This document shows positions 1-64,000 of a stretch of DNA of 64,000 nt, in pieces. Where the stretch lies: contig DATJAO010000038.1 of the NCBI GenBank assembly GCA_035516175.1, forward strand, positions 28,427-92,426, in the 5' to 3' direction. The notes beneath the pieces are model-generated. The model was not told where the DNA came from. It did not search any database and worked only from the letters and a program-made list of their open reading frames with translations. This DNA comes from Nitrospirota bacterium. GTDB lineage: Bacteria; Nitrospirota; UBA9217. The translations under genes were made by a program, and so were the position numbers. Each line of letters starts with the position of its first letter. The stretch's first letter is position 1.

Positions 1-446
1 TCGATGAAGTTGAAGGGTTGATCAACAAGGCAGGGTATGAATGTCAGCGGAGAACGAGGTTACAAGGGACAATCAAAGACGTGCTTCTTCTTGATACCAT
101 CGGCGAACTGCGTTCATTCTACGGTATCTGTGACCTTGCTTTCGTCGGTGGCAGCCTCGTCAAGGTCGGAGGCCATAATCTCCTAGAACCTGCGGCAATG
201 AAAAAACCTGTTATTTTCAGCCGTTATATGTTTAACTTTAAAGAAATATCTGAGGCCCTTATCTCTGCCGGCGGCGGTATACTCGTTAAAGATAAGGATG
301 AACTTTATGTTCAGGCCGAAAAGCTGTTGTCAGACAAAAACAATGCATGGCAAATCGGGAGCAAGGCGTTCACAGTAATCGAGGCAAATTCCGGGGCAAC
401 GAAAAGGACGATCGACGCTGTCTGCAAGCTCATACGTGAAAACTAA
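1..446 (+). CDS. waaA: 3-deoxy-D-manno-octulosonic acid (Kdo) transferase, C-terminal fragment; 5' end lies outside the window
   Basis: The frame is open from nt 3 with no stop before 446, so the gene starts upstream of the window. The track lists an internal TTG at 18. The C-terminus (GGHNLLEPAAMKKPVIFSRYMFNF...ISAGGGILVKDKDELY) matches the glycosyltransferase C-terminal region of KdtA/WaaA. lpxK lies immediately downstream, which is the conserved arrangement. Confidence 0.7.
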   Translation, partial: DEVEGLINKAGYECQRRTRLQGTIKDVLLLDTIGELRSFYGICDLAFVGGSLVKVGGHNLLEPAAMKKPVIFSRYMFNFKEISEALISAGGGILVKDKDELYVQAEKLLSDKNNAWQIGSKAFTVIEANSGATKRTIDAVCKLIREN

Positions 447-1515
447 AGCGCATTCTTATATCAAAGACGTCATATACGGGAGGAAAAAATCACTTTCCGT
501 TGGGGCGTTCCTGCGGCTGCTCTCTGTGTTTTACGCCCTCGCCATCCGTCTTCGCCACATGTTCTATGCCATCGGATTGTTTCGACGGCAAAGCCTGGCG
601 CTGAAGGTTATATCTGTCGGCAATATTACCCTTGGTGGCACAGGAAAAACGCCGACGGTGATACAAATAGCAGGACTGCTGCTTAAGAACCAGAGGCATC
701 CCGTAGTCATAAGCAGAGGATACGGAAGGGAAAATGAGTCTGACATCGTGGTCGTCTCTGACGGGCGGAACATCCTCGCAGACGCGAAGAAGGGTGGGGA
801 TGAGCCCGTTCTGATCAGCTCCGTGCTTTCGGGCGTCCCGGTTGTCGTAGGCAGTGACAGGTATATGGCCGCTGTTTTCGCACAACAGAGGTTCGACACC
901 GATACTGTCGTTCTTGATGACGGTTTTCAGCACATCCGCTTAAAGAGGGACCTTGACATCGTGCTGGTCGATGCCGTCGACCCGTTCGGGAACGGGAAGC
1001 TTTTTCCCGCAGGAGTATTGAGAGAACCGCTCACCGCGCTCACACGGGCGCATGTCGTACTCATTACCGCTGCGGATAAAGAGGAGGGACTGGAGGAGCT
1101 CAAACGCATCATCCGGCGGAACACAAGGGCAAGAATATTCACCGCGCGGCAGGTTCCTGCAGACATCACCGACATTACATCCGGTGATACCAGGCCGTAT
1201 ACTGCGCTTCGAGGGACAACCGTCCTCGCATTTTCGGGTATTGCACGGCCGGCATCGTTTACAACGCTCCTCCGCACGCTCGGCGCCGACATAAGGGCAG
1301 AGATTGCATATCCTGACCATCACGCCTATAATAAATCTGAGGTAACGGCACTGTTTAAGAAGGCTGCGGAGGCGAAAGTCAGCATGATCATCACTACGGA
1401 GAAGGACGCCGTGAAGCTAAAACCCTGGCACCCCGATGGCATTTGGGCGCTCAGGCTCGAGATGAATATAGTTGAGAACAATGAGTGGGAAGAGGTATTA
1501 TTACAAAGGTTATGA
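436..1515 (+). CDS. lpxK: Tetraacyldisaccharide 4'-kinase (lipid A biosynthesis)
   Basis: P-loop motif VGNITLGGTGKTP typical of LpxK. Length 359 aa. A GTG start overlaps the waaA stop by 11 nt, consistent with translational coupling. Confidence 0.9.
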   Translation: MKTKAHSYIKDVIYGRKKSLSVGAFLRLLSVFYALAIRLRHMFYAIGLFRRQSLALKVISVGNITLGGTGKTPTVIQIAGLLLKNQRHPVVISRGYGRENESDIVVVSDGRNILADAKKGGDEPVLISSVLSGVPVVVGSDRYMAAVFAQQRFDTDTVVLDDGFQHIRLKRDLDIVLVDAVDPFGNGKLFPAGVLREPLTALTRAHVVLITAADKEEGLEELKRIIRRNTRARIFTARQVPADITDITSGDTRPYTALRGTTVLAFSGIARPASFTTLLRTLGADIRAEIAYPDHHAYNKSEVTALFKKAAEAKVSMIITTEKDAVKLKPWHPDGIWALRLEMNIVENNEWEEVLLQRL

Positions 1516-2093
1516 ACAAGGCGGTGTTTCTCGACAGAGATGGTACGGTGAATGAGGAAGTGGGTTACCTCACAGACCTGAGCAGGCTTCGTCTTATCGC
1601 CGGAGCTGGTGCGGCGATCAAACGTCTGAACCACGCGGGCTACAGGGTGATCCTCGTAACGAACCAGTCGGGAGTGGCCAGGGGATATTTCCCGGAGTCC
1701 CTGGTTCATGAGGCGCATGAGCGTCTCACCAATATGCTGCGGGAGGAGGGAGCCGTCCTTGATGGTATCTATTACTGCCCGCACCATCCCAGTGCAGGCA
1801 ATGCGAACTATACCATGGCCTGCGATTGCAGAAAGCCGGGGACCGGTTTAATCGACAAAGCGGCGATGGACTTCGATATAGATATCAAGCGTTCATTTAT
1901 GATCGGGGATAAGTGGAGTGATGTTGAGCTTGCACAGCGGGCGGGTGTTCATGCTATACTGGTCATGAGCGGTTTTGCGCCCGATGATCCGGGGAATAAA
2001 AGACCGGATTACGTCCCGGACCCTGACTATACCGCGGCTAATATTGCGGAGGCTGTGGACTGGATCATACGCCGCGAACCGGTTAAGAAATAA
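1512..2093 (+). CDS. gmhB: D-glycero-beta-D-manno-heptose-1,7-bisphosphate 7-phosphatase (HAD superfamily)
   Basis: HAD motif I FLDRDGTVN. HisB-like CxHxxxxxCxC zinc loop (CPHHP...CDCRKP). The ATG overlaps the lpxK TGA (ATGA). Start chosen at MNKAVFLDRDG inside track ORF 1485..2093. Confidence 0.85.
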   Translation: MNKAVFLDRDGTVNEEVGYLTDLSRLRLIAGAGAAIKRLNHAGYRVILVTNQSGVARGYFPESLVHEAHERLTNMLREEGAVLDGIYYCPHHPSAGNANYTMACDCRKPGTGLIDKAAMDFDIDIKRSFMIGDKWSDVELAQRAGVHAILVMSGFAPDDPGNKRPDYVPDPDYTAANIAEAVDWIIRREPVKK

Positions 2094-2111
2094 AGAGCGG
2101 CTTTCCGCAAG

Positions 2112-3290
2112 ATGGATGTTGGCCAGGTTTTCATTATGAAAAAGCCCATCACTCTCGACCGCAAATCGCTTTTTGCGAACAGGTGCAGGATCGTTATTAA
2201 AGTCGGCAGCGCGGTTCTTGCATCGTCCGAATCGGGGCTCGATGAAGCACGCATAGGGCGGCTCGCATCGGAGATCGCGGCTCTCATGGAGCAGGGCCGG
2301 GAGATACTCCTCGTTTCGTCGGGCGCGATAGCTGCAGGCCTCGCAAAGCTCGGTATCACCAAAAAGAAGGGGATGCCGCTTTCGGTGAAACAGGCTGCGG
2401 CGGCCATCGGCCAGTCGGGCCTCATGTGGATGTATGAGAAGACCTTCGGCGCATATGGCAGAAAGGTCGCCCAGGTGCTCCTGACACGTGAAGATCTCTC
2501 GAACCGGACCCGATTTTTAAATGCGAGAAACACGCTCCAGACGTTGCTCGGTTACGGCGTTGTTCCGGTCATTAATGAAAATGACACGGTATCCGTGGAC
2601 GAGATCAAGTTCGGCGACAATGACAACCTCTCGGGCATGGTCGTACATCTTGCCGACGCTGACCTGCTCGTCATTCTCTCTGACATCGATGGCCTCTATA
2701 CTGCTGATCCCAAGCTTGATCCTTCCGCGGAGCTTGTCCCTGTTGTCGAGAAGATTACAGCAGAACTAGAGCGCGTGGCTGGGGACGCGCAGACACTCGT
2801 GGGCACGGGCGGCATGCGTTCCAAGATCATGACCGCGAAGAAGGTCGGCGCCTTCGGCGCGCCCATGGTGATCGTGAACGGGAAAAAGCCGGGTATTCTC
2901 CAGACACTATTCGATGGAAAGCAGGTTGGCACGCTTTTCCTGCCGAAGCTCGAGAAGCAGCATAGTCGCAAGCACTGGATCGCATATACAGTCTGTACAG
3001 CCGGCAAAGTCGTAGTTGATAATGGAGCGCGCGAAGCGCTCGTGAGTAAGGGGAAAAGCCTTCTGCCTGGCGGTGTGGTCCGGGTGGAAGGGAATTTCAA
3101 GTTAGGAGATTGCGTGGCCTGTGTCGATCTCAAGGGCATTGAGTTCGCGCGAGGGCTCACCAAGTATTCCTCGACAGATCTTGACAGGATCAAGGGACTC
3201 AAGACTTCACAGATCGAGCCCATTCTCGGGCATAAGGACTATGATGAGGTGATCCACCGGGATGATATGGTAATACTGTCGCATCAATGA
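2112..3290 (+). CDS. proB: Glutamate 5-kinase with C-terminal PUA domain
   Basis: N-terminal IVIKVGSAVL aspartokinase-fold motif. C-terminal PUA-like segment (GKVVVDNGAREALVSKGKSLLPGGV). Followed by proA. The true start may be the internal MKKPITL at 2136. Confidence 0.9.
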   Translation: MDVGQVFIMKKPITLDRKSLFANRCRIVIKVGSAVLASSESGLDEARIGRLASEIAALMEQGREILLVSSGAIAAGLAKLGITKKKGMPLSVKQAAAAIGQSGLMWMYEKTFGAYGRKVAQVLLTREDLSNRTRFLNARNTLQTLLGYGVVPVINENDTVSVDEIKFGDNDNLSGMVVHLADADLLVILSDIDGLYTADPKLDPSAELVPVVEKITAELERVAGDAQTLVGTGGMRSKIMTAKKVGAFGAPMVIVNGKKPGILQTLFDGKQVGTLFLPKLEKQHSRKHWIAYTVCTAGKVVVDNGAREALVSKGKSLLPGGVVRVEGNFKLGDCVACVDLKGIEFARGLTKYSSTDLDRIKGLKTSQIEPILGHKDYDEVIHRDDMVILSHQ

Positions 3291-3305
3291 AAATTAAAAG
3301 AGGTA

Positions 3306-3827
3306 ATGCGAAAGTTGAGAATAAAAAAAATCCTATGTGTTACGCTGCTGCAATTCCTGCTCTTCTCTTCAGCCTTTGCGCTCACGGTCAATGATCCTGC
3401 GCCTATGTTCTCGCTCCGGGACATCAAAGAGAAAGATTTTTATCTGAGCGACCTTGTGGGCCCAACAAAAAAAGAGAACAGCAACGGCGTTATCCTGAGC
3501 TTCTTTGCCTCCTGGTGCACGCCGTGCAGAAACGAGCTCAAGATCATCAACTCGCTCGTAGATGAGATGAAAGATAAAGGCATCGAGATCGTCATCGTAG
3601 GGTTCAAAGAAGATCCCGACACGATTGGGACGCTGCTCGCTGAACTGAAAGTTAACAAGCCGGTTGTCCTGTGCGACCGGGATGGCAAGGTCGGTGAAAC
3701 TTATGGGGTCAGATTTCTACCAACAACATTTTTCATCGGATCGGATGGAATAGTGAAGAACGTCGCCTTCGGCGAGATCAAGGATGAAAGAGAGTTGAGG
3801 GAGAAGGCAGGTAAACTCTCGAAATAA
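3306..3827 (+). CDS. TlpA/ResA-like periplasmic thiol:disulfide oxidoreductase (thioredoxin fold)
   Basis: N-terminal signal peptide. WCTPC active-site motif in a thioredoxin-fold context. 173 aa. Confidence 0.75.
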   Translation: MRKLRIKKILCVTLLQFLLFSSAFALTVNDPAPMFSLRDIKEKDFYLSDLVGPTKKENSNGVILSFFASWCTPCRNELKIINSLVDEMKDKGIEIVIVGFKEDPDTIGTLLAELKVNKPVVLCDRDGKVGETYGVRFLPTTFFIGSDGIVKNVAFGEIKDERELREKAGKLSK

Positions 3828-3851
3828 TCATGCAAATGACAGGAGGTACTT

Positions 3852-5108
3852 TTGGATATCAAGCAGTATGTATTGGAAAAGGCAAAAAGGGCCAAAACGG
3901 CATCACGGTCGCTGGCCAACATCTCGACCGAAATAAAAAACAATGCGCTCTTCAAAATGGCGGCGGGGCTCGAGAGGGAAGCTGATAAACTTATCGCCGA
4001 GAACAAAAAGGACCTGACGGCGGCAGAGAAGAAAGGGCTGTCAAAGGCCATGATCGACCGGCTGACCTTGAACCCCGATCGAATCAAAGCCATGGCAGAC
4101 GGCCTCCGTGAGGTAGCGGCGCTCCCGGATCCCGTGGGCGAGGTGCTCAGGATGTGGCGCAGGCCGAACGGCATGGAGGTGGGCAGGATGCGCGTACCCA
4201 TCGGGCTTATCGGCATCATTTATGAATCCCGGCCCAATGTGACTGCGGATTCGGCCGCGCTCTGTCTCAAATCCGGTAACGCAGTCTTGCTCCGCGGAGG
4301 CTCCGAGGCTGTGCATTCCAACACCGCAATCGTCGAGGTGCTCTCAAAGGCAGGTGCTGAAGCAGGTATCCCCGAAGGAGCGGTTTCATTCATCGAGAAC
4401 CCCGACCGGACCTGCGTCATGGAAATGCTCAAACTCAATCAATTCATCGACCTCATCATCCCACGCGGCGGTGAGGGGCTCATACGTATGGTATCGGACA
4501 ACTCAACGATACCGGTCATCAAGCACGATAAAGGCATCTGCCATGTGTACGTTGACAGCAAGGCTGATCTCAAAATGGCGGAGGAAATATGTTTCAACGC
4601 CAAGGTCCAGCGGCCGGGCACCTGTAATGCCATGGAGACAATGCTCGTGCATCAGGACGTGGCCAAAACATTCCTTCCAGCCATCATCGGCCGGATGAAA
4701 AAAGCCGGCGTCGAGATCCGTGGATGTGAGAAGACCAGGGCGATCGTGCCCGATATCAAGGCGGCCACGGACAAGGACTGGGACACGGAGTATAACGACC
4801 TGATCCTGAACGTAAAGGTTATCGAAAGCATGGAGGCTGCGATGGAGCATATTGCAGCGCATGGGTCGCAGCATTCGGAAGCCATTATCTCCAATGATTA
4901 CCAAAATGCACGCCGTTTCCAGCGAGAAGTCGACGCCTCTGCTGTATTCGTGAACGCCTCCACGCGACTGAACGACGGCTTTGAGTTCGGTCTCGGTGCT
5001 GAGATCGGCATATCAACAACCAGGATCCATGCTCGCGGGCCAATGGGTTTGGAAGAGCTCACATCGACCAAGTTTATTGTGTCCGGGAACGGACAAATCA
5101 GAAAGTAG
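3852..5108 (+). CDS. proA: Gamma-glutamyl phosphate reductase
   Basis: 418 aa aldehyde-dehydrogenase-like protein. ProA-typical segments (IPRGGEGLIRMV, catalytic-Cys region GTCNAMETMLVH). GGAGG RBS 6 nt upstream of a TTG start. Sits after proB. Confidence 0.9.
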   Translation: MDIKQYVLEKAKRAKTASRSLANISTEIKNNALFKMAAGLEREADKLIAENKKDLTAAEKKGLSKAMIDRLTLNPDRIKAMADGLREVAALPDPVGEVLRMWRRPNGMEVGRMRVPIGLIGIIYESRPNVTADSAALCLKSGNAVLLRGGSEAVHSNTAIVEVLSKAGAEAGIPEGAVSFIENPDRTCVMEMLKLNQFIDLIIPRGGEGLIRMVSDNSTIPVIKHDKGICHVYVDSKADLKMAEEICFNAKVQRPGTCNAMETMLVHQDVAKTFLPAIIGRMKKAGVEIRGCEKTRAIVPDIKAATDKDWDTEYNDLILNVKVIESMEAAMEHIAAHGSQHSEAIISNDYQNARRFQREVDASAVFVNASTRLNDGFEFGLGAEIGISTTRIHARGPMGLEELTSTKFIVSGNGQIRK

Positions 5109-5215
5109 TCAAGAGTTTAATGGGTCAAGCGTCTATGGGAGATGAGAGACGAGTGAGTAATTTAATAAACGCTTGGGGCTCTCTAAACTCTTCAGACTGA
5201 TCATCAGGAGAGCAA

Positions 5216-5875
5216 TTGGCACAGAAATTCGCCATCCTCGGCGGTACATTCAATCCCATACACTATGGTCATCTTGCAGCAGCGGAAGAGATCCGTGACA
5301 GATTAAAGCTGGAGCGGGTTCTGTTCATTCCCTCCTATCTTCCTCCGCACAAGCACGAAGAAGACATGCCGTCGGCCATCCAGCGTCTTGAAATGGTGCG
5401 CCTTGCGACTGCCGGCAATCCTCACTTTACGGTTTCTGACATCGAAGTAAAGCGCGGAGGAAAGTCCTATACCGTTGAGACAGTGAAGGCATTGCGCACG
5501 ATGCATCCGGAAACGGAATTCTACTTTATTACAGGTCTTGACTCATTTCTTGAAATCCGGACATGGAATCAATGGGAGCGGCTTCTCAGGCTGTGCAGTT
5601 TTGTTGTGCTTTCGAGACCAGGCTACCGGTTTGCCGACCTCGCGAAAATCGATTTCATGAAAGGGACTGCCAAAGAACTTGCGGGACTGGACAACGGTGA
5701 ACTGGTGCACGCGGTATTCCAGCCGGAAGGTTTCAATATCTGCATGGAAATGATCCCTCTCTACGACATATCATCAACCGATATCCGGAACAGAATCCGT
5801 GAATCCAGGACCGTTAAATATCACTTGCCTGAAGCCGTCGAAAACTATATAATAAAAAACAAGTTATATGCATAA
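5216..5875 (+). CDS. nadD: Nicotinate-nucleotide adenylyltransferase
   Basis: Nucleotidyltransferase motif GGTFNPIHYGHL at the N-terminus. 219 aa. Conserved position upstream of rsfS. Confidence 0.9.
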   Translation: MAQKFAILGGTFNPIHYGHLAAAEEIRDRLKLERVLFIPSYLPPHKHEEDMPSAIQRLEMVRLATAGNPHFTVSDIEVKRGGKSYTVETVKALRTMHPETEFYFITGLDSFLEIRTWNQWERLLRLCSFVVLSRPGYRFADLAKIDFMKGTAKELAGLDNGELVHAVFQPEGFNICMEMIPLYDISSTDIRNRIRESRTVKYHLPEAVENYIIKNKLYA

Positions 5876-6245
5876 TTCGTTTGAAGATGCGCAGCTGTGC
5901 GCAGAGGCTGCGGACAACAAGAAAGCATTCGATATCATTATTCTCGACCTCCGCGAGCTCACCTACATAACCGATTATTTCGTTATCTGTTCGGGGAGCA
6001 ATACCACGCAGGTATCTGCCATCTCAGACTGGATCGGCCAGACTCTCGCGAAGACCGGAGCTCATCCTTCTCATATAGAGGGGCAGGCGGAATCGAGCTG
6101 GGTGCTCATGGACTACGGAGATTTCGTCGTACACATTTTCGATGAGCAGACCAGAGCATATTACGCCTTGGAGAAGCTCTGGGGAGATGCCGCCAAGGTG
6201 CCTTTTACATCCCGGCTCAAGGCCCTGCAGGGCACCACTCCATGA
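5868..6245 (+). CDS. rsfS: Ribosome silencing factor RsfS (Iojap family)
   Basis: 125 aa. Iojap-like core (FDIIILDLRELTYITDYFVICSG...HIFDEQTRAYYALEKLW). Conserved nadD-rsfS-rlmH order. Confidence 0.85.
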   Translation: MHNSFEDAQLCAEAADNKKAFDIIILDLRELTYITDYFVICSGSNTTQVSAISDWIGQTLAKTGAHPSHIEGQAESSWVLMDYGDFVVHIFDEQTRAYYALEKLWGDAAKVPFTSRLKALQGTTP

Positions 6246-6712
6246 AACTGCGCATCATCTGCATGGGGAAAACCAGGGAACGCTTTATCCAGGAAGGGAT
6301 TCAGAAATATCTGCGATACCTGAAGCCGTATGCAGGCATAGAAATGCTGGAGCTCAAAGAGGAGAAAATTAAGGACCTTAAAAATGCTCCGATCGTGAGG
6401 AAGAAGGAAGCCGAAAAGATATTCAGATCCCTCCCGGAAGGAACGTTCTTGGCGACATTGGATGAGCGGGGAGAAGAATTCACTTCTCATGAGTTTGCAG
6501 GATTCATGAACGCTATCATGGAGTCCGGCGTGAGGGAAGTAGTGTTCGTAATCGGTGGTGCAATGGGGCTGGATGAGCAGGTTACGGTGCGCGCGAACAA
6601 GGTGATTGCGATGTCCCGCTGGACACTCACCCATGAGATGGCGAGGCTTGTGCTGCTGGAGCAAATCTACCGGGCGTTTACAATTATCAAGGGTAAGACA
6701 TATCACCACTAA
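6242..6712 (+). CDS. rlmH: 23S rRNA (pseudouridine1915-N3)-methyltransferase, SPOUT family
   Basis: 156 aa. MKLRIICMGK start. C-terminal SPOUT region (VVFVIGGAMGLDEQV...MSRWTLTHEMARLVLLEQIYRA). 4-nt overlap with the rsfS stop. Confidence 0.85.
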   Translation: MKLRIICMGKTRERFIQEGIQKYLRYLKPYAGIEMLELKEEKIKDLKNAPIVRKKEAEKIFRSLPEGTFLATLDERGEEFTSHEFAGFMNAIMESGVREVVFVIGGAMGLDEQVTVRANKVIAMSRWTLTHEMARLVLLEQIYRAFTIIKGKTYHH

Positions 6713-6778
6713 GACTGGTCGGCACCCCGGTTATCCACCGCCCGATCGGGTTTATTTCTATATGAGAAAGGATCAGGG

Positions 6779-8086
6779 ATGAGATTCTTCGTTTCAATTC
6801 TGATAATCCTGCTGCTGGTACTCGTGGTCCTCCTGAGGGAGTTCAATCAGGAGATCATCACGTTCCACCTCCTTCCCTCCAAGTCCTACGAGATTTCCAA
6901 GTCGACGCTCTTTCTCATTTCACTCTCCATCGGGGCTGGGGTCATTTTCATCCTCTACCTGCTGCGCGATGTTAAACGGTTCCTCCGCGGTCTCAGCGTG
7001 CAGCGCGAGCAGAAGAAACGTTCCAAGATTCAGGAACTTTACACCAAAGGTCTCAACTCCCTGCTTGCAAAGCGAAACCCCGAGGCCATGAGCTTCTTTC
7101 AGAAGGTGCTCGCCATCGATCCAGACCACGTCGACACGCTTCTCCGCATGGGCATCGGTCTGCTCCGCGAGAAGAATCCGCAGGAAGCCATCCTTCTGCA
7201 TCAGAAGGCCCTGAGCCTGGACAGTGACAACCAGGAAGTTATGTTCTCTCTCGCAGCTGATTATGAAGAGGCGAAACGTTATGACGAGGCCCTTAAGGTA
7301 TATAAAGAGATCCTCTCCAGAGACTCATCCAACCTTACTGCCCTGATCAGGATGCGCGATTTGTACCAGCGACTCAACTATTGGGAGGATCTATACGAGA
7401 CACAGCGCCAACTCCTAGCCAACCCACTCTCACCGTCTGAACAGGAGGTGGAACACCGCAAACTCGTCGGGTTCAAGTACGAGTTCGGCCGTTCCCAGCT
7501 CGAGGCGGGAGACCGGGAACGTGCACGGAGAACATTTCGCGGTGTCATCAAGCTCGACAAGGATTTTATCCCAGCCTATCTGGGACTCGGTGAGGTTTAC
7601 CTTGAAGAAGATAAGGTCAAGGAAGCAGCCGAGCTCTGGGAAAAGGCATATAAGATGACGTCCTCGACCCTGCTGCTCCACCGTCTTGAAGATCTCTATT
7701 TAAAGCAGGGGGAGCCAGGCAAGGTGATAGAAATCTACAAACAAGCTGTCAATTGGAAGCCTCAAGACATCACGCTCACGTTTTTCCTCGGGAAGCTATA
7801 CTATCGTCTTGAGATGGTCGACGAGGCATTTGATATCCTGTCCTCCGTGGACTGGGGAGATAAGGATTTTCCCGATGTACACAAACTGCTCGGGAACATC
7901 TACTTGCGCAGAGGCTCTCTGGGACTGGCCGCCTCAGAATTCAAAAAAGCGCTCGGTTTCCGAAAACAGATTATCATTCCCTATGTGTGTTCCAACTGCA
8001 AACTGCGAACCACAGACTGGTCCGGCCGCTGCCCGAACTGCGGCAAGTGGAACACCTTGGGCGTGAATCTCGAAAAGACCTGTTAA
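6779..8086 (+). CDS. lapB: LPS assembly regulator: LapA-like double-TM N-terminus fused to LapB/YciM-like TPR protein with C-terminal rubredoxin-type zinc ribbon
   Basis: Residues 1-65 carry two hydrophobic helices flanking NQEIITFHLLPSKSYEISKSTLFLISLSIGAGVIF, which closely resembles the LapA/YciS DUF1049 core. These are followed by multiple TPR repeats and a terminal CSNC...CPNC Cys4 motif, as in LapB. The gene sits close to the LPS genes. Confidence 0.7.
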   Translation: MRFFVSILIILLLVLVVLLREFNQEIITFHLLPSKSYEISKSTLFLISLSIGAGVIFILYLLRDVKRFLRGLSVQREQKKRSKIQELYTKGLNSLLAKRNPEAMSFFQKVLAIDPDHVDTLLRMGIGLLREKNPQEAILLHQKALSLDSDNQEVMFSLAADYEEAKRYDEALKVYKEILSRDSSNLTALIRMRDLYQRLNYWEDLYETQRQLLANPLSPSEQEVEHRKLVGFKYEFGRSQLEAGDRERARRTFRGVIKLDKDFIPAYLGLGEVYLEEDKVKEAAELWEKAYKMTSSTLLLHRLEDLYLKQGEPGKVIEIYKQAVNWKPQDITLTFFLGKLYYRLEMVDEAFDILSSVDWGDKDFPDVHKLLGNIYLRRGSLGLAASEFKKALGFRKQIIIPYVCSNCKLRTTDWSGRCPNCGKWNTLGVNLEKTC

Positions 8087-8238
8087 AAGCAGTAAATCCC
8101 ACGCATTATGCTTCTCTAACAGACAGGCTCCATAGGTAACCCAAGACCGTTTTGCACATTATTTACTCACTCGTATGAAGATGCTATGTGAGATTGTGAT
8201 CCCCGGATCTGAACTTTCTCATGGGATAAGGAGTTTGG

Positions 8239-9792
8239 ATGTTCGATAAACGGGTAGTGTTGATCGTTCTGGACGGCTGGGGAATCAATACGGCCAAAAA
8301 GGCAAATGCAATCGCCGAGGCGCGTGCCCCAATCTATGAAAGTTTTCTCAGAGACTGGCCGCACACCCAGCTCCAGGCTTCAGGCGAGGCCGTAGGTCTC
8401 CCCGACGGACAGATGGGGAACTCCGAAGTCGGTCATCTGAATCTCGGAGCGGGAAGGATCGTGTATCAGGATTCGACTCGCATCAGCAAAGCGATCAGAG
8501 ATGGGGAATTCTTCAAGAACCCTGTCCTGCTTTCCGCAATGGAGTCCGTAAAGCAGTCCAACAGAACGCTCCATCTTATGGGACTTCTTTCGGACGGAGG
8601 AGTGCACAGCCGTCTTGACCATATCTTCGCGCTTTTTGACATGGTGAAGGCGCAGGGAATCACGGACGTATATTTCCACGCATTTCTTGATGGCAGGGAC
8701 ACGCCGCCTTCAAGCGCCATAGAGTTCATTACCATGCTGGAGGAGCATTTCTCTAAAATCGGTATCGGCGCAATTGCCACGGTCTCGGGCCGCTACTACG
8801 CGATGGATCGGGACAAACGATGGGAGCGCGTGCAAAAAGCATATGAGGCCATGGTCATGGGAGAGGGCATTAGGAAGTATTCGGCCGTCGAAGCGGTGAA
8901 ACAGAGCTACGAACACAAAAGAACCGATGAATTTATGATCCCGACTGTCATACTTAAACCAAAAACGAACCGCCCCCTTGCCACGATGCAGAGCGGGGAT
9001 TCGGTGATCTTCTGCAATTTTCGTTCTGACCGTGCGAGAGAAATCACCCGGGCGCTTACCGACTCCGAATTCCAGGGCTTCAAACGGCAGACGTTCCCGA
9101 AACTCTCTTCCTTCGTTTGTCTTACGACGTATGATGAGACCTTCTCCCTGCCGGTAGCCTTTGCACCTGTGAAGCTTACCAATATTCTGGGAGAGATCTT
9201 GAGTTCACACGGGGTGAGACAACTCCGCATCGCCGAGACCGAGAAATATGCACATGTCACATTTTTCTTCAATGGCGGAGAAGAATCCCCGTTTCCGCTG
9301 GAAGACCGGATACTGATCCCGTCTCCTCGCGACGTCGCTACGTATGATAAAAAACCTGAAATGAGCGCACGGGAAATCACCGATGCACTTGTCAAAAACA
9401 TCACATCGGGACAATATGGCTTTATTCTGACGAATTATGCAAACCCTGATATGGTCGGTCACACAGGCGTGCTTGAGGCTGCAATAAAGGCAGTTGAGGT
9501 TTTGGATGAGTGCCTGGGCAGGGTGTTCCGCGCCGCGCAGGAAGCGGGCGCATGCGTGCTCATTACTGCGGACCACGGTAACCTCGAGATGATGTCGGAT
9601 CCTTCGACTGGACAGCCACACACGGCCCATACAACCGACCCCGTGCCGTTTATCGTGATCAAGGAAAAAGTCAATCTCAGAAAAGACGGCATTCTCGCCG
9701 ATGTGGCCCCGACCGTGCTTGATCTCCTCGGTATTGAGAAGCCAGCGGACATGACGGGAAGCAGTTTGATTCTGACATCCTCCCCGGCCTGA
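8239..9792 (+). CDS. gpmI: 2,3-bisphosphoglycerate-independent phosphoglycerate mutase
   Basis: 517 aa. iPGM motifs: VVLIVLDGWG, GQMGNSEVGHLNLGAGR, ITADHGN. Confidence 0.9.
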   Translation: MFDKRVVLIVLDGWGINTAKKANAIAEARAPIYESFLRDWPHTQLQASGEAVGLPDGQMGNSEVGHLNLGAGRIVYQDSTRISKAIRDGEFFKNPVLLSAMESVKQSNRTLHLMGLLSDGGVHSRLDHIFALFDMVKAQGITDVYFHAFLDGRDTPPSSAIEFITMLEEHFSKIGIGAIATVSGRYYAMDRDKRWERVQKAYEAMVMGEGIRKYSAVEAVKQSYEHKRTDEFMIPTVILKPKTNRPLATMQSGDSVIFCNFRSDRAREITRALTDSEFQGFKRQTFPKLSSFVCLTTYDETFSLPVAFAPVKLTNILGEILSSHGVRQLRIAETEKYAHVTFFFNGGEESPFPLEDRILIPSPRDVATYDKKPEMSAREITDALVKNITSGQYGFILTNYANPDMVGHTGVLEAAIKAVEVLDECLGRVFRAAQEAGACVLITADHGNLEMMSDPSTGQPHTAHTTDPVPFIVIKEKVNLRKDGILADVAPTVLDLLGIEKPADMTGSSLILTSSPA

Positions 9793-10169
9793 AAGTCGGG
9801 GAGGATGTTAAAGCTATTCCTCTCCACAGAACAAGACCGCGCCAAAGAGGATTCAATCAGCCGTTACTCTTCCCTTACCGAGTCTTCGGAGCAAGATGAT
9901 ACATCCCTCCGGTCAGTACTCCTGCACGCGGTTCGGGCAATCTTGACAAGTAATATTGCTTTGGGTATAGTTTTCACATGTCTTCCCCGTACCATCCTCC
10001 CCTTTGCCCCCGTGACGGTTCTCAGAGGTGAATATTACCTTGACTTAAAAGCCCGTATATGAAATAGTTGTTAATATAAACACCTGTGTGGAGGAGGTAA
10101 ACATCGAAATATTTGAAAATATTATAACGTAAACTGATGTATACTATAACGATAAAGGGAGGTATAAAA

Positions 10170-11027
10170 ATGTCATTGAGAAGAGCAGGCTTTTTCGCAG
10201 TCGTCATAACATTTTCCGTTCTCATTACCGGCAGCGCCTACGCACAGCTTGTAGGCACGGTCAAGGATGTAATTGATCCCGTCGGTAGCACAGGCAAGGT
10301 GGACTGGACTACGGGAGTGATAACGGCGGTTGGCATCGGCGCACCTCCGGCCCAGCCAGCGAACCCGGCTCAGGCGCGCGCGATGGCCGAGAGGTCAGCG
10401 CAAGTCGTCGCGTACCGCAATCTGCTGGAAGCAGTGAAGGGCGTACGGGTGGATTCAACTACGACCGTGGAGAACTTCATCGTCACGAGCGATGTGATCA
10501 AAACACAGGTGAATGGTATCATTCAGGGCGCCACGGTAATGGATAAAAAATACATGTCTGACGGATCAGTGGAGGTCACCGTCGGGATGCAGCTTACCGG
10601 AGCACTGGCTGAATCGCTGCTCCCAAAAACTCCTCTGACACCTCCTGGAGGGTTGCCTGGCACATCTGTTCCGGGAACCACGGGACAACTTTATACTGGT
10701 CTCATCGTGGACGCGCGTGGTCTCGGCGTCAGGCCCGCTATGGCGCCCAAGATCCTGAATGAGGATGGCAAGGAGGTCTATGGCTCCGCATGGATCAACA
10801 GGGACTATGCCGTGCGGGAAGGCATGGTCGGCTATATGAAGGATCCCGTTGCTGCTCAGGCAAATCCTCGCGTGGCGGATAAGCCGCTTATGGTAAAGGC
10901 GCTTAAGGTTTCCGGCGATGGCAGGGTGGACACGGTCATCAGCAATGCCGATGCAGCCATGCTCCAGGGCGTATCGCAGAATCTGAGCATGCTCGAAAAA
11001 TGCAGGGTTATCATTCTGGTCGATTAG
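10170..11027 (+). CDS. Secreted two-domain protein: LPP20/FlgP-like N-domain plus conserved C-terminal domain of unknown function (paralog A)
   Basis: AAGGGAGG RBS. Sec signal peptide ending TGSAYA-Q. N-domain (GIGAPPAQ...AQARAMAERSAQVVAYRNLLEAVKGVRVDS...YMSDGSVEVTV) has the alternating Ala/Leu pattern of the LPP20/FlgP lipoprotein family. C-domain (GLIVDARGLGVRPAMAPKILNEDGKEVYG...CRVIILVD) is shared with ORF 13801..14835. Confidence 0.6.
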   Translation: MSLRRAGFFAVVITFSVLITGSAYAQLVGTVKDVIDPVGSTGKVDWTTGVITAVGIGAPPAQPANPAQARAMAERSAQVVAYRNLLEAVKGVRVDSTTTVENFIVTSDVIKTQVNGIIQGATVMDKKYMSDGSVEVTVGMQLTGALAESLLPKTPLTPPGGLPGTSVPGTTGQLYTGLIVDARGLGVRPAMAPKILNEDGKEVYGSAWINRDYAVREGMVGYMKDPVAAQANPRVADKPLMVKALKVSGDGRVDTVISNADAAMLQGVSQNLSMLEKCRVIILVD

Positions 11028-11095
11028 CAAGCCGTGCGATGGTAAGAGGATCAGCCCGTATGGCCGATCTCGAGAATAACGATGGGAGGTAGGCA

Positions 11096-12274
11096 ATGTT
11101 TACAGTGGTGAAACGCCTCATACTGGCAGTAACTGCCCTCGCGGCGCTGACTGCGGTTGCTGGTTGCGGGCCCAAGGCCGCACCGTCAATGTCGGTGATG
11201 GACACGCCCGAGTATCATTATAATCAGGGTCTGAAGGCATTGGACGCCGACAGACTGGATGACGCGATGCGAGAGTTCGACCGCGCAGTCGCCCTTGACC
11301 CGAAATCTCCGTTCGGTTATATCGGCAAAGGCCTCACCTTGGGCAAAAAAGGCGACTTTAAGCCGGCCTATGAGAACATGGAAAAAGCAAAGGATTATGA
11401 GAAAAAAGGCATCGAATCCCGCATAGGCATGATCAGGCTCTACGGAATGCAGATGGCCAAGGACCAGAAGCAGGTCAATGACCTCGTCAAATCGGCCGAG
11501 CACGAATTCAAGGCTGCCAATGAGAAGGAGCCGAACAACCCGCGACTGCACTACTACATGGGGATGTGCTACAAGATGGCGCTCGATTTCGACAAAGCCG
11601 CGACGATGTTCCGCGCTGTTCTCGACATGAATCGCGACTTCGTCGGAGAAGCCAATGCAGAGTGGGCCCTGATCCAGAAGATTCAGCGCGCAGCTCCCGG
11701 AACTGAGATCGGCAAGAAGATCGCCCTCATCGACAAAATCGACCGGGCCGATATCGCAGCACTCTTCGACCAGGAGATGAACCTGGAGAAACTCTTCACC
11801 AAGCGGGGAACGAAGACCTATGATACGAGTTTCAAGGCACCAACCGAGTCATCAACCCGCTTTTCGCCGGAGACGACGGTGAAGATGGAACCCGCCACGG
11901 ATATCGAAAACAACTGGCTCAAACCGAGCATCGAAACGGTGCTCAAGCTCCAGGTCCGGGGCCTCGAGGCCGGCCCGAACCACACCTTCGAGCCTGACAA
12001 GCTGATTACGAAGGCGGAGTTCGCACTCATGCTTGAAGACATTCTGATCAAGGTTTCCGGCGACGAGAAGCTCGCCACGAAGTACATTGGTACGACGTCG
12101 CTCTTTCCCGATGTGCGGAACGACCATTACGCGTTCAATGCCATCATGGTCGTGACCTCGCGAGGCTTTATCGAGGCCGATAAGGCGACGGGTGAATTCA
12201 AACCGAATGACCCCGTGTCGGGCGCTGATGCCCTGCTCGCGATACGGGAGTTTAAGGACCAGCTTAAGTTCTAA
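11096..12274 (+). CDS. TPR-repeat lipoprotein with SLH-like C-terminal domain
   Basis: Lipobox LTAVAGC after the signal peptide. TPR repeats in residues ~40-190. C-terminus (ITKAEFALMLEDIL...FPDVRNDHYAFNAIMVVTSRGFIEA) resembles an S-layer-homology motif. A strong intrinsic terminator follows. Confidence 0.6.
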   Translation: MFTVVKRLILAVTALAALTAVAGCGPKAAPSMSVMDTPEYHYNQGLKALDADRLDDAMREFDRAVALDPKSPFGYIGKGLTLGKKGDFKPAYENMEKAKDYEKKGIESRIGMIRLYGMQMAKDQKQVNDLVKSAEHEFKAANEKEPNNPRLHYYMGMCYKMALDFDKAATMFRAVLDMNRDFVGEANAEWALIQKIQRAAPGTEIGKKIALIDKIDRADIAALFDQEMNLEKLFTKRGTKTYDTSFKAPTESSTRFSPETTVKMEPATDIENNWLKPSIETVLKLQVRGLEAGPNHTFEPDKLITKAEFALMLEDILIKVSGDEKLATKYIGTTSLFPDVRNDHYAFNAIMVVTSRGFIEADKATGEFKPNDPVSGADALLAIREFKDQLKF

Positions 12275-12288
12275 TCGGATTTACCGAT

Positions 12289-12322
12289 GCCCGCCCCGCA
12301 TATATCGGGGCGGGCTTTTTTG
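12289..12322 (+). terminator. Rho-independent terminator (GC stem gcccgccccg/cggggcggg plus T6)
   Basis: Perfect 9-10 bp GC-rich inverted repeat with an 8-nt loop, followed by TTTTTT, 15 nt after the stop of the TPR lipoprotein gene. Confidence 0.85.
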
Positions 12323-12327
12323 ATGTC

Positions 12328-13719
12328 ATGATGAACAGACCTCTATTCGCAATGATAATTCTTGCCGGAATCTGTTTTCCAGGCATTGCCGGCGCCGAAC
12401 TGAAAGTACTCTCCGGCGAGCACACCGTTGTTTATGACATCGTCAATCCACGGGGAGTAGCCTTTATTCCCGATTATTCCAATGAATCATCCGAACAGAA
12501 AGTTATCAGTCAGGACGAGTTCAGCAAACGGGTGCAAGTGACCTCCAAGATGTACCCCATGAAGACCCGTGTTCCGTATCCTATTCAGGGTGGAGTTATG
12601 CCTCCGTCTGTAATGCAGTACCTTGTGCCGGAACGTGACCGGCAGTCCAATGACCCCGCAATCGTGCGCCTTGCACAGGACGTGACTCGTGGCAGCCGGT
12701 ACGCCCATGAAGCGGCCAACGCAATCCTATCATGGATTGCGGACAACCTGACATTCGATACGAGCATCTCAACGCCTTCAGATGCACTCTCGGCGCTGAG
12801 GTACAAAAAAGCCTATTGCGTCGGCTACTCCAATCTCGCTGTGGCAATGCTCAGAGCGGCAGGCATCCCCGCTCGCGTGGCCCACGGCTATCTCCCGCCG
12901 GGATATGATTGGGGTTTTTCAAAAGAATATTGGGGTGTTAAAGTCAATGACGGCGGCTTCCACGCCTATCTGGAGATATACTATCCCGATACTGGATGGG
13001 TATTTTCCGATGCCGAGCATTCCCATAATTTCGTAGATCCATTCCATATCGTTCTTCACCTCGACGGAATGGAAATGCCGGGAGCGTACAAAGGAGGCTA
13101 TCTGGAAGTTGACAAGGCCACATTCTACACCATCTTTCAGGAAGAGGATAAGTCCGTAATGGTCGATGAACTGCCTATACCGAAAGAGAAGCGGCTCGGC
13201 AGGCGTCTGGACGATGTTCAGCATTCGGCGCTCGTAACAGGCAGGGTAACCGATACTAATGGCGCCCCGGTGCAAAAAGGTTCTGCGGTCTTATGGAAAG
13301 ACGGCAGGGGTACGCCGTATCCATTCGCTGACGGCCATTATGCCGCGGCACTGACGATCCCGGGGAAATACCGGGTTGAACTAAAAGGCCCTGGTTTTGC
13401 AAAGTCGTCCCAAGAACTTCAGATAGAACAGGGGACAGTATACCGGCTGAATTTTACCCTGCATCCGGGCGGTAGCATTAAGGGAAAAGTTACAGATTCG
13501 GCGGGCAGGCCCATTGAGGATGGCGACGTTTTCTATCGTGACGGGAACACCAGTTACGGCGTTTCCATCGAAAAAGACGGCACATATAGAATAGAAGGTC
13601 TTGCCCCTGGTCAATACAAAGTATCTGTCATGACGGGCAATAGGGAGACATCGCGTACAGGCCAGGTGGAAGCAGGCAAAGAAACCTTGATGGATTTTAT
13701 TGTACCTATGGTAAAATAA
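12328..13719 (+). CDS. Secreted transglutaminase-like cysteine protease-fold protein with two C-terminal carboxypeptidase-regulatory-like (Ig/transthyretin-like) domains
   Basis: Signal peptide (AGICFPGIAGA). Transglutaminase-core motif YKKAYCVGYSNLAVAMLRAAGIPARVAHGY with downstream H and D (HAYLEIYYPDTGWVFSD). Two repeats of the GxVTDxxGxPxxxG...Y beta-sandwich pattern (GRVTDTNGAP..., GKVTDSAGRP...). Confidence 0.65.
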   Translation: MMNRPLFAMIILAGICFPGIAGAELKVLSGEHTVVYDIVNPRGVAFIPDYSNESSEQKVISQDEFSKRVQVTSKMYPMKTRVPYPIQGGVMPPSVMQYLVPERDRQSNDPAIVRLAQDVTRGSRYAHEAANAILSWIADNLTFDTSISTPSDALSALRYKKAYCVGYSNLAVAMLRAAGIPARVAHGYLPPGYDWGFSKEYWGVKVNDGGFHAYLEIYYPDTGWVFSDAEHSHNFVDPFHIVLHLDGMEMPGAYKGGYLEVDKATFYTIFQEEDKSVMVDELPIPKEKRLGRRLDDVQHSALVTGRVTDTNGAPVQKGSAVLWKDGRGTPYPFADGHYAAALTIPGKYRVELKGPGFAKSSQELQIEQGTVYRLNFTLHPGGSIKGKVTDSAGRPIEDGDVFYRDGNTSYGVSIEKDGTYRIEGLAPGQYKVSVMTGNRETSRTGQVEAGKETLMDFIVPMVK

Positions 13720-13800
13720 TGTGAAGGGAAAATGGTCTTGAAGGAGTCCTGCGTCTTTTTTGTCTTTCCTATTTCATGACATAGTAGCTTGAGGGACAGA

Positions 13801-14835
13801 ATGAAAAAATACCCCATTAATGTTTTTATCCTTACTTTTTGTCTTCTGTATTCTGGATCTTTGTGGGCACAGACCTTCGGCCTGGCGGATGCGGTAGAGA
13901 CCACGGCCGCTGGCGCGATCAACTGGACAGTCGGAGAAGTCTATGCGAAGGGGATCGGAGCACCTCCGGCATTTCCCGGGAATGCGGCCCAGGCCCGAGC
14001 CATGGCCGAACGGGCGGCATACGTAGTAGCGCTCAGAAACCTGCTTGAAACCGTCAAGGGGGTCCGTGTTGACGCTGAAACCGTTGTTGAGAACTATATA
14101 GTAAAGAGCGACGTGATCAGGACCAGGGTGGAGGGAATCGTCAAGGGCGCCAGGATCGTGAACACCCAGTACATGCCGGACGGTTCGGTCGAAGTGCTTG
14201 TAGCAATGCCCATGAGAGGGGCTTTTTTGAATGCTATTGTACCGGACTCGTTCGGCAGACCGTCGATAATCCCGGTTCCTCAGAAACCGGCGCCTGTTGC
14301 ACCAGAAAAAAAGATAGAGCCACTGAAACCCGAACCGACCATACCAGCGCCTCCTGCTTTGCCTGAGACAAAAATAGAGCCTCCGAAGCCTTCACCACAG
14401 CCCCAGCAACCCGAAAAGAAAGCAGAACCGTCAAAGCCTGAGCCTGTTCAGCCCGTTCCCGCACCGCAGGGTCAGCCGACGGTGGCGTTCAAAGGCGGCG
14501 TCGCCACCGGACTGGTGATAGACGGCAGAGGGCTGGGTTTGAGGCCTGCACTGTTGCCGAAGATAGTCGATCAGCAGGGCCAGGAAATCTACGTAGGTCA
14601 GGTCGTAACCAGAACGAATGCCGTTGAACAAGGCGTAGCCGGCTATGCGAAAGATGTAAATGCCGCCACGAACAATTTTCGGGTGACCGACAACCCGGCC
14701 GTCATCAAGGGGGTGAACGCGTCCGGTGCGGCGAGAACGGATGTCGTAATCGGCCAGGCTGATGCGCAGGCACTCCGGCAAATGTCCGGAAAAGGCGATT
14801 TTCTGCAGTATTGCAGGGTCATCATTGTCTACTGA
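13801..14835 (+). CDS. Secreted two-domain LPP20/FlgP-like protein with Pro-rich imperfect-repeat linker (paralog B)
   Basis: GAGGG RBS before the ATG at 13801 (the track ORF begins at a TTG at 13789). Signal peptide. N-domain GIGAPPAFPGNAAQARAMAERAAYVVALRNLLETVKGVRVDAETVVENYIVKSDVIRTRVEGIVKGARIV...YMPDGSVEVLV is co-linear with paralog A. A Pro-rich linker follows with three imperfect KxEPxKPxP repeats. The C-domain is shared (GLVIDGRGLGLRPALLPKIVDQQGQEIYVG...CRVIIVY). Confidence 0.6.
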   Translation: MKKYPINVFILTFCLLYSGSLWAQTFGLADAVETTAAGAINWTVGEVYAKGIGAPPAFPGNAAQARAMAERAAYVVALRNLLETVKGVRVDAETVVENYIVKSDVIRTRVEGIVKGARIVNTQYMPDGSVEVLVAMPMRGAFLNAIVPDSFGRPSIIPVPQKPAPVAPEKKIEPLKPEPTIPAPPALPETKIEPPKPSPQPQQPEKKAEPSKPEPVQPVPAPQGQPTVAFKGGVATGLVIDGRGLGLRPALLPKIVDQQGQEIYVGQVVTRTNAVEQGVAGYAKDVNAATNNFRVTDNPAVIKGVNASGAARTDVVIGQADAQALRQMSGKGDFLQYCRVIIVY

Positions 14836-15018
14836 TCCCCTGATTCGCGAAAAAACGTCACCGTGATTATTCTCGGTGCATTTTTCGTCACGGCAATGAT
14901 TCTTGACATGATCGGCCTGTTTGTGATAGGAAGTAACAGAACATATTCGGGCTGTGTGTGATCGCGACCGGTTTGGTTGTGATAAAATATTTTTCCTGAA
15001 CTTATCTGGAGCATGTTC

Positions 15019-16395
15019 ATGCCAAGGGCCGCATCGCGGTTTTACATAGTGTTTTTTGTTTTCATCGTGTTAGCAGGATGCGTACCACCCCGGCCCATAC
15101 CGCGATATCGGGATGTCAGCAACCCCCTCAAACGAGTGGCCGTATTACCGATGAAAAACGATACCTTGGATGTCGATGGTCCGAATGTTGTCAGAAAAAA
15201 GATGATCGCGGCCCTGGAAAATAAATCCTATTATGTAAAAAACACGCAAGAAACAGACCAGATACTCCGCGATCAAATGGGGATCAATCTCGGTGGACAG
15301 CTGGAGTTGACAACACCGCAGAAAATCGGCGAGGTTTTGGGCGTTGAAGGATTATTATATGGAACGCTCATGGATTTCGATGAGACAACAACAGGCCTGC
15401 TGGACGTTAAAAAGGTCAGAGCGAAATTCAAGCTCGTGAACGCGATGACGGGCCAGACAGTCTGGGAACGGGGGCTCGGGGTAAGGTCGGAAGTGAGAAT
15501 GTCAGGAACATCGGGAAGCGCTGTTGCTCTTGCTGCCCGTGCGGCGGATGCCAAGGAAAAAGATGTTCCCTGGGTGACCATCGAGAGCGCTGCCACCAAC
15601 GAGAAAAATGTCGGGCGTTCTCTGGCGTATAGCGTCGGGGCTCAGCTTTTTTCCAAAGCCGTCGGCATCCATCTTGACTATGAATCATCCGAGCTCGTAC
15701 GAAGGGTCGCGGATAACCTACCCTGGGGGCCCGGCCCGGTTGATGTAGCCACTTTACCGCCGCCCGTGATTACGGTTCCTGAAATCAAGATGCCCGAACC
15801 ACCATCGTTCGGGTATATGGATTGGGAAGGAAAACGGGATTTCTCCGCGGTCATCTTCTCCACCTCTTTTGATAAGAGCAGGAACGAGCCCATTAACATG
15901 GAAACCCCGATAGCGATCGCAGGGAACAGAATTCGGATGGACATGGATATGTCAGGGATGATGAAAGGGGCGTCACAGTCCCCGCTCAGCAAGGTGGTCA
16001 TGATCGGTCGGGGCGATAAGAATATCAGTTATACCCTTTATCCCAATAGCCAGAAATACATGGTTCATAAGGAAAATGCGGAAATAAGGGAAAAACCCCA
16101 GATCGAGAGGACCATAGTAGGTAGCGAGGTTGTCAATAAGCATCCGACTGACAAGTTCAAGGTACGGATCACCTATAAGGATGGGAGGGTCGAGGAAGGC
16201 TTTATCTGGAACGCCAGAGATCTCGACGGCATGACCATTAAGAGCGAAGTGGAGAATAAAGACTTCAAAATAACAACGGAGCTGAGGCACATCGTCCTCA
16301 GGACTCCTCGCGCCTCGTTGTTCGAGATACCGGATGGCTATGCGGAGGCCAAGAGTATCATGGATTTGATGTCTTCAGAGCCGAATAAGAAATAA
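15019..16395 (+). CDS. Lipoprotein with N-terminal CsgG/DUF799-like (TolB-N-like fold) domain and C-terminal beta-rich domain of unknown function
   Basis: Lipobox VLAGC. N-domain pattern RVAVLPMKNDT...VVRKKMIAALENKSYYV...ETDQILRD...GVEGLLYGTLMDFDE parallels the CsgG/GNA1162-type motif (VxVLPFxNxT...amphipathic helix...LxGxIxxY). A ~230 aa C-terminal domain has no recognisable signature. Confidence 0.55.
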   Translation: MPRAASRFYIVFFVFIVLAGCVPPRPIPRYRDVSNPLKRVAVLPMKNDTLDVDGPNVVRKKMIAALENKSYYVKNTQETDQILRDQMGINLGGQLELTTPQKIGEVLGVEGLLYGTLMDFDETTTGLLDVKKVRAKFKLVNAMTGQTVWERGLGVRSEVRMSGTSGSAVALAARAADAKEKDVPWVTIESAATNEKNVGRSLAYSVGAQLFSKAVGIHLDYESSELVRRVADNLPWGPGPVDVATLPPPVITVPEIKMPEPPSFGYMDWEGKRDFSAVIFSTSFDKSRNEPINMETPIAIAGNRIRMDMDMSGMMKGASQSPLSKVVMIGRGDKNISYTLYPNSQKYMVHKENAEIREKPQIERTIVGSEVVNKHPTDKFKVRITYKDGRVEEGFIWNARDLDGMTIKSEVENKDFKITTELRHIVLRTPRASLFEIPDGYAEAKSIMDLMSSEPNKK

Positions 16396-16435
16396 TGTAT
16401 AAGAACACAGAATGCGAGCACAAGGAGGCGACACA

Positions 16436-17410
16436 ATGAAAAGAGGTTCATGGTTGACACTGGCAATCATGCTGTTGGTCTCGGTCGTGCCCATCATAGG
16501 TGGTTGCGGCCCCACGACGTCAGGAGCTGTCAAAAATGACACGACCCTGACAGATACTTCAAGGCAGCTGAAAACGACGAGCAGCGTCTCGGAATACAAA
16601 GGTCCTAAACTCCGGGTAGGCGTGGTCAATTTCCAGAACAAGACCCCTTCGAGGGTGCTGGGGATTGGAGAAGCTGCCGCCGATATTCTGGGGACCATCC
16701 TGCAGAATACCGACCGTTTCATCGTCATTCCACAGCAGGACATGGAATCCATCCTCTCGCAGCAGCGCATGGGCGCAACGGGGGCGGTCAATCCTGACAC
16801 TGCTGCCGAGATGGGAAAGGTGCTGGGACTGAATGCGATCGTGACCGGCGCAGTGACTGCCTATTCCGAAACAGAAGAAGGTTCCGATTACCTTGTGGCG
16901 AAAAGCAAGAAACAAATCGCGCGAGTCACGGTGGATTACCGCATTGTCGATACGACCACGGGAGTACAGCTCATGGCTGATTCCGGCGCGGGAATCTATT
17001 CCAAATCAGAAAGCAGGGTTCTCGGGATGGGTTCCAAAGCAGGATACGACCCCGATCTTCGCGACGGCGCCCTTCGGGACGCCCTGACCAAGGCCATGGT
17101 CAACATGATGCAAAAACTCGGCACTAAGAAGTGGAACGGTCGGATCGCCCAGATCGACGGAGACAACCTGTACATCAATGCTGGCCAGAGGTCCGGTTTG
17201 AACGTTGGGGACAAACTCAAGGTCTTCAGGACGGGCAAGGATATCATTGATCCGGTGACCAAAATGAAGCTCGGAACAACGGAAAACCTGATTGGTGAGG
17301 CGATCGTGCAACAGAATGACCTCGGTGACCAGGCCGATCTCTCCATTGCAAGGCCGACTTCTGGCACCGGTTTCAAGGCGGGAGACGTCGTTAAGCTGAG
17401 CGAGAAGTGA
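16436..17410 (+). CDS. CsgG-family outer-membrane lipoprotein with small C-terminal beta domain
   Basis: Lipobox IIGGC. KLRVGVVNFQNKT...AADILGTILQNTDRFIVIPQQDMESILSQQ...LNAIVTGAVTAYSE matches the E. coli CsgG segments IFVSVYNIQDET...ATAMLVTALKDSRWFIPLERQGLQNLLNER...ANIMVEGSIIGYES block by block. Start chosen at MKRGSWL inside track ORF 16412. Confidence 0.7.
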   Translation: MKRGSWLTLAIMLLVSVVPIIGGCGPTTSGAVKNDTTLTDTSRQLKTTSSVSEYKGPKLRVGVVNFQNKTPSRVLGIGEAAADILGTILQNTDRFIVIPQQDMESILSQQRMGATGAVNPDTAAEMGKVLGLNAIVTGAVTAYSETEEGSDYLVAKSKKQIARVTVDYRIVDTTTGVQLMADSGAGIYSKSESRVLGMGSKAGYDPDLRDGALRDALTKAMVNMMQKLGTKKWNGRIAQIDGDNLYINAGQRSGLNVGDKLKVFRTGKDIIDPVTKMKLGTTENLIGEAIVQQNDLGDQADLSIARPTSGTGFKAGDVVKLSEK

Positions 17411-17447
17411 TGGCTTATGGTGCGGGAGTGCCTGAAAGGATGATCCC

Positions 17448-18215
17448 ATGATGAAGCGCTTCATATATGGTGCCGCTGCCTTGCTCATAACGCTCTGGTG
17501 TCTCTCATTCGCGTCTGCAGCAGAAGAACCGGCGGCGAACACCGAGGCAATGGTTACCATGATCGAAGGAACCGCCCACGTCTTCACCAAGGGAGCGCCA
17601 GCCGAGATCCCACTCAAGAAAGGGAGCAAGCTCACGAGAGGACAGGAGATCAGGGTGGGAGCGAATTCCAGGATGGAAATTCGATTTCCCGATGGAACTG
17701 TTATGAGACTAGCGGAAAAATCCCGTCTGGTCATGGATGATGTGCTTTACGATAGCAAGACCGAGAACAAAAGTGTCAAAGTCAATCTCGCTGTCGGAAA
17801 ACTCTGGGCAAACGTAAAGAAGCTCGTGACCCCGGATTCTACAGTCGAGGTTAGAACCAGTAACGCCGTCGCCGGTGTGAGGGGAACCGTGTACCGGGTG
17901 AATGTGGAAGAAGATAAGAGCGCAGTGGTCAAGGTCTATGATGGAACGGTGTATGTGGCCAACCCGCCGAAAGAAGAATCGGGGAAGCCACCAAGGGAGG
18001 TTTCAGGTCCGGTTCCCGTTCCCGGGCCGCACGAGGTGCCTCCACCGTATCACGAAGTGACTATGGAGGAGTGGCAGGTGATCGTACAATCCTTCCAGCA
18101 GGTTACCATTTCACCGGAGGGTGTAGCATCGCAACCGCAGGATTTCGATCCCAAAGCTGACGCTGATGACTGGGTGAAGTGGAACCAGGAGAGGGACAAG
18201 CAAACCCGGTTTTAA
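17448..18215 (+). CDS. Secreted FecR-domain protein
   Basis: Signal peptide (LWCLSFASAA). FecR-like beta-sandwich motifs (RMEIRFPDGTVMRLAEKSRLVMD ... GVRGTVYRV). Contains neither a sigma-factor nor an anti-sigma transmembrane segment. Confidence 0.6.
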   Translation: MMKRFIYGAAALLITLWCLSFASAAEEPAANTEAMVTMIEGTAHVFTKGAPAEIPLKKGSKLTRGQEIRVGANSRMEIRFPDGTVMRLAEKSRLVMDDVLYDSKTENKSVKVNLAVGKLWANVKKLVTPDSTVEVRTSNAVAGVRGTVYRVNVEEDKSAVVKVYDGTVYVANPPKEESGKPPREVSGPVPVPGPHEVPPPYHEVTMEEWQVIVQSFQQVTISPEGVASQPQDFDPKADADDWVKWNQERDKQTRF

Positions 18216-18305
18216 GAACTATTGCAGAAACTGAACGTAAGAACAAGGCCGTTCCGATCCATGGAATGGCCTTTCCTTTTTTACAGAAAAGCCGTTGAAA
18301 AACAC

Positions 18306-18334
18306 TTGACACTAGATGCCCACCATGGTATAAA
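18306..18334 (+). promoter_or_regulatory. sigma-70-type promoter (TTGACA-17-TATAAA) for fur
   Basis: TTGACA at 18306-18311 and TATAAA at 18329-18334 with a 17-nt spacer, about 30 nt upstream of the fur ATG. Confidence 0.5.
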
Positions 18335-18340
18335 AGCAAT

Positions 18341-18361
18341 TGATATTGGTTTTCAATATCA
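18341..18361 (+). promoter_or_regulatory. Perfect inverted repeat TGATATTG-N5-CAATATCA overlapping the predicted fur transcription start (candidate Fur box, autoregulation)
   Basis: 8-bp arms separated by 5 nt. AT-rich TGATA/TATCA arms resemble the Fur-box half sites GATAAT/ATTATC. Position between -10 and ATG. Confidence 0.5.
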
Positions 18362-18365
18362 TGAT

Positions 18366-18806
18366 ATGCGGAAAAAACCTTCTGAACATTTAGCGGAATA
18401 TCTTTCGAGGCAAGGGCTCAAGTCGACCCAGCAGCGAGACAAGATACTTCAAATCTTTGTGGACGCAGGCAGACACGTGAGTGCGGAAGAACTCTATGAA
18501 CATGTGAAAAAAGTCCATCCCGGCATTGGCTACGCCACGGTGTATCGGACGCTCAAGCTCCTGACCAACGCAGGGCTCGCGGAGGAGAGACGGTTTGAAG
18601 ATGGATTCACGCGCTATGAGTACAAGGTCTCTGACGGGCATCACGATCACCTCATCTGTACAAAATGTGGCACAATCATAGAATTCGAGAATCAACGCAT
18701 TGAAGCACTTCAGCAGGACGTTGCAAGAAAAAACCGATTTAAAGTACAAAGTCACAAACTGGAACTGTATGGCTTATGCGCAGTTTGTCAGAAGAAGATG
18801 GAGTAA
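18366..18806 (+). CDS. fur: Ferric uptake regulator family transcription factor
   Basis: 146 aa from the internal ATG. wHTH QRDKILQIF...SAEELYEHV. Metal-site residues HHDH...CTKCG...C...C. Located downstream of the promoter and operator above. Confidence 0.85.
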   Translation: MRKKPSEHLAEYLSRQGLKSTQQRDKILQIFVDAGRHVSAEELYEHVKKVHPGIGYATVYRTLKLLTNAGLAEERRFEDGFTRYEYKVSDGHHDHLICTKCGTIIEFENQRIEALQQDVARKNRFKVQSHKLELYGLCAVCQKKME

Positions 18807-18870
18807 CTAAGCCTTACGGAGTGCGTTTGTGATCTCGGGCCATGGCGGCTATCGGTTATGAAATGATAAG

Positions 18871-20883
18871 GTGCCTATTTCGGAGGAAATGCTCATAATG
18901 AACAACCAGGATTCTGGCGACGGTGGACGCAATCGCGACTCCAGTCTTAATAAGGTTCTCTTGATCGGTAATCCGAATGTGGGCAAGAGCGCGCTCTTCG
19001 GGCTGCTTACGGGCAAATACGTTACCGTCTCGAACTATCCCGGTACCACCGTGGAAGTGACCTATGGAAACGCACTCTTGAACAAGACGCGTACCCTGGT
19101 GATCGACACGCCCGGTGTGAACAGCCTCGTACCCATGTCTGAAGACGAAAAAGTTACGAGGGACATGCTGCTTACCGACCGGGCCGGGGTCGTTGTCCAG
19201 GTGGCCGATACCAAAAACCTGCGGCGAGGGCTTCTCATTACTCTCCAGCTCTCGGAAATGGAGGTGCCATTCATCCTTGACCTCAATATGGACGATGAGG
19301 CAAAGAGCCGTGGCATTTTCATTGACCAGGAAAAACTATCCCATTTGCTCGGCATAGAAGTAGTCAAAACCGTGGCTATTCGCAGGAGCGGGATCGACAA
19401 GCTGCTGAAAGGCATTCAGCACCCACGGCCGTCCACGATCGGAGTGCGTTACGATGACGTGATCGAGGGGGGGATAAGGGACATCTCCGCTCTGCTACCG
19501 GGAGCAAACATTGCTCAACGCGCGCTTGCGCTCATGATTCTCGCTGGTGATGAAAGCCTCAAGTCTTGGCTTCACTCGAACCTGCAGGACCACGTGATCA
19601 CTGAAATTGAAAAGATACGGCAGGAAGTTCAGGCTAAATTTAATAACTCTCTTGGCTATCTCATTAACCAGCGCAGAATAAAAAAGGCTGATGAGATCCT
19701 TGCGCAGGTTATGAGCCGCCATGAAGCAGGAAAGGGATCAGCTATCTCATTTTATATCGGCAAATGGTCCATGCACCCGGTTTATGGTATCCCGATCCTT
19801 TTCGCTGTGTTGTATGCTATATATCAATTCGTCGGTGTATTCGGAGCGGGTACGGTTGTCAATTTTCTTGAAAAAACTGTATTTGGAGCATACCTCAACC
19901 CCTGGGTCACAAAGATCGTTCATTTCATTTTGCCTGTTCCGTTTTTGCAGGAGTTAATTATCGGTGACTATGGTTTGGTGACCATGGCCGTCACCTACGC
20001 GATCGCAATCGTGCTGCCGATCGTGAGCTTTTTTTTCATAGCTTTTGGTCTCCTCGAAGACTCGGGATATCTGCCGCGACTCGCAGTCATGGTAAACAAA
20101 ATTTTTAAGGTTATGGGCCTGAACGGCAAGGCTGTGCTTCCCATGATCCTCGGTCTAGGATGCGACACCATGGCAACGCTCACAACGCGTATTCTCGAAA
20201 CGAAGAAGGAGCGTCTCCTCGTAACGTTTTTGCTCGCTCTCGGCGTGCCCTGTTCCGCTCAACTTGGCGTTGTGCTTGGAATGATTTCCGGGGTCTCCGG
20301 CCTGGCAACGGTAATCTGGCTCGGGACCATGACTGGCGTTCTCCTCCTTGTTGGATATCTTGCATCGAAATTGATCCCCGGCGATCCGTCGGACTTTGTG
20401 CTCGAACTGCCGCCGATACGAATTCCACAGGTTACGAACATTCTGATCAAAACCATAGCCAGGGTACAATGGTATTTAAAAGAGGCAGTGCCGCTTTTTA
20501 TTTTGGGGACATTTATCTTGTTTGCAGCAAATAAGGTGGGTGCTCTTACGTTCATTCAAAAAATGGCTGATCCAATCGTGGTCGGCCTCTTGGGGTTGCC
20601 GAGCAAAGCCGCTGAAGCATTTGTCATAGGGTTCCTTCGCAGAGACTACGGTGCTGCAGGATTGTTTATGCTTGCAAAGCAGAACCTGCTCGATCCAATC
20701 CAGATTGTCGTGAGTCTCGTGGTGATGACACTTTTTGTGCCGTGTATTGCAAACTTCTTTATGATGGTGAAGGAACAGGGACTCAAAGCAGCTTTTTACA
20801 TGGCAGCATTCATCTTCCCTTTTGCTGTTGCTGTTGGGGCAGCGCTGAATTGGGCGCTCAGGACTTTCAGAGTCGCGTTGTGA
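18871..20883 (+). CDS. feoB: Ferrous iron transporter FeoB (G-domain plus polytopic membrane domain)
   Basis: G1 motif GNPNVGKS, DTPG, 670 aa with many TM helices and Gate motifs. A possible Fur-box-like ATGAAATGATAAGG lies just upstream. The start may be one of the downstream ATGs at 18889/18898. Confidence 0.9.
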   Translation: MPISEEMLIMNNQDSGDGGRNRDSSLNKVLLIGNPNVGKSALFGLLTGKYVTVSNYPGTTVEVTYGNALLNKTRTLVIDTPGVNSLVPMSEDEKVTRDMLLTDRAGVVVQVADTKNLRRGLLITLQLSEMEVPFILDLNMDDEAKSRGIFIDQEKLSHLLGIEVVKTVAIRRSGIDKLLKGIQHPRPSTIGVRYDDVIEGGIRDISALLPGANIAQRALALMILAGDESLKSWLHSNLQDHVITEIEKIRQEVQAKFNNSLGYLINQRRIKKADEILAQVMSRHEAGKGSAISFYIGKWSMHPVYGIPILFAVLYAIYQFVGVFGAGTVVNFLEKTVFGAYLNPWVTKIVHFILPVPFLQELIIGDYGLVTMAVTYAIAIVLPIVSFFFIAFGLLEDSGYLPRLAVMVNKIFKVMGLNGKAVLPMILGLGCDTMATLTTRILETKKERLLVTFLLALGVPCSAQLGVVLGMISGVSGLATVIWLGTMTGVLLLVGYLASKLIPGDPSDFVLELPPIRIPQVTNILIKTIARVQWYLKEAVPLFILGTFILFAANKVGALTFIQKMADPIVVGLLGLPSKAAEAFVIGFLRRDYGAAGLFMLAKQNLLDPIQIVVSLVVMTLFVPCIANFFMMVKEQGLKAAFYMAAFIFPFAVAVGAALNWALRTFRVAL

Positions 20884-21006
20884 GCGAGGATGTACGGCGC
20901 GAGGTGTTTCGGTATCAAACAAATACATGCTCTTGAAAGAACACCGGTCACGTGGTGTTTTCAGCAATAATCCAAAATGCGAATTCCGTAGTAAAAGAGG
21001 TGAACC

Positions 21007-21714
21007 ATGACTGAGAAAAAAAGATTGCTGGGGATTGAAGGCCAGGCGGGCCATCCCGCGTTGTGTGTTTTGCCGGAGATCGAAAAAGAAGATGAACTTT
21101 TTGAAATCATCTGGACTTTAAGAGAAGACGGTAAGCTGACCTTGGACCAGATCGTCCAGAGTTGTTCTATTCCGGAATGCGAAAGCATCCTTAAAGACCT
21201 GTCCAAAAACGGATGGATCGACATCAAGGGTCAGGCTGTTGAATTGCTGCCAAAAGGCGAAAAGCGCGCACGAGAACTGGTCCGGCGACATCGGCTGTCG
21301 CTTCGGATGTTCTATGATCTTTTTGCCTTGGATGGTGCAGAAGCAGAGGCGTGCAAATTCGAGCATATCCTTTCGCCGGAGGTGACCGACAGTGTCTGCA
21401 CCCTGCTTGGCCATCCGCCTAACTCTCCAGACGGCAAACCGATTCCTCGGGGGGCGTGTTGCTCCATGTTCAGACAAGAGATGAAACCGCTTGTGGCTCC
21501 GCTCGCGGACCTTGTGCCGGGAGAGCAGGCGAAGATCGTGTTCATCACTCCGGGATCGCACTCACGTCTCGACAGGCTTTCAGCTATGGGAGTTGTCCCA
21601 GGCAGCGTGGTCAAACTCCATCAGAAAAAGCCGTCGTATGTGATTCAACTCGGCGAGACCATGATTGCCGTGGACAGGGATATTACGAAAGAGATATTCG
21701 TTAAAAAGGTCTAG
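21007..21714 (+). CDS. DtxR/MntR-family metal-dependent transcriptional regulator with C-terminal SH3-like (FeoA-type) domain
   Basis: wHTH N-domain. Dimerisation/metal-site region RELVRRHRLSLRMFYDLFALDG...FEHILSPEVTDSVCTLLGHP. C-terminal FeoA/SH3-like PLADLVPGEQAKIV...MGVVPGSVVKLHQK. Confidence 0.75.
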   Translation: MTEKKRLLGIEGQAGHPALCVLPEIEKEDELFEIIWTLREDGKLTLDQIVQSCSIPECESILKDLSKNGWIDIKGQAVELLPKGEKRARELVRRHRLSLRMFYDLFALDGAEAEACKFEHILSPEVTDSVCTLLGHPPNSPDGKPIPRGACCSMFRQEMKPLVAPLADLVPGEQAKIVFITPGSHSRLDRLSAMGVVPGSVVKLHQKKPSYVIQLGETMIAVDRDITKEIFVKKV

Positions 21715-22083
21715 GCTGAATGTGAAAGGGCCGTGCGCAGTCACAAACATAACGGCAGCCTCATCAACAACAAAAACCAATGTTCTAAAAAACAAGCGAT
21801 GGTAAAAGAATATATTCATTCAGAAAACCATGCAAAATCGGTTAAAAAGTATTAAAGTTACAGGTACATTATTACGATAAGAGTAGCAGGGAATAATTTA
21901 AGTGCCGTCCGGGTAATTTCATGGATAATATTTATTCCGCCTTTTTCACGTTATAGCTAAACCCGCTGTTATAAATTTTCTAAATAAAATTTGATGTTTC
22001 ACGCTGCATCCTGAAGGCACAGCATGACGCGATAACACGGCAACCTAGGTTTTCTTTACAGTATTCCGGGAGACGTTCTTTTT

Positions 22084-23508
22084 ATGGGGAAACAACCAAC
22101 CATATTGCTTGTGGATGATGAGCTGCTGGTTTTGGATTCACTCCGCGAACTCGTTACCCGCGAAGAAAAATACAACGTGACAACCGCGGAAAACGGCAAG
22201 ATCGCGCTGGAAATGACTGCGCGGGAAGATTATGCGGTCGTCATTACCGATTTGATGCTGAAGGACATAACCGGAATCGAGCTTCTCAAGACCATAAAGT
22301 CTCAAACGCCCGAAACGCAGGTGATCATGGTCAGCGGAAAGGGGAGCATAGATTTTGCGGTCGAAGCCATGAAGATGGGAGCCTTCGATTTTCTTACCAA
22401 GCCCTATTCTCCTTCCCACCTGCTTCAGATACTGGCCAGAGCGAAGGCCTATTACGAATCTCTTGTGGAGAATAAACAGCTGAAAGGCGAAATCAGAAGA
22501 CTGAAGAAGAATTATGAGATCATCGGTACCCACCCGAAGATACAGCGGATCAGGGAGATCATCGAGAACATAGCACCCTCGGACAGCACGGTTCTGATCC
22601 AGGGAAAAAGCGGCAGTGGAAAAGAACTGGTAGCCAGGGCAATACATAACCGATCGCTTCGCGCTGAGGGGCCCTTCCAGGCAGTAAACTGTGGCGTCTT
22701 TACCGAAACGCTGATTGAAAATGAATTGTTCGGCCATGAAAAGGGCGCCTATACCGGCGCTGTTCAGCGAGCGATCGGCAGAGTAGAGGCCTCGGCCGGC
22801 GGCACCCTGTTCCTCGATGAGATCGACACCATGCCCGTCAGCTCACAGGTGAAGCTGTTGCGGGTGCTTGAGGAGCGCTCGTTTCAAAGAATAGGCGGGA
22901 CCAAACCAATTTATGTGGATTTCAGGCTGATTGCAGCCACGAATAGCGATCTCCAGGATGCTGTTACAAAGAAACTTTTCCGTGATGACCTGTACTACCG
23001 TCTCAATGTCATTACCATGACCCTCCCCGAACTCAGCGAACGACTGAGCGATATTCCTCTCCTGGTAAACTACTTCATGGAACGGTATAAAGTCAGAAGC
23101 AACGTACAGTCCATCTCCGCAGCCGCTATGGACATCCTTTTAAAATATCCGTGGCCCGGCAATGTCAGGGAACTTGTGAATGCCATCGAATATTCCATGG
23201 TCATGGCAAAGGGAACCCAGATCCTTCCGGCAGACCTGCCCGAGGCCTTGCAGGTCAGGATTTTTGAACCGCATCAGCAGGTGCGTGAATCCCTTTCGCT
23301 CAAGGAAACAGAACGAGATTTAATCGTGAGGACATTGAAAGAATGTCATGGCAACAAGCATCTCGCCGCAAAACTACTTAGAATCCCCCGTTCTACACTC
23401 TACAGCAAGATCCAGAAACATGGGATCTCGATAGACGAGGATGCTGCCATTTCTCCGACTGAGCAGGAAAAAAGTACCAGCAAATCGCCCCTTGCTGTCC
23501 AGAATTAG
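22084..23508 (+). CDS. sigma-54-dependent response regulator (NtrC family: REC + AAA+ + Fis-type HTH)
   Basis: REC (LLVDDELLVLDSL...D). sigma-54 activator core with Walker A GKSGSGKE and a GAYTGA motif where GAFTGA is expected (Phe to Tyr variant). ESELFGHEKGAYTGA. C-terminal HTH LLRIPRSTLYSKIQKHGI. Confidence 0.9.
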   Translation: MGKQPTILLVDDELLVLDSLRELVTREEKYNVTTAENGKIALEMTAREDYAVVITDLMLKDITGIELLKTIKSQTPETQVIMVSGKGSIDFAVEAMKMGAFDFLTKPYSPSHLLQILARAKAYYESLVENKQLKGEIRRLKKNYEIIGTHPKIQRIREIIENIAPSDSTVLIQGKSGSGKELVARAIHNRSLRAEGPFQAVNCGVFTETLIENELFGHEKGAYTGAVQRAIGRVEASAGGTLFLDEIDTMPVSSQVKLLRVLEERSFQRIGGTKPIYVDFRLIAATNSDLQDAVTKKLFRDDLYYRLNVITMTLPELSERLSDIPLLVNYFMERYKVRSNVQSISAAAMDILLKYPWPGNVRELVNAIEYSMVMAKGTQILPADLPEALQVRIFEPHQQVRESLSLKETERDLIVRTLKECHGNKHLAAKLLRIPRSTLYSKIQKHGISIDEDAAISPTEQEKSTSKSPLAVQN

Positions 23509-23630
23509 ACCCAAAAAAAAATAATTAAAATCAACATATTAGAGCTATTTTACTGTTAATCCATCTATTGTCCTGTCTAAAACCCGTCAAACAAATTCTA
23601 TTAACTGGTTGTTTTTAAACATATAATCGT

Positions 23631-23646
23631 CGGCATTGCTCTTGCA
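23631..23646 (+). promoter_or_regulatory. sigma-54 (-24/-12) promoter cGGCATtgctcTTGCA upstream of the che operon
   Basis: GG at 23632-33 and GC at 23644-45 with exact N10 spacing. The -12 element TTGCA is exact. About 90 nt upstream of the cheY start and directly downstream of the sigma-54 activator gene. Confidence 0.55.
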
Positions 23647-23735
23647 CCATATCATAATAAAGGTGCATGAAATTTCATGCGTCGATATTATTGAAAAATG
23701 ATTAAAAATTCATAAGACATTTAAAGCGATATGAA

Positions 23736-24173
23736 ATGGAGATGGACATGAAAACTTTACTATTGGTGGATGATGAAGTTGAGAACCTTAGATGTCTTGG
23801 AGAAATACTAAACAGGTTCGGTTACAATGTCATCGCCCAGCCGGATGCTCCATCGGCGCTTTCCGTTGCGCGTGGCGGGACCCGTGTCGATCTCGTGATA
23901 ACCGACTATAGGATGCCGGGGATGGATGGCCTGGAGTTTTTCATCCTGCTTAAGCAGATACTGCCTGCCGTCCCCGTGATCATGCTCACGGCCTATGGTG
24001 CAGTCGAAACATATTTAAAATCGCTCAGCCTGGGCATATTTGAATACGTAAATAAACCGGTTAAGGCGAAGGACCTGGGAAGGATCGTGAAAGCCGCCCT
24101 CGCTTGTTCGGAAGGCGACAATATCGCTCCCGGAAGCGAGCTGTCCCAAGAATCGCCGTTATTTAAAATATAA
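23736..24173 (+). CDS. cheY: CheY-like single-domain response regulator
   Basis: REC domain: LLLVDDEVENL, DLVITDYRMPGMDG, conserved K (NKPV). Confidence 0.85.
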   Translation: MEMDMKTLLLVDDEVENLRCLGEILNRFGYNVIAQPDAPSALSVARGGTRVDLVITDYRMPGMDGLEFFILLKQILPAVPVIMLTAYGAVETYLKSLSLGIFEYVNKPVKAKDLGRIVKAALACSEGDNIAPGSELSQESPLFKI

Positions 24174-24240
24174 GCTGATGCAACACAGCGGCACGCGGGA
24201 GCTGCCAGCGCACAAAAACAGACTTCAGAAAGGCATACTC

Positions 24241-24750
24241 ATGCAAAAGAAAGATCAATTGGTCAATTTCAGAATCGGCAGAGAATCTTTTGGCGTACCC
24301 ATCGACAACGTGCAGGAGATCGTGCGGGTACCGGAGATCACGGTGGTGCCGGAAATGCCGTCATTCGTCGAAGGCGTCATCAACCTTCGCGGCAGGATCG
24401 TTCCTATCGTGGATTTGAGTAAGCGACTTAAGATTGAAGCTGCTCCCAGGGCTAAGTCAAGCCGTGTCCTGATCGTCGAAGTGGATGACAAGATCATCGG
24501 CCTTTTGGTCGACGCGGTAAACGCTATCCTGCAGATACCACAGGAGGCCGTCGAGCCTACACCTGACATCGTTACACCGGTAGGTGCTGAGTATATCATC
24601 GGCGTAGGCAAGTTGCATGACAAACTGATCATTCTCCTCAATCTCAAAAATATTCTGAGACCTGACGAGATCAAGGGACTGGTGGAGGATGAGAGTGCTG
24701 GCGCCGCGATGGGTAGAGCATCGCGACGATCACTGGAAGTGGCGGCTTGA
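24241..24750 (+). CDS. cheW: Chemotaxis coupling protein CheW
   Basis: CheW domain: LVNFRIGRESFGVPIDNVQEI...GVINLRGRIVPIVDL...GLLVDAV. ~170 aa from the internal ATG. Confidence 0.85.
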   Translation: MQKKDQLVNFRIGRESFGVPIDNVQEIVRVPEITVVPEMPSFVEGVINLRGRIVPIVDLSKRLKIEAAPRAKSSRVLIVEVDDKIIGLLVDAVNAILQIPQEAVEPTPDIVTPVGAEYIIGVGKLHDKLIILLNLKNILRPDEIKGLVEDESAGAAMGRASRRSLEVAA

Positions 24751-24790
24751 TCTAAGGCAGAGGCCGGCTCATGATTCCTTAGAATATTTT

Positions 24791-25609
24791 ATGATACTTA
24801 CCGACGATGAATTCAGGTTATTTTCGCACCTAATTTACAACGAGAGCGGGATAACCATCAAAGACACCAAAAGGGAATTTCTCCAGGCACGGCTCCAGAA
24901 GAGGCTGCTGGTCAACAGGCTGAACAGTTACTACCGCTACTATAAGTTCGTTACAGATAAAACGCGAGGTCAGCGTGAGCTTCTCGACCTTGTAGACAGC
25001 CTTACAATCAACGAAACATCGTTCTTTAGGAACAAACCCCAGTTCGACCTCTTCACCAGTATTGTCATCCCTGAATTAAAACAAAAAAGAGCACAGCAGA
25101 AAAAGATCCGGTGCTGGAGCGCAGGCTGTTCCAAAGGACAGGAAGCATATTCTATCGCCATGAGCGTTCTTGATACGCTGGAATCTCCAGAAACCTGGGA
25201 CATCATGATCCTCGCCTCGGACATCAGCCTGCGAGTACTCGACAGCGCTCAGAAAGGGGTGTACAGCGAAAGTGAGATCGAAACTGTCCATCCAGAATAT
25301 CAGAAGGAATTCTTCGATAAGGTAAACAGTCATTATCAAGTAAAGCCGAACGTCAAAAAGTTAGTGGTCTTCGATTTCCATAATCTGAAACATGAGAACG
25401 GGGTGACCGGCCTCGACGTGATATTCTGCCGGAATGTCATGATCTATTTCGACCGCGATGAACAGAAGAGACTTGTGGAAAAATTACATAACAGCTTATC
25501 TGACGGCGGATACCTTTTTTTGGGGCCCGCCGAGGGTCTCCAAGGACTTTCAGACAAGTTTAAATTTATCTACCATAACAAAGGAGCCGTATATAAAAAA
25601 GTGCCATAA
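24791..25609 (+). CDS. cheR: Chemotaxis protein methyltransferase CheR
   Basis: N-terminal CheR helical domain (DDEFRLFSHLIYNESGI). SAM-MTase core (TSFFRN...IRCWSAGCSKGQEAYSIAM...VIFCRNVMIYFD). Confidence 0.85.
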   Translation: MILTDDEFRLFSHLIYNESGITIKDTKREFLQARLQKRLLVNRLNSYYRYYKFVTDKTRGQRELLDLVDSLTINETSFFRNKPQFDLFTSIVIPELKQKRAQQKKIRCWSAGCSKGQEAYSIAMSVLDTLESPETWDIMILASDISLRVLDSAQKGVYSESEIETVHPEYQKEFFDKVNSHYQVKPNVKKLVVFDFHNLKHENGVTGLDVIFCRNVMIYFDRDEQKRLVEKLHNSLSDGGYLFLGPAEGLQGLSDKFKFIYHNKGAVYKKVP

Positions 25610-25676
25610 AACGCTGGGAACGCAATGACGGTATCCGGTGTGCAGGGGTTGTTTTGCGGCAGAGAAGAAAGGGGCA

Positions 25677-27650
25677 ATGAGCGAATATACATTTACAGAT
25701 CGAGAGCTGAATGACCTCAAGGAAATATTTTTTACAGAGGCCTATGAGATCCTACAGTCCCTGAACCAGGAGATCCTTAATCTTGAATCGGGACATGACA
25801 GAGAAGCTTCGATGAAAACCATTCAACGCTATCTCCATACACTCAAAGGAAATTCACGTGCCCTCGGATTTACTTCATTAAACACTCTGGCCCATAAGTC
25901 CGAAGACCTGCTCAAATCGATCCAGGATACTACGATAGATATTGACAGGAGCCTCATCGATCTTCTGTTCTCAATAAGCGATACCTTGCAGTTCACTGTC
26001 GACAGCTGCCGATCAAACAAAAACGCACCGCCTGACGAGCGGCTTATGGAGCGCATTGAAAGTTACCTGAGCGCATGGGGGAGTGGCGGAAGCGCAGGGA
26101 AAGATGCAAAATCCAAATCCGAAAATAGACCGGGTGCATTGGTCTACGATATCGTCATAGGGTTCGACGGTGCCTGTGATAATAAAGCATTCGGGCTTCA
26201 GGTAATCAAGGAAAGGCTCTCTACGATGGGGGAAGTTCTCCGTGTCGAATCAAACGGAGATTCCGAACGGGTCGATTCTGCTAATCAGATCTTTATCAGC
26301 TTCGGTTCTTCGGAGCCAGCCGAGCTGATACGAGATTTGATCGCCGTTACAGGCGTTGTGAAGGAGATATCGATCAACAAGCACGAAACCGGCTCAACCA
26401 CTGAAACACAGGCGCCAGGCAGAGATACGACAGTTAAACAGGAAGCTTTACCGACACTCCGCGTTGACGCACTGCGGGTCGACAAGATTCTCAATCTCGT
26501 TGGCGAAATGGTGATCGGGCGCTCGATGATCGGACAGATCCTTTCAGAAATCGGTGAGCGTTATCAAAAGGATGATCTCGTCAAGAAACTGAGCGACGCA
26601 AACGCCTTCATGGAGAAGACACTTTCGCAGCTGCAAAAAAATGTCATGAAGATACGGATGCTGCCGATCTCCCATGTCTTCAGAAAATTTCCCCGTGTGG
26701 TCCGCGACCTCTCAGTTGAAAAAGGAAAACAAGTGGAACTCGTTATGCTGGGGGAAAAGACCGAGCTTGATAAGGGCATCATCGACGTGATCGGTGAACC
26801 GCTCATTCACCTTGTACGAAACGCCGTTGACCACGGGATTGAACCGCCTGACGAACGGGAACGGGCCGGGAAGCCGAGGACCGGGACAGTCAGTCTGCAC
26901 GCCTATCATGAGGGGAACCAGATCATGATCGACGTTAAGGACGATGGTGCCGGATTGGAACCTCAGCGGCTCAAAAAAAAGGCAATCGAAAGAGGGATCA
27001 AAAGCCGCGAAGAGATAGATCGCCTTTCTGATGAGGAGGCATTTGACCTCATATTTCTGTCCGGATTCAGCACCGCCGATGTGGTGACGGACATATCGGG
27101 CCGGGGATTCGGGATGGACATAGTTCGAACGACGGTGGAATCGCTCAAAGGGAGGATCCAAGTTCGCTCTAAACCGGGAGAGGGGACCACGTTCACGCTC
27201 AGGTTGCCGCTTACCCTTGCTATCATGCGTGCCATGTTGTTCTGGGTAGGGAAGAGACTCCTGGCTATTCCTATGTCATTGATCGAGAGAATAACCCGTG
27301 TCAAGGACAGTGATATCCAGACAGTGGCAGGAAAATATGTTCTTCGGTTCCGTGATAAGGTAATCAGCTTGATTTTCCTGAATGAATCACTGACAGCAGA
27401 CGAATGTTCTGCCGGTCAGGACCAGAAAAAGTTCGTCATTGTTGTTGGGTCCTCGGACAAGCTGTATGGATTTGTCGTTGACAGGCTGGTAGGCCAGCAA
27501 GAACTTGTGATCAAGGCCCTTGATGACTATTGGGGCACGATCAACTGCGCGTCCGGCGCCTCCATACTGGGCAGCGGACAAGTAGTACTGATCCTGGACG
27601 CGCCTGCCCTCATCATGAGAGAAACACGGCAGGAGTTTATCGGGACGTAA
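25677..27650 (+). CDS. cheA: Chemotaxis histidine kinase CheA (Hpt - dimerisation - HATPase - CheW-like domains; no recognisable P2)
   Basis: Hpt (HTLKGNSRALGF). H-kinase_dim (LRVDALRVDKILNLVGEMVI). HATPase (DHGIEPP...DDGAGL...GRGFGMDIV). C-terminal CheW-like domain. Confidence 0.9.
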   Translation: MSEYTFTDRELNDLKEIFFTEAYEILQSLNQEILNLESGHDREASMKTIQRYLHTLKGNSRALGFTSLNTLAHKSEDLLKSIQDTTIDIDRSLIDLLFSISDTLQFTVDSCRSNKNAPPDERLMERIESYLSAWGSGGSAGKDAKSKSENRPGALVYDIVIGFDGACDNKAFGLQVIKERLSTMGEVLRVESNGDSERVDSANQIFISFGSSEPAELIRDLIAVTGVVKEISINKHETGSTTETQAPGRDTTVKQEALPTLRVDALRVDKILNLVGEMVIGRSMIGQILSEIGERYQKDDLVKKLSDANAFMEKTLSQLQKNVMKIRMLPISHVFRKFPRVVRDLSVEKGKQVELVMLGEKTELDKGIIDVIGEPLIHLVRNAVDHGIEPPDERERAGKPRTGTVSLHAYHEGNQIMIDVKDDGAGLEPQRLKKKAIERGIKSREEIDRLSDEEAFDLIFLSGFSTADVVTDISGRGFGMDIVRTTVESLKGRIQVRSKPGEGTTFTLRLPLTLAIMRAMLFWVGKRLLAIPMSLIERITRVKDSDIQTVAGKYVLRFRDKVISLIFLNESLTADECSAGQDQKKFVIVVGSSDKLYGFVVDRLVGQQELVIKALDDYWGTINCASGASILGSGQVVLILDAPALIMRETRQEFIGT

Positions 27651-27725
27651 GACAGCCCAGGGCGCGAATGCGGATTCGGCTTATAGTGCGAGGCGCACCA
27701 TGCAGTAGTGCAAAAGTGAACACAT

Positions 27726-28796
27726 ATGAAAAAAATCCGGGTAATGGTTGTCGATGATTCTGCGCTCATGCGCAAACTCATCAGTGAAATACTAATGAAG
27801 GATCCTGAGCTCGAAGTGGTGAATACCGCCATGGATGGCATGTTTGCCCTTAAAAAAATACCGCTGTCAAGACCAGATGTCATAACGCTCGATCTGGACA
27901 TGCCGCGGATGGACGGCCTCACTGCGCTACGTTATATCGTGAACGATTATCAGATTCCTGTTGTCCTTGTCAGCTCACTCGCAACCGATGGCGGAAATCT
28001 CACATTCGAAGGTCTTGCGCTTGGTGCTGTAGACTTCGTCACAAAACCGAAGGACGCAATTTCGGTCCATATTCACGAGGTCGCGCGTGAGCTGGTTCTG
28101 AAAGTAAAACTTGCCAGCCGAACGACAGTAAAGAAACGATCGCGTTTAGAGGCAGCGGAACCTGTGCAGCAGCAGATATGCCAGAGCAAAAAAACATCGC
28201 TGAGGGGACCGCTGAAAAAAATAATAGCCATCGGTATTTCTACCGGGGGGCCAAATGCGATAAGCTATTTACTTCCTCAGCTACCGGAGGACATTGCCGC
28301 CGCCATCCTTATTGTTCAGCATATGCCCGAAGGATTCACCGAAATGTTCGCCACCCGGCTGGATCAGGTCTGCAAGATCCGGGTAAAAGAAGCGAAGGAA
28401 GGAGACCCGTTGGTATCAGGGACTGCTTTCATCGCTCCGGGCAATAAACACCTTAAGGTTGCCAAGATCGGCATGACTGGCGTCGCCGTAATTTCTGCAG
28501 GTCCTCCGATGAACGGGCATCGCCCGTCAGTCGACGTCCTCTTTGACTCGGTCTCACAGGAATATGGCTCCGCTACCATCGGGCTCCTCATGACGGGCAT
28601 GGGTGAAGACGGTGCGCGCGGACTCGGCTCGATTAAGGCCTCGGGAGGTTATACGATGGCACAGGATGAAGCCAGTTGCGTCGTCTTTGGAATGCCGAAG
28701 GCAGCTCTAGATAGGGGACACGTGCATGAAGTCGTTTCTCTCGATGCCATACCAAAAAGGCTGACAGCTCTTCTTAAAGAGGTGAACCTAATATGA
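27726..28796 (+). CDS. cheB: Chemotaxis response regulator protein-glutamate methylesterase CheB
   Basis: REC (IRVMVVDDSALMR...DLDMPRMDG) plus methylesterase domain (AIGISTGGP...LIVQHMPEGFT...MAQDEASCVVFGMP). Confidence 0.9.
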   Translation: MKKIRVMVVDDSALMRKLISEILMKDPELEVVNTAMDGMFALKKIPLSRPDVITLDLDMPRMDGLTALRYIVNDYQIPVVLVSSLATDGGNLTFEGLALGAVDFVTKPKDAISVHIHEVARELVLKVKLASRTTVKKRSRLEAAEPVQQQICQSKKTSLRGPLKKIIAIGISTGGPNAISYLLPQLPEDIAAAILIVQHMPEGFTEMFATRLDQVCKIRVKEAKEGDPLVSGTAFIAPGNKHLKVAKIGMTGVAVISAGPPMNGHRPSVDVLFDSVSQEYGSATIGLLMTGMGEDGARGLGSIKASGGYTMAQDEASCVVFGMPKAALDRGHVHEVVSLDAIPKRLTALLKEVNLI

Positions 28797-29176
28797 AGAC
28801 CGGCCAGAACATACCCTTTAAATTTCTTGTAGCGGACGACTCCGAATTTGCAAGAAAATCGCTCATCATGGCGCTCTCCAGAATCGGGGGCAACCTTGCA
28901 GGTGAGGCCTTTTCCGGTCAAGATGCGGTGCAGAAATATCGGTGCTTGAAACCCGATATTGTGTTCATGGACATCACCATGCCGGGAATGGAAGGCATTG
29001 ATGCCTTGGAGAGGATCCTCCAGGACGACAGCTCTGCAAAGGTCGTCATCGTTTCGTCGCTCAGTCACCGGGAGATTGTGAAGAACGCATTGAAGAAGGG
29101 CGCCAAGCATTACATTACCAAACCGATACAGATCGCGCCTCTGGCCGATATTATACAGTTCGTGCTTTCTCGATAA
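28793..29176 (+). CDS. CheY-like response regulator (second copy)
   Basis: REC domain FLVADDSEFARKSL...DIVFMDITMPGMEG...KHYITKP. 4-nt overlap with cheB. Confidence 0.8.
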   Translation: MKTGQNIPFKFLVADDSEFARKSLIMALSRIGGNLAGEAFSGQDAVQKYRCLKPDIVFMDITMPGMEGIDALERILQDDSSAKVVIVSSLSHREIVKNALKKGAKHYITKPIQIAPLADIIQFVLSR

Positions 29177-29196
29177 TAACGATACGGTACTTACTC

Positions 29197-29667
29197 ATGC
29201 GCCTTGATCATATAAACCCAATCGTCGATTCCGCAATAACGGTTCTTGCCGAGTTTACCGGATCCCCGGTGAATCGAGGGGACATGAAGCTGCGACGTCG
29301 ACCGTCGACGAGCAGGGATGTCGCCACGATCATCCGTCTTAAGGGGAACGTAGACGGCCGCATCATCATCGAGATGGACGGCAGCACGGCGCTTGCCATG
29401 GCCGGGCTTATGAACAATGACCTGTTCAGGGAACTCGACCGCCTCGCACTGGACACTCTGATGGAGCTCGCAAACATCATCGTTGCGAGGGCTGTCTCAA
29501 GCCTGAATGAACTTGAATTTGCGCTCCGTCTGGCCCCGCCGCTCATATTTACCGGGACCAACGTTTCATGTTTCAGCAGCCTGGACACCGAGACGCTCGT
29601 TGTGCCACTTCACACAAATGTCGGTGATATGAACTTGTCCCTTGCATTGAGAATGAAGACTTTGTAA
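29197..29667 (+). CDS. cheX: CheX/CheC-family CheY-P phosphatase
   Basis: 156 aa. CheX-like pattern (INPIVDSAITVLAEFTG...GNVDGRIIIEMDGSTALAMAGLMNN...LMELANIIVARAV). Confidence 0.65.
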   Translation: MRLDHINPIVDSAITVLAEFTGSPVNRGDMKLRRRPSTSRDVATIIRLKGNVDGRIIIEMDGSTALAMAGLMNNDLFRELDRLALDTLMELANIIVARAVSSLNELEFALRLAPPLIFTGTNVSCFSSLDTETLVVPLHTNVGDMNLSLALRMKTL

Positions 29668-29723
29668 CAGCATTTCGAATGATTGATTTGACAGCCAAGC
29701 TATTTTGTAGCTGAATTTAACTT

Positions 29724-30254
29724 ATGAATTGCGAATCCACAGAATTTAATCTTCAGGATGTCCTGCTTCTTATCGGTCTTAAGGAATGCACCGGTGAACT
29801 GACGCTGGAGTCAGGTAATAACATCGGACATATGCTATTTTACCGGGGGAAAATTCTCCGATCACTGTCACCGTATTCACGTGCTATCGGCGATCTGCTT
29901 GTTGAGGAGGGCCTCATTACCGAGACGGAGCTCATAGAAATACTGAAACTGCAGAAGAAGAATTCCATATCACCAATCGGTTCGCTTCTCCTCAATACCG
30001 GCAAGGTCAGCTTCGAGGTTCTTGAGGCAAGGGTTCACGAACAGATCAGACAGTCGGTGAAGGAGTTTAAAAAGTGGGAGAACATCAGCCTCAGCTTCCG
30101 CGAAAAAGACATCAAGCCGGCAGATGGGATCCACCTTATGATCCATGAATTCTTGACAGCAGAAACCCTTCAGAACGCGTTTTATTTTCTCTCGGTAGGA
30201 TGCACTCAGCAGGATCGGTCTGCTGCCTCGGCTCCGTCGACAAGCAAGTCCTGA
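29724..30254 (+). CDS. DUF4388-domain protein (chemosensory-associated; function unknown)
   Basis: N-terminal LQDVLLLIGLKECTGELTLESGNNIGHMLFYRGKIL matches the DUF4388 signature (LxDVLQ...GxLxL...GxIxFxxGxI). Last gene of the che operon. Confidence 0.5.
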   Translation: MNCESTEFNLQDVLLLIGLKECTGELTLESGNNIGHMLFYRGKILRSLSPYSRAIGDLLVEEGLITETELIEILKLQKKNSISPIGSLLLNTGKVSFEVLEARVHEQIRQSVKEFKKWENISLSFREKDIKPADGIHLMIHEFLTAETLQNAFYFLSVGCTQQDRSAASAPSTSKS

Positions 30255-30262
30255 CGTATTAT

Positions 30263-30814
30263 CTATCGACCCTTGCAGCAGAGAGTTGCCCGCAGCATCT
30301 CTCGCGCTTTGTTGAAAAGATCCAGGGATTCCTTTTTCCGGAAATCCGGATAAGTGTGTTCGAACGACAAGAACGATTTTTCTCTGGTCGAATAATGAAG
30401 TGTTACTTCGGCATAAATACCCTGGCCCTGGTAAACGCGATGAGAAAAATCCTTGGTCGATGCGAGGACGACCTTCGCCTCGGTGACATATCCGGGATCA
30501 AGGTTGATCCTGCGGCGCACAGCCTTGCCGCTTGTGAGCGAGAACCGCGCTTCAATGCTATTCGTAAGATGTTTCACGCTTGGGAGCATGCCGGGATCGA
30601 TCAATCGCTTGAAGAAAATGAACTTACGGAGGATGCCGGAACCCATCTCTTCGCGATAATAATCTGTGAAATCCCACCGTACAATTTCACTCTGATAATC
30701 GATTGGGCCGTGTTCTGCGCAGAGAAGTTGGGTGCAGGTATCGAAAAGTCCGACGTCGGGTGAAAGCATGCCTACGAACAGCTTGACGGGTATAGGGCTT
30801 TTTGGGTTTCCCAT
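30263..30814 (-). CDS. Conserved hypothetical protein (DUF4416-like), convergent to the che operon
   Basis: 183 aa ORF with good coding periodicity and no recognisable catalytic motif. The family assignment comes from memory of the GNPKSP...PVKLFVGML N-terminus. Confidence 0.4.
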   Translation of the reverse strand: MGNPKSPIPVKLFVGMLSPDVGLFDTCTQLLCAEHGPIDYQSEIVRWDFTDYYREEMGSGILRKFIFFKRLIDPGMLPSVKHLTNSIEARFSLTSGKAVRRRINLDPGYVTEAKVVLASTKDFSHRVYQGQGIYAEVTLHYSTREKSFLSFEHTYPDFRKKESLDLFNKAREMLRATLCCKGR

Positions 30815-30987
30815 ATCTCGATAGGAGCGAGATACTACTCTGTAAGATGATTGAAGCTCCCTTAATTTTTAAAATTATATCATAAAAACTGTGATGTTCG
30901 ACACCACTACCGCATCCGCGGCCGTATCACGGGATAGCCTCCAATTATGACTTGACAAGGTCGTATGGTTTGCTTATAGTTGTATAT

Positions 30988-31395
30988 ATGCAAATTACAC
31001 GTGAAGGGGATTACGGGATACGGAGTGTTCTGTATCTTGCCCGCCAGCCGTTCAAAAAAATCAGCTACGTAAACGAAATTTCTGAAGATTATAAGATCCC
31101 GCGCAGTTTTCTTGCCAAGATACTCCAAAAACTTGTCAAGGCAAAGATTGTACGGTCTTATAGGGGTGTGAAAGGCGGTTTTTCGCTCGCTAGGCAGGCC
31201 CGAGACATTTCCATGCTCGATGTCGTCGAGGCAATTGAGGGGAAACTTCAGCTAAACATCTGCATCGCCGACAAAAAGAAATGTTTATTTTCTAAACACT
31301 GCCCCAGCCACTCTGTATGGATAATGGCCCAGTCAAAAGTTATAGAAGTTCTGAAAAAAGCGAATTTCGAAGATCTTGCCAGGCAAAAGGTTTAA
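30988..31395 (+). CDS. Rrf2-family transcriptional regulator
   Basis: MQITREGDYGIRSVLYLA...ISEDYKIPRSFLAKILQKLVKAKIVRSYRGVKGGFSLAR is the Rrf2 wHTH. A C-terminal Cys cluster (CIADKKKC...CPSHS) suggests Fe-S ligation like IscR/NsrR. Confidence 0.8.
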   Translation: MQITREGDYGIRSVLYLARQPFKKISYVNEISEDYKIPRSFLAKILQKLVKAKIVRSYRGVKGGFSLARQARDISMLDVVEAIEGKLQLNICIADKKKCLFSKHCPSHSVWIMAQSKVIEVLKKANFEDLARQKV

Positions 31396-31942
31396 TAATC
31401 AGTATTTTAAATTTAACACATGGGGGACAACCGCATGGCTCCGGGGAATACCCATACAAGGACGCACTAAAAGGGTTCGCGATTTTCTCTTTTTCGGGGA
31501 GCTGAATATCGGCATTCAGATATCAATCCAGCTTGTTCATCCGCAGCCAAACTTCACGTCATGACATACCTACGGGAGCCAGAGGCCACTCCACTTGAAC
31601 TGCAGCTTTGCCTGACTAACAAACATGCTATAGAACTCTTTTCCCCTGCGAGAATGTCTGCTCCGTAACATGGTTCTTCCCGCTTGCGTCCTCTACCGCC
31701 TGACCATTGCTTAAGAGAATTCCAGTCTCTCTAATCGTCCCGCTGATCCGTTCGGGAGTAAATCCTTTTTTCCTATATAGGTGATTGCTCTCTTTTCTTC
31801 TTTATGCTACCATAAGCCTGTCGCTCCGGGCGGCACGGTCTGTAGGTGCCAGGCCAACCCTGATGCGCAAACACTGATATCGCTTCGTAATAATATTTCT
31901 TAAAATGAGCATTCCGACGACGTATTCTCCGATTAGGAAGTT

Positions 31943-32605
31943 ATGGAATATAGAGTAATTGCTTTGATGGTGCTGATTGTAACCGTGTCATGTTCTTCCG
32001 TCTGCCATGCCTGGAACGATAGGTGTTATCAGTATGCGGAACAAAAAAAATATGATGACGCTATCAAGGAATGTACGAAGCAGATTAATGCGAATGCGGG
32101 TGTAATAAGCAATGTCGAGTACTCTTACATGAACCGTGGGATTGCGTATGAGGCTAAGGGCCTACTCGACCAGGCCATCGCCGATTACAGTAAGGCCATT
32201 GAAATAAAGCCTCGATATGACGGGGCTTACGTTAACCGTGGGAATGCCTATAAGGCTAAGGGCCTGCTTGTCCGGGCCATCGCGGATTACAACAAGGCTA
32301 TTGAATTAAATATAAAAAATGACAAGGCGTACTATAACCGTGGGAGTGCTTATAAGGCTAAGGGTCTGTTTGAACAGGCCATAGATGATTTCAACAAAAC
32401 GATAGAGCTAAATCCAAATAAAAATTTTACATACTATAATATTGCTTGTCTGTACTCACTTAGAAAAAAAGCGGAAGAATCCTGTTTATGGCTGCAAAAA
32501 GCCATCCATGCCGGATTTAACGATTGGAAACTTATGAAGAATGACGCAGACCTTTCTAATATTCGTGATACTGCATGCTATAGGGAAATTATTGACGGGA
32601 AATGA
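31943..32605 (+). CDS. Secreted TPR-repeat protein
   Basis: Signal peptide. Four near-identical TPR units (NRGxAYxAKGLxxxAIxDYxKAIEL). C-terminal ankyrin/SEL1-like tail. Confidence 0.7.
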   Translation: MEYRVIALMVLIVTVSCSSVCHAWNDRCYQYAEQKKYDDAIKECTKQINANAGVISNVEYSYMNRGIAYEAKGLLDQAIADYSKAIEIKPRYDGAYVNRGNAYKAKGLLVRAIADYNKAIELNIKNDKAYYNRGSAYKAKGLFEQAIDDFNKTIELNPNKNFTYYNIACLYSLRKKAEESCLWLQKAIHAGFNDWKLMKNDADLSNIRDTACYREIIDGK

Positions 32606-32750
32606 CTTTTACGCCCCATTTCTAAGAACGAGTACCGTGGGAAAGGATCTCAATGTGAAGAGCTGCGTCAAAAAGAAACGAATGAACGTGAATTCGTGAA
32701 TGCTGGATAAAACACACACTAAACATACGGGAGAACAACAGGACCGAATC

Positions 32751-33569
32751 ATGCTGAGACTGGGTCATATCATATATTCAAATTGCTTCCCTCCTCATGC
32801 CGGGATCGTCACAGGAGAGATTAAATTCCCATTCAAAATCGTGGAGGGCATTCCTACGGAATTAAACCGCCTTCTTTACGAGGGCAAGATTGACGTCTCA
32901 CCGTCATCGTCAATAGAGTACGCTGTTAAAGCGGGGCGGTACATACTCCTGCCGAACCTGTCCATAACATCAAGAAAGTTGGTCATGAGCATTATTCTCC
33001 AGAGCCGCGTACCGATCGCGGAGCTCGACAAGAAGTCCGTGGCCCTGACCACGGCTTCAGCAACGTCAGTCGTGCTGCTCCGGATCCTGCTTGAGCTTCA
33101 ACAAGATGTCCGTCCCCGCTTCACAACGTTTAAACAGGGCATGGAAGACCCGTTCAGAAAAGCGGATGCAGCGCTTTTCATAGGTGACCTTGCGATCAAG
33201 CTCAAGCCTTCCCCCTCTCATCCCTATCTGTACGATCTTGGAGCGCTCTGGCATGAATTCACCGGCCTGCCCTTCGTGTTCGCCCTCTGGCAGGTGAACT
33301 ATAAAAAAGATATTGATAAGGACCTCGCCGTGCTTTATGATATACTTATGCAGTCAAAATCGTACGGTCTAGAGAACATCCCGGTGCTGGCCCGAACGCA
33401 CGCGGAACAGTTCGGCATACGGCCGCAGGTCCTCATCGATTACTGGACATCGTTCAGCTACAACTTCGGCGAAGAGGAAAAAAAGGGACTCCTGACCTTC
33501 TATAGATACGCCGCCGAAATCGGAACAATCAAACCGGTGACGGACCTTAAGATCTGGAGCAACGGGTAG
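32751..33569 (+). CDS. mqnA: MqnA/MqnD-family protein (futalosine-pathway menaquinone biosynthesis; chorismate dehydratase-like)
   Basis: LRLGHIIYSNCFPPHAG...IVEGIPTELNRLLYEGKIDVSPSSSIEYA matches the PF02621 (VitK2_biosynth) N-terminal pattern (xRxGxIxYxNxxP...PxxLNxxLxxGxLDxxxxSSIxY). No other mqn genes are in the window. Confidence 0.65.
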   Translation: MLRLGHIIYSNCFPPHAGIVTGEIKFPFKIVEGIPTELNRLLYEGKIDVSPSSSIEYAVKAGRYILLPNLSITSRKLVMSIILQSRVPIAELDKKSVALTTASATSVVLLRILLELQQDVRPRFTTFKQGMEDPFRKADAALFIGDLAIKLKPSPSHPYLYDLGALWHEFTGLPFVFALWQVNYKKDIDKDLAVLYDILMQSKSYGLENIPVLARTHAEQFGIRPQVLIDYWTSFSYNFGEEEKKGLLTFYRYAAEIGTIKPVTDLKIWSNG

Positions 33570-33592
33570 CATACACGGGGATTTCAGCGAAT

Positions 33593-34585
33593 ATGACTTC
33601 TCAACGGAGACATGATGACCATCACAATCATGGTCATGCCGATGATCATGAACACGGTCATGAGCATGCAAACGGCCTGAGGCAACAGTCGAGGGGAGGG
33701 AAGAGAGACCTCCTGATTGCGCTCTCGATAACGCTCCTGATGATGATTGTCGAGGCGATCGGCGGACTGCTCTCGAATAGCCTTGCGCTCATTTCTGACG
33801 CGGGGCATATGCTGACTGACAATCTCGCTCTCCTGCTCTCGTTCTTTGCCATGAAGTTCGCCACATTGCCGGCAACCGAGAAAAGGACATTCGGCTTTTA
33901 CCGGCTCGAGATTCTGGCGGCACTCATCAACGGTATCATTCTTGTCGTCATTTCTCTGTATATCATTTATCAGTCATATCTCCGGATGATACATCCACAG
34001 CGCGTCGAGGGGATGCTGATGCTTATTGTGGCCGTTATTGGCCTCGTCGCGAACATCAGTGGTGCCGTCGTTCTCATGAAGCACAGCCATTCCAATCTCA
34101 ATATCCGCGGCGCCTATCTCCATATCGTTGGAGATGCTTTTTCCTCCATAGGGGTGGTCGTTGGCGGCATCATCATCCTGTACACGGGCTGGTACTTGAT
34201 TGACCCGATCCTCAGCATACTGATTTCGTTCGTGATCATCTACGGCGCGTGGGCGCTCGTCAAGGAATCGGTAAGTATCCTTCTTGAATCCGTGCCCTCC
34301 CATATCGATATCGAGACCGTGGCAACAGCGATCAGCCAGATCAGAGGCGTGCGCGAAGCTTACCACATCCATGTTTGGACGATCACGTCCGGTGTTCATG
34401 CCATGAGCGCCCATGTCCTCATAGACGATCAACTCGTCAGCCGGAGCAGGGACCTGATAAACGATATCAAATCACTCCTTGCCGAAAAGTTCAAGATACT
34501 GCACAGTACAATTCAGCTCGAATGCGAGCGGTGCGATATGAATCCCATATGCAGCCTTCCGAACAATGTTCAAATGAAGCGATGA
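33593..34585 (+). CDS. czcD: Cation diffusion facilitator (CDF) family divalent-metal exporter with His-rich N-terminus
   Basis: N-terminal HDDHHNHGHADDHEHGHEH. Six TM helices. CDF signature (SDAGHMLTD). C-terminal cytoplasmic domain. Confidence 0.85.
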   Translation: MTSQRRHDDHHNHGHADDHEHGHEHANGLRQQSRGGKRDLLIALSITLLMMIVEAIGGLLSNSLALISDAGHMLTDNLALLLSFFAMKFATLPATEKRTFGFYRLEILAALINGIILVVISLYIIYQSYLRMIHPQRVEGMLMLIVAVIGLVANISGAVVLMKHSHSNLNIRGAYLHIVGDAFSSIGVVVGGIIILYTGWYLIDPILSILISFVIIYGAWALVKESVSILLESVPSHIDIETVATAISQIRGVREAYHIHVWTITSGVHAMSAHVLIDDQLVSRSRDLINDIKSLLAEKFKILHSTIQLECERCDMNPICSLPNNVQMKR

Positions 34586-34682
34586 TCTATGGTCCACGAC
34601 CATACATTACGCATGTCCCTTGACATTCCAGCGTAATTTGATTAAACTACCACAAAATTTTGTTACTTCACCTGCGGAGGCG

Positions 34683-35681
34683 ATGGGGCGGTCACTCCAA
34701 AAAAGGGTTCTGGTCACCGGCGGCACGGGTTTCGTGGGGAGTCACCTGGTGGAAAGTCTTTTCCAGAGAGGCTATACCATTACCTGCCTTGTCAGAGACC
34801 CTGACAGGCTCCGGTGGCTCACGGGAGTGGATGTCCATCTGGTAAAAGGCGACTGCTCTCTTCCCGAATCGCTGATCCCCGCAGTGCAAAACGTTTCCGT
34901 CGTTATCCACGCCGCGGGACTCACGAAGGCCAAACGAGCCCGCGATTACTATCAAGTGAATCACATCGGGACCAGGAACATCCTTGAAGCATGTGTTCGA
35001 CATAATCCCGGTATTGAAAAGTTCATCCTGATATCCAGCCTTGCGGCTGCGGGCCCGAGCACAGATGGCAGGCCAGTCACGGATGCCGATGCACCACGGC
35101 CGGTATCGGATTATGGCAAGAGCAAGCTCTTCGGAGAGAACGAGGCGCTTGGGAACAAGGATAGAATTCCCGTTGTCATACTACGGCCATCAGCCGTGTA
35201 CGGACCCCGGGACCGTGACATGTTTGAGCTCTTCCGCTGGGCCGTGCGGGGGCTGACCGTGGAGATCGCAGGGGGCGACAGGTATATCAGTCCGTGTTAT
35301 GTGCAAGACCTTGTAACGGCAATAATTCTCGCCGTCGAAAAAAAGACCGTGAGCGGGAGCATATATTTCGTTGCTGAGAACAAAGCATACTCCTGGTCCG
35401 AGTTTAGGCAGGTGCTGCTCACGACAGGAGGTATAAAGGCCCGGAACATAAAAATTCCTTATCCCGTGGCGTACCTCATCGGGCTTTTTTCAGAATTAGG
35501 CAGCCTGTTCACGTCCCGACCAACCGTGACGAGCAGGCAAAAAATAGATGAGGCTGTTCAGAGGTATTGGACATGTGACCTCGGGAAAATCGAAAAAGAA
35601 CTCGGTTTCAGACCTGAATTTTCTCTTCAGAAGGGCCTGGAAGTAACCTGGCAATGGTACCGGAACAACGGTTGGTTGTAA
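34683..35681 (+). CDS. NAD(P)-dependent epimerase/dehydratase-family reductase (candidate 3-ketosphinganine reductase, CerR-like)
   Basis: Rossmann motif VLVTGGTGFVGSHL. Extended-SDR catalytic YxxxK (YGKSK). Immediately upstream of an Spt-like gene. Confidence 0.6.
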   Translation: MGRSLQKRVLVTGGTGFVGSHLVESLFQRGYTITCLVRDPDRLRWLTGVDVHLVKGDCSLPESLIPAVQNVSVVIHAAGLTKAKRARDYYQVNHIGTRNILEACVRHNPGIEKFILISSLAAAGPSTDGRPVTDADAPRPVSDYGKSKLFGENEALGNKDRIPVVILRPSAVYGPRDRDMFELFRWAVRGLTVEIAGGDRYISPCYVQDLVTAIILAVEKKTVSGSIYFVAENKAYSWSEFRQVLLTTGGIKARNIKIPYPVAYLIGLFSELGSLFTSRPTVTSRQKIDEAVQRYWTCDLGKIEKELGFRPEFSLQKGLEVTWQWYRNNGWL

Positions 35682-35720
35682 TTATGCAAAGCTGTAAACA
35701 TTTGAACGCTGGAGGCAAAC

Positions 35721-36899
35721 TTGGATCTTTTTGAGAAATGCAGAAAGTATACGGCCGCAAAAGAAGTGATGGCTGCTGGATTTTATCCTTACTTCCGTGT
35801 TGTGGAATCCGAACAGAACCCAGAAGTGATCGTGCAGGGCAAAAAAATGATCATGCTCGGATCGAACAACTATCTCGGTTTGACCAGCCACCCAAAGGTC
35901 AAAGAGGCCGCAATCGAAGCCATCAAGAAGTACGGCAGCGGCTGCGCGGGTTCCCGGTTTCTTAATGGCACGCTCGACATTCACGTGAAGCTCGAGGATA
36001 AACTGGCAAAATTCTTCAGGAAGGATGCCGCCCTTACGTTTTCTACAGGATATCAGACAAACCTCGGCATCATCTCGTCCATCGCAGGTAAGGACGACAT
36101 GGTGGTGATCGATAAGCTGGACCACGCCAGCATTATCGACGCCTGCAGGCTGTCGTTTGCGGAGGTCAAGAAGTTCAAACACAACGACATGGGCAGCCTT
36201 GAGTTCGTCCTCAAGGGGTGCGGGGATAGGTGCAAGCTCGTCGTTGTTGACGGCGTATACAGCATGGAAGGGGACATTGCTCAGCTTCCGAGCATTGTGA
36301 AGCTTTGCAAAAAGTACGGAGCCAGGCTCATGGTGGATGACGCGCACGGTGTTGGCGTACTAGGTAAGACAGGACGCGGCACGGCAGAGCACTTCGGACT
36401 TGAGAAAGAAGTGGACATCATTATGGGAACCTACAGCAAGTCCATGGCGTCCATCGGCGGATTCGTGACCGCGAACGAGGACGTAATCCATTATATCAAG
36501 CATACCTCCCGGCCGCTCATCTTTTCGGCGAGTCCGCCGCCAGCCTCAGTGGCGTCTGTCATAGCCGCCCTCGACGTCATAGACCAGGAACCGGAGCGCA
36601 GGGAGCGGCTCTGGCACAACACCGATAAGATGATGAAGGCCTTCAAACAGATGGGCTTCGATACTGGTACCACCGAGACACCCATTATCCCGCTGCTCAT
36701 GGGTGAGATGGAACGGGCATTCACGATGTGGAAGATCCTGAGCGATGAGGGCGTGTTCGTAAACCCGGTTGCCCCCCCGGCAACACCGCCCGGACGCTGC
36801 CTCATCCGGACGAGCTACATGGCGACCCATACCGATGAAATGCTCGACAGAGTACTGGTGATTCTTGAGAAAGCGGGAAAGAAGCTGGGGATCATTTAG
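35721..36899 (+). CDS. Alpha-oxoamine synthase family PLP enzyme (candidate serine palmitoyltransferase, Spt-like)
   Basis: PLP-lysine motif [14 protein letters not shown] follows the SPT pattern (GTFSKSxxxxGGF) rather than BioF (GTLSKA) or KBL (GTLGKA). 392 aa. TGGAGG RBS before a TTG start. Confidence 0.65.
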
Positions 36900-37045
36900 A
36901 GCAATAGCATGTCTCATGAGCAGCACATCATTCTTGGACGCACGAAGGTCACGGGAAAATAGGTGTGGGGTTTTATTCAGTGCTCTCTGTGTCTTTGTGA
37001 TTGTCCAGATTCCTTTCAGTCGGCCCGTATTTGATAAAGGTCTCC

Positions 37046-38158
37046 ATGCAAATTGAACAAGTCTCAGATAAGAATGGGCTGGACCAGTTTATCCTCTTTC
37101 CCTGGAAGGTATATCAGGGAAACCCGAACTGGGTGCCTCCGCTCATCAGTGAAATGAAGTTCATCCTGGGAGACAAGAACCCATTCTTTCATCACGCTGA
37201 AGCAGCCTATTTTCTTGCCAGAAGGGACGGGATTGTCGTCGGGCGGATCGCTGCCATCGTGGACCGCAATCACATCAACGTTCATAAGGAACAGGCTGGT
37301 TTCTTCGGATTTTTCGAATGCCTCAGTGATGTCGCAATTGCTCAAGGCCTTTTAGACGCAGCGGCCGCATGGCTCAGAGAACGCGATATCGAGATCATGC
37401 GGGGCCCCATAAACCCGTCTGTGAACGATGAGTGCGGCTTCCTGCTTGATGGTTTCGACTCGCCACCCATGATCATGATGACTTATACCCCGCCGTATTA
37501 TCTCGATTTCATGGAGAGCTGCGGCCTGACCAAGTCCAAGGACCTGTTCGCATACATTTCCGTCATCAAGGACGTTTCTGCAGGCGGCAGGCTTGAAAAA
37601 CTTGCCTCGGGAGTGAGAGCGCGGGTCCCCGGACTTACCGTGCGCCCTGCAAACATGAAACAGTTCCAGAGGGAACTGGAGACGGTGAAGGACATTTATA
37701 ATTCCGCGTGGAGCCACAACTGGGGGTACGTTCCTATGACTGATGAAGAGATAGAGGCCATGGCAAAACGTCTCAAGCCGCTCATCGTGCCCGAACTGCT
37801 CATCATGGCAGAGGTGAACGGAAGCCCCGCCGCGTTCTTTATGGCCGTGCCGGACTACAATCACGCCTTGAGCAAGCTTAACGGCAGGATGGGGCCCGTA
37901 GGGATCATAAAGTTTTTGTGGTATTCACGGAAGATCAGAGACATCCGCGTCCTGACTCTGGGAGTAAAAGAGGAATACCGGAAAAGGGGAATCGAGGGCC
38001 TGCTCTATCTCGAGTCCTTCAAGGCCGCCATGAAAAAAGGCTACGAACGCGCCGAGATGTCGTGGATCCTTGAGGACAACGTCCTGATGCAGCGGGGCTG
38101 CGAACTCATGGGCGGGAAGCTTTACAAAAAATATCGAATCTACGAGATGAGGCTGTAA
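37046..38158 (+). CDS. GNAT/FemAB-like N-acyltransferase (candidate bacterial ceramide synthase, bCerS-like)
   Basis: ~370 aa. C-terminal GNAT-like region (LTLGVKEEYRKRGIEGLLYLESFKAAMKKGYERAEMSWILEDN). Third gene of the SDR / alpha-oxoamine synthase / acyltransferase trio. Confidence 0.5.
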   Translation: MQIEQVSDKNGLDQFILFPWKVYQGNPNWVPPLISEMKFILGDKNPFFHHAEAAYFLARRDGIVVGRIAAIVDRNHINVHKEQAGFFGFFECLSDVAIAQGLLDAAAAWLRERDIEIMRGPINPSVNDECGFLLDGFDSPPMIMMTYTPPYYLDFMESCGLTKSKDLFAYISVIKDVSAGGRLEKLASGVRARVPGLTVRPANMKQFQRELETVKDIYNSAWSHNWGYVPMTDEEIEAMAKRLKPLIVPELLIMAEVNGSPAAFFMAVPDYNHALSKLNGRMGPVGIIKFLWYSRKIRDIRVLTLGVKEEYRKRGIEGLLYLESFKAAMKKGYERAEMSWILEDNVLMQRGCELMGGKLYKKYRIYEMRL

Positions 38159-38260
38159 GACAGCAAATCCCCATCATATTCAAATTACCAACCCCAATAT
38201 GCACACCGCGGAATCGGACAGTCGTCCCCCAGCTTTGACAGAAGGAGCGTAGTCATTGAG

Positions 38261-38845
38261 ATGAAGGACATCGGTCGCAAGCTTTACCATCTCTTAGGCG
38301 GTATCGGTCTTCTATCACTGTACTACATCCTCGGCAGGGAGCATGCGCTCATGTTCTATGCCGTGTTCTTCCTCATCGCCCTGGGGCTTGATCTTACACG
38401 GCTGAAGATTCCTGCGGTCAACCAATTTATCCTCACTCGGTTCAGAAGCTTCATCCGAAAAAACGAAGAGCATAAACTGACCGGCACGGTGCCGTATATT
38501 CTCGGCATTGGACTGTCACTGTACGCCTATTCTCCGGAGGTCGCGACCGCAGCGGTCTGTTTTCTCGCCTTTGGAGATGTTGCCGCAACCACGACGGGTG
38601 AACGTTACGGTAAAACCAAGATAGGTGACAAGAGCTTGGAAGGTTCAGCGGCTTTCATCATCGCGTCACTTGTGTCGGGATTGTTTTTGCAAATCATAGG
38701 GATATATCTTGCTACGGGGGTGATGATCCTTGGAGCTTTCGTTGCCGCAGGTGTAGAGATCATGCCGCTTCCGGTTAACGACAATCTGTTGATCCCGATT
38801 GTGGCGGGCGGGGTCATGGAATTAACCATGAGATTGATCCGATGA
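38261..38845 (+). CDS. CTP-dependent polyprenol/lipid kinase-like membrane protein (dolichol/phytol kinase - CdsA superfamily)
   Basis: Polytopic 194 aa membrane protein. FGDVAATTTGERYGKTKIG matches the FGDxxAxxxGxxxG motif of the CTP-transferase/polyprenol-kinase family. Confidence 0.5.
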   Translation: MKDIGRKLYHLLGGIGLLSLYYILGREHALMFYAVFFLIALGLDLTRLKIPAVNQFILTRFRSFIRKNEEHKLTGTVPYILGIGLSLYAYSPEVATAAVCFLAFGDVAATTTGERYGKTKIGDKSLEGSAAFIIASLVSGLFLQIIGIYLATGVMILGAFVAAGVEIMPLPVNDNLLIPIVAGGVMELTMRLIR

Positions 38846-39706
38846 TGGGGAGAGCGCTTTATACATCCGGGGTGCAATATATATCGTGATAGCGTTGAGC
38901 AGAAAACCTGCGATCACGTCTATGACGTAGTGATATCGCAGGTATACGGTCGAAATAACCAGCGCCGAGACAACAGGGAGCAATATCCAGAATAACACCT
39001 TCTCCCGGCTTTTCCAGGCGTAATAGAGTGTCACAAGGGCTACGGCAGTGTGTCCGCTCGGAAAGGCATCGGTTTTGGTGTTTTCAAGCCGATTGAGGGC
39101 ATTCTGGATCGCGAGGGCCAGAGGGCTGGCCTGAAAGCCTGTTGTCTGCAGATGATCAAGCGTAAAGCGGGGACCGATGGCAGGAAAGAGCATGTACCCG
39201 ATATAGGAGAGATAAAAGCAGAGGACGATGCCAAAAACAGCCTCATCGAAATTCTTCCATTTCTTTTTTGCGGCAAGAACGATCCCGAGGGAGATGGGGA
39301 TAAAATAATAGCTGATATAGGCAAGCTGGAGGACATTTGTCAGCAACGGATGGATGAACCGCTCCATCCATACTGTTGGATTAACGCCAAACAGCCTATG
39401 GTCAATGTGTATCAAGATGTCATCGTGATACCGCGGCCATATCAGGGGTATCAGGTCGCCGAGGCTGTCAAAGATGATGGGAATAATGAGCACCGGAAGA
39501 AAGGCGTGAACAAAGAGAGCAAGCCTCCCTCTTTGAGATCCAGTGGCGTACAAGGCCACCGAAACAATCACGAGTGCGATCAGGGCATACCTGGCAATGA
39601 GCCAGCCCCACGAGGGAAGGGAGCGGTTGAATACGACCGCGACCACTGAAAGCAGTGCGATCAAGGAAAGGGATAGAAGGTCGATCGGTTTGAGCGGGCT
39701 GCGCAT
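38822..39706 (-). CDS. PAP2-family (type 2 phosphatidic acid phosphatase-like) integral membrane phosphatase
   Basis: Polytopic. PAP2 motifs KxxxxxxRP-like region and DAFPSGHTAVA, then SRxxxxxHxxxD-like YLRYHYVIDV. Confidence 0.75.
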   Translation of the reverse strand: MRSPLKPIDLLSLSLIALLSVVAVVFNRSLPSWGWLIARYALIALVIVSVALYATGSQRGRLALFVHAFLPVLIIPIIFDSLGDLIPLIWPRYHDDILIHIDHRLFGVNPTVWMERFIHPLLTNVLQLAYISYYFIPISLGIVLAAKKKWKNFDEAVFGIVLCFYLSYIGYMLFPAIGPRFTLDHLQTTGFQASPLALAIQNALNRLENTKTDAFPSGHTAVALVTLYYAWKSREKVLFWILLPVVSALVISTVYLRYHYVIDVIAGFLLNAITIYIAPRMYKALSPSSDQSHG

Positions 39707-39768
39707 GAAAACTTATACAATACCTCCCGCGAAAATGCAAGGCCAACGTGGCACTGTGATATAATTAA

Positions 39769-41070
39769 ATGGGTGAAGGTATGCACCGGTTCATCGTGAT
39801 GGCAGTCCTGTCCATACTTGTTATTGCCCCATCCCCAATCCATGCCGAGACGCCGAAATTCAGTCTGCATGACTGTATTGACATCGCGCTCAAGAATCAG
39901 CCTGCGATCAGGGCCGCGCAGGAGAATGTGAATGCGGGGCTGGGCCGCGAGACGCAGGCGGTATCTCCCTTCTTACCTCAGGTCAATGCGAGCACAGGAT
40001 ATTCCGAGAACTACGCTCTCGGAGGAGCTTTCGGGAACAGCATAACAAAGAGCTATACCACGACACTCTCCGTGAACCAGATTCTCTATGACTTTGGAAA
40101 GACCGGAAACGCGCTCGATGCGGCTCGATGGGACACCCGCTCATACCAACGGAACATGGATCGTACGATTCAGGACGTCGTTCTGAACGTGAAGCAGGCA
40201 TATTACGCATTGCTTGCAGCCAAAAAGCTGGTTCTTGTGGCGCAGAAGACGATTGAGCAGACCGAAAGTCACCTTAAGCAGGCGATGGCATTCTATCGGG
40301 CTGGATCGAAGCCACGATATGACGTAACGCGCGCCGAGGTGGAAGTGAACAATGCCAAGCTGGGAATGATCAACGCGAAGAACGGCGTGCGGATACGCAC
40401 TATCTCCCTGAACAATGCTATAGGTCTCGAACCAGGAAAGGAGACCGAGATCGACGACACGCTTCCCCCCGCGTCCGCAGTGCCGACCCTCGAAATGGCC
40501 CAGGAGGAGACGCTCAGAAACAGGCCCGAAATGCTGAAGGCAGAGGCCGATATTGAGGCAGCCAAGTACCGGGTCCAGGCGGAAGCGTCTAATTATTACC
40601 CGACGGTCTCGGCGAACGGTGCGTATAACTGGGCGACAGGGACCGCGGAGATGGGGCCGTTCAAGGGAGATCTGCAAAACAGCTGGAATGCAGGAGTGAT
40701 GTTGACGGTACCTCTATTCCAGGGCGGTCTTACGCGCGGGAAGGTAAGCGAAGCGCGGGCAAACATGCTCGCCGCGGAGGCGCAGCGGGACGCCACAAGG
40801 CAATCCATCCTTCTTGAGGTTAACCAGTCCTATGCAGACATGGAAAGTGCGAAGATACGCATTGACGTGATGGAAAGCTCGCTACAAAAGGCCCGGGAGA
40901 ACCTCGAGATCGCACAAGGCAGGTATGAGGCTGGTTTCGGCCCCTATATCGAAGTTACGGATGCTCAGCTCTCTGCGGTCAATGCCGAGACAGATTATAT
41001 TCAAGCGAAATATGACTACTATCTCGCCATAGCGAGGCTTCTGAAGGCAATGGGTCGCGCGGAGCCATAG
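39769..41070 (+). CDS. tolC: TolC-family outer membrane efflux protein
   Basis: Signal peptide. Two tandem OEP repeats with coiled-coil-rich sequence. 433 aa. First gene of the efflux operon. Confidence 0.85.
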   Translation: MGEGMHRFIVMAVLSILVIAPSPIHAETPKFSLHDCIDIALKNQPAIRAAQENVNAGLGRETQAVSPFLPQVNASTGYSENYALGGAFGNSITKSYTTTLSVNQILYDFGKTGNALDAARWDTRSYQRNMDRTIQDVVLNVKQAYYALLAAKKLVLVAQKTIEQTESHLKQAMAFYRAGSKPRYDVTRAEVEVNNAKLGMINAKNGVRIRTISLNNAIGLEPGKETEIDDTLPPASAVPTLEMAQEETLRNRPEMLKAEADIEAAKYRVQAEASNYYPTVSANGAYNWATGTAEMGPFKGDLQNSWNAGVMLTVPLFQGGLTRGKVSEARANMLAAEAQRDATRQSILLEVNQSYADMESAKIRIDVMESSLQKARENLEIAQGRYEAGFGPYIEVTDAQLSAVNAETDYIQAKYDYYLAIARLLKAMGRAEP

Positions 41071-41091
41071 CGACATGCGAAGGGAGGAAAG

Positions 41092-41541
41092 ATGCCGACA
41101 AGGGAGGTAATATTCACCGTGAAGCTGCCGATCAGGAGCGTATGGTCTTTCATGATCGATCGGAAAGAGGTTGGCTGTCTTTTTCCCGGATGCAAAGGTG
41201 TTGAGATACTCAACGATCTGGATTCCATCTGGAAGATCAAGATGTCCCTCGGACCCTTCAGCAAGACCATCGAAATGCATGCGCACACTAACGAGATGAT
41301 CGAGCATAAGCGGATAGCGTGGACAGCGACGCATGAGCACCTTATCACATCGGGGACCATAACCTTTCGCAAAGTCTCCGAAGATGAGACAGAGATCACC
41401 TATCATCTCGAAGGGCACGTGACCGGTCACTTTACTTTTCTTCAGGATATTGTCGTTGCCGAGAAGCTGGGTGAAGTGACCCGCGGATTCATGAAGGCCA
41501 TCAAAGAGCGTCTCGAGTGGACCGCTTCTAACGAACCATAA
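41092..41541 (+). CDS. SRPBCC-superfamily (CoxG/polyketide-cyclase-like) ligand-binding protein
   Basis: 149 aa. START/Bet v1-like pattern. No signal peptide. Embedded between tolC and the membrane fusion gene. Confidence 0.5.
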   Translation: MPTREVIFTVKLPIRSVWSFMIDRKEVGCLFPGCKGVEILNDLDSIWKIKMSLGPFSKTIEMHAHTNEMIEHKRIAWTATHEHLITSGTITFRKVSEDETEITYHLEGHVTGHFTFLQDIVVAEKLGEVTRGFMKAIKERLEWTASNEP

Positions 41542-41550
41542 GGACAGGGA

Positions 41551-42645
41551 ATGGCACTCATCAAAAGCAAGATAATCTTATGGATCGTCATCGTAGCAGC
41601 CGCAGTCGTCCTCGTCGTATTTCTTACCGGGAAAAAACCGGTCGTTGTAAGAGCACAAGCCGTCAAGCCTGATGATCTCCGCGTCGTCGTGAACGCCACA
41701 ACCACCTCCACCGTAAAATCCGAGACCGAAGTGACCCTTTCCGCCCAGCGGACGGGACGGGTCATCGTTCTCCCGGTACAAGAAGGGGACATCGTAAAGA
41801 AAGGCGACCTGATCGCCAGGCTCGACCTGACCGAGGAGAAGGTGCAGACCGAAAGCACCCTTGCCCAGAGCAAAGCCACGTACGAGGAATCACAGAAGAA
41901 CCTTAACAGAATAAAGGACCTGTTCGACAAGGGTATGATCGCCCAGCAGGACCTCGACGCCGCCAGCCGGACTTATGAAGTGGCGAGATCGCAGTATGAT
42001 GCGGCCCGGGACGATCTCACGGTAAAGAAGAACTATTCCGTCATTAATGCGCCCTTTGACGGCGTGGTATCCAAGAAATATGCAGAGGTCGGAGAGCTTC
42101 TGTTGCCGGGAAAGCAGATCGTCACCATCGTGAACCCTGACAAGATCTATGTACTTGCCACCATAGACGAAGTGGACGTGGGCAGGCTCCGCCTGAATGA
42201 GCCGGTGACGATCACGGTGGACGCTTTCCCAGGCGAAAAATTCGACGGCACGATCAAGCGCATATCTCCCATCGTGAGCGGCGGCAAGCTCGAGACCCGC
42301 ACTGCCGACGTGTGGATCTACTTTTCAAAAAAAGACAAAAGAATAAAACCGGGGATGTCGGCCGATGTGGAGATACTCGTCATGACTCTTCACGACGTTC
42401 TGTCGGTTCCGTCTCAGGCGGTTATAGAGCGCGAAGGTAAAAAACAGGTATACGAGGTGATTGGAAAGAACATCGGACCCGGGGCAACGGCTGTTGTAAA
42501 GCTCAAACCTGTCGAGATAGGCGAGACCAACTGGAGCTTTACGCAGATAACAAAGGGTCTCGCTGCGGGAGAATTCGTCGTCACCACTCCGGAAGCCGAA
42601 GGGTTGAAGGATGGGGCAAAGGTGAGGATAGAAGGGGAGACGTAA
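41551..42645 (+). CDS. macA: Periplasmic membrane fusion protein (HlyD/MacA family)
   Basis: N-terminal TM anchor, coiled-coil hairpin, lipoyl/beta-barrel segments (VKKGDLIARLD; FDGVVSKKYAEVGE). Confidence 0.85.
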   Translation: MALIKSKIILWIVIVAAAVVLVVFLTGKKPVVVRAQAVKPDDLRVVVNATTTSTVKSETEVTLSAQRTGRVIVLPVQEGDIVKKGDLIARLDLTEEKVQTESTLAQSKATYEESQKNLNRIKDLFDKGMIAQQDLDAASRTYEVARSQYDAARDDLTVKKNYSVINAPFDGVVSKKYAEVGELLLPGKQIVTIVNPDKIYVLATIDEVDVGRLRLNEPVTITVDAFPGEKFDGTIKRISPIVSGGKLETRTADVWIYFSKKDKRIKPGMSADVEILVMTLHDVLSVPSQAVIEREGKKQVYEVIGKNIGPGATAVVKLKPVEIGETNWSFTQITKGLAAGEFVVTTPEAEGLKDGAKVRIEGET

Positions 42646-42718
42646 AAAAGTTCATAGCATCGTGGTATTCTGTATTTGCATTAGGTATCCTGTATCATGC
42701 ATCGTCCACCGTTTCATC

Positions 42719-43396
42719 ATGATCGAACTTTCCAAAATAACCAAGATCTACCGCATGGGCGAAATGGACATCACCGTGCTCTCCGGTATTTTCCTGAAAG
42801 TACAGAGCGGAGAGCTCATCGCCATTATGGGGCCTTCCGGCTCGGGGAAGTCGACTCTCATGAACATTATTGGCTGCCTGGACCGTCCGACAAGCGGTGC
42901 GTACCATTTCGAGGACCGTGAGATCAGCACCCTGTCGGACGATGAACTTGCCGCCGTCAGAAATGGCAAGATCGGCTTCGTGTTCCAGACCTTCAATCTC
43001 CTCCCGCGTTTTTCAGCGCTCAAGAACGTTGAAGTGCCGCTCATCTACGGCGGCATGCCTGCCCGTCTGCGAAGCGAGCGCGCAATTCCGCTGCTTCAAA
43101 AAGTGGGGCTCGCTGACCGCATGACGCACAAGCCGACAGAACTCTCTGGGGGCCAGCAGCAGCGCGTGGCAATCGCCCGGGCGCTCGTGAACAACCCGCC
43201 GCTCCTGCTCGCGGATGAACCTACCGGCAACCTCGACAGCCGCTCAGGCTCGGAGATTCTTGATATCCTGACCGGTCTCAACCGGCAGGGCGTCACGATC
43301 ATAATTGTGACCCACGATAAGGACGTTGCAGCGAGGTGCAAGAGAGTCATCAATCTGAAAGATGGTCAGATCATCAATGATCAGGTGATGGCATGA
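42719..43396 (+). CDS. macB: ABC transporter ATP-binding protein (MacB/LolD type)
   Basis: Walker A GPSGSGKST, signature LSGGQQQRVAIARAL, Walker B LLLADEPTGNLD. 4-nt overlap with the downstream permease. Confidence 0.9.
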   Translation: MIELSKITKIYRMGEMDITVLSGIFLKVQSGELIAIMGPSGSGKSTLMNIIGCLDRPTSGAYHFEDREISTLSDDELAAVRNGKIGFVFQTFNLLPRFSALKNVEVPLIYGGMPARLRSERAIPLLQKVGLADRMTHKPTELSGGQQQRVAIARALVNNPPLLLADEPTGNLDSRSGSEILDILTGLNRQGVTIIIVTHDKDVAARCKRVINLKDGQIINDQVMA

Positions 43397-44601
43397 ACTT
43401 TATTGAAACATTCAAGGTCTCCATCGAAGCCATTTTGTCGAACAAGGTCCGCTCCGGGCTTACCATGCTCGGCGTGATCATCGGTGTGATGGCCGTTATA
43501 CTCCTCGTATCCATCGGAGAAGGTGCGCGGGTTTATATCACTAAAGAGCTCATGGGTCTCGGCACTAACCTTCTCATCATAACTCCCGGGAAGACGACGA
43601 CGCGCGGTGGTTTCCATCCGCCGTCCGCGGGCACGGTGCGCAAACTCTCCTATGATGATTCTCTCGCCCTCAGACGGCGCGCCTGGCTCTTGACCGATGC
43701 GGTCCCGATCGTGTTCGGCACGGGCAAGATCAAATACCAAAATCTCGGACGCGATACCATAGTGATCGGCACGACGCCCGAGTTCCAGCGGGTGAGGAAC
43801 CTCTTCGTGGACATCGGGAGCTTTGTCTCGCAGGGAGACGTTGATTCCAAGAGCAAAATCGTGGTGCTTGGCACCACAGTAAAGGAAGAGTTGTTTGGCG
43901 ACCAGAGCTCTCTCGGAAAAGTGGTGATGGTCTCCGATGCGCGTTATCGCGTCGTGGGCGTCATGCAGAAGAAAGGGATGAGCCTGGGATGGGATATCGA
44001 CGATGTTGTTTTTATACCTGTTACGAGCGGCCAGGAGTTATTCGATACCGACGGCCTGTTCGAAATCCTTGCCTCAACCCCGCGGGCCGAGGACGTTAAC
44101 CCTGCCATTGCCCAGATCAAGGACATCCTCATCAAACGTCACGCGCACAAGGAAGATTTTACCATCCAGACGCAGGGCGCCATGCTCTCTACCATGAGCA
44201 CCATTCTCAACGTGCTGACGGCGGTGCTCGGCGGTATTGCGGGCATCTCACTGCTCGTCGGCGGTATCGGTATCATGAACATCATGCTCGTCTCTGTACG
44301 GGAGCGCACGCGAGAGATCGGCATCAGGAAGGCATTAGGCGCGAGGAACCGGGACATCATGGCCCAGTTCATGATCGAGGCCACGACCTTGAGCGGCGCC
44401 GGCGGCATTATCGGCATTATCACCGGTGTCGGACTGGCGCTCATTATTCCGGTCTTCGTGGACGTGCTGCCGACGAGCGTATCGCTGTGGTCCATCCTCA
44501 TGGCCTTCTCGTTCTCTGCGGCTGTAGGCGTGTTCTTCGGCGTGTACCCGGCGCGCAAGGCGGCGCATCAGGATCCGATCCAGGCGCTCCGGTACGAGTA
44601 G
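43393..44601 (+). CDS. ABC transporter permease (MacB/FtsX type: 4 TM with large periplasmic loop)
   Basis: MacB_PCD-like periplasmic domain between TM1 and TM2. C-terminal FtsX module (GIMNIMLVSVRERTREIGIRKALGA). Confidence 0.85.
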   Translation: MNFIETFKVSIEAILSNKVRSGLTMLGVIIGVMAVILLVSIGEGARVYITKELMGLGTNLLIITPGKTTTRGGFHPPSAGTVRKLSYDDSLALRRRAWLLTDAVPIVFGTGKIKYQNLGRDTIVIGTTPEFQRVRNLFVDIGSFVSQGDVDSKSKIVVLGTTVKEELFGDQSSLGKVVMVSDARYRVVGVMQKKGMSLGWDIDDVVFIPVTSGQELFDTDGLFEILASTPRAEDVNPAIAQIKDILIKRHAHKEDFTIQTQGAMLSTMSTILNVLTAVLGGIAGISLLVGGIGIMNIMLVSVRERTREIGIRKALGARNRDIMAQFMIEATTLSGAGGIIGIITGVGLALIIPVFVDVLPTSVSLWSILMAFSFSAAVGVFFGVYPARKAAHQDPIQALRYE

Positions 44602-44948
44602 CTCTCTCGTTTGGTGTTGGAATCTGCTGGCTTCCTGCTCAAGTGAAGAACGAGGGATGAGATATTTCCCATTCTCCATCCTGCCTGCAATCGTGACGGG
44701 ACTGCAATTGCCGATTCCATTCTCGAGTTCATACAAACGGGAAGCCGTTGATTGCACGCCCTGCAGGCCACGACTCCATCCTTATATCGGTATCTCTGTT
44801 TATCAATTTAAACCCTAAAACCCCGGACTTCGTGGGGGAGGATATCAAGGACGCATTCATGAACAGGATCTGTACATGTTTTTGTAATTATTGTTATGAG
44901 GTCCAAGTTCTCAGTTGACACTAACCTTTAAATGCTGTAATTTTAAAC

Positions 44949-45545
44949 ATGGCAGGAATAGTGCTTTCAGGCGGCGAAAACCGGCGCATGGGGACCGACA
45001 AGGCATTTCTTAAAATCGATGGAATCCCTATGATCGAGCATATTCTTCGAGCGCTCAAGAGTATTTTCGATAATGTCATCATCGTAACAAATACCCCGCA
45101 GCTGTACGCCGACTATGACGCCATGGTCGTGACGGACGCGTATGACAAGAGGTGCCCTCTTACGGGGATATATTCTGGGCTCCTGAAAACAACGGACGAG
45201 TATAACTTCGTCGTCGCCTGCGACATGCCTTTTCTGAACCCCGGGCTCATATCGTACATGATGGGTCTGGCTGAGGGATTCGATATCGTGGTACCGAGTA
45301 TCGAGGGACTGCTGGAACCTCTCCATGCAGTGTACCGCAGACGATTGCTGCCGGTCATGGATAATCGCATCCGAAGGGATAATCGGCAGATACGGAGGAT
45401 ATTCGGCGAAACAAGCGTGCGTGTGCGCTATGTTACGGAAGTAGAAATCGGTTGCCATGACCGGGAACGGCGGTCTTTTATGAACCTCAATACTCCAAGA
45501 GAGTATAAGGATGCAACATGTTCGGACTTGGGCTGCCGGAGCTGA
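44949..45545 (+). CDS. mobA: Molybdenum cofactor guanylyltransferase
   Basis: [19 protein letters not shown] motif (LAGGxxxRMGxDK) and VACDMPF. Confidence 0.85.
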
Positions 45546-45652
45546 TCATTATTCTGGTTATTGTGCCCGTAATTTTCGGGACGATCCGTCTTCCCCAACT
45601 GGGGGAGGGGCTCGGCAAGGCGATCAAAAGGGTTCCAAAAAGGTATTTCTGA
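45518..45652 (+). CDS. tatA: Twin-arginine translocase subunit TatA/E (44 aa; absent from the ORF track because it is under 60 aa)
   Basis: [44 protein letters not shown]. Classic TatA N-terminal TM helix, hinge FG and amphipathic helix with LPxLGxxLGKAI. Overlaps the mobA 3' end by 28 nt in a different frame. Confidence 0.8.
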
Positions 45653-45721
45653 CTCTAATGAAAGTTCCAAGGAATCAGGGAACAAAGGGGGCACGTCCTG
45701 ATTTCGGCGAAATGATAAGGT

Positions 45722-47518
45722 ATGAAGTGGGTCCTTGCAGAGTCTGACGATAAGGTCGTAGCCCTGCTTTCGGAGCAGGCAGGTCTGCCTCCCTTGATTG
45801 CCAGGCTGATGGTCAACAGGAGTATTTCAGATCCGACGGCGGCACAGATCTTTCTTGCGTGTGATTTGGCGGAACTGTCCGATCCCGCTCTTTTTTCCCA
45901 GATGGGAAAAGCCGTCAGCCGCATCCGGTCTGCGATAGCCGCCGGCGCACGGATCATTGTCTACGGAGACTACGATGTCGACGGCGTGACAGGCGCTTCG
46001 CTCCTGTATCTGGCGCTCAGAGACATGGGCGCCGATGCCGGTTGTTATATCCCGGACAGGCTGACCGAAGGCTATGGGCTGAATGCTCATGCCCTTCAAA
46101 AGATCAAGGCAGCGGGTGCAGGGCTCGTCATCACGGTGGACTGCGGTATCAGCAACGTGCGGGAAGCGGAACTGGCCCGCTCGCTGGGGCTCGATCTCAT
46201 TATCACCGATCACCACCAGTTTACAAATCCTAAATCCAAGCTTCTCAATCCGGAAGAAAACAGGGTCTCCTCTGAATTAGGTGCTCAGATTTCAGATGCC
46301 GGAGCTGATCTGCCAGATGCATACGCGATCCTCCATCCGGAGCTTATCTCGCTTGAGGCCTCATCATCGCAGCGGAATGCGGTGAGTGTCCTTACCGGCG
46401 TGGGCATAGCATTCAAGCTGGCGCAGGCTCTGATGGAGTTGCAAGCTGATGATAGGCGTCTGTTACATTATCTCGATCTCGTGACCCTTGGCACACTTGC
46501 AGATGTCGGCAGGATCACAGGAGAGAACAGGATTTTCGTAAAGCACGGTTTGCAGATTCTTTCTTCGGACACCGGTACGCAGAGGCCCGGCGTCGCGGCC
46601 CTTAAGCAGGTCTCCGGCCTGAGCGGGAAAGCGATCGGGGTCGGTGCCGTGGGCTTTACGCTTGCCCCAAGAATAAACGCTAGCGGCAGACTGGAGAATG
46701 CAGATGTGGCATTCCGGCTGCTCACCACGTCTTCACGCGAAGAGGCTTTGAATCTGGCCGCAATGCTCGACTCGGTGAACAGGGAACGGCAGTCCGTCGA
46801 GGAAACCATCTGGGAGGCAGCCAGGCGGCTTTGCCGGCAGATGGATGCGGCCGCGAAGGGGGCGCTCATACTGTCATCTGCCGAATGGCATCCCGGCGTC
46901 ATCGGGATCGTCGCATCGCGGATCGTGGAAGAGTTCTACCGGCCCACTGCGCTCATCAGCGTGAAGGACGGAGTAGGCAAGGGCTCGGCACGGAGCATTC
47001 CGGGCTTCGACCTCTATAAGGGACTGGCAGCGTGCGCTGACCTGCTTACAGGATTCGGCGGCCATACTTATGCGGCGGGCTTTACCATTGCTGAAAATAA
47101 CATACCCCGGTTCAGCGACAAATTGAGTACCCTCGTGCTGGAGCAGTTTGGAAATCAGGGATTCGTGCGCACGCTCTCAATCGACAGTGCCGTGACGCTC
47201 AATGATCTGACAATTGATCTGATGCAGGAGATGGAGAAGCTGGCGCCCTTCGGCCAGGGCAATCCAGAGCCACGGTTTGGCGCACGGGGACTCGAGGTAC
47301 TTTCCGCCCGAACCGTAGGCAATAACCATTTGAAGCTTAGGCTCAGACAGCAGGGCGGTAAAGCGTTCGATGCCATCGCTTTTAACCGGGGCAGCCTCCT
47401 TGGGAAACAGGTGAGGGACGGTGCGCGGCTGGCCGCCGTATTCACGCCGCGCCTGAATGCTTGGAACGGAAAAACGAGCGTGGAACTGGATATACGGGAC
47501 ATCAAGACAGACAATTGA
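45722..47518 (+). CDS. recJ: Single-stranded-DNA-specific 5'-3' exonuclease RecJ
   Basis: DHH motifs (IIVYGDYDVDGV; ITDHHQ), DHHA1 and C-terminal OB fold. 598 aa. Confidence 0.9.
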   Translation: MKWVLAESDDKVVALLSEQAGLPPLIARLMVNRSISDPTAAQIFLACDLAELSDPALFSQMGKAVSRIRSAIAAGARIIVYGDYDVDGVTGASLLYLALRDMGADAGCYIPDRLTEGYGLNAHALQKIKAAGAGLVITVDCGISNVREAELARSLGLDLIITDHHQFTNPKSKLLNPEENRVSSELGAQISDAGADLPDAYAILHPELISLEASSSQRNAVSVLTGVGIAFKLAQALMELQADDRRLLHYLDLVTLGTLADVGRITGENRIFVKHGLQILSSDTGTQRPGVAALKQVSGLSGKAIGVGAVGFTLAPRINASGRLENADVAFRLLTTSSREEALNLAAMLDSVNRERQSVEETIWEAARRLCRQMDAAAKGALILSSAEWHPGVIGIVASRIVEEFYRPTALISVKDGVGKGSARSIPGFDLYKGLAACADLLTGFGGHTYAAGFTIAENNIPRFSDKLSTLVLEQFGNQGFVRTLSIDSAVTLNDLTIDLMQEMEKLAPFGQGNPEPRFGARGLEVLSARTVGNNHLKLRLRQQGGKAFDAIAFNRGSLLGKQVRDGARLAAVFTPRLNAWNGKTSVELDIRDIKTDN

Positions 47519-47554
47519 AATTTCGAGTTGCGAATTTCTCGATTGAGGGTAACT

Positions 47555-49702
47555 ATGCCTGCAGTTCGTCTCGAAGACATAGTTGAATGCATACAGAATT
47601 ACCACCCCGACGCGGATGTGGACCTGTTGAGGCGTGCTTACATTTTCTCGGCCAAGGCGCACCAGGGACAGACGCGGCTCTCAGGAGAATCCTATCTCAT
47701 TCACCCGATAGAAGTAGCAGCCATTCTCGCCAATCTCAAGCTCGATGCGGCTACTGTGGCCGCCGGCCTGCTTCACGACACGATCGAGGACACGCCCATT
47801 ACGTCGGAGGAAATCAAGTCCATGTTCGGGGAAGAGGTCGCCATGCTCGTCGACGGCATGACCAAGCTCAGCCGCATGGAGCTCCAGAGCCGCGAGCAGC
47901 GTGAGGCTGATAATTTTCGCAAGATGATCGTGGCGATGGCCAAGGACATCAGAGTCATTCTCATCAAGCTGGCCGACAGGCTCCATAACATGCGCACTCT
48001 CAAATCGCTCCCTCCGGAAAAACAGAAGCGCATAGCCCAGGAAACGCTCGATATCTACGCCCCCCTCGCAAACCGCCTCGGTATTTCCAGGATAAAGACC
48101 GAGCTCGAAGACCTTGCATTCATGTACCTGAATCCCGAGGCATACAAGGACCTGGCCCAGAAAGTGAACAAGCGCCGCATCGAGCGCGAGTCCTATATCA
48201 ACGAACTCATCGAGATCATAAGGGGACAACTCGCGGAGCACGGGTATAAAGGCGAGGTAAGAGGCCGGCCCAAGCACTTCTACAGCATCTACCAGAAGAT
48301 GGAAAAACAGGGAATATCCTTTGAGGACGTCTACGATTTGATCGCGATCAGGATCATTACCGACACAAAGGTCAACTGCTACGCCATTCTCGGCCTCATC
48401 CACTCGCTCTGGACGCCGGTGCCCGGGCGCTTTAAGGATTTCATCGGCGTGCCCAAGTCGAATCTCTACCAATCGCTCCATACCACGGTTATTGGACCCA
48501 AGGGAGAGCGCGTAGAGTTCCAAATCCGTACAGAAGAGATGCACCGCCTTGCCGAGGAAGGCATCGCCGCACATTGGCGGTACAAGGAGAAGTCTGCCGT
48601 CAGTCAGCGCGAGGAGCAGCAGTTCGCCTGGCTCCGGCAGCTCCTCGAATGGCAGCGCGACCTTCCGGACGCCAAGGAGTTCATGGAGACGGTCAAAGGC
48701 GACCTCTTCCCGGACGTGGTCTATGTTTTCACACCCCGGGGAGACGTTAAAGAGCTGCCGCAGGGATCGACCCCCGTGGACTTCGCCTTCAGCGTTCATA
48801 CGGACATCGGTCAACAGTGCGTGGGTGCAAAGGTGAATGGCAAGATCGTCCCTCTCAAACATGTGCTCCGTAACGGCGATAAGATCGAGGTCATCACCCA
48901 GACGGGCCATACGCCTAGCCGGGATTGGCTCAAGTTCGTAAAAACCTCGAAGGCACGGACCAGAATAAAAGCATGGCTTAAGGCAGAGGAACGAAGGAGA
49001 AGCATTTTGCTCGGCCGGGAGCTCCTCGAAAAGGACCTTCGCAAGCATGAGCTCAACCCCTCCAAGATATTGAAATCCGATGACCTCGTAAAAGTGGCGA
49101 ATGACATGTCGCACAACACACTCGACGACCTGCTGGCGGCCATCGGCTACGGAAAAGTGTCGGCACACATGGTTGCGAACAAGATTGCGCCTGACCGGCC
49201 CCATATCGAGCCAATTCCCAAGAAGCCACCCCAGAAACAGGCAAAACCGTCCGGCAGCAGCATGAAGATCAGCGGAATGGAGAATATGCTTATCCATCTG
49301 TCCAAGTGCTGTAATCCCGTACCTGGCGATAAAGTGGTTGGGTTCATCACCAGGGGCAGGGGAGTGTCTATCCATACCGTGGATTGCCCTAATGTGGGCG
49401 AACTCACGTTTGATAAGGAACGGCTCGTAGAGGTCTCCTGGGGAGATTTCCAGCCTGGCGCACATGCTGTTAAAATTTCGGTTCGTACCGAGGACAAGCC
49501 CGGCCTCCTCGCAAACGTTTCCTCGTCCATCAGCGCCGCCGAGGCGAACATCACGCACGCTGAGGCAATTACCGGTGATGATAAGCAAGCGACCCTCAAC
49601 TTTACGATCGACATCAAGGACGTTGAGCATCTGAACAGGATTATCAAGAATATCGAAGTCATAAACGGAGTATTAGACGTAAAGAGGGTAAAGACTGGAT
49701 AG
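47555..49702 (+). CDS. spoT: Bifunctional (p)ppGpp synthetase/hydrolase (RelA/SpoT homolog: HD - synthetase - TGS - ACT)
   Basis: HD hydrolase motif (HPIEVAAILANL...HDTIED). Synthetase motif (DLIAIRIIT...). TGS (VYVFTPRGDVKELPQGSTPVDFA). C-terminal ACT. Confidence 0.9.
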   Translation: MPAVRLEDIVECIQNYHPDADVDLLRRAYIFSAKAHQGQTRLSGESYLIHPIEVAAILANLKLDAATVAAGLLHDTIEDTPITSEEIKSMFGEEVAMLVDGMTKLSRMELQSREQREADNFRKMIVAMAKDIRVILIKLADRLHNMRTLKSLPPEKQKRIAQETLDIYAPLANRLGISRIKTELEDLAFMYLNPEAYKDLAQKVNKRRIERESYINELIEIIRGQLAEHGYKGEVRGRPKHFYSIYQKMEKQGISFEDVYDLIAIRIITDTKVNCYAILGLIHSLWTPVPGRFKDFIGVPKSNLYQSLHTTVIGPKGERVEFQIRTEEMHRLAEEGIAAHWRYKEKSAVSQREEQQFAWLRQLLEWQRDLPDAKEFMETVKGDLFPDVVYVFTPRGDVKELPQGSTPVDFAFSVHTDIGQQCVGAKVNGKIVPLKHVLRNGDKIEVITQTGHTPSRDWLKFVKTSKARTRIKAWLKAEERRRSILLGRELLEKDLRKHELNPSKILKSDDLVKVANDMSHNTLDDLLAAIGYGKVSAHMVANKIAPDRPHIEPIPKKPPQKQAKPSGSSMKISGMENMLIHLSKCCNPVPGDKVVGFITRGRGVSIHTVDCPNVGELTFDKERLVEVSWGDFQPGAHAVKISVRTEDKPGLLANVSSSISAAEANITHAEAITGDDKQATLNFTIDIKDVEHLNRIIKNIEVINGVLDVKRVKTG

Positions 49703-49944
49703 AGACTTGGCTTCGCAGAGAGTGCCTTCCAAAGTATTAAGAACATTCCATAATAATCGTCACATAAATGCCTGACAGTCATTGATATCAAAGTCAAAGA
49801 TATGACACGATACATCCAAGCTGGAGATGGTCATTGCTAAGAGAAATCGCTAGTTGAATTACTTAATAGTTTACTTTAATTAATAATTAAATAAAATAAT
49901 CAATATATTACAGATTTAATTTAAAGTTTTTAAGGAGGTTTTTT

Positions 49945-50328
49945 ATGGCGAGAAAAATCATAAAAACTGCGAATGCACCTCAAGCAATAGGGCCTTACTC
50001 TCAGGCTGTGGAGGCTGGTGGATTCGTATTCGTTTCAGGCCAGATACCAATCGATCCTAAAACCGGGAATGTTCTCCAAGGTGACATAAAATCTCAGGCC
50101 AAACAGGTAATGGAAAATGCCAAGGCCATCCTAGACGCAGCCGGATGCAGCATGCCTGATGTTGTAAAGTCCACTATCTATCTCAAGAACATGGCAGATT
50201 TTGCCGTCGTGAACGAGGTCTATGGGGGTTATTATTTGTCAGACCATCCGGCTCGCGCTACGATAGAAGTCTCCCGGCTGCCAAAGGATGTTGGCGTTGA
50301 GATGGATTTTGTCGCGTGGAAGAAGTGA
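49945..50328 (+). CDS. ridA: RidA/YjgF-family reactive enamine/imine deaminase
   Basis: 127 aa. Conserved RidA pattern ([12 protein letters not shown]...GQIP...PARATIEV). Confidence 0.85.
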
Positions 50329-50338
50329 TCGCCGACCA

Positions 50339-50935
50339 TCAACAGAAATTCTGGGTTATGTAAACCTTGTCATCAGGAGAGATCGCCACGCCGATTCCCT
50401 CGCTTTTCCAGTAAGGCGTAAGTATGTTCTTTCTGTGTCCCTGGCTGTTCATCCACCCATATACCGTTGATTCCGCTATCTGCCCCGCGGTATTCCAGTC
50501 ATAATGCGCTACACCATCCATGAACACAACCCGATCATAAAGATTGTTCTGAAAGATGTTTTCGGCGCCCGTATAATATATGTTTCCCTGACCATGGACA
50601 GCACAGGAATAGCCGGCCTGGCTGTATCGGTACGAGAAGTCATGTCCTTCCGGGGTGACGTGGCTGAAATAATTTCTCATCGCCATGTCTTGACTATGTT
50701 TTCTCGCGATGCTGGACAGCGTATCATTCCATGCGAGTGGGGACAAACCTTGCTTCTGCCGCTCCCTGTTGATGAGATCGTGAATATTCCTTTCCAGTTT
50801 CGAAATGTTTATGGAAGGCCTGTTGCCGTGCTCATAAGCGCGACCTGTGCGGCTTGACTGGGGCGTCGCGCATGAAATGAGACAGGGTATCAGAAAGAGC
50901 AGCAATCCGATAGAGAGGATGAAGATCTTCGTCAT
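50339..50935 (-). CDS. CAP-domain (SCP/PR-1/YkwD-like) lipoprotein
   Basis: Start chosen at MTKIFILSIGLLLFLIPCLISCA (lipobox LISC). CAP motifs HSQDMAMRNYFSH and GENI...; 198 aa. Confidence 0.65.
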   Translation of the reverse strand: MTKIFILSIGLLLFLIPCLISCATPQSSRTGRAYEHGNRPSINISKLERNIHDLINRERQKQGLSPLAWNDTLSSIARKHSQDMAMRNYFSHVTPEGHDFSYRYSQAGYSCAVHGQGNIYYTGAENIFQNNLYDRVVFMDGVAHYDWNTAGQIAESTVYGWMNSQGHRKNILTPYWKSEGIGVAISPDDKVYITQNFC

Positions 50936-51141
50936 TTCTTTTTCAGCAACATGTAATCTAGCCATTCTTTGCTTTCCCTGATAGAGGAATTGATCCAAGG
51001 AGCTACTTTGATTCACGAAAGCAGTCCTTGTCAAATACTCTGACCCTGCGATTCTATGAAAAACCAGAAAACAACAACCTGTGTTATTTTATGTTTGCAA
51101 TTTTATCATCTTTCGTATATTATTGCCCCTAATTGTATATT

Positions 51142-52614
51142 ATGAAAATCTCTTATCGATCATACTTCGCATACAATACTGTCGTTCTGTTGTCATTGGC
51201 TTTCCTTTTGTTCAGTTGCGCTCACCCGACGGCCCCTGTTATCGAGAGCAAAAGTGTTGTCCCTGCCGAACCCTCACCTCCGATCAAAACCGTGACTCCC
51301 GAAGAAAAACCGGCATCTTCTTCTGTGATCGCCCTCGAAAGCGTTGATCCGGCGCCGGCCGAAATTATGCCGATCTCTCAGGACGAGAAAAACACGCCCG
51401 AGGTGAAAAAAGAAAACGGTGAGGATGATCAGGCGCTCCTTGATACCGCTCTGGAACTTACTGAAACAGCCCAGGAGTATTGGGAAGACAGCGACATGGA
51501 CGAGGCGATCGATTCACTGGACCAGGCCTATGCGCTCATCCTGAAGGTCCCCGGCAACAATTCAAAGCTTTCACAGCAGAAGGAAGATCTCCGGTTCATG
51601 ATCTCTAAACGGATCATGGAGTTGTACGCATCCCGCCATGTAGCAGTACAGGGCAACCACGATGCGATTCCCATGACCGTCAATGATCACGTGATGCGCG
51701 AGATCCAGTCGTTTCAGACCACGGAACGAGATTTCTTCCTGGAAGCTTATGGACGATCGGGCATGTACCGCGGTGAGATCGTCAAATCGTTGAAGGAAGC
51801 CGGACTCCCCGAGGAACTTTCGTGGCTGCCGCTCATCGAGAGCGGATTCAAGGTAAGGGCCTTATCGCGCTCGCGGGCGCTTGGCCTGTGGCAGTTCATC
51901 CCTTCCACGGGTTACAAGTTCGGGCTCAAGAGGAACACCTGGATCGACGAAAGGCTGGACCCGGAAAAATCCACTGAAGCAGCCATTGCTTATCTAAAAG
52001 AACTGCACGAGATGTTCGGCGATTGGGCAACGGTCCTCGCGGCCTATAACTGCGGCGAAGGTTCAGTAGCGCGGGTGATCAGAGAGCAAAAGGTCGATTA
52101 CCTGGATAACTTCTGGGATTTCTACGAGCGGCTTCCGCGTGAGACTGCACGATATTTCCCGAGGTTCCTCGCCGTCCTCGCCATCATCAAGGACCCGGCA
52201 CAGTACGGCTTTACTCTGGAAGCACCCGACCAGCCCATTTCGCACGAGACGGTTACCGTCGAGCGTCCGATCCATTTAAAAACAGTCGCTGACAACCTGG
52301 GAGTCGATCTGGAAGACCTCACCATATTGAACCCCGAACTGCGGCGCGACGCAACGCCCGATGCTCCCTATGCCCTCAAAGTTCCGCCCGGGAAAGGGGA
52401 CGTGCTGATGGCATCACTTGACAAGCTGCCGAAGTGGTCTCCGCCAAAGGTGGAATACGTTGTCCATCGCGTTCGGCGCGGGGAGACCCTTTCACTGATC
52501 GCGTACCGGTACCGGACAAGCATTCAGAGAATTCTTGAAGCGAACAACATCCGTTCGGGCAGAATGCTCCGTGTTGGCCAGCGGCTGAAGATCCCGACCA
52601 GAAGTACCACATAA
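51142..52614 (+). CDS. mltD: Membrane-bound lytic murein transglycosylase (MltD-like: SLT domain plus C-terminal LysM)
   Basis: Lipobox LLFSCA. SLT catalytic region ESGFKVRALSRSRALGLWQFIPSTG. C-terminal LysM (YVVHRVRRGETLSLIAYRY...LRVGQRLKIP). Confidence 0.8.
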   Translation: MKISYRSYFAYNTVVLLSLAFLLFSCAHPTAPVIESKSVVPAEPSPPIKTVTPEEKPASSSVIALESVDPAPAEIMPISQDEKNTPEVKKENGEDDQALLDTALELTETAQEYWEDSDMDEAIDSLDQAYALILKVPGNNSKLSQQKEDLRFMISKRIMELYASRHVAVQGNHDAIPMTVNDHVMREIQSFQTTERDFFLEAYGRSGMYRGEIVKSLKEAGLPEELSWLPLIESGFKVRALSRSRALGLWQFIPSTGYKFGLKRNTWIDERLDPEKSTEAAIAYLKELHEMFGDWATVLAAYNCGEGSVARVIREQKVDYLDNFWDFYERLPRETARYFPRFLAVLAIIKDPAQYGFTLEAPDQPISHETVTVERPIHLKTVADNLGVDLEDLTILNPELRRDATPDAPYALKVPPGKGDVLMASLDKLPKWSPPKVEYVVHRVRRGETLSLIAYRYRTSIQRILEANNIRSGRMLRVGQRLKIPTRSTT

Positions 52615-52732
52615 TCCCGACAAGCCGGCATCCAAAAAACCCCTGAGCCGCTAAGGCGCCAAGAGCGCGACGATATTTCAAACATTCATTTCAGAATCTG
52701 TGATTTCCTTTCCGTTCATTGAGGAATCGCGG

Positions 52733-53041
52733 TTAATCTTCTTTCGGGCCTCTCAGCGTAACGATCGTCGCTCCCCATCCTCCTGCATCTTCCTCAGCGG
52801 TCCGAAATGACTCTACATAAGGCAGCTTTTCAAGAATCGACTGCACAGTACGCCTGAGTGTTCCATTTCCTTTTCCGTGAATGATCCGCACCTGGAGGAT
52901 GCCGTGCTCACGGCAGGCGATAAGATAGTCCGGCACGATATCCTTCACTTCACCCGGATGAAAAGTGTGAAGGTCAAGAGTTCCGTCTATGGGTTGTTCA
53001 ATTGGATCGATAATCATCATATGCCGATGATAGCGAGGCAT
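52733..53041 (-). CDS. Smr (small MutS-related) domain protein
   Basis: 102 aa. Smr signature ([11 protein letters not shown]...[14 protein letters not shown]). Confidence 0.7.
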
Positions 53042-53514
53042 TAAAGATCGAGAGCTTTTTTCGAGTATAAGTCTGCAAGGCGGTCCTTGCTGCAGAAGTC
53101 AAGGTAGTACCGCAGCTATTGTTCCTAATACCCCTGCCGCTCGGATGGAACGTCCCTTTTTTCTAGAAGTGCAACAAAGCCTATTGATGTCTTAGGTGAG
53201 ATAATGAGCTTGGGGCATTCATTGATTAAATGTAGTCAATCAATTTGCGGTGCTGACCAACGAGGAAGTATAACTATATTAAAAGGCTATGTCAATTTTA
53301 GTTTTACAAGAGGGCCTGTTTTTGCTAAACTTTTTTTGTCCCCCCTCTGTCCCTTGTATGCGCAAACGCATGAGGAGGTGCAATATATCAAGGGATACCT
53401 GGGCGGCACGAGGTCCAAGTTACCTCCTGAGTATGTGAAAGCGACAGAGAATACAGTGTACCATGGGCTGAAAATTAATTCTTTCTAGTGAAAAAATTAT
53501 TGGGGGCTTGAAAA

Positions 53515-54228
53515 TTGAAGAACTATCTGTTTATCCACGGCGCATTGCGCGGGGCCTGGCTGTGGGACCGCGTTATCCCTCTTATGCAGAAGAAGGGTGG
53601 GGCGAACATCATCGCTCTCGACCTCCCCGGCCATGGTAAAAGGGCCGCCGAACGGGCGGGAGTGGACATGAGTGCGTACATCAATGACGTTATTTCCTGT
53701 ATCAAAAAACAGAAACTCACTGATATTATCCTTGTGGGACACAGCATGTCGGGGATAATTATCAGCAAGGTCGCGGAAGGAGTGCCGGAGCGCATTCGCC
53801 ACCTTGTTTATCTTGCTGCAGTGGTGCCGCGCGACGGGGACGCGCTCATCGACCTGCTTACGAAAGAACGGCAGGAGAGTCTTCGCAAGCTGGAGGGCAA
53901 GGTTTCGGATATTTATGGGCCGATCGATGCGCTCAGGCCGCTCTATTTCACAGATCTGCCGGACGGCGAGGAGAAAGAGTCTTTCCTAAAACAGCTGACG
54001 CCGCAGCCTCTCGCTGCTTTCTTTGAAAAGATAACACTCAAACGTTTTTACGATCTGAAAATTCCGAGGATCTATGTGATGGGTCTGAGGGATAAGAGTC
54101 TGCCGCCTGAGCTTACGAGAGGCTTCGCCGACCGGCTCGGCGTGGAGCCTGTTGAGATCGACGCAGGCCACGATATGATGATCTCACGGCCAGAAGAAGT
54201 TGCCAAAGTCCTGCTGAACATACCATGA
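53515..54228 (+). CDS. Alpha/beta-fold hydrolase (methylesterase/hydroxynitrile-lyase-like)
   Basis: YLFIHGA oxyanion-region motif, nucleophile elbow GHSMSG, catalytic His near the C-terminus (GHDMMISRP). Confidence 0.7.
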   Translation: MKNYLFIHGALRGAWLWDRVIPLMQKKGGANIIALDLPGHGKRAAERAGVDMSAYINDVISCIKKQKLTDIILVGHSMSGIIISKVAEGVPERIRHLVYLAAVVPRDGDALIDLLTKERQESLRKLEGKVSDIYGPIDALRPLYFTDLPDGEEKESFLKQLTPQPLAAFFEKITLKRFYDLKIPRIYVMGLRDKSLPPELTRGFADRLGVEPVEIDAGHDMMISRPEEVAKVLLNIP

Positions 54229-54514
54229 GTGCAACGATTGAGGGCGATTGGCAACTTACGGCCCAAATTCTTGCCAAAATGGCGCAAAAAATCACAAAGC
54301 CTGTATCCTCACTGGTAGCACCAAAGGTAGCATTATCATTGATACGACACTGAATTTTAGCCGCGAACAGGCATAGCAGTTAACTCTGGTCCTTTTCCCC
54401 GCTACAGCAGGTTTTTTATCTCTCATTTCAAATTTGCTCCGCTCCGTTAGCGTCTTCCCCAAAATCTGGTATAATATAAAATGAATAAGCAGGGACATCG
54501 TGAAGGAGCGGACC

Positions 54515-55291
54515 ATGGCAACCATGACAAATGAAAGCTTGCTGAATGAGAGGCACGACGCACTAGTACACATGAAAAATCCTGTTAGACTGGTCCTGTT
54601 CACCAGCGATGTGGGATGTGAATCCTGTCCCGATGACCGCAAGCTTGCCCGTGCGATAAAGACCCATTCGCCGAAAATCGCCCTCGAAGAGTACGACTTG
54701 GTGATGGACCGGGACAAAACTACGCAGTACGGTATCAGAAGGGTGCCTGCCATAGTCGTTCAGGGGGAAGAGGGTTACACGGCCGCCTTTTACGGCTTGA
54801 TCGAAAATGTTTTCTTTGGCGTGCTTCTCGATACCATCTTGGCGGTTTCGAAAAAAAAAGTATGGTTCCAGGAAGAGATCAGAAATACCCTGAAGCGGCT
54901 TGTACGGGACGTCAGGATACAAGTATATGTGGAAAGCGATTGTCCTCAGTGCCGGCCCGTGGCAGAAACAGCGATCGGGCTGGCGCTGGAAAGCAAACTT
55001 ATTTATACCGATATTATCATTGCGAGTGATTTCCCGGAACTCATAAAAAAATACGATATCAAGACCCTGCCCAAGACTATCTTCGGGGAGAACCTGCACA
55101 TGGACGGCCATGTTACGGAGAGTGAATTCCTGGAGATGATCTTCAAGGCAGAAGGAGTGCTGCCGTCCCAGGCCAAACGATGTCTTACCTGCGGTAAACC
55201 GTCATCGGATCTCATTTGTATGGAATGTAAGACCAGAATACAGGCTGAAGCAGTCGAGCATAAACGCAAAACCGAGAAGGCAACACGATAA
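54515..55291 (+). CDS. Glutaredoxin/thioredoxin-like protein-disulfide oxidoreductase with two thioredoxin-fold units (CESC, CPQC) and a C-terminal Cys4 zinc ribbon
   Basis: Two CxxC active sites (CESCPD; CPQCRP), each preceded by a beta-strand/loop context. C-terminal CLTCGK...CMEC. GAAGGAG RBS before the ATG at 54515. Confidence 0.6.
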   Translation: MATMTNESLLNERHDALVHMKNPVRLVLFTSDVGCESCPDDRKLARAIKTHSPKIALEEYDLVMDRDKTTQYGIRRVPAIVVQGEEGYTAAFYGLIENVFFGVLLDTILAVSKKKVWFQEEIRNTLKRLVRDVRIQVYVESDCPQCRPVAETAIGLALESKLIYTDIIIASDFPELIKKYDIKTLPKTIFGENLHMDGHVTESEFLEMIFKAEGVLPSQAKRCLTCGKPSSDLICMECKTRIQAEAVEHKRKTEKATR

Positions 55292-55385
55292 AGCGTATCG
55301 ACTGAATCATTCCCGCGACATTTATCGAGATCGAGGGAAGAGACCTTGGATCCTGTTCATCCAGTCTCATGCAAGGTATTGATCT

Positions 55386-56396
55386 ATGAAGGAAGCAATG
55401 TTCCAGGAGGCGCGAGAAGGGAACAAGGTGCAGTGTGCTCTCTGCAGCCACCGCTGCCTCATCTCTCCCGGGAAACGGGGCATCTGTGCCGTACGGGAGA
55501 ACAGGGACGGCACCCTCTATAGCCTTGTGTATGATAAGGTGATAGCACAGAATATCGACCCTATCGAGAAGAAGCCGCTCTTTCATTTTCAGCCCGGCAG
55601 CCTGTCCTATTCCATCGCGACGCCTGGTTGTAACTTCCGGTGCAGACATTGCCAAAATGCCGATATCTCACAACTCCCCCGTGACCATGGAGGTGTCGTC
55701 CTCGGGGAGGAGGTGGCGCCGTCCGCCATAGTTGCCAACGCTCTCAAGACCCGCTGCACAAGCATTTCATACACCTACACAGAACCTACGATCTACTTCG
55801 AACTTGCCTATGACACGGCTCGTCTGGCAGTCGAGGCAGGGCTCAGGAACGTGTTCGTGACGAATGGATACATCACGCCTGAGGCTCTCGATGTGATCCG
55901 GCCGTATCTCCATGCTGCGAATATCGATCTCAAAGGGTTTACGGATGATTTTTACAAGAACATCTGCGGCGCCAGGCTTCAGCCCGTGCTCGATGCGATC
56001 AGGCTCTATAAGGAATTCGGAATCTGGATCGAGATTACCACGCTTGTCATCCCCGGCCACAACGATTCAGATGAAGAGCTCAGAGGCATCGCAAGATTCA
56101 TCAGATCAGTGGGCGAGGATATTCCCTGGCATGTTACAAGGTTCCATCCCACGTATAAGCTGATAGATCAACCGCGTACGCCTCTCGCTACATTAAAGCG
56201 CGCGCAGAAGATCGGTTTCGAGGCAGGGCTTAGATACGTGTATGAGGGCAACATCCCAGGAGAGGGTGAGGATACGGTATGCTGGAGCTGCAAAAAGCCG
56301 CTCGTCAAACGGATCGGGTTCTCTGTTGAGGAGAACAGGATAAAAGAGGGAAAATGTTCTTACTGCAGTGTGGTAATTGACGGGGTGTGGGGATAG
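55386..56396 (+). CDS. Radical SAM enzyme of the AmmeMemoRadiSam (PflA-like) type
   Basis: CNFRCRHCQN CxxxCxxC cluster. N-terminal QCALCSHRCLISPGKRGICAVREN second Cys cluster and IDPIEKKPLFHFQPGS motif, both characteristic of the AmmeMemoSam_rS subfamily. Confidence 0.65.
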   Translation: MKEAMFQEAREGNKVQCALCSHRCLISPGKRGICAVRENRDGTLYSLVYDKVIAQNIDPIEKKPLFHFQPGSLSYSIATPGCNFRCRHCQNADISQLPRDHGGVVLGEEVAPSAIVANALKTRCTSISYTYTEPTIYFELAYDTARLAVEAGLRNVFVTNGYITPEALDVIRPYLHAANIDLKGFTDDFYKNICGARLQPVLDAIRLYKEFGIWIEITTLVIPGHNDSDEELRGIARFIRSVGEDIPWHVTRFHPTYKLIDQPRTPLATLKRAQKIGFEAGLRYVYEGNIPGEGEDTVCWSCKKPLVKRIGFSVEENRIKEGKCSYCSVVIDGVWG

Positions 56397-56500
56397 GACG
56401 GAATACAGGAGTCAGAAGGCAGAAGTCAAATAGAAACGGATAGCCTCAGAATTTAGCGTGAGGATTAACGGTCATAAAAAGTGTCTGAACAGACTATTCG

Positions 56501-56914
56501 ATGGCTCAATTCGAGACCTTTGAACATGAGGCGGATATTGGCATACGCGGGTTCGGTGGCAGTATAAAGGAAGCCTTCGAGAACGCAGCAGTTGCGCTGT
56601 ATTCCGTAATGGTGAATATCGACGCCGTAAATCATGTGGAGGAGAGGACCGTTACGGTCTCGGCACCTGACCGCGAACTCCTTTTGGTGGAATGGTTGAA
56701 CGCGTTGCTTGCGATTTCCGATATCGAACGGATGGTCTTCTCGAAGTTTGAAGTGGAGATGGAAGGAACGACGCTCACCGGTGTTGCAAGGGGGGAGACC
56801 CTGGACCGGGACCGGCATGAACCCCACGTGGAAGTAAAGGGCGCCACGTATTATATGTTGAGCGTGAAGGAGCAGGACGGCGTATACACGGCGCAGTGTG
56901 TGGTGGATGTATAG
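56501..56914 (+). CDS. Archease (RtcB ligase cofactor/chaperone)
   Basis: FETFEHEADIGIRGFG N-terminal archease signature. 137 aa. Immediately upstream of rtcB. Confidence 0.8.
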   Translation: MAQFETFEHEADIGIRGFGGSIKEAFENAAVALYSVMVNIDAVNHVEERTVTVSAPDRELLLVEWLNALLAISDIERMVFSKFEVEMEGTTLTGVARGETLDRDRHEPHVEVKGATYYMLSVKEQDGVYTAQCVVDV

Positions 56915-57062
56915 CAGTATGCACCAAAGGCCGAGTACGAAGCTGCAAGTTCAGAATTCCATTAAATCTGGTAGCTGAACTTAATTTGTAATATGGAATT
57001 TGGTGTTTGCAATGCGGGCCTGCACACCAAGTGAAGTTTACTTGGTGTGCAGGAGTGATCAG

Positions 57063-58493
57063 ATGGACCTCAAAGCGGTGCATAGGATTAACGACTACCT
57101 CTGGGAGATCCCGAAGCAAGGTGAGATGCGCGTTCCCGGCAGGATATTCGCGAGCGAAAAGCTGATCCGGGACATGGACGAAAAGGTTCGCGAGCAAGTC
57201 ACGAACGTCGCAATGCTTCCGGGCATTCAGGTCGCATCGATCGCCATGCCTGACGCGCACTGGGGCTACGGCTTTCCCATAGGCGGCGTAGCGGCGTTCG
57301 ATCCGGACGAGGGTGGTATCATTTCCATGGGTGGCGTGGGCTTCGACATCTCCTGCGGCGTGCGGACCATGAAGACCGGCATGACGCGGGAAGAGATTAT
57401 GCCGCGGCTCAAAACGCTCGTTGATGAACTCTTCCGTCGTGTGCCGGCCGGCCTGGGATCCGAGGGGCTTATCAAACTTACGCCTGGTCAGATCGACGAA
57501 ATGCTGCTCGGCGGCGCGGAGTGGGCCCTGCGGAAGGGCTACGGCGTGAAAGAGGACTTGGCATATATCGAGGAGCACGGCAGGATCGACGGCGCGGAGC
57601 CAGACCATGTTTCGGACACAGCAAAAAAACGCCAATACCGCGAGATGGGCACACTCGGTTCGGGTAACCATTACCTCGAGGTGCAGGTCGTGGCTGACAT
57701 CTATGATGAGAGGACGGCGCAGGCGATGGGCCTCAGGAAAGACGACGTCGTGGTCTCCGTTCATTGCGGTTCAAGGGGACTGGGGCACCAGATCGGGACC
57801 GATTATTTAAAGAGCCTCGCCTTTACCCTTCAGAAATACAACATTTCTATCAAAGACCGCGAACTGGCGTGCGCCCCGATCAACTCGCCTGAGGGAAAGA
57901 GATATTTCGGCGCCATGTCTGCAGGCATAAACTGCGCCCTGGCCAACCGGCAGATCATCACTCACCTGGTGCGCGAGATATTCACTGAGGTCTATCCCGA
58001 AGGACGCATCAAGATGCTCTACGATATTAGCCACAATACGTGCAAGGTAGAAACCCATACGGTAAATGGAAAGAAGAAAAGATTGCATGTTCATCGTAAA
58101 GGCGCAACGAGGGCCTTCGGACCAGACCAGATCGACCTTCCCGTTGAATACAGGAACGTGGGACAGCCCGTGCTCATCGGCGGCACTATGGGAACGTCAT
58201 CGTACATCCTTGTCGGGACCAAAGAAGGGATGCAGTCTGCTTTCGGGTCCGCATGTCATGGAGCAGGCAGGGCTATGTCCCGCACCCAGGCAAAGAAGAG
58301 GTGGCATGGCAGGGAGGTCGTGAAAGATCTGGAAGGGATAGGCATTCTGGTTCGGGGACACTCATACGCCGGGATCGCCGAAGAAGCGCCGGAGTCGTAC
58401 AAGGACGTCACCGAAGTGGTGGAAGCAGCACACCATGCGAACCTTGCGCGAAAAGTGGCACGAGTCAAGCCGATTGCGTGTGTGAAGGGGTAG
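57063..58493 (+). CDS. rtcB: RNA-splicing ligase RtcB (3'-phosphate/5'-hydroxy nucleic acid ligase)
   Basis: RtcB motifs AMPDAHWGYGFPIGGV, GSGNHY, catalytic His region SACHGAGR. ~476 aa. Confidence 0.9.
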   Translation: MDLKAVHRINDYLWEIPKQGEMRVPGRIFASEKLIRDMDEKVREQVTNVAMLPGIQVASIAMPDAHWGYGFPIGGVAAFDPDEGGIISMGGVGFDISCGVRTMKTGMTREEIMPRLKTLVDELFRRVPAGLGSEGLIKLTPGQIDEMLLGGAEWALRKGYGVKEDLAYIEEHGRIDGAEPDHVSDTAKKRQYREMGTLGSGNHYLEVQVVADIYDERTAQAMGLRKDDVVVSVHCGSRGLGHQIGTDYLKSLAFTLQKYNISIKDRELACAPINSPEGKRYFGAMSAGINCALANRQIITHLVREIFTEVYPEGRIKMLYDISHNTCKVETHTVNGKKKRLHVHRKGATRAFGPDQIDLPVEYRNVGQPVLIGGTMGTSSYILVGTKEGMQSAFGSACHGAGRAMSRTQAKKRWHGREVVKDLEGIGILVRGHSYAGIAEEAPESYKDVTEVVEAAHHANLARKVARVKPIACVKG

Positions 58494-58828
58494 GTGTAGC
58501 TTCTTTTACAGCGACATTCGCCGCAATGATCCGCTGACCGTGCTGCGGCAGCTTGTTATGCCTCAAATAATTTATCATACGACCCACGCGGCGAATACAT
58601 AATGATCGCCATTCCAAGCAAAGTCTCGATGCTCCAATGATGATAAATCTATCAGGTGCTATTTTTAGCAACTTGCCAACCCCGGAGGATTGAAAGAATA
58701 ATAAGCACTCCGCCATATGCTGCATATGTGATAAAGCAGTACCTGCGAAGTATCAGCCATGATAGCAGCTCGTTCTTTTCGACCTCAATCAAATTCTGCT
58801 CAACGCATACGTCGATTAATGTGAGAAT

Positions 58829-60337
58829 TTACTCCGTGTTCATCTTCGCGGCAGTGCCGGCGAGCGGGGCACGGTTCCACCACCCACCGCCAAGCGCCTG
58901 GAACAACGCTGCCGTATCAGCAAAGCGCGCGGCCTGCGCCTGGACGAGGCCGATCCGCGCTTCCTGGTACTGGCGCTCGGCGTTCAGCAGTGAGAGGTAA
59001 CTCACGGAGCCGAGCCTGAACTGCGTCTGGGTCAGGTCGAGCGTTTCGCGCGCGGCCGCTTCACTGTCCGCCTGTGCCTTGAGTGTACTCGCATCCTCTT
59101 CCAGTGCGCGCAGCACGTCTGCCACATTCTGAAACGCCTGCAAAATGGTCGACTGATACTGTGTCATCGCCTGATCGTGGGCGGCGACTGCAGCCCGGCG
59201 CTTAGCAGAAAGCTCCCCACCGTTAAAGATGGGCTGCAACAAACCTGCGCCAAGACTCCACACCGCTGTTTTGTCGGAGAAAAGCGTGTTGCTTGCGGTA
59301 GTCATTGACCCATAACTTCCGGTAAGCGTTATCTGCGGGTATTGGTTCGCCGTGGCCACGCCAACCTGTGCACTCGCCGCGTGCAATAGCGCTTCCGAAG
59401 CGCGGATGTCCGGGCGTTGGCGCACGAGCGACGACGGCAGGCTTATTGGCAGTTCATTCGGAAGCTGCAGCCCATCGAGATTGAATTCGGGAAGTACCCC
59501 GGAGTCGGCGGGCATCCTGCCGATAAGTATTGCCAGCTGGTGGCGAGTCTGCCAGAGTCCCTTGCTTAGCGCAGGCAGAGTCGCCCGCGATTGCGCGAGC
59601 TGCGAACGCTGGGCAAGCACGTCGGTTCGCGTTGCCCCACCGAGCCGGTACTGGAGTTCGACTAAGTCGAGCTGCTTCTCCTGCGACGACACTATTTCCC
59701 GCATCGCCTGAATCTGTGCGCGAAGGGACACTTCCTTCACAACAGTAGTGACGACGTTCGACGTAATCGTGAGATAGGCCCCTTCAAGCTGAAAGTATTG
59801 GAAGTCGACCTGGGATTGCAGTGCCTCCAGCTCACGCCGCGCACCACCGAAAAAATCGAGTGCATAGGATACGTTCACCGACGCATTGTAGAGCGTGAAG
59901 GGACTGATGGTTAGATTCGGTAGACCGATCTGGGCGCCCGAGATCTTCTCCCGAGTTGCCAGGACGTTCGCGTTCACATTCGGGTAAAGCGCGGAGCCTA
60001 CCAGCGCATTCATGTTCTCCTGCGCTTGGCGGAGCGTCGCTTGGGCGGTCGCGAGCGTCGGGTTGTCCGTCATGGCCTGACGAACAAGCTGGTCCAGCGC
60101 CGCGGAATGGAACAATGTCCACCATTGGGCGGGAATCTCCTGACCCGGTAGTAGGCGCTGGGCCGCTCCGCCGGGCCCCGGCGCGGAAGCGGTCTCAGAA
60201 GGCAGCGCCGTAGATGTGTACGAAGTCACAACCGGGGCCGCAGGCTCGCGATAATTTGGTCCCACCAGACACCCGGTTAACGCTGCGTCAGAGAGGATGA
60301 CAACTGTCAGAATTCTCAGTGGCAACATGTATGTCAT
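58829..60337 (-). CDS. NodT/OprM-family efflux outer-membrane lipoprotein
   Basis: Start chosen at MTYMLPLRILTVVILSDAALTGC (lipobox LTGC). Two OEP repeats. ~500 aa. Divergent from the HlyD/ABC operon. Confidence 0.8.
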   Translation of the reverse strand: MTYMLPLRILTVVILSDAALTGCLVGPNYREPAAPVVTSYTSTALPSETASAPGPGGAAQRLLPGQEIPAQWWTLFHSAALDQLVRQAMTDNPTLATAQATLRQAQENMNALVGSALYPNVNANVLATREKISGAQIGLPNLTISPFTLYNASVNVSYALDFFGGARRELEALQSQVDFQYFQLEGAYLTITSNVVTTVVKEVSLRAQIQAMREIVSSQEKQLDLVELQYRLGGATRTDVLAQRSQLAQSRATLPALSKGLWQTRHQLAILIGRMPADSGVLPEFNLDGLQLPNELPISLPSSLVRQRPDIRASEALLHAASAQVGVATANQYPQITLTGSYGSMTTASNTLFSDKTAVWSLGAGLLQPIFNGGELSAKRRAAVAAHDQAMTQYQSTILQAFQNVADVLRALEEDASTLKAQADSEAAARETLDLTQTQFRLGSVSYLSLLNAERQYQEARIGLVQAQAARFADTAALFQALGGGWWNRAPLAGTAAKMNTE

Positions 60338-60571
60338 GTCCTTGCACCCCGCGGTTTTATGCGTTCGGTAAAATTTACTATAGTGAAGAAAGAAAGATAA
60401 TTCCTGATCGTAAAGCAATTTCAACCTTTCCTATAAGTATATCATGACACCACACTTGTAATCATATATAATAATATTCATGGCATAGTTCATTACAATT
60501 GAAATTCTTGCTAAAATAGAAAGAAAAAGCCAGCCACAATGGCACCAAGACACAAAGAGAGGAACTCGCTC

Positions 60572-61342
60572 ATGAACAAAAAAAAGAGACCGCCGAAAAT
60601 AATACTTATCGCAGTAGCGGTCGTCATCGTGGCGGCAATCGTGGCAAAGCTCTTATTCTTCCAGGGAGAATTTCTCTATGCAGGAACTCTCGAGGCGACA
60701 AAGGTGGATTTGTCTGCGCAGGTCTCTTCGGCGATCGGGAAGGTGAACGTCCAGGAAGGCGACCACGTCGTGGAAAATCAGGAATTGGTGGTGCTGACAT
60801 GCGAGGATGTCAAGGTCGCGTCGGAGCTGGCGAACGACAACTTCCGACGGACAGTGGGCCTCTACAGAACCGGGACCGCCTCGCAGGAGACGATGGACCA
60901 GGTCAAGTACAAGAAAGACGATGCGGACGTGCGTCTTGGCTGGTGCTCCATCAAATCACCAATTTCGGGCGCGGTCCTCAGTCGCTATCATGAACCGGGC
61001 GAATGGGTGAATCCGGGCACTAAGCTTTTGACGTTAGCGAACATCCGGGATATCTGGGCCTACATTTACGTTCCTCAGCCGGACGTTTCAAGACTCCAGG
61101 CCGGTATGAAACTCAAGGGGTATCTACCGGAACTGAACAATCGAGAATTCGAGGGCACAATCATCAAAATCAACGATGAAGCGGAGTTCACTCCAAAGAA
61201 CGTTCAAACGCGGGCAGAACGTACCCGCCTGGTATACGGTGTGAAAGTAAGCTTTCTTGGTTCGAACGAGCAGGAAATCCTCAAACCGGGAATGACCATT
61301 GAAGTAAAATTGCCTCAAAAATTGAAGAGCCCAATTCTCTGA
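60572..61342 (+). CDS. HlyD-family membrane fusion/secretion protein (short form)
   Basis: AGAGAGGA RBS. N-terminal TM (IILIAVAVVIVAAIVA). Lipoyl-like hairpin (KVNVQEGDHVVENQELVVL...IKSPISGAV). C-terminal beta-barrel. Confidence 0.75.
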   Translation: MNKKKRPPKIILIAVAVVIVAAIVAKLLFFQGEFLYAGTLEATKVDLSAQVSSAIGKVNVQEGDHVVENQELVVLTCEDVKVASELANDNFRRTVGLYRTGTASQETMDQVKYKKDDADVRLGWCSIKSPISGAVLSRYHEPGEWVNPGTKLLTLANIRDIWAYIYVPQPDVSRLQAGMKLKGYLPELNNREFEGTIIKINDEAEFTPKNVQTRAERTRLVYGVKVSFLGSNEQEILKPGMTIEVKLPQKLKSPIL

Positions 61343-61481
61343 AGGCGCGAAGAGGGCTGGAAAAAAACAAATGTCACGGTTAAAAAATAAAAAAACCTGT
61401 GCGAGCTTTGTACCTCGGTGTGGCCTATGACCGCGTCGGTTCAATTTTTAGTTCCACCTGTCCGGGTGACGCAACGCTGAT

Positions 61482-62210
61482 ATGTCGCAGATGCCTGTTA
61501 CCATCTCTGTTCACGGGATACGGAAGGTTTTCGGCACTAACCCCGCATTGGACGGAGTGACGCTCGAATTTTCCTCGGGGTTCATGCACGGCGTCATTGG
61601 TCCCGAGGGTGCCGGGAAGACTACCCTCCTGCGCATCATTCTCGGCTTGATGAAGCCGACGGAAGGAACGGTTGAGTTTCAGCGCGGCGGCGAGCGGCTA
61701 GATTTCGAAACTATCCGTCCAAGCGTAGCGTATATGCCGCAGACGCAAAGCCTCTATCCCGATCTTTCCATCAGCGAGCACCTCGATTTTTTCAAGGAGC
61801 TGTACGGAATACCCGACAATCTCTTTCAAGAAAAACGTGAGGAACTGCTCAATATCACCAGGCTTGGTGAGTTCGTTCAGCGTCCTGCGGGGCAGCTTTC
61901 CGGAGGGATGTACAAGAAGCTGGGGTTGATGTGCGCGCTTTTGAGGTCCCCGGCAGTTATGCTCCTGGACGAACCCACAACCGGCGTGGATCCGATCAGC
62001 CGGCGGGAATTTTGGGCCCTCCTTTATCGCTTGCTGGATCAAAAGATTCTGATTCTCGTGACGACGGCATACATGGATGAAGCGGAGCGATGCGGCCGCG
62101 TGCATCTGTTGGAGCATGGGAAGCTTGTTGCAACGGGCGAGCCGCGTGAACTTCTGGCGCGCGAGGAGGTGCGGAGCTTTGATGAACTTTTCCTCAGGCG
62201 AAACGCATGA
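61482..62210 (+). CDS. ABC transporter ATP-binding protein (ABC-2 exporter, first ATPase)
   Basis: Walker A GPEGAGKTT, signature LSGGMYKKLGL, Walker B LLDEPTTGVD. Confidence 0.85.
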   Translation: MSQMPVTISVHGIRKVFGTNPALDGVTLEFSSGFMHGVIGPEGAGKTTLLRIILGLMKPTEGTVEFQRGGERLDFETIRPSVAYMPQTQSLYPDLSISEHLDFFKELYGIPDNLFQEKREELLNITRLGEFVQRPAGQLSGGMYKKLGLMCALLRSPAVMLLDEPTTGVDPISRREFWALLYRLLDQKILILVTTAYMDEAERCGRVHLLEHGKLVATGEPRELLAREEVRSFDELFLRRNA

Positions 62211-63132
62211 GCGTGAAACCGCGGTGGAGGTGAGAAACCTTTCGGTACGGTTCGGCGATTTCTACGCCGTGAACCGGGTTTCCTTCACTGTACGCCGCGG
62301 CGAAACATTCGGATTTTTAGGAGCTAACGGCGCCGGGAAGACGACCACAATACGAGTACTGTGCGGTTTGCTGCGTCCTACGGAAGGAAACGTACGCGTC
62401 GCCGGGGTGAGTTTCGACCACGGGGAACAGGCGGTCAAGTCCAAGGTCGGATACATGTCCCAGAAATTCACGCTCTACGACGACTTGACAGTCGAGGAGA
62501 ATCTGAGTTTCACGGCGAGTCTCCGTAAACTGGACACGGCAACCTATGTGAGACGTCGTCAGGAATTGTTCGACTTTATCGCTTTTGATCGGCCGCTCAA
62601 CACCATCGTCCGCGACCTGTCCGGTGGAACGAAGCAGCAAGTATCGCTCGCTGCGGCGCTTTTGCACGACCCGGAAATCGTCTTCCTCGATGAGCCGACG
62701 GCCGGCGTGACGCCCGCATCTCGGAGCCGCTTCTGGTCGCTTATTCGAAAGCTTGCCGAAAACGACAAGACGGTCTTCGTGACGACCCATTACATGGACG
62801 AGGCAGAGCAATGTGATCGGATCGCGCTCATGCGGGAAGGGAAGATTCTTGCGCTGGACACGCCGGAAGGTCTGAAGCGGTCGATTTTTCCGATGCCGAT
62901 GCTTGAGTTCGACCCCAAAAAACCCTTGAGCTACGCCGAGATTTCAGAGTTGGCCGCACATGAGGTTTTTATGTTTTTCGAACCGTATGGCCTCAGATTT
63001 CACGCCTCGTTTCGAAGCGAAGACGGATGGGAAAGGGTCAGGCCGTTCTTCGAAGAGAAATTCACGATCCGCCAAATAAAGCCATCACTTGAGGATGTGT
63101 TTATTCAAACCGTGGAGAGCAAAGTCGAATGA
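62182..63132 (+). CDS. ABC transporter ATP-binding protein (second ATPase, with C-terminal extension)
   Basis: Walker A GANGAGKTT, signature LSGGTKQQVSLA, Walker B VFLDEPTAGV. Start chosen at MNFSSGE (29-nt overlap with the upstream gene). The track ORF extends upstream from 62077 into the previous gene. Confidence 0.8.
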   Translation: MNFSSGETHERETAVEVRNLSVRFGDFYAVNRVSFTVRRGETFGFLGANGAGKTTTIRVLCGLLRPTEGNVRVAGVSFDHGEQAVKSKVGYMSQKFTLYDDLTVEENLSFTASLRKLDTATYVRRRQELFDFIAFDRPLNTIVRDLSGGTKQQVSLAAALLHDPEIVFLDEPTAGVTPASRSRFWSLIRKLAENDKTVFVTTHYMDEAEQCDRIALMREGKILALDTPEGLKRSIFPMPMLEFDPKKPLSYAEISELAAHEVFMFFEPYGLRFHASFRSEDGWERVRPFFEEKFTIRQIKPSLEDVFIQTVESKVE

Positions 63133-64000
63133 AGACCTTTGTCTGGCGCAGAGCAGCCGCTGTTTCCAGGAAAGAGGTTTTTCACATCCTGCGAGACCCC
63201 TATACCTTGGGGTCGGCGCTCGGGTTGCCGGTTTTCATGGTCATCATGTTCGGCGTCGCTATCGAGTTCAACGTGAAAAACGTCGCTCTTGCGGTATGCG
63301 ATTCGGACCAGACGCAAAGCTCCCGCAGCCTGCTCGACAACTTTGGGAGTTCCCAGTATTTTCTGCTCCACGGGGTTGCTTCACCGTACGAGGCGGTGAC
63401 GGATGTGTCCGCGGAACGCGCGCGTGCCGCGTTGATAATTCCCCCGCGGTTCGAAAAGGACCTCTTCGACGGAAGAGGCGCCGAAGTACAAATGCTGGTA
63501 GACGGTTCCGATAATTCCACGGTGGGGCCAGTGCTGGGTTACATCAGCAGCATTCAAACGATCGCGTCTCGAAGGATTGCCGATTTTGATCCGCCTGCCC
63601 CTTATGAACTTCGAACGCGGTTCCTGTTCAATCCCGAACTAAACAGCCGCTGGTTCGTGATCCCCGGTCTTACTGTCGTGGTCATGTCGATCCTCTCGAT
63701 CCTGCTGACCGCGCTCACTATCGCGCGGGAGTGGGAAAACGGTTCCATGGAACTGCTCTTATCAACGCCCGTGGAGCCGCTCGAAATCATTGTAGGGAAG
63801 CTGGCCCCCTACGGCGCACTCGGGATCATCGCTGTGACTTTCGTCTATGTGATTGCCAGGACTGTATTCGGCATCCCCTTCGTCGGCAATCTGGCGGTCT
63901 TCGGTTTGGGCTGTCTGCTGTTCCTGATGACGTACCTGGCCCAGGGGCTACTCATCTCCGTCGTGACCCGCAAGCAAACAATCGCAATGCAGCTCGCCAT
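63129..64000 (+). CDS. ABC-2 type transporter permease (YhhJ-like), 3' end beyond window
   Basis: The ATG overlaps the upstream TGA (ATGA). N-terminal cytoplasmic segment, TM1, a large periplasmic loop, then clustered TM helices (ABC2_membrane pattern). The frame is open to the window end. Confidence 0.75.
   Translation, partial: MKTFVWRRAAAVSRKEVFHILRDPYTLGSALGLPVFMVIMFGVAIEFNVKNVALAVCDSDQTQSSRSLLDNFGSSQYFLLHGVASPYEAVTDVSAERARAALIIPPRFEKDLFDGRGAEVQMLVDGSDNSTVGPVLGYISSIQTIASRRIADFDPPAPYELRTRFLFNPELNSRWFVIPGLTVVVMSILSILLTALTIAREWENGSMELLLSTPVEPLEIIVGKLAPYGALGIIAVTFVYVIARTVFGIPFVGNLAVFGLGCLLFLMTYLAQGLLISVVTRKQTIAMQLA

Follow-up and report, generated by a model that had tools for sequence, protein, structure and literature searches.

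Rings of FlgP each hold a continuous sheet formed by a β-hairpin insert, and across the family the presence of this insert goes along with the formation of rings (PMC12222027). In treponemes, a tandem of two domains (D1-D2) is fused to an OmpA-like wall-binding domain (PMC5104382), and in Neisseria meningitidis the genes for a DUF799 and a CsgG-family protein are found one gene apart (NMAA_0892 to 0894) (PMC5282872). SLH/CsaB was reported as practically absent from Gracilicutes (bioRxiv 10.1101/2021.05.31.446380). Here, we analyzed a Nitrospirota locus in which relatives of these proteins are encoded side by side, within a window of 64,000 nucleotides (the whole stretch of DNA under analysis). 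A previous reading of the letters of this window (the sequence-only reading) had taken six of the genes for one undescribed module and had suggested a comparison across Desulfobacterota and Myxococcota genomes; the host is a member of Nitrospirota. A full-text literature search yielded no description of such a cluster, in agreement with that reading. What is new is a conserved FlgP/FlgT-related envelope operon outside the flagellar context, with a predicted wall-binding lipoprotein and a transglutaminase-like enzyme.

Locus organization and transcription signals

Seven consecutive genes for exported proteins (g1-g7) are located on the + strand at 10137-18215 (Table 1). The first six were confirmed as open reading frames exactly where the sequence-only reading had placed them, each with a Sec signal or a lipobox, while g7 had remained outside its span. 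Export signals were read directly from the sequences and their homologs: the signal peptides of g1, g3, g4, and g7 are of the Sec type and lack a cysteine, and g2 (AVAGC, followed by GPK), g5 (LAGC), and g6 (IGGC) have lipoboxes, the cysteine of which is kept in nearly all homologs. The probable starts differ from the predicted ones for g1 (GGGAGG ribosome-binding site), g4 (a 100% identical database protein of 344 aa), and g6 (orthologs of 324 aa).

Table 1 Positions of genes and transcription signals in the window
Feature	Position	Strand	Basis and remarks
σ70-type promoter-like site, TTGACA-17-TATAGT	9943..9971	+	11/12 consensus matches, upstream of g1; candidate from consensus match only
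g1, Sec-exported non-lipidated FlgP/LPP20-like + Tp0624 D2-like protein	10137..11027	+	probable start 10170
g2, outer-membrane lipoprotein, TPR + SLH-like	11096..12274	+	Pfam, lipobox
Intrinsic terminator/attenuator between g2 and g3, GCCCGCCCCG-loop-CGGGGCGGGC-T6	12289..12321	+	hairpin 12289-12315, 10 G-C pairs
g3, Sec-exported transglutaminase-like enzyme + two Ig-like domains	12328..13719	+	Pfam, triad C164/H212/D228
g4, g1 paralog with long linker	13789..14835	+	LPP20 match; probable start 13801
Weak terminator-like site after g4	14961-14983		weaker than g2-g3 terminator
g5, DUF799 + DUF4412-like lipoprotein	15013..16395	+	Pfam, 4HRV match
g6, CsgG-family + FlgT_C/TsaP-like lipoprotein	16412..17410	+	Pfam; probable start 16436
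g7, Sec-exported FecR-domain protein, LipL45/Lsa33-like	17448..18215	+	Pfam
Terminator-like hairpin after g7	18245..18273	+	weaker than g2-g3 terminator; likely end of second transcription unit

The intergenic gaps are short across the block, and the sole conserved internal terminator is the one after g2; 38 of the 41 orthologous loci retain it, and its stem sequences vary yet stay complementary. Two transcription units, as suggested earlier, remain likely, but the strong terminator that divides them does not follow the third gene, as had been proposed. Unit 1 likely comprises g1-g2 and unit 2 g3-g7, the latter ending at the hairpin after g7; a comparable hairpin with a T-run was present in 14 of 24 loci. 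No σ54-type promoter was matched between 9790 and 10137.

The absence of curli and flagellar structural genes from the window, claimed in the sequence-only reading, was upheld by a Pfam scan of 39 of its open reading frames (including most of those ≥ 150 aa outside the block). None turned up among the flanking genes scanned in four distant loci, and flagellar structural genes were likewise lacking in the contigs for which Pfam labels had been precomputed. The window had no csgA/B/E/F-like or obvious cargo gene, and genes for FlgQ, PflA/B, FlgO, and MotX/Y were not found. A chemotaxis cluster (CheW/R/A/B/X) is located at 24.2-29.7 kb of the window, 6 kb from the block, and a σ54 response regulator is also encoded nearby.

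Conservation and modular structure

The same genes follow one another in the same order at 22 other loci, and sub-modules are found in several phyla, a recurrence far beyond chance; the genes are a conserved, co-inherited envelope set. The module was conserved between unrelated flanks in Nitrospirota, Nitrospira, Desulfobacterota, KSB1, Calditrichia, and other MAGs. Across 75 distinct loci, its cross-phylum core is the g1-g2 pair, often followed by FlgT_N-like, CsgG/FlgT_C-like, and FecR-like genes; g4-g3 forms a second pair, maintained even with inverted gene order, g5 and g6 are gained or lost together (both are absent from six related Nitrospirota genomes that retain g1-g4 and g7), and g7 is co-conserved with the block. 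Distant clusters additionally encode, beside the g6 homolog, a FlgT_N protein that scored 32.6 and 34.6 bits (cut-off 28.8). The conserved terminator coincides exactly with the boundary of the g1-g2 module. The block is thus composed of three or more sub-modules and a seventh gene, with an operon boundary after g2, and not one six-gene module as previously assumed. As some Nitrospirota have only parts of the seven-gene set, the seven proteins need not make one complex. In Nitrospira, a CHASE2-cyclase is located inside the cluster, and in Desulfobacterota the g4-g3 pair is followed by a histidine kinase and a response-regulator cyclase.

The subsets carried by several related genomes, and the housekeeping flanks (LapB, GpmI, Fur, FeoB) that are equally syntenic in close relatives, would fit a mere adjacency of unrelated envelope genes in one Nitrospirota lineage. 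However, g1-g2, g4-g3, and g1-g2-(FlgT_N)-g6-g7 recur in other phyla between unrelated flanks, with one order inverted, and the short gaps and the single conserved internal terminator also speak for a joint function, the lack of which we consider very improbable.

FlgP-like proteins and their putative link to the cell wall

As had been recognized earlier, g1 and g4 are LPP20/FlgP-like paralogs (about 41-46% identity): the Pfam LPP20 model reached 27.6 bits in g4, above its cut-off, and 25.3 bits in g1, slightly below the cut-off of 25.9. The N-domain of g1 has an SHS2 fold with a β-hairpin insert (residues 103-128), a segment that is strongly conserved among homologs but was modeled with low confidence in the monomer. 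A 16-aa linker connects it to a C-domain resembling D2 of Treponema pallidum Tp0624; in g4, the FlgP-like and D2-like domains are separated by 78 aa rich in Pro, Lys, Glu, and Gln. Both g1 and g4 are homologs of the D1-D2 tandem unit of Tp0624, their closest structurally known relative, which the sequence-only reading had missed. The N-domain of the g1/g4 family profile also matched chain C of the Campylobacter jejuni structure 9HMF, with E 6.9e-13 and no gap across the β-hairpin insert, as well as Vibrio FlgP (E 4e-4 to 0.04). The entry names chain C (171 aa) "Lipoprotein, putative", and we take it to be FlgP. Solely from the alignment, we infer that g1 and g4 may polymerize.

The second gene encodes the expected TPR lipoprotein with an SLH-like tail, with hits to several TPR families in the N-terminal part and an SLH match (40.1 bits) within a C-terminal repeat pair (about residues 283-392) that also resembles the SLH region of Bacillus anthracis Sap (E 4e-4). 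Both the SLH region and the lipobox are conserved across phyla. One of the repeats is significant and one was found by eye, compared to three in canonical SLH, and the ligand-binding motif is SGAD, compared to the canonical TRAE. Of the 65 g1-type genes whose downstream sequence was long enough, 58 are followed by an SLH lipoprotein of the g2 type, and most of the other seven are second g1-type copies in Nitrospira loci. Together with the treponemal D1-D2/OmpA fusion, this adjacency suggests a domain-fusion-type link of g1 to wall binding.

The product of g3 was correctly described as transglutaminase-like with Ig-like domains (Transglut_core 86.4 bits, two C-terminal CarboxypepD_reg domains). 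Its Cys-His-Asp triad is invariant in 46 of 46 homologs, and it matched PDB entry 6G49 (E 8e-5), which bears the name protein-glutamine gamma-glutamyltransferase. In Desulfobacterota, g3 stays next to g4 despite the inverted gene order.

Putative ring-type lipoproteins and alternative functions

The assignments of g5 to DUF799 and of g6 to the CsgG family were both sustained. In g5, GNA1162-like/DUF799 (47.3 bits) covers the N-domain and DUF4412 (28.6 bits) the C-terminal half, and GNA1162 (4HRV) was matched with E 9e-8 by g5 alone and 2e-8 by the family profile. CsgG reached 80.8 bits in g6 and FlgT_C 24.1 bits, under its cut-off of 27; the C-domain resembles TsaP by sequence (E 8e-9), while sequence similarity to FlgT is marginal (E 0.034). 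In the fold comparison, which used a poor model (pLDDT 52), g6 matched full-length FlgT best (3W1E, E 4e-12, 300 columns). The 255-aa g7 is soluble and has a FecR domain (69.6 bits).

Because the similarities to FlgP and FlgT are real and chemotaxis genes are only 6 kb away, we retained a flagellar motor accessory as an explanation: a counterpart, in the Nitrospirota flagellum, of the outer-membrane-proximal disk or the H-ring, with g1 and g4 as FlgP, g6 as FlgT, and g2 as a PflA/PflB-like TPR scaffold. The profile matches to both FlgP proteins, the FlgT fold match and weak FlgT_C hit of g6, the FlgT_N proteins of distant clusters, and the neighboring chemotaxis genes and σ54 response regulator agree with it, and flgPQ of C. 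jejuni are reportedly not embedded among flagellar genes either. It is nevertheless unlikely, as no scan of the 64-kb window, the four sets of distant flanks, or the Pfam-labelled contigs revealed a flagellar structural gene, the flanks differ from phylum to phylum, and the promoter-like site is of the σ70 type with no σ54 match upstream. Moreover, FlgP is a lipoprotein and g1 and g4 are not, g5 gave no FlgO-like match, and D2, SLH, the transglutaminase-like enzyme, and FecR are absent from the published descriptions of disk and H-ring components that were compared.

A secretion channel would have g6 as a CsgG-like nonameric pore of the outer membrane exporting, e.g., g1/g4 or a fiber subunit, with g5, g2, and g7 as periplasmic adaptors. 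Besides the CsgG score, its lipid anchor, and the match of a diverse g6 family profile to Escherichia coli CsgG (E 3e-12), distant FCB-type homologs have a Gly-rich hairpin of 20-22 residues like that of CsgG TM1, and pairs of TPR and ring lipoproteins are known from export systems such as Pel, with PelC among the fold matches of g6. However, the TM1 equivalent of g6 and its Nitrospirota orthologs has 16 residues, 5-7 of them charged, compared to a Gly-rich stretch of 25 residues in E. coli CsgG, and the match stops before TM2, where 20 polar residues are found; a curli-type pore is unlikely because these hairpins are short and charged. The lack of csgA/B/E/F-like or obvious cargo genes, the dispensability of g5/g6 in the six related genomes, and the resemblance to FlgT, a periplasmic ring protein (though the model is weak), add to this, and we regard such a channel as quite improbable.

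FecR domains are periplasmic partners in signaling systems, and the lipoproteins could together with g7 regulate or sense peptidoglycan, with g3 as a wall endopeptidase or isopeptidase and g1/g4 as non-polymerizing adaptors. The LpoB/CsgG fold class shared by g5 and g6, the intact papain-like triad and 6G49 match of g3, the predicted wall-binding region of g2, and the signaling genes in Nitrospira and Desulfobacterota clusters are in line with such a role. Yet the LpoB matches of g6 (E 0.015 and 7e-4) are far under cut-offs, and a penicillin-binding protein, a σ/anti-σ pair, and a FecR part that spans the membrane are all absent. Abundant structural subunits would also account better than regulators for the conserved ring-forming hairpin of g1/g4 and for the strong terminator that follows g1-g2, and we regard wall remodeling or surveillance as improbable.

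A proposed envelope scaffold

We tentatively propose that the block encodes parts of an oligomeric, non-enzymatic envelope scaffold or tether that is anchored on the periplasmic side of the outer membrane and attached to the wall. A previously undescribed scaffold beneath this membrane is most likely, rather than a curli-type secretion channel, because the proteins are related to the ring-forming FlgP and FlgT yet are encoded away from flagellar genes. Of the two options raised by the sequence-only reading, the ring scaffold is plausible, given the FlgP hairpin and the FlgT_C/TsaP domain of g6, and the channel weak. From directly supported elements (homologies, export signals, conserved catalytic triad, module structure, terminator) we infer polymerization, contacts among parts, wall ligand, and cellular role as follows.

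Unit 1, with its σ70-like promoter and conserved terminator, would be the source of the main building blocks: soluble g1 may polymerize through the β-hairpin insert of its FlgP-like domain into arcs, rings, or sheets, as in FlgP basal disks, while g2 would bind this polymer with its TPR part and peptidoglycan or a wall polymer with its SLH repeats. Unit 2 would supply less abundant accessories, and the terminator after g2 would fit main subunits produced in excess over them. Among the accessories, g4, the FlgP-like paralog of g1 with the long Pro-rich linker, would be processed or cross-linked (or the wall in its place) by the genetically coupled g3, a presumably active transglutaminase-like enzyme; g5 (DUF799) and g6 (CsgG/FlgT-like) may be two ring-type outer-membrane lipoproteins and g7 a FecR-like β-rich partner. 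The scaffold could tether or space outer membrane and wall, or form a collar around another envelope machine. The missing lipid anchor of g1 and g4, the poor g6 model, the non-canonical SLH repeats and motif of g2, and the partial gene sets of some Nitrospirota count against this proposal.

Comparison with known systems

The lipoprotein g6 belongs to the same family as the CsgG curli channel, but its equivalents of the CsgG membrane hairpins are truncated and charged and the block has no curli genes. Compared with the Neisseria pair of DUF799/GNA1162 and CsgG-like proteins, g5 adds a DUF4412 half and no gene intervenes between g5 and g6. The C-domain of g6 matches the type IV pilus protein TsaP, which presumably encircles the pilus secretin as a ring, although the LysM domain of TsaP is missing from g6. 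In a low-confidence model, the TolB-N/CsgG-type α/β domain and the FlgT_C-type domain of g6 resemble the M and C domains of Vibrio FlgT (3W1E), which has an additional N-domain, whereas g6 is a lipoprotein without it.

FlgP of the Campylobacter basal disk and the Vibrio H-ring shares with g1/g4 the N-domain and its ring-building β-hairpin insert, aligned without gaps. It is, however, a small lipoprotein (mature form about 11.5 kDa) of the flagellar motor, in contrast to g1/g4, which have no lipid, an added D2, and a non-flagellar gene context. In OmpM/SlpA tethers of diderm Terrabacteria, as in g2, a periplasmic SLH on an outer-membrane anchor is expected to link the outer membrane to the wall; the anchor there is a β-barrel and the motif TRAE, whereas g2 has a lipid-modified cysteine with TPR repeats and SGAD, and its host phyla are Gracilicutes. 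The D1-D2 tandem homologous to g1/g4 is found in Tp0624 (PDB 5JIR) together with a third, OmpA-like domain, whereas in the block wall binding would come in trans from the SLH lipoprotein g2.

Organization of the gene block

ORF calling in the window gave seven successive plus-strand ORFs between positions 10137 and 18215 (g1-g7), with no unassigned ORF inside the block. The six genes described by the sequence-only reading were real and carried the domains named for them in Pfam, but that reading had overlooked the seventh, the FecR-domain gene g7. NCBIfam added only TPR matches of a generic kind and, for g7, matches of the LipL45/Lsa33 type. The probable true starts of g1, g4 and g6 are 10170, 13801 and 16436, respectively. 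Lipoboxes were found in g2, g5 and g6 and Sec-type signals without cysteine in g1, g3, g4 and g7, patterns that were kept across homologs; by these signals, all seven products are predicted to be exported, three of them as outer-membrane-type lipoproteins.

Features of the window with their positions, strand and supporting evidence
Feature	Position	Strand	Evidence
σ70-type promoter-like site, near-consensus	9943-9971	+	consensus match, upstream of g1
g1, FlgP/LPP20-like	10137-11027	+	LPP20 25.3 bits, cut-off 25.9 (Pfam)
g2, TPR/SLH lipoprotein	11096-12274	+	TPR families; SLH PF00395 40.1 bits, cut-off 20.8 (Pfam)
Strongest terminator	12289-12315 (with T-run to 12321)	+	directly after g2
g3, transglutaminase-like	12328-13719	+	Transglut_core PF01841 86.4 bits; two CarboxypepD_reg domains (Pfam)
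g4, FlgP/LPP20-like	13789-14835	+	LPP20 27.6 bits (Pfam)
g5, DUF799 lipoprotein	15013-16395	+	GNA1162-like/DUF799 47.3 bits; DUF4412 28.6 bits (Pfam)
g6, CsgG/FlgT_C-like lipoprotein	16412-17410	+	CsgG PF03783 80.8 bits; FlgT_C 24.1 bits, under cut-off 27 (Pfam)
g7, FecR-domain protein	17448-18215	+	FecR 69.6 bits (Pfam)
Terminator-like hairpin	18245-18273	+	after g7, within 5' part of mechanically called Fur ORF
Chemotaxis cluster	CheW 24178-24750, CheR, CheA-CheW fusion, CheB, CheX 29197-29667		

No σ54-type site was found ahead of g1, and σ54 matches across the whole window were at chance level. The block had been said to hold a single terminator, placed after the third gene; instead, the strongest one comes after g2 and another terminator-like site follows g7. 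The Fur ORF, as mechanically called, spans 18222-18806 with a TTG start at 18222; tblastn matches elsewhere often begin near residues 40-49, and the real start probably lies downstream of 18222.

Distribution and gene order in other genomes

Species-representative genomes scanned with the g1/g4 family yielded 74 loci, to which two metagenome contigs were added, one of them a duplicate, giving 75 distinct loci (all MAGs or metagenome contigs) onto which the window proteins were mapped. The anticipated co-occurrence of the six genes in relatives held for 22 Nitrospirota loci, where they stand together and in order, but only subsets were present in other loci.

Gene content of the compared loci
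Genes present	Loci	Taxa
Full g1-g7, order unchanged	22	Nitrospirota
g1-g2-g3-g4-g7, without g5 and g6	6	Nitrospirota
Without g5, g6 divergent	3	Nitrospirota
g1-g2 only, Fur directly next	1 (L051)	Nitrospirota
g1 only	1 (L060)	Nitrospirota
g1-g2-g1'-g4	6	Nitrospira
g4-g3 pair only, order inverted	11	Desulfobacterota and related MAGs
g1-g2, then mostly gap gene, g6-like and/or g7-like gene	12	KSB1, Calditrichia, MAGs labelled Cytophagia or Deferribacteres, some Desulfobacterales

Where enough downstream sequence was available, a g2-like gene followed the g1-type gene in 58 of 65 cases; the seven g1-type genes that did not lead into g2 were mostly the second g1-type copy of the Nitrospira loci. 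The gap gene (~400 aa), which follows g1-g2 in distant loci, scored 32.6 and 34.6 bits for FlgT_N against a cut-off of 28.8 in the two loci scanned, and the flanks of the distant loci were mutually unrelated and non-flagellar among the genes scanned in four of them. In several phyla, the genes are thus co-inherited as modules, apart from flagellar and curli genes. That they are clustered by mere chance is highly improbable, given the cross-phylum recurrence of the gene combinations.

A hairpin terminator was present 3' of g2 in 38 of 41 loci, while each of the other internal junctions had such a hairpin in 0-4 loci. The stems differ in sequence between loci yet remain complementary (e.g., GCCCGCCCCG, GCCCGCTCCG, GCCCGCCCCTGG), so the terminator has been kept through considerable divergence, in an intergenic gap of just ~55 nt. 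Taken with the module structure, its position indicates that the transcription boundary is also the evolutionary module boundary, between g1-g2 and g3-g7. A terminator right after two genes would fit major subunits that are produced in excess of accessory factors.

Several loci carried further genes of related types. In Nitrospira, a DUF799-β-helix fusion was found in 5/6 loci where contigs reach, four of which continue to more DUF799 genes and a CsgG-like gene, and no transglutaminase-like gene was seen in these loci by protein mapping (with Pfam in L040 only). The L040 region 11428-20152 encodes a 923-aa DUF799 fusion with a right-handed β-helix (NosD-like), a CHASE2-adenylate/guanylate cyclase, a FlgT_N + DUF6175 protein and further DUF799-like and CsgG-like genes (Pfam); protein mapping gave a similar gene order in L035, L038 and L041. 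A third protein, with an LPP20/FlgP-like domain at the C-terminal end, has its gene on the other strand, downstream of FeoB by a few kb, in L002 (20193-21077, -), L004 (13721-14671, -), L010 (18236-19147, -) and ~10 other Nitrospirota loci, and in L002 it additionally has CarboxypepD_reg/SdrD_B domains. As many related loci have such a paralog downstream of FeoB, it was also sought in the window, where there is none. In the Desulfobacterota locus L044 (126-7958), g4-g3 is flanked by an MprF-like lysyl-phosphatidylglycerol synthase membrane domain, a sugar epimerase/dehydratase, a GAF histidine kinase and a response-regulator cyclase (Pfam, L044 only), with ORFs matching in size and position in L054 and partly in L047; these flanks hint at envelope-lipid or signalling links.

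FlgP-like proteins with a Tp0624-type domain tandem

The paralogs g1 and g4 share 41-46% identity across two domains. The g1 model (mean pLDDT 73, C-domain well predicted) had as its best structural match Treponema pallidum Tp0624 (Foldseek E 2e-9, 277 columns), and the C-domain of the g1/g4 family profile matched Tp0624 residues 137-261, i.e., domain D2 (E 1.7e-5). The N-domain of the profile matched chain C of the Campylobacter jejuni motor scaffold 9HMF (E 6.9e-13), which is deposited as a 171-aa "Lipoprotein, putative" and which we take to be FlgP, as well as Vibrio FlgP chains (E 4e-4 to 0.04). Both domain profiles placed D1 before D2 in g1, in g4 and in nearly all homologs from the loci. 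Domains D1-D2 form a tandem unit, and some 50 proteins from other bacteria have it with no OmpA-like D3 (Parker et al. 2016, PMC5104382); g1 and g4, which terminate at D2 and have no OmpA family match in Pfam, belong to this D3-less group. The D1-D2 group comprises 5318 clusters at 50% identity (E≤1e-3), or 1051 at E≤1e-30. A protein search with a 125-aa Tp0624 D2 fragment, aimed at treponemal contigs, gave no match.

FlgP has a modified SHS2 fold, in which a β-hairpin insert builds the unbroken sheet of every ring in the disk; across the family, presence of this insert correlates with ring formation (Drobnič et al. 2025, PMC12222027). The placement of LPP20 in one TolB-N-like superfamily with CsgG and DUF799, as first proposed, did not hold up: LPP20/FlgP is SHS2-type. 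The alignment of g1 to C. jejuni FlgP is gap-free through the insert, and the corresponding segment, residues 103-128, is highly conserved yet forms the low-confidence stretch of the monomer model, as expected of an inter-subunit element. By sequence, both g1 and g4 have an SHS2-type domain that includes the ring-forming β-hairpin insert. A lipobox was absent from g1, g4 and >95% of their homologs, which have Sec-type signals instead.

The linker between D1 and D2 measures 12-48 aa and contains hardly any Lys or Glu in the proteins encoded next to g2, and 60-107 aa, Pro-rich and usually also Lys/Glu-rich, in those encoded next to g3. As the long Pro-rich linkers track the g3 neighbour, the Lys/Gln-rich g4 linker was considered as a substrate of the transglutaminase-like enzyme; Lys content is inconstant among such linkers (0-3 Lys in L032, L024, L043 and L033), however, and this role is no more than speculative.

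Predicted wall-binding region of g2 and catalytic triad of g3

Besides its Pfam SLH score, g2 has a Sap SLH match (E 4e-4), and its lipobox (G-C-G-P-K) and two SLH-like repeats are kept across phyla. This 392-aa lipoprotein is built from TPR and SLH parts and has no β-barrel. OmpM-type tethers bind a pyruvylated wall polymer or modified peptidoglycan, with CsaB encoded in the genome; no pyruvyl-transferase family was found among the ORFs scanned in the 64-kb window. SLH and CsaB have been reported to be practically absent from Gracilicutes (Witwinowski et al., bioRxiv 10.1101/2021.05.31.446380), and an SLH region in a Gracilicutes bacterium is unusual.

In g3, the Cys-His-Asp triad (C164, H212, D228) is invariant in 46/46 homologs, down to 41% identity, which places the protein in the transglutaminase-like cysteine protease superfamily, with its papain-like triad intact. 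For the g3-g7 unit, a wall-remodelling or sensing complex is a possible alternative.

CsgG-family and DUF799 lipoproteins

The identification of g6 as a CsgG-family lipoprotein was borne out by its Pfam score, by a lipobox (IGGC) whose cysteine is kept by homologs, and by the public annotation of its orthologs (CsgG/HfaB family). A profile of close orthologs matched only TsaP in the PDB, with no CsgG match, while a more diverse profile matched E. coli CsgG (E 3e-12, N-domain), TsaP (8e-9, C-domain) and FlgT (0.034); from these alignments, g6 is best described as a CsgG-family lipoprotein with a putative FlgT_C/TsaP-type domain. The g6 model was poor (pLDDT 52) since the available homologs are all at least 74% identical, and it was used as supporting evidence only, the sequence alignment to CsgG being relied on. 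Its best fold match was full-length FlgT (3W1E, E 4e-12, 300 columns), followed by CsgG (about 4e-8 to 1e-7), GNA1162, PelC and LpoB.

The g6 segment equivalent to the first membrane-spanning hairpin of CsgG (TM1) has 16 aa, 7 of them charged (ETEEGSDYLVAKSKKQ), against 25 Gly-rich residues in E. coli CsgG, and the alignment ends ahead of the second (TM2), whose equivalent is 20 polar residues. Given the short, charged TM1-equivalent and the match that ends before TM2, a component of a periplasmic ring is a likelier role for g6 than a pore of the curli type. The g6-like genes in L059, L061, L062, L065, L067, L070, L071, L075 and L076, which are distant FCB-type homologs, encode a TM1-like hairpin that is Gly-rich, 20-22 residues long and similar to the CsgG one (e.g., GGRIKGIGIGVK), whereas the Nitrospirota and Nitrospira proteins have the 16-residue charged version, so the family may include both pore-forming and non-pore members.

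The N-domain of g5 matched GNA1162 (4HRV; E 9e-8 with g5 by itself as query and 2e-8 with the family profile), and its profile had no match among solved FlgO chains. Only 16 nt separate g5 from g6, and the six Nitrospirota variants without these genes lack both together. The idea that the block encodes a CsgG-type channel, to which the family membership of g6 might point, is weakened by the truncated hairpins of g6 and by the dispensability of g5-g6.

Genomic surroundings and the flagellar alternative

The nearest homologs were those of Nitrospirota MAGs. In the remainder of the window, housekeeping genes lie upstream (LpxK, proline biosynthesis genes, LapB, GpmI) and downstream (Fur, FeoB, RecJ, RelA and others) of the block. 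There are also two separate outer-membrane-factor/HlyD-type efflux clusters, at 39769-44601 (with a MacB-like permease) and 58829-63132 (with an ABC ATPase). A 385-aa plus-strand ORF (37001-38158) with no Pfam match at E≤1e-6 sits between an aminotransferase gene and the former, TolC/HlyD/MacB-type cluster. A σ54-dependent response regulator (22084-23508) precedes the chemotaxis cluster at 24.2-29.7 kb.

The chemotaxis cluster makes it probable that motility in this organism is under chemotaxis control. A flagellar accessory role for the gene set is the strongest rival explanation, since the resemblance to FlgP and FlgT is genuine and chemotaxis genes lie close by; we still rate it unlikely because of the gene context, the promoter type, the missing lipidation and the additional parts. 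As the first reading had stated, no curli or flagellar structural genes were found in the window: Pfam scans of 39 of its ORFs gave neither a curli family (csgA/B, csgE/F) nor a flagellar structural gene, and the latter were also missing from the genes scanned at four distant loci and from the contigs with precomputed Pfam labels.

Interpretation and significance

We infer that the products assemble as an oligomeric scaffold beneath the outer membrane that is tied to the cell wall. Two of the proteins carry the FlgP-type ring-forming element, one has an SLH region, and another has a papain-like triad that is intact. One argument for the wall linkage is of a domain-fusion type: in treponemes D1-D2 is joined to an OmpA-like domain, and here it is encoded beside an SLH lipoprotein gene. 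In its full form our reading is tentative and on balance doubtful: the g1-g2 core, with FlgT_N-like, CsgG/FlgT_C-like and FecR-like companions, would form a ring or lattice of its own beneath the outer membrane, independent of flagella, pinned to the wall by the SLH lipoprotein and widespread in Nitrospirota, Desulfobacterota and FCB-group phyla. It would be the sort of scaffold that supplied flagella with their FlgP disks and FlgT H-rings and, in Gracilicutes, which have no known example, an outer-membrane tether based on SLH.

All folds are already known, and we rate the gene set as a putative FlgP/FlgT-family scaffold of periplasmic ring or disk type. Full-text literature searches found no account of this gene cluster, nor a described function for the gene system or the D1-D2 family in the literature that could be searched. 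The operon reveals a large branch of the FlgP family (the 1051 clusters at 50% identity and E≤1e-30) that retains the ring-forming insert, is fused to Tp0624 D2 and, outside any flagellar gene context, is genetically linked to CsgG/FlgT-like lipoproteins and a predicted wall-binding one. Among the add-on parts of flagellar motors, FlgP and FlgT are textbook cases. If the scaffold reading is true, the gene set offers a testable candidate for a pre-flagellar role of such proteins and a context for the orphan Tp0624 fold of the syphilis spirochete, and the SLH-lipoprotein tether joins the short list of diderm outer-membrane-to-wall attachments. If the block encodes a Nitrospirota flagellar disk instead, motor accessory diversity is extended to a new phylum, with new parts.

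Comparison with known systems

FlgP systems are associated with flagellar genes (FlgQ, PflA/B, FlgO/T, MotX/Y) or σ54/σ28 promoters, while g1-g7 had no flagellar structural gene beside them in the window or among the genes scanned in other loci, and a σ70-type promoter-like site with no σ54 match; FlgP is moreover an outer-membrane lipoprotein with an N-terminal Cys, whereas g1 and g4 are predicted to be unlipidated. Tp0624 carries a C-terminal OmpA-like D3 that is treponeme-specific, and g1 and g4 share D1-D2 only. Vibrio FlgT has an N-M-C architecture, of which g6 has M-like and C-like domains (in the pLDDT 52 model) without the N-domain, and FlgT_N is encoded by a separate gene in the distant clusters only. 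In CsgG, two membrane-spanning β-hairpins (TM1, TM2) build a 36-strand barrel, and from the alignment the g6 equivalents are not predicted to do so. The OmpM-type tether has a periplasmic SLH domain in common with g2, but its anchor is a β-barrel porin and that of g2 a lipoprotein. In Neisseria meningitidis, the DUF799 and CsgG-family genes lie one gene apart (PMC5282872), and g5-g6 likewise pair a DUF799/GNA1162 lipoprotein with a CsgG-like one, here side by side.

Follow-up and report, generated by a model that had tools for sequence, protein, structure and literature searches.

Paired CsgG-superfamily lipoproteins of Nitrospirota and Desulfobacterota lack pore-defining elements of CsgG and resemble periplasmic ring proteins

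CsgG is a nonamer with a 36-stranded barrel. Its α/β 'ring-building' domain is common to GNA1162, PelC, LpoB, TolB-N and the middle domain of FlgT. PelC, the dodecameric ring of the Pel exporter (PDB 5t0z, 5t10), is lipid-anchored under the outer membrane and has no barrel of its own, and FlgT from the H-ring of Vibrio polar flagella (PDB 3w1e, 8z5n, 9ydo) assembles into a pore-less ring in the periplasm. In the V. cholerae H-ring, FlgT has C26 symmetry and the lipoproteins FlgO and FlgP have C58 symmetry, and these outer-membrane-anchored lipoprotein rings contain no pore (bioRxiv 10.64898/2025.12.02.691832). The outer-membrane lipoproteins PqiC, LptE and PelC and the CsgG-like proteins have a common α/β core and share a transport-adaptor theme (PMC13631591). 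An operon that combines a CsgG-like and a GNA1162-like lipoprotein has been described as widespread and was mutated in Acinetobacter baumannii (bioRxiv 10.1101/2021.05.19.444899). This 'csgG cluster' encodes CsgG-like, DUF4810 and GNA1162/DUF799 proteins (N. meningitidis GNA1162, PDB 4hrv; A. baumannii D1G37_12595-12605). Here we compare these systems with a pair of lipoprotein genes, A and B, found in a 64-kb stretch of Nitrospirota DNA (the window). The first-pass annotation of the window had regarded such a pair as uncharacterised outside curli; the operon had in fact already been described and mutated.

A and B are adjoining open reading frames on the same strand (15013/15019..16395 and 16412/16436..17410 in the ORF list; Table 1). 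A starts at the ATG at 15019, with GGAG located 7 nt upstream. The start of B was assigned to the ATG at 16436 because this codon is preceded by a Shine-Dalgarno sequence and because full-length B homologues are nearly all 320-330 aa, mostly 324 aa rather than 332 aa. With this start, the gap between the genes is 40 nt and not the 17 nt originally given; the median gap across loci is 37.5 nt. Both proteins have lipoprotein signal peptides, and the lipoboxes first noted in them were confirmed, with VLAGC at Cys21 of A (context ...FIVLAGC) and IIGGC at Cys24 of the 324-aa form of B (context ...PIIGGC). The +2 residue is not Asp in A (Cys-Val-Pro) or in B (Cys-Gly-Pro), as would be expected for outer-membrane lipoproteins, although the rule that sorts lipoproteins to the outer or inner membrane may not hold in these phyla. 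A is 100% identical to a 458-aa sequence deposited under the name 'GNA1162 family protein [Nitrospirota bacterium]', and database homologues of B number in the hundreds. A and B are real genes and are conserved, with relatives that include copies of 100% identity and extend to 42%.

Of 70 loci in the phyla Nitrospirota and Desulfobacterota, 69 have the A gene immediately 5′ of the B gene, at identities of 42-97%. Because of this strict adjacency, a joint function or a hetero-oligomer of A and B is plausible. When the α/β domains of the A and B families were compared by hhalign (profiles A2 and A3, the latter being the B-family profile of 74 diverse relatives), they matched with a probability of 98.5% (E 3e-15), and the two domains are, judged by their profiles, paralogous. 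The initial description of a tandem CsgG-like pair with different C-terminal appendages is thus correct in that the two are paralogous CsgG-superfamily lipoproteins whose appendages differ, but not in the pore that it implied. Like the 'csgG cluster', the locus has a GNA1162-type lipoprotein gene beside a CsgG-family lipoprotein gene outside curli loci. Unlike that cluster, its gene order is reversed with the GNA1162-like gene first, A carries an added helical extension and LolA-like domain, B carries an added FlgT_C-like tail, and the pair is accompanied by FlgP/FlgT_N-like and TPR-SLH proteins. A DUF4810 gene was not seen: DUF4810 had no Pfam match among the neighbours, and the gaps beside A and B contain no plus-strand ORF of at least 60 aa. 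A-B is a fresh variant of the already known CsgG-like/GNA1162 lipoprotein cluster.

Table 1. Features of the A-B locus, with positions counted from the first nucleotide of the window
Feature	Position	Strand	Residues	Basis
LPP20a, paralogue of LPP20b (41% identity)	10137..11027	+		Pfam, comparison with LPP20b
TPR + SLH lipoprotein, lipobox VAGC	11096..12274	+		Pfam TPR_2 7e-12, SLH 4e-10
Secreted transglutaminase-core + CarboxypepD_reg protein	12328..13719	+		Pfam 1.9e-24, 1.1e-22
LPP20b, secreted; FlgP/LPP20-like N-domain, Pro-rich linker, conserved C-domain without family	13789..14835	+		Pfam LPP20 4e-6
Gene A, lipoprotein, 458 aa	15019..16395	+		ORF list, 100% identical database protein
A, N-terminal α/β domain, GNA1162/DUF799-type, with helical extension	15133..15717	+	~39-233	hhalign, PDB
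A, C-terminal LolA-like/DUF4412 β half-barrel domain	15841..16296	+	~275-426	Pfam, AF2, Foldseek
Shine-Dalgarno sequence of B, AAGGAGG	16422..16428	+		7 nt 5′ of ATG 16436, sequence read
Gene B, lipoprotein, 324 aa	16436..17410	+		ORF list, Pfam, homologue lengths
B, CsgG-superfamily α/β domain	16601..17131	+	~56-232	hhalign and HMM alignments to E. coli CsgG
B, C-terminal β domain, FlgT_C/TsaP type	17132..17407	+	~233-324	PDB profile searches, Pfam
Secreted FecR-domain protein, 255 aa, 37 nt 3′ of B	17448..18215	+		Pfam FecR 3e-19
Terminator-like hairpin, 12-bp stem then T run, 3′ of FecR-domain gene	18245..18273	+		Consensus match only

Several neighbouring genes recur with the pair. LPP20b, the gene immediately 5′ of A, matched FlgP-type lipoproteins in the PDB (9hmf_C at 7e-7; V. 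cholerae/Vibrio FlgP at 2e-3 to 3e-2), and its N-domain is homologous (94%) to the FlgT_N-like domain of a Desulfobacterota protein, X. Protein X, which combines FlgT_N and CsgG-like domains, is encoded directly 5′ of A in 29 Desulfobacterota loci. TPR-SLH and LPP20-like genes recur near A-B in two gene orders, the TPR-SLH homologues being 3′ of B in loci L076-L082 and 5′ of A in the Nitrospirota loci. The FecR-domain gene is conserved 3′ of B in most loci of the Nitrospirota type, though not in Desulfobacterota, and in this lineage it probably belongs to the A-B transcription unit as its third gene. By synteny, the transglutaminase-core protein is a cluster member in this Nitrospirota lineage only. 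Fur and FeoB are also encoded among the neighbours, and a che operon is located 6 kb downstream, still within the window. No secretin, porin or transporter genes that could represent a partner machine were found near A-B.

The N-terminal domain of A matched the Pfam GNA1162-like/DUF799 family at 2.3e-12 (47.3 bits, cut-off 25.9) and GNA1162 (PDB 4hrv) at 9e-8 by sequence search, as the early DUF799-like assignment had proposed, and is followed by ~200 residues. The AlphaFold2 (AF2) model of A (pLDDT 75) also matched 4hrv over this domain by Foldseek (6e-10, TM to target 0.76), with further matches to PelC (4e-6) and FlgT, so that A folds like soluble GNA1162 and PelC. A disordered linker (aa ~242-262) leads to the C-terminal domain, for which no family had been suggested at first. 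This domain matched Pfam DUF4412 at 1.5e-6 (28.6 bits, cut-off 21.6), was modelled at a pLDDT of ~80-90, and by Foldseek matched LolA, EPDR1 and LprG at 1e-7 to 1e-5, the best at about 1e-7, with TM to target of 0.5-0.6, as well as MucB. As in the LolA-like superfamily (DUF4412, EPDR1, LprG, MucB), the fold is an unclosed β half-barrel; unlike in those proteins, the half-barrel follows a GNA1162-type domain in a lipoprotein fusion. The domain is optional across the A family, being absent from intact A homologues in about 16 loci. Of 20 A ORFs shorter than 300 aa, three cut by contig ends (L006, L050 and L064) and one with a frameshift (L074) were not counted as domain loss. A direct comparison of A with CsgG gave only 1.2%, and A is tied to CsgG via B alone.

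B had been reported to match CsgG segment by segment. B shares with E. coli CsgG (PDB 4uv3, 3x2r, 6l7a) an N-terminal lipid anchor and a homologous periplasmic α/β domain, and it matched Pfam CsgG at 1e-22. Among the 74 B-family members, Pfam matches were obtained to CsgG (69), LpoB (48, best 1.5e-12), FlgT_M (17), FlgT_C (17) and TolB_N (11). B alone, or a profile of its close homologues, retrieved no PDB CsgG chain at E≤1. The B-family profile matched PDB CsgG at 6e-16 and E. coli CsgG by hhalign at 98%, but the PDB match reached only just past the TM1 site, covering the N-terminal two thirds, and the HMM and hhalign alignments of the family ended before TM2. The segment-by-segment claim is thus overstated, and the constriction loop and most of TM2 are missing from B. 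The constriction loop with Y51/N55/F56 is absent from B owing to an 8-aa deletion, B having NKTPSRVLGIG where CsgG has DETGQFKPYPASNFSTAV. The Phe/Asn clamp is required in CsgG (PMC4594475).

The two transmembrane hairpins of CsgG (mature residues 134-154 for TM1 and 184-204 for TM2) were then compared with the corresponding stretches of the pair. At the TM1 site, the hairpin of B (YSETEEGSDYLVAKSKKQ) is 41% charged compared to 14% for CsgG TM1, and the distance between anchors is 38 residues (also the family median) compared to 44 in CsgG, which makes it 6 aa shorter. E145, E147, E148 and K158 of this hairpin are invariant among close homologues. It has a small hydrophobic tip, DYLV, and some membrane contact by this hairpin may occur. 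The TM2 stretch could not be aligned and is 11-12 aa shorter in B (57 compared to 68 residues from anchor to anchor, and 30 compared to 42 to the helix-capping Pro); the AF2 secondary structure showed, at low confidence, no returning strand before helix 206-229. In total, 17-18 of the 42 transmembrane-hairpin residues of CsgG are missing from B, and the hairpins of A are even shorter, by 8 aa relative to B at hairpin 1. Maxima of 51 (TM1) and 68 (TM2) show that a few B-family members reach CsgG-like lengths. Essentially no equivalents of the transmembrane hairpins were thus found in either protein, and the proposal of a CsgG-like pore was not supported. No CsgE, CsgF or CsgA/B domains were detected by Pfam among the window neighbours.

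The ~90-aa β-rich tail of B, recognised from the outset, is also seen in the AF2 secondary structure. This tail is not novel: by sequence comparison it is predicted to be a FlgT_C/TsaP-like domain. Against TsaP (PDB 6ve2), B alone gave 2e-4 and the B-family profile matched PDB TsaP at 8e-14. The same profile matched FlgT (PDB 8z5n/3w1e) at 5e-7 over profile positions 111-303, across the M and C domains, and B's own match to Pfam FlgT_C was 5e-5 (24.1 bits, under the cut-off of 27). TsaP, the secretin-associated ring protein of type IV pili (PDB 6ve2, 3jc8), has repeated β domains homologous to the tail; unlike TsaP, B has a single copy, no LysM match in Pfam and no secretin gene nearby. By Foldseek, the B model matched FlgT best (8z5n at 6e-15, TM 0.58 over 291 columns; 3w1e at 1e-13), whereas CsgG was matched at 1e-7, best with its pre-pore form, so that the model is closer to a periplasmic protein than to CsgG. 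PelC (2e-6) and the LptE-like Cj1090c were also matched. The AF2 model of B is poor (mean pLDDT 49.5, with the α/β domain below 50 and the tail best predicted at ~70-80), which makes the FlgT match and the secondary structure of B soft evidence. Whole B looks like FlgT minus its N-domain, with an α/β middle domain followed by a β C-domain. In contrast to FlgT, B is a lipoprotein without FlgT_N that has a conserved linker, and LPP20/FlgT_N-like domains are found in separate proteins, namely LPP20a/b and Desulfobacterota X.

We lean towards the view that A and B act together as a hetero-oligomeric, outer-membrane-tethered periplasmic ring or lattice scaffold or adaptor, and not as a membrane-spanning channel. 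Their α/β domains would oligomerise side by side, as in PelC (12-mer), CsgG (9-mer) and FlgT (26-mer). The β tail of B would face the cell wall and dock a partner, while the SLH protein would anchor the assembly to the wall. The optional LolA-like domain of A could bind a hydrophobic ligand such as an acyl chain or lipid, or serve as an extra docking module. A more specific proposal is doubtful: that A-B, the FlgP/FlgT_N-like proteins and the TPR-SLH proteins assemble into a hitherto unseen disk or ring that underlies the outer membrane of Nitrospirota and Desulfobacterota without being part of a flagellum, and that would be a free-standing relative of the flagellar H-ring or basal disk. Such a structure would either be the ancestral envelope module that supplied the flagellar outer scaffolds or surround an outer-membrane machine, with the LolA-like domain providing a link to lipid or lipoprotein handling.

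It is unlikely that the ring is a transport adaptor like PelC, PqiC or LptE, docking a trans-envelope lipid, lipoprotein or polysaccharide exporter to an outer-membrane channel encoded elsewhere, with the LolA-like domain handling hydrophobic cargo. This idea overlaps with the scaffold or adaptor that we favour and differs only in the purpose assigned to it. It is consistent with the Foldseek matches to PelC (A and B), LolA (the A C-domain only) and Cj1090c (B only), with the superfamily theme of transport adaptors, and with the effect of the A. baumannii CsgG-like/GNA1162-like cluster on surface PNAG and pili. However, none of the lineages has exporter, MCE, Pel or Lpt genes next to the pair, and the LolA-like domain is dispensable in intact A homologues. 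PelC shares the α/β fold with A and B but consists of a single domain.

That A and/or B are LpoB-like outer-membrane lipoproteins, spanning the periplasm by a flexible linker to activate or position a peptidoglycan synthase or hydrolase without forming a ring, is quite unlikely. B resembles LpoB, the outer-membrane activator of PBP1b, in its lipid anchor, linker and α/β fold, and nearly two thirds of the B family match Pfam LpoB. Weak matches were also obtained between B and NCBIfam LpoB (7e-4; 19.6 bits compared to a cut-off of 110.6) and between the B-family profile and PDB LpoB (0.01). The linker behind the lipid anchor of B (aa 25-55, ~30 aa) is Ser/Thr-rich and of low model confidence, and wall-related domains occur nearby: SLH and transglutaminase core in the window, and a SpoIID-TPR gene in locus L081. 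LpoB, however, is without a FlgT_C/TsaP domain or a paralogous partner, and the linker of B is conserved in sequence (SGAVKDDTTLT), suggesting that it is more than just flexible. The cluster has no penicillin-binding protein gene, and the wall-related neighbours are not kept across phyla.

A true flagellar accessory structure, the Nitrospirota/Desulfobacterota equivalent of the Vibrio H-ring (FlgT/FlgO/FlgP) or the Campylobacter basal disk set apart from the main flagellar loci, is very unlikely. The repertoire fits, with a FlgP-like protein, the FlgT_M+C-like B, FlgT_N in X and FlgO matches in paralogues, and the che operon in the window would fit too. Nevertheless, a search for 15 flagellar core proteins found no match in the flanks of 81 loci (within 10 kb, 1.24 Mb altogether) or in the 64-kb window, so that A-B, unlike FlgT, has no flagellar linkage, and B differs from FlgT in its lipid anchor and missing FlgT_N. 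A MAG assigned to Desulfosudis oleivorans (locus L066) carries X, A and B together; this species was reported, as Desulfococcus oleovorans, to be without flagella and without matches to FliC/D/F/G/M/N or MotA/B (PMC2829493). Finally, a CsgG-like oligomeric β-barrel secretion pore in the outer membrane, formed by B alone or with A as a hetero-oligomeric or two-layered assembly, is highly improbable, since the family matches, the lipid anchor, the CsgG channel label and a TM1-site hairpin longer than in A or GNA1162 are set against a deleted constriction loop, a short and charged first hairpin, a truncated TM2 region, a best structural match to periplasmic FlgT and the lack of CsgE/F/A/B-like neighbour genes.

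Annotation pipelines label hundreds of B-type proteins 'curli biogenesis system outer membrane secretion channel CsgG'. Because these proteins do not have the elements that define the pore, conclusions about secretion systems or nanopores that rely on this label would be wrong. The CsgG-like/GNA1162 pair is widespread and affects Acinetobacter surface polymers, and its A-B version has interpretable FlgT-like and LolA-like domains and conserved partners, which point to a testable periplasmic ring or adaptor model. FlgT-, FlgP- and FlgO-type building blocks occur together here away from flagellar genes, in a species reported to be without flagella. This non-flagellar set bears on the origin of the accessory rings of high-torque flagellar motors.

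A and B, the 458-aa and 324-aa products of the tandem gene pair, both carry a lipobox, VLAGC in A and IIGGC in B, as the first-pass annotation had stated. The ATG at 15019 is the start of A, with GGAG 7 nt 5' of it, and a 458-aa database protein named 'GNA1162 family protein [Nitrospirota bacterium]' is 100% identical to A. AAGGAGG at 16422-16428 and the length of full-length B homologs (nearly all 320-330 aa, most 324) place the start of B at ATG 16436 and not at 16412. The A-B gap is therefore 40 nt, not the 17 nt given before, and lies near the 37.5 nt median of related loci. Close homologs of both are Nitrospirota MAG proteins. Right behind the lipid-anchor Cys of B, a Ser/Thr-rich segment (window 16505-16600, aa 25-55) keeps SGAV[KR]DD[TS][TS]LT from Nitrospirota to Desulfobacterales, which suggests that the segment is a putative binding motif and not a passive tether.

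A matches Pfam GNA1162-like/DUF799 (2.3e-12) and DUF4412 (1.5e-6, exceeding the family cut-off), and GNA1162 (4hrv; 9e-8, or 4e-5 with the family profile) is the one solved structure to which it is related by sequence. In an AF2 model on 35 sequences (pLDDT 75), aa 39-233 make up an alpha/beta domain that has a helical extension, aa 275-426 fold as an all-beta domain, and a disordered linker (242-262) lies between the two. Foldseek matched the N-domain to GNA1162 (6e-10), PelC and FlgT, and the C-domain to LolA, ependymin-related proteins, LprG and MucB. The DUF4412 match and the LolA-type fold matches thus identify what had been called an unknown domain; as modelled, it is a LolA-like half-barrel fold. 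This domain is present in some A homologs and absent from others.

B matches Pfam CsgG at 1e-22, with an FlgT_C match below threshold, and its alpha/beta domain is paralogous to that of A (hhalign 98.5%, E 3e-15). A library-wide search for B returned 4686 relatives, of which 1100 scored below 1e-10. Among the 150 best of the 4686, most span both domains of B, which makes this two-domain layout a widespread one. Cluster look-ups of distant B relatives returned automatic names only and no characterised homolog. The only PDB match of B alone, and of a profile of its close homologs, was TsaP, via the tail of B; neither phmmer with B nor this profile found a PDB CsgG chain at E<=1. Reaching CsgG took a profile of 74 diverse family members, which matched CsgG at 6e-16 (confined to profile positions 7-173), TsaP at 8e-14 (via the tail) and FlgT at 5e-7 (positions 111-303, the FlgT middle and C domains). 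For B, AF2 was run on an alignment of 32 close homologs at 74-96% identity and gave a poor model (pLDDT 49.5, only the tail reaching 70-80); structural statements on the alpha/beta domain of B are therefore soft. The best PDB matches of this low-confidence model were FlgT 8z5n (6e-15; TM 0.58 over 291 columns) and 3w1e (1e-13). CsgG ranked after FlgT at 1e-7, with the non-lipidated pre-pore form as its best match. B is similar to FlgT but is not itself an FlgT: it has no N-domain, is a lipoprotein and lies outside a flagellar context.

The first-pass annotation proposed that A and B form a CsgG-like hetero-oligomeric or two-layer pore, and B was compared with E. coli csgG as the reference. The constriction loop of CsgG bears Tyr51, Asn55 and Phe56, whose role has been described (PMC4594475); at this site B is 8 residues shorter, without equivalents of the three. 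At the TM1 hairpin site, B and the whole B family are 6 residues shorter (anchor-to-anchor 38 vs 44 in CsgG). In B this site reads YSETEEGSDYLVAKSKKQ; 41% of its residues are charged, and close homologs of B show no variation at the acidic and basic positions. Charged fraction was applied solely to this hairpin 1 of B, because across the family it is a weak discriminator (medians 0.24 and 0.19 vs 0.14 and 0.29 in CsgG). The stretch containing TM2, the second hairpin, is 11-12 residues shorter in B (57 vs 68, or 30 vs 42), and the alignments to CsgG, by HMM and by hhalign alike, stop short of it. Aligned to E. coli CsgG by MAFFT, the family showed no gap at TM2, the helix of B having slid onto the TM2b strand. 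This alignment was rejected because it masked the TM2 deletion, and hairpin lengths were taken from anchor-to-anchor distances. In total, 17-18 of the 42 CsgG hairpin residues are missing from B, consistent with its 180 residues on 198 positions of the Pfam CsgG model. Hairpin 1 is shorter still in A, by 8 residues relative to B, A gave no signal when compared directly with E. coli CsgG, and A folds like soluble GNA1162/PelC. Essentially, then, both proteins lack equivalents of the CsgG transmembrane hairpins, the outcome that the first-pass annotation had named as refuting its pore, the alpha/beta model of B being of low confidence. Although B falls within the broad Pfam CsgG family, it is not a CsgG-type channel.

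Features of the A-B cluster, its surroundings and related loci
Feature	Position	Strand	Remark
Sigma-70-like promoter match	9943-9971	+	11/12; upstream of first LPP20-like gene
LPP20a, FlgP/LPP20-like secreted protein	10137-11027	+	first of cluster
TPR + SLH lipoprotein	11096-12274	+	
Strong terminator-like hairpin	12289-12315	+	after TPR-SLH gene; consensus match only
Transglutaminase-core + CarboxypepD_reg protein	12328-13719	+	
LPP20b, second FlgP/LPP20-like paralog	13789-14835	+	directly precedes A, B
A ORF	15013/15019..16395	+	candidate starts 15013 or 15019
B ORF	16412/16436..17410	+	candidate starts 16412 or 16436
Secreted FecR-domain protein	17448-18215	+	after B
Iron-homeostasis cluster (Fur, FeoB, DtxR-like repressor fused to FeoA)	18222-21714		directly after FecR-domain gene
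Strong terminator-like hairpin	18245-18273	+	after FecR-domain gene; consensus match only
Sigma-54-dependent response regulator, then CheW-CheR-CheA-CheB chemosensory operon	22084-28796		
X, ~400-aa protein of Desulfobacterota loci	L051:7141-8415; L066:7963-9231; L081:7810-8997		plus 26 other Desulfobacterota loci

The two LPP20-like paralogs, both secreted, share 41% identity, and their N-domains match FlgP-type lipoproteins of solved flagellar motors (9hmf_C, 7e-7; Vibrio FlgP, 2e-3 to 3e-2). Both end in a conserved ~110-aa domain (GL[IV][IV]D[AG]RGLG[VL]RPA[ML][AL]PKI...) that matched no Pfam family and no solved structure, and LPP20b has a ~85-aa Pro/Lys/Glu-rich linker. The terminator-like hairpins behind the TPR-SLH and FecR-domain genes, as consensus matches only, suggest that A-B-FecR may be one transcription unit; together with the promoter match before LPP20a, they suggest that the seven cluster genes may form two or three. 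Synteny of the iron-homeostasis cluster with the lipoprotein cluster is kept in the Nitrospirota lineage. Elsewhere, the window holds an efflux locus (39769-44601; TolC-like OEP, HlyD-type adaptor and MacB/FtsX permease) and a second OEP gene (58829-60424, -). A relA/spoT gene (47528-49702, +; HD_4, RelA_SpoT, TGS, ACT) contains a fully antisense 649-aa ORF (47681-49630, -); this unusually long ORF has no Pfam match and is probably a shadow ORF.

A locus scan seeded with a 4-sequence alignment, one genome per species, gave 80 loci in Nitrospirota and Desulfobacterota. A lies directly upstream of B in 69/70 loci with sufficient flank. The full seven-gene cluster is limited to one Nitrospirota lineage; the 'Deltaproteobacteria' loci L076-L082 have the order A, B, TPR-SLH, LPP20-like. 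Behind this cluster in L081 lies a TPR + SpoIID (peptidoglycan-remodelling) protein (13314-14918). In 29 Desulfobacterota loci the gene immediately 5' of A is always that of X, which carries FlgT_N and CsgG/FlgO-like domains, giving an X-A-B trio. The N-domain of X is homologous to that of LPP20b (94%) and its middle domain to the B alpha/beta domain (95%); it ends in ~90 aa without an assigned domain. In L017, and likewise in L018, L028 and L034, another B-like paralog, shorter than B, is encoded on the strand opposite to A-B, ~4 kb downstream of the pair (L017: 14906-15775, -). The L017 paralog (289 aa; CsgG, FlgO, FlgT_C and TolB_N matches) adjoins an Lnb_N/DUF7840 protein.

A and B are paralogous lipoproteins in strict gene adjacency, with an FlgT_C/TsaP-type domain in B, a LolA-like domain in A, recurring FlgP/FlgT_N-like and TPR-SLH partners, and no CsgG pore elements. 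The domain class common to both builds rings in CsgG, PelC and FlgT. We lean towards A and B being a periplasmic scaffold or adaptor and not a pore. A and B would co-assemble as a periplasmic ring or lattice, the tail of B and the SLH protein may tie this assembly to a partner or to the cell wall, and the LolA-like domain of A may bind a hydrophobic ligand or dock another component. That the cluster builds a free-standing, non-flagellar H-ring-like envelope structure seems unlikely. An adaptor role in transport is a close variant of the scaffold or adaptor model, since the outer-membrane lipoprotein superfamily with the same core (PqiC, LptE, PelC, CsgG) consists of trans-envelope transport adaptors (PMC13631591). 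In the form with one specific lipid cargo, this role overlaps with that model, and we consider it unlikely. A Pfam scan of each of the 74 B-family members matched CsgG in 69/74, LpoB in 48, FlgT_M in 17, FlgT_C in 17 and TolB_N in 11. That A and B act as an LpoB-like wall-enzyme regulator is quite unlikely.

A true flagellar accessory structure was weighed seriously because of the FlgT/FlgP/FlgO-like domain set, which parallels the Vibrio H-ring. That structure combines a periplasmic FlgT ring of 26-fold symmetry with outer-membrane-anchored, poreless 58-fold rings of the lipoproteins FlgO and FlgP (bioRxiv 10.64898/2025.12.02.691832). The che operon lies 6 kb downstream of the cluster, with iron-uptake and regulator genes between. 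However, tblastn with 15 E. coli flagellar core proteins gave no match at E<=1e-3, either in the window or across 1.24 Mb of locus flanks. Locus L066, from a Desulfosudis oleivorans MAG, also has the X-A-B trio, and strain Hxd3 belongs to this species; the carrier species (as Desulfococcus oleovorans) was reported to have no FliC/D/F/G/M/N or MotA/B matches and no flagella (PMC2829493). Given this screen and this report, we consider the flagellar reading quite unlikely. With the constriction loop gone, the hairpins shortened, TM2 unaligned and FlgT as best match, the proposed CsgG-like pore is not borne out and is very improbable, while the tandem pair itself stands as paralogous lipoproteins that probably work together.

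Among described systems, the closest is the 'csgG cluster', widespread among Gram-negative bacteria, of a CsgG-like protein and two lipoproteins, one of them GNA1162-like (bioRxiv 10.1101/2021.05.19.444899). In A. baumannii, deletion of the csgG-like gene or of the adjacent 12600 lipoprotein gene lowered PNAG production and Congo-red binding, and CsgG loss also led to fewer Cup pili and less biofilm (bioRxiv 10.1101/2021.05.19.444899). The A-B pair differs from this cluster in gene order, the lack of a DUF4810 gene, the C-terminal appendages and the partners. It is a variant of a known, uncharacterised CsgG-like/GNA1162 lipoprotein kind, and B is named 'curli biogenesis system outer membrane secretion channel CsgG' by databases although it is not a CsgG-type channel.

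Follow-up and report, generated by a model that had tools for sequence, protein, structure and literature searches.

The Che3 system of Myxococcus xanthus, together with CrdS and CrdA, resembles the cassette family described here in that its che cluster is accompanied by genes for an NtrC-type sigma-54 activator and a classical histidine kinase (PMC3147164). CheA, CheW, CheB and CheR are common to Che3 and the cassette, and neither has flagellar genes nearby (Willett & Kirby 2011, PMC3147164). Che3 includes two MCPs and no CheY, and CrdA, whose phosphorylation is jointly set by a kinase and CheA3, is its demonstrated output (PMC3147164). The cassette, in contrast, has no MCP but two CheY-type receivers, CheX and a P2-bearing CheA. 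Since a sigma-54 promoter behind its activator gene faces the che genes, the activator is most simply regarded as a regulator of these genes and not as a target.

In Geobacter, an environmental bacterium predicted to have several sensory pathways (PMC2577667), a -24/-12 element similarly precedes a che cluster of non-E. coli type (Tran et al. 2008, PMC2577667). For Geobacter, the sites were predicted by PromScan in a single genome and no activator is linked to them (PMC2577667), whereas the cassette has an adjacent activator as well as an enhancer and promoter whose conservation extends to many genomes. By its component features the cassette is also close to the F1-like core of Thermotoga maritima, Bacillus and archaea. 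Both have a Thermotoga-type P2 (PF07194; 1u0s_A), a CheX phosphatase and a five-domain CheA without receiver fusion, and CheY2 of the cassette is most similar to the CheY proteins of T. maritima and archaea. Unlike the F1-like core, the cassette lacks CheC, CheD and CheV, has neither an MCP in the cluster nor flagellar or archaellum genes nearby, and contains an extra, non-CheY-like receiver (CheY1). Wsp-type pathways of Pseudomonas, which combine a che core with a REC-GGDEF output, are resembled by two sister clusters (L025 and L026) that end in a REC-GGDEF gene. The cassette itself, in contrast to Wsp, has no GGDEF gene and no CheA-REC hybrid, and possesses CheX and a canonical CheY.

The window, i.e. 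the whole stretch of DNA analyzed, comprises 64,000 nt (64 kb) from an uncultured Nitrospirota bacterium; all genes and sites given with coordinates below are on its plus strand. It contains a chemotaxis-type signaling gene set that is optional in related genomes and is immediately preceded by the gene for its own activator and by a conserved sigma-54 promoter. With a probability of roughly 0.7, the set is an accessory chemosensory cassette transcribed under the control of its own sigma-54 activator. It is a well-supported variation on known arrangements and not a new kind of system.

The activator gene (22084–23508) encodes an NtrC-family enhancer-binding response regulator with the Pfam architecture REC-AAA+(Sigma54_activat)-HTH_8. 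Asp56, the Walker A and B motifs and GAYTGA were identified from the sequence. GAYTGA occupies residues 221–226 of the AAA+ domain (22744–22761), in place of GAFTGA as the initial annotation had described. It is a known functional natural variant that is always present in HrpS (PMC3105312). HrpS of Pseudomonas syringae is active with this natural F-to-Y change in the sigma-54-contacting loop (PMC3105312). It lacks a receiver domain, however, and forms a hetero-hexamer with HrpR, whereas the window protein is a receiver-containing NtrC-type regulator. The activator scores below every NCBIfam equivalog cutoff, its best matches being AtoC, PrsR, NtrC and ZraR; the FlbD and FlgR models score lower than AtoC, PrsR and NtrC. 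Its dN/dS is 0.10–0.12. No histidine kinase gene adjoins the activator gene in the window genome; in most relatives a dedicated kinase gene lies directly beside it.

The -24/-12 element claimed between the activator gene and cheY was located as CGGCATTGCTCTTGCA at 23631–23646, 123 nt past the activator stop and 90 nt ahead of the first cheY1 ATG (about 120 and 90 nt had been claimed). The promoter motif GGCAT-N5-TTGCA (23632–23646) places GG at -24/-25 and GC at -12/-13, and transcription is predicted to start near 23657. One exact match to GGCAY-N5-TTGCW is present in the window compared to 0.49 expected, and at least one match occurred in 39 of 100 shuffled sequences. Thus, the site is not significant by itself and it is the conservation across loci that argues for a real promoter. 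The element is the sole exact pattern match in the window; an ad hoc matrix ranks it only sixth there.

Directly 3' of the activator ortholog, the -24/-12 core is invariant in each of the 18 distinct loci with an intact stretch. These are the 15 loci of alignment A3, among which L001–L006 were found through CheA alone, together with L027, L030 and L031, identified through proteins. In the 15 aligned loci the GGCA and TTGCA columns are invariant, whereas spacers and flanks vary. The promoter bases are unchanged across loci with a CheA just 57–66% identical to that of the window. A metagenome DNA scan with a composite of upstream box 2 (see below) and the -24/-12 element as query yielded 16 loci, each of them (16/16) between an activator ortholog and che genes; the composite was found before no other operon in that scan. 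Sister clusters carry a canonical promoter, TGGCAC-N5-TTGCT, at the equivalent position. The coupling of promoter and activator proposed initially is therefore supported: in these 18 loci the -24/-12 element, the two upstream boxes and the IHF-like sites described below form conserved islands in otherwise diverged intergenic DNA, always immediately 3' of the activator. It can be broken, as the promoter has been lost in L033, where activator and cheY1 are kept, and L031 keeps the promoter and cheY1 while the adjacent activator is gone.

Two candidate enhancer sites precede the promoter. Box 1, CTGTCCAGAATTAGAC (23495–23510, about -154), is of the TGT-N10-AC(A/C) type and overlaps the activator stop codon (TAG, 23506–23508). 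Its core is invariant in 15 distinct loci despite differing preceding codons and the absence of the stop in several of them, and sister loci carry similar CTGTTCAGAAAnTTAACA repeats. Box 1 would be bound by the activator. Box 2, CTGTCTAAAACCCGTC (23573–23588, about -76), is present in 6/6 CheA-ascertained loci holding this stretch and has no other close match within the window. Between the boxes lies AATCAACATATTA (WATCAANNNNTTR; 23529–23541), which matches the IHF consensus perfectly and may be bound by IHF. The corresponding AAATCA....GTTA block hardly varies in alignment A3. Box 1 and this block were not used for locus selection, yet they are invariant or nearly so. A second AT-rich IHF-like block, TAACTGGTTGTTT (YAANNNNTTGATW, one mismatch; 23602–23614), is situated between box 2 and the promoter and may likewise be functional; its TA...TG columns vary little or not at all in A3, and L004 and L005 have a perfect consensus match. 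Furthermore, an imperfect 38-bp palindrome (23654–23691, to which no strand is assigned) with the core GCATGAAATTTCATGC at 23665–23680 is found just downstream of the predicted start. It is restricted to the window, L001 and L002. Its RNA fold is not significant (z -1.5) and it has no match in Rfam; it may serve as an operator or form a 5' hairpin.

These motifs suggest the following mechanism. The NtrC-type regulator would be phosphorylated on Asp56. In relatives the likely kinase is the GAF/PAS histidine kinase encoded beside the activator, and in the window genome the corresponding kinase would have to be encoded elsewhere. The phosphorylated activator would bind both TGT-N10-ACA-like boxes, which lie at the 3' terminus of the activator gene. 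With the DNA bent at the IHF-like sites, it could remodel sigma-54 RNA polymerase on the promoter, and transcription would proceed through cheY1-cheW-cheR-cheA-cheB-cheY2-cheX. The Che proteins are a complete core that selection maintains, with a Thermotoga/archaeal flavor. An rpoN gene is not located within the 64-kb window.

The gene content given by the initial annotation (CheY, CheW, CheR, CheA, CheB, a second CheY and CheX) is borne out by Pfam for each gene. All che genes are on one strand, and from cheY1 to cheX they overlap or are separated by gaps of at most 75 nt. No terminator prediction across this region was better than chance, which together with the spacing points to a single operon. 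No terminator is predicted after the activator gene either, so that some read-through into the che genes is possible. CheY1 (23736–24173; probable start at ATG 23748, after GGAG) is a single-domain receiver (Pfam REC) closer to Spo0F/NtrC-type receivers than to CheY, with Spo0F and the FleR receiver as PDB neighbors. Its identity across clades is 74–85%, and L031 and L033 have kept it despite losing the che core. The cheW gene (24178–24750; Pfam CheW, 6e-39) has a dN/dS of 0.16. It is followed by cheR (24689–25609, with start candidates at 24689, 24695 and 24791; Pfam CheR and CheR_N). CheB (27726–28796) has the REC and methylesterase domains in Pfam and the catalytic Ser/His/Asp motifs, and passes the NCBIfam CheB subfamily cutoff (426 versus 293 bits). 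The start of cheY2 (28793–29176; Pfam REC) overlaps the cheB stop. CheY2 is a canonical CheY of Thermotoga/archaeal type, with CheY_Halo as best NCBIfam match and the CheY chains 4iga, 1tmy, 1u0s, 6er7 and 3hzh as best PDB matches. These are presumably motor-binding CheY proteins from T. maritima, an archaeon and Borrelia; the entry of 4iga names it simply as chemotaxis protein CheY. CheX (29197–29667; Pfam CheX and CheC) belongs to the CheY-P phosphatase family and matches NCBIfam CheX_Thtogales below cutoff.

The open reading frame of cheA begins at 25638, but a start at Met14 gives 100% identity to a database protein (P0001), and the gene probably extends from 25677 to 27650. According to Pfam, CheA consists of a single Hpt (His54), a divergent P2, dimerization, HATPase and CheW-like domains, without receiver fusion. 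The initial annotation had found no recognizable P2, a view that has to be revised. Residues 169–247 (about 26139–26384) align with PF07194 over its full length, slightly short of the threshold (E 0.07), and the ortholog P0009 passes it with 31 bits. The AlphaFold2 model of this stretch has a pLDDT above 90 and a β-α-β-β-α-β fold; its best PDB match is the P2 domain of T. maritima CheA (1u0s_A, TM-score 0.80 normalized to the target). CheA of the L027 lineage has no P2.

As claimed, the operon has no MCP gene: tblastn revealed no MCP signaling domain anywhere in the 64-kb window, and the same probe detects the MCP genes of sister loci with E about 1e-29. In these sister clusters (CheA 42–44% identical) the order is HK - activator - TGGCAC-N5-TTGCT - cheW - MCP - cheR - cheA - cheB - cheY - cheX - REC-GGDEF. 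As they keep an MCP gene between cheW and cheR, the window type has lost its in-cluster receptor, and its core would depend on chemoreceptors from genes elsewhere. The term receptor-less holds for the operon but not demonstrably for the pathway, since purifying selection on CheR and CheB (dN/dS about 0.11 each) implies methyl-accepting substrates encoded elsewhere.

The claimed absence of flagellar genes is also upheld. No flagellar or pilus genes were detected by Pfam in 59 of the longer ORFs between 0.4 and 60.4 kb (a scan from which a few ORFs at 50.3–51.0, 54.5–55.3 and 60.5–63.1 kb were left out), and about 30 related loci contain no motility genes. The cassette may therefore be a Che-like pathway with an alternative cellular function, other than flagellar rotation. 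Consistent with this, REC-GGDEF or PilZ genes stand at the end of sister clusters, the PilZ genes following an Acidobacteria cluster in which HK, REC and activator genes are divergent beside MCP-cheW-cheR-cheA-cheB-cheY-cheX, and CheY2 and CheX are lost in some lineages. The sister clusters point to a c-di-GMP link in the wider cluster family. On the other hand, CheY2, CheX and the P2-bearing CheA have a Thermotoga/archaeal flagellar-type flavor, and the REC fusion usual in ACF/Tfp class kinases is missing from CheA.

CheY-type receivers, the phosphatase CheX and a P2 domain for docking are hallmarks of CheY-directed signaling. The cassette contains two intact receivers of this type, CheX and P2, whereas Che3 lacks CheY. 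This argues against the activator being (also) an output of the Che pathway as in Che3/CrdS/CrdA, in which case CheA would phosphorylate or dephosphorylate the receiver domain of the activator and the pathway would regulate genes, acting back on its own promoter. Throughout the family, HK, NtrC-type regulator and che cluster are indeed laid out as in the Myxococcus system, the receiver of the window-clade activator is intact although no kinase is encoded beside it, and the confinement of composite enhancer and promoter to this locus in the metagenome scan makes a dedicated loop conceivable. However, most relatives have a dedicated kinase beside the activator and L033 keeps the activator without CheA. 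We consider such an output role unlikely.

An ordinary flagellar chemotaxis operon in a sigma-54 flagellar hierarchy (as with FleQ/FleR, FlrC, FlgR or FlbD), with receptors and flagellar genes elsewhere, is quite improbable. The similarity of CheY2 to the CheY chains listed above (1tmy and 1u0s included), the presence of CheX and a Thermotoga-type P2, and the single Hpt of CheA without receiver fusion, unlike typical ACF/Tfp kinases (PMC10782961), would be in line with it. Additionally, there are known cases of che operons without an MCP and of sigma-54 promoters in front of che clusters (Geobacter, PMC2577667). Against it stand the lack of flagellar genes in the scanned window ORFs and the related loci, the lower scores of the activator against FlbD and FlgR, an enhancer and promoter found ahead of no other operon in the metagenome scan, and the REC-GGDEF or PilZ genes closing sister clusters. 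Furthermore, a deletion has removed CheY2 and CheX from L002/L011 and L030 lacks both, with the rest under purifying selection.

In related genomes the gene set is whole, trimmed or absent. The same chromosomal site holds the full set, the set without cheY2/cheX, the activator and cheY1 only, cheY1 only, or nothing. All window ORFs are intact, and all che genes have dN/dS values of 0.11–0.26, in the same range as flanking housekeeping genes; the cassette is under purifying selection. A chance -24/-12 match or a decaying relic without current function is very improbable, as the one match versus 0.49 expected, the stepwise reduction in relatives and an L027 lineage without cheR and P2 are outweighed by promoter bases that are invariant at 57–66% CheA identity and across sister clusters and by intact ORFs selected like their neighbors.

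The DUF4388 gene downstream had been counted as an operon member, which the comparison contradicts. It encodes a stand-alone PATAN (DUF4388/PatA_N) protein (29724–30254; Pfam) with a tandem MshEN-like helical motif, matching the MshE N-domain (5htl, E 5e-4) and, with 35 bits at a cutoff of 38, NF053729. A conserved sigma-70-like promoter, TTGACA-N17-CTGAAT (29688–29716), ends 7 nt before its ATG and the mRNA is thus probably leaderless. TTGACA-N17-(TGn)TTAAAT is kept in L001, L002, L030, L032 and L033, including loci without che genes, and L031 has TTGACT. In L030–L033 the gene occupies the equivalent site before DUF4416(-)/Rrf2, and it stays in place in genomes without che genes. Judging from this arrangement, the PATAN gene is a pre-existing resident neighbor and not a che component, and it may also be reached by read-through from the cassette.

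The NtrC-type activator at 22084-23508 (plus strand) has the Pfam architecture REC - Sigma54_activat - HTH_8. A gap of 227 nt separates it from cheY1 (23736-24173, plus strand), which encodes a single-domain receiver and likely has its true start at 23748, after a GGAG. This gene is followed by cheW, cheR, cheA, cheB, cheY2 (a second receiver), cheX and a DUF4388 gene, all on the plus strand and either overlapping or spaced by at most 75 nt. A convergent DUF4416 gene closes the block. Pfam bears out every gene named in the initial annotation. The chemosensory core is complete, with CheW and a CheA that contains Hpt (H54 in HTLKG), dimerisation, HATPase and CheW-like domains. The catalytic motifs of CheB are present in its sequence. 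FecR, Fur, FeoB and DtxR-FeoA are encoded on the left flank, and Rrf2, a TPR protein, MqnA and a cation-efflux protein on the right. None of the 59 ORFs scanned (0.4-60.4 kb of the window) is a flagellar, pilus or receptor gene; the earlier statement was that the operon itself contains no flagellar genes. A protein with 100% identity to CheA has been annotated from a Nitrospirota MAG, and the locus is also found on ENA contig ERZ27256514:k141_3089266. An ORF of 187 aa (30200-30763, plus strand) that runs antisense to the DUF4416 gene (30263-30814, minus strand) matches no Pfam family and is almost certainly not a gene.

The -24/-12 element proposed previously is present as CGGCATTGCTCTTGCA at 23631-23646. 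It reads cGGCAT-N5-TTGCA, with the spacing of exactly 10 nt between the GG and GC doublets that characterises the sigma-54 pattern TGGCAC-N5-TTGCW, and it is intergenic, ahead of a gene on the same strand. It is the sole exact match to GGCAY-N5-TTGCW in the window (0.49 expected in 64 kb), and at least one such match occurs in 39 of 100 shuffles. A scan allowing one mismatch gives chance level (16 found, 15.6 expected), and a crude, ad hoc sigma-54 weight matrix ranks the site sixth in the window. Since the pattern alone is unremarkable, the case for a promoter rests on phylogenetic footprinting. Seven Nitrospirota loci (L001-L007) were identified by a search at the protein level with CheA. 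GGCAY-N5-TTGCA stands behind the activator gene in all six that cover the region; within this set the CheA identity drops to 63-66% and the surrounding intergenic DNA is no longer alignable. The element is also present in three loci reached through proteins (L027, L030 and L031).

Five islands stand out as invariant or nearly so in an alignment of 15 distinct sequences: the -24/-12 element, two boxes and two IHF-like blocks. Box 1, CTGTCCAGAATTAGAC (23495-23510), overlaps the stop codon of the activator gene. Its DNA sequence is retained even where the preceding codons differ and the stop codon is displaced, which argues for constraint at the DNA level. Box 2, CTGTCTAAAACCCGTC, is located at 23573-23588. 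Both boxes have the form TGT-N10-AC(A), which is used by HTH domains of the NtrC/NifA family, and are putative binding sites of the activator. The first IHF-like block, AATCAACATATTA (23529-23541), matches the IHF consensus perfectly; the second is found at 23602-23614. A metagenome scan for box 2 together with the promoter returned 16 loci, and in all of them the pair lies between an activator ortholog and che genes. Elsewhere in the window, box 2 has nothing beyond a chance-level match with three mismatches. The predicted control of the cassette by sigma-54 and the adjacent activator is strongly supported by these comparisons.

The activator has the hallmarks of the NtrC type: PF00072, PF00158 (1.4e-66) and PF02954 domains, D56, Walker A GKSGSGKE and Walker B LFLDEI. 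All named equivalogs of NCBIfam that were compared (NtrC, AtoC, ZraR, PrsR, FlbD, FlgR and others) score below their cutoffs, with AtoC the best at 393 versus 714 bits. An FlbD- or FlgR-like identity is not supported by these scores. The replacement of GAFTGA by GAYTGA is present as claimed (residues 221-226), but it is not a special feature. It is fixed in the lineage, being kept in all orthologs in which the motif region is covered except L015 (GAFTGA), and in HrpS the Y variant is likewise invariant and functional (PMC3105312). In the activators of two sister clusters (L025 3929-5338; L026 4163-5542) GAFTGA in the sigma-54-contacting loop is replaced by GAFTDA. The public gene call places the start codon of the activator 27 nt further downstream.

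An imperfect palindrome of 38 bp (23654-23691, core GCATGAAATTTCATGC) lies directly downstream of the predicted sigma-54 start and is shared by no loci other than the window, L001 and L002. A repressor operator is one possibility; three regulators of the metal or redox type (Fur, DtxR and Rrf2) are encoded nearby. A riboswitch or attenuator in the 5' UTR is not claimed: the fold is not significantly better than that of shuffled sequence (z -1.5) and an Rfam search of 21600-31000 gave no match.

The cassette is accessory and prone to erosion. Related genomes carry the same chromosomal site, located between the Fur/FeoB/DtxR genes and PATAN (DUF4388)/DUF4416/Rrf2, in a series of states. The cassette is full in the window and L001. 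In L002 and L011 a deletion has joined cheY2, of which the 5' end is left, to cheX, of which the 3' end is left. This scar (L002 13148-13379; L011 6317-6548) consists of the first ~27 codons of cheY2 and the last codons of cheX and leaves a remnant ORF of ~55 codons; the remaining che genes are still under purifying selection. L030 retains activator-cheY1-cheW-cheR-cheA-cheB only, L033 activator-cheY1 only, with the promoter gone, L031 the promoter and cheY1 only, and L032 nothing. No gene of the cassette persists as long as cheY1, and cheY2 and cheX were lost at least twice. The dN/dS values of the activator and all che genes (0.10-0.26 for the window versus L001 and versus L002) are like those of neighboring housekeeping genes, and the cassette is maintained where it is present. 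No flanking repeats that would point to a mobile element were found around the cassette. In L004 an IS66-family transposase gene (15002-16309) follows shortly after cheX. The DNA downstream of cheX is different in every clade, which is consistent with a position of the cassette in a variable region.

The DUF4388 gene (29724-30254) was initially counted as the last member of the operon. This assignment does not hold, because the gene has a promoter of its own and is present at the site in L032, where the activator and che genes are missing. The promoter, TTGACA-N17-(TGn)TTAAAT, is sigma-70-like and conserved in seven loci. About 7 nt separate its end from the ATG, which makes a leaderless mRNA probable. 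Promoter and gene together span 29688-30254, and the same arrangement is seen in L030-L033. In L032 the gene precedes DUF4416 (minus strand) and Rrf2 and stands behind a terminator that follows a ferritin gene. Judged by this arrangement, the gene is a resident neighbor of the cassette, with read-through from cheX possible. Its independence weakens any functional link between PATAN and the cassette; a PATAN output acting with CheY1 as a split PatA-type regulator was downgraded because L032 has PATAN alone with its own promoter. Residues 55-104, the 'alpha-helical insertion' of PATAN, form a tandem MshEN-like motif that falls slightly short of the NCBIfam model for this c-di-GMP-binding motif (NF053729, 35 bits with a cutoff of 38; E 5e-4 versus 5htl). 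Both half-motifs of the tandem RLGxxLLxxGLIxxxxLxxxLxxQ are visible, with the Arg shifted or absent. It is conceivable that such stand-alone PATAN proteins act as receptors of c-di-GMP. In Synechocystis, the pilus motor is bound by PATAN domains (bioRxiv 10.1101/2021.06.11.447907).

CheA had been described as lacking a recognizable P2 domain. In fact, P2 is present. Residues 169-247 span the whole PF07194 model (E 0.07), and an ortholog with 67% identity (database protein P0009) passes PF07194 at 31 bits. The AlphaFold2 model of this stretch (29 homologs) is a beta-alpha-beta-beta-alpha-beta domain with pLDDT >90, and its closest PDB structure is the P2 domain of T. maritima CheA bound to CheY (1u0s_A; E 4.5e-4, TM-score 0.80, target-normalised). 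P2 is poorly detected by HMMER and is absent from more than half of all CheAs (PMC10782961), so its absence would not have been unusual. The locus L027 (GCA_040960995.1, 9433-11704) encodes a CheA of 567 aa without P2. It lacks cheR and retains cheB, cheY2 and cheX, which leaves a methylesterase without its methyltransferase.

ACF systems typically have no CheC/CheX/CheZ phosphatase and usually contain a CheA-REC fusion. In the cassette, CheA has one Hpt domain and is not fused to a receiver, and a CheX is encoded. CheAs that combine several Hpt domains with a receiver are linked to the Tfp and ACF classes (PMC10782961). A Tfp class with PatA-type output is not indicated, given one Hpt domain, no receiver and a PATAN domain that is not fused to REC. 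The F1-like class is marked by a P2 of the Thermotoga/Bacillus type, a CheY close to that of Thermotoga or archaea, CheC/CheD/CheX auxiliaries and 44H receptors; P2, CheY2 and CheX would fit it, and CheC and CheD are absent. CheA scores alike against the structures from E. coli and T. maritima, and the NCBIfam models that match best are those of archaeal CheY and CheA.

A tblastn search with the Tsr signalling domain found no MCP in the window or in any locus of the window type. The same probe detected the MCP genes of L025, L026 and L029 (E ~1e-26 to 1e-29), which belong to sister clusters. The CheAs of the sister type (P0050 and P0056) are the next-closest with 42-44% identity, and the layout is PAS-kinase - activator - cheW - MCP - cheR - cheA(P2) - cheB - cheY - cheX - REC-GGDEF. 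The sister MCPs (L025 7012-9057; L026 6412-9087) are of the HAMP or NIT-HAMP type; one has a NIT sensor domain (nitrate/nitrite type). Insertions of 14 and 28 residues relative to E. coli Tsr, in the C-terminal arm of the signalling hairpin, suggest a long heptad class, the exact class being ambiguous from a BLAST alignment to Tsr. The sister activator genes are followed by the canonical promoter TGGCAC-N5-TTGCT, upstream of which CTGTTCAGAAAnTTAACA boxes similar to box 1 are repeated. In an Acidobacteria relative (CheA 38% identical), a divergent PAS-kinase/REC/activator unit adjoins MCP-cheW-cheR-cheA-cheB-cheY-cheX, followed by two PilZ genes. Judged by these arrangements, che clusters of this type have long been coupled to a kinase/activator pair and to a sigma-54 promoter. 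The window type has lost the MCP and GGDEF genes from the cluster, whereas cheY1 is a gain. Within the window type, one clade (L003-L006, L008, L014, L016 and L027) additionally has two GAF/PAS kinases upstream, and its promoter is separated from cheW by a REC-GAF-GAF-PAS hybrid kinase and by a degenerate receiver; the sigma-54 promoter stands before the hybrid kinase.

The designation as receptor-less is correct for the operon, where it reflects a derived loss. It does not demonstrably extend to the pathway, since the selection acting on CheR and CheB implies the existence of methyl-accepting substrates. For the same reason, we infer that chemoreceptors for the cassette are encoded elsewhere in the genome.

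The best PDB matches of CheY2 are the CheY chains 4iga, 1tmy/1u0s, 6er7 and 3hzh, which we take to be motor-binding CheYs of T. maritima, an archaeon and Borrelia. CheY1 resembles the receivers of Spo0F and NtrC. Signalling of the flagellar type would fit the CheY2 matches, the archaeal NCBIfam models, the presence of CheX and P2 and a CheA unlike typical ACF and Tfp kinases, but motility genes are absent from all of the ~30 loci, the activator does not resemble FlbD or FlgR, cheY2 and cheX are repeatedly lost and relatives carry c-di-GMP genes. The alternative function proposed initially is plausible but unproven. In the most far-reaching reading, the cassette would work without dedicated chemoreceptors. 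CheA-CheW would be part of a two-component network (with the activator, and in relatives with the hybrid kinase and extra receivers) and feed the non-CheY-like CheY1, possibly also the activator. The output would be non-flagellar, for example pili or behavior that depends on c-di-GMP, and would be reached via the adjacent PATAN/MshEN-like protein, with CheY2 and CheX as dispensable remnants. This reading is unlikely, with a probability of roughly one in eight.

The closest experimentally known system is Che3/CrdS/CrdA of M. xanthus, which combines a kinase, an NtrC-type regulator and a che cluster (PMC3147164). As in that system, the regulator adjoins the che cluster. Che3/CrdA, however, includes MCPs, lacks a CheY and has the regulator as its output (PMC3147164), whereas the cassette has two receivers. 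For Geobacter, sigma-54 promoters have been predicted upstream of che clusters (PMC2577667). There are documented precedents for che genes under sigma-54 control, for activators next to che clusters, for che operons without an MCP and for GAYTGA, and the cassette overturns no current ideas. A limited literature search found no description of this Nitrospirota cassette family. The cassette offers a clean, comparatively validated chemosensory operon that is hard-wired to its own sigma-54 activator, in a phylum with almost no genetics. Enhancer, bending sites and promoter, as predicted, are all readable from sequence, and the pair of promoter and activator is suited to a direct test in a heterologous host. 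Furthermore, the series of full, trimmed and absent cassettes is a natural experiment on dispensable Che components, with CheY2 and CheX lost first and CheY1 last. It also shows the loss of in-cluster receptors and c-di-GMP outputs.

Two observations concern the left flank. The synonymous divergence of feoB (18871-20883; dS 1.13 versus L001 and 0.85 versus L002) is three to four times that of every neighboring gene (0.16-0.42), which suggests allelic replacement or recombination at feoB. Further upstream, a cluster at 11096-18215 encodes a TPR-SLH protein, a transglutaminase-like protein, LPP20-like and GNA1162-like lipoproteins, a CsgG-like protein and FecR. In L024, L032 and L033 the GNA1162-like and CsgG genes are again located upstream of the iron genes, accompanied by FecR in L024 and L033; the other members fall outside these loci. 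The cluster may be a CsgG-type envelope or secretion module.
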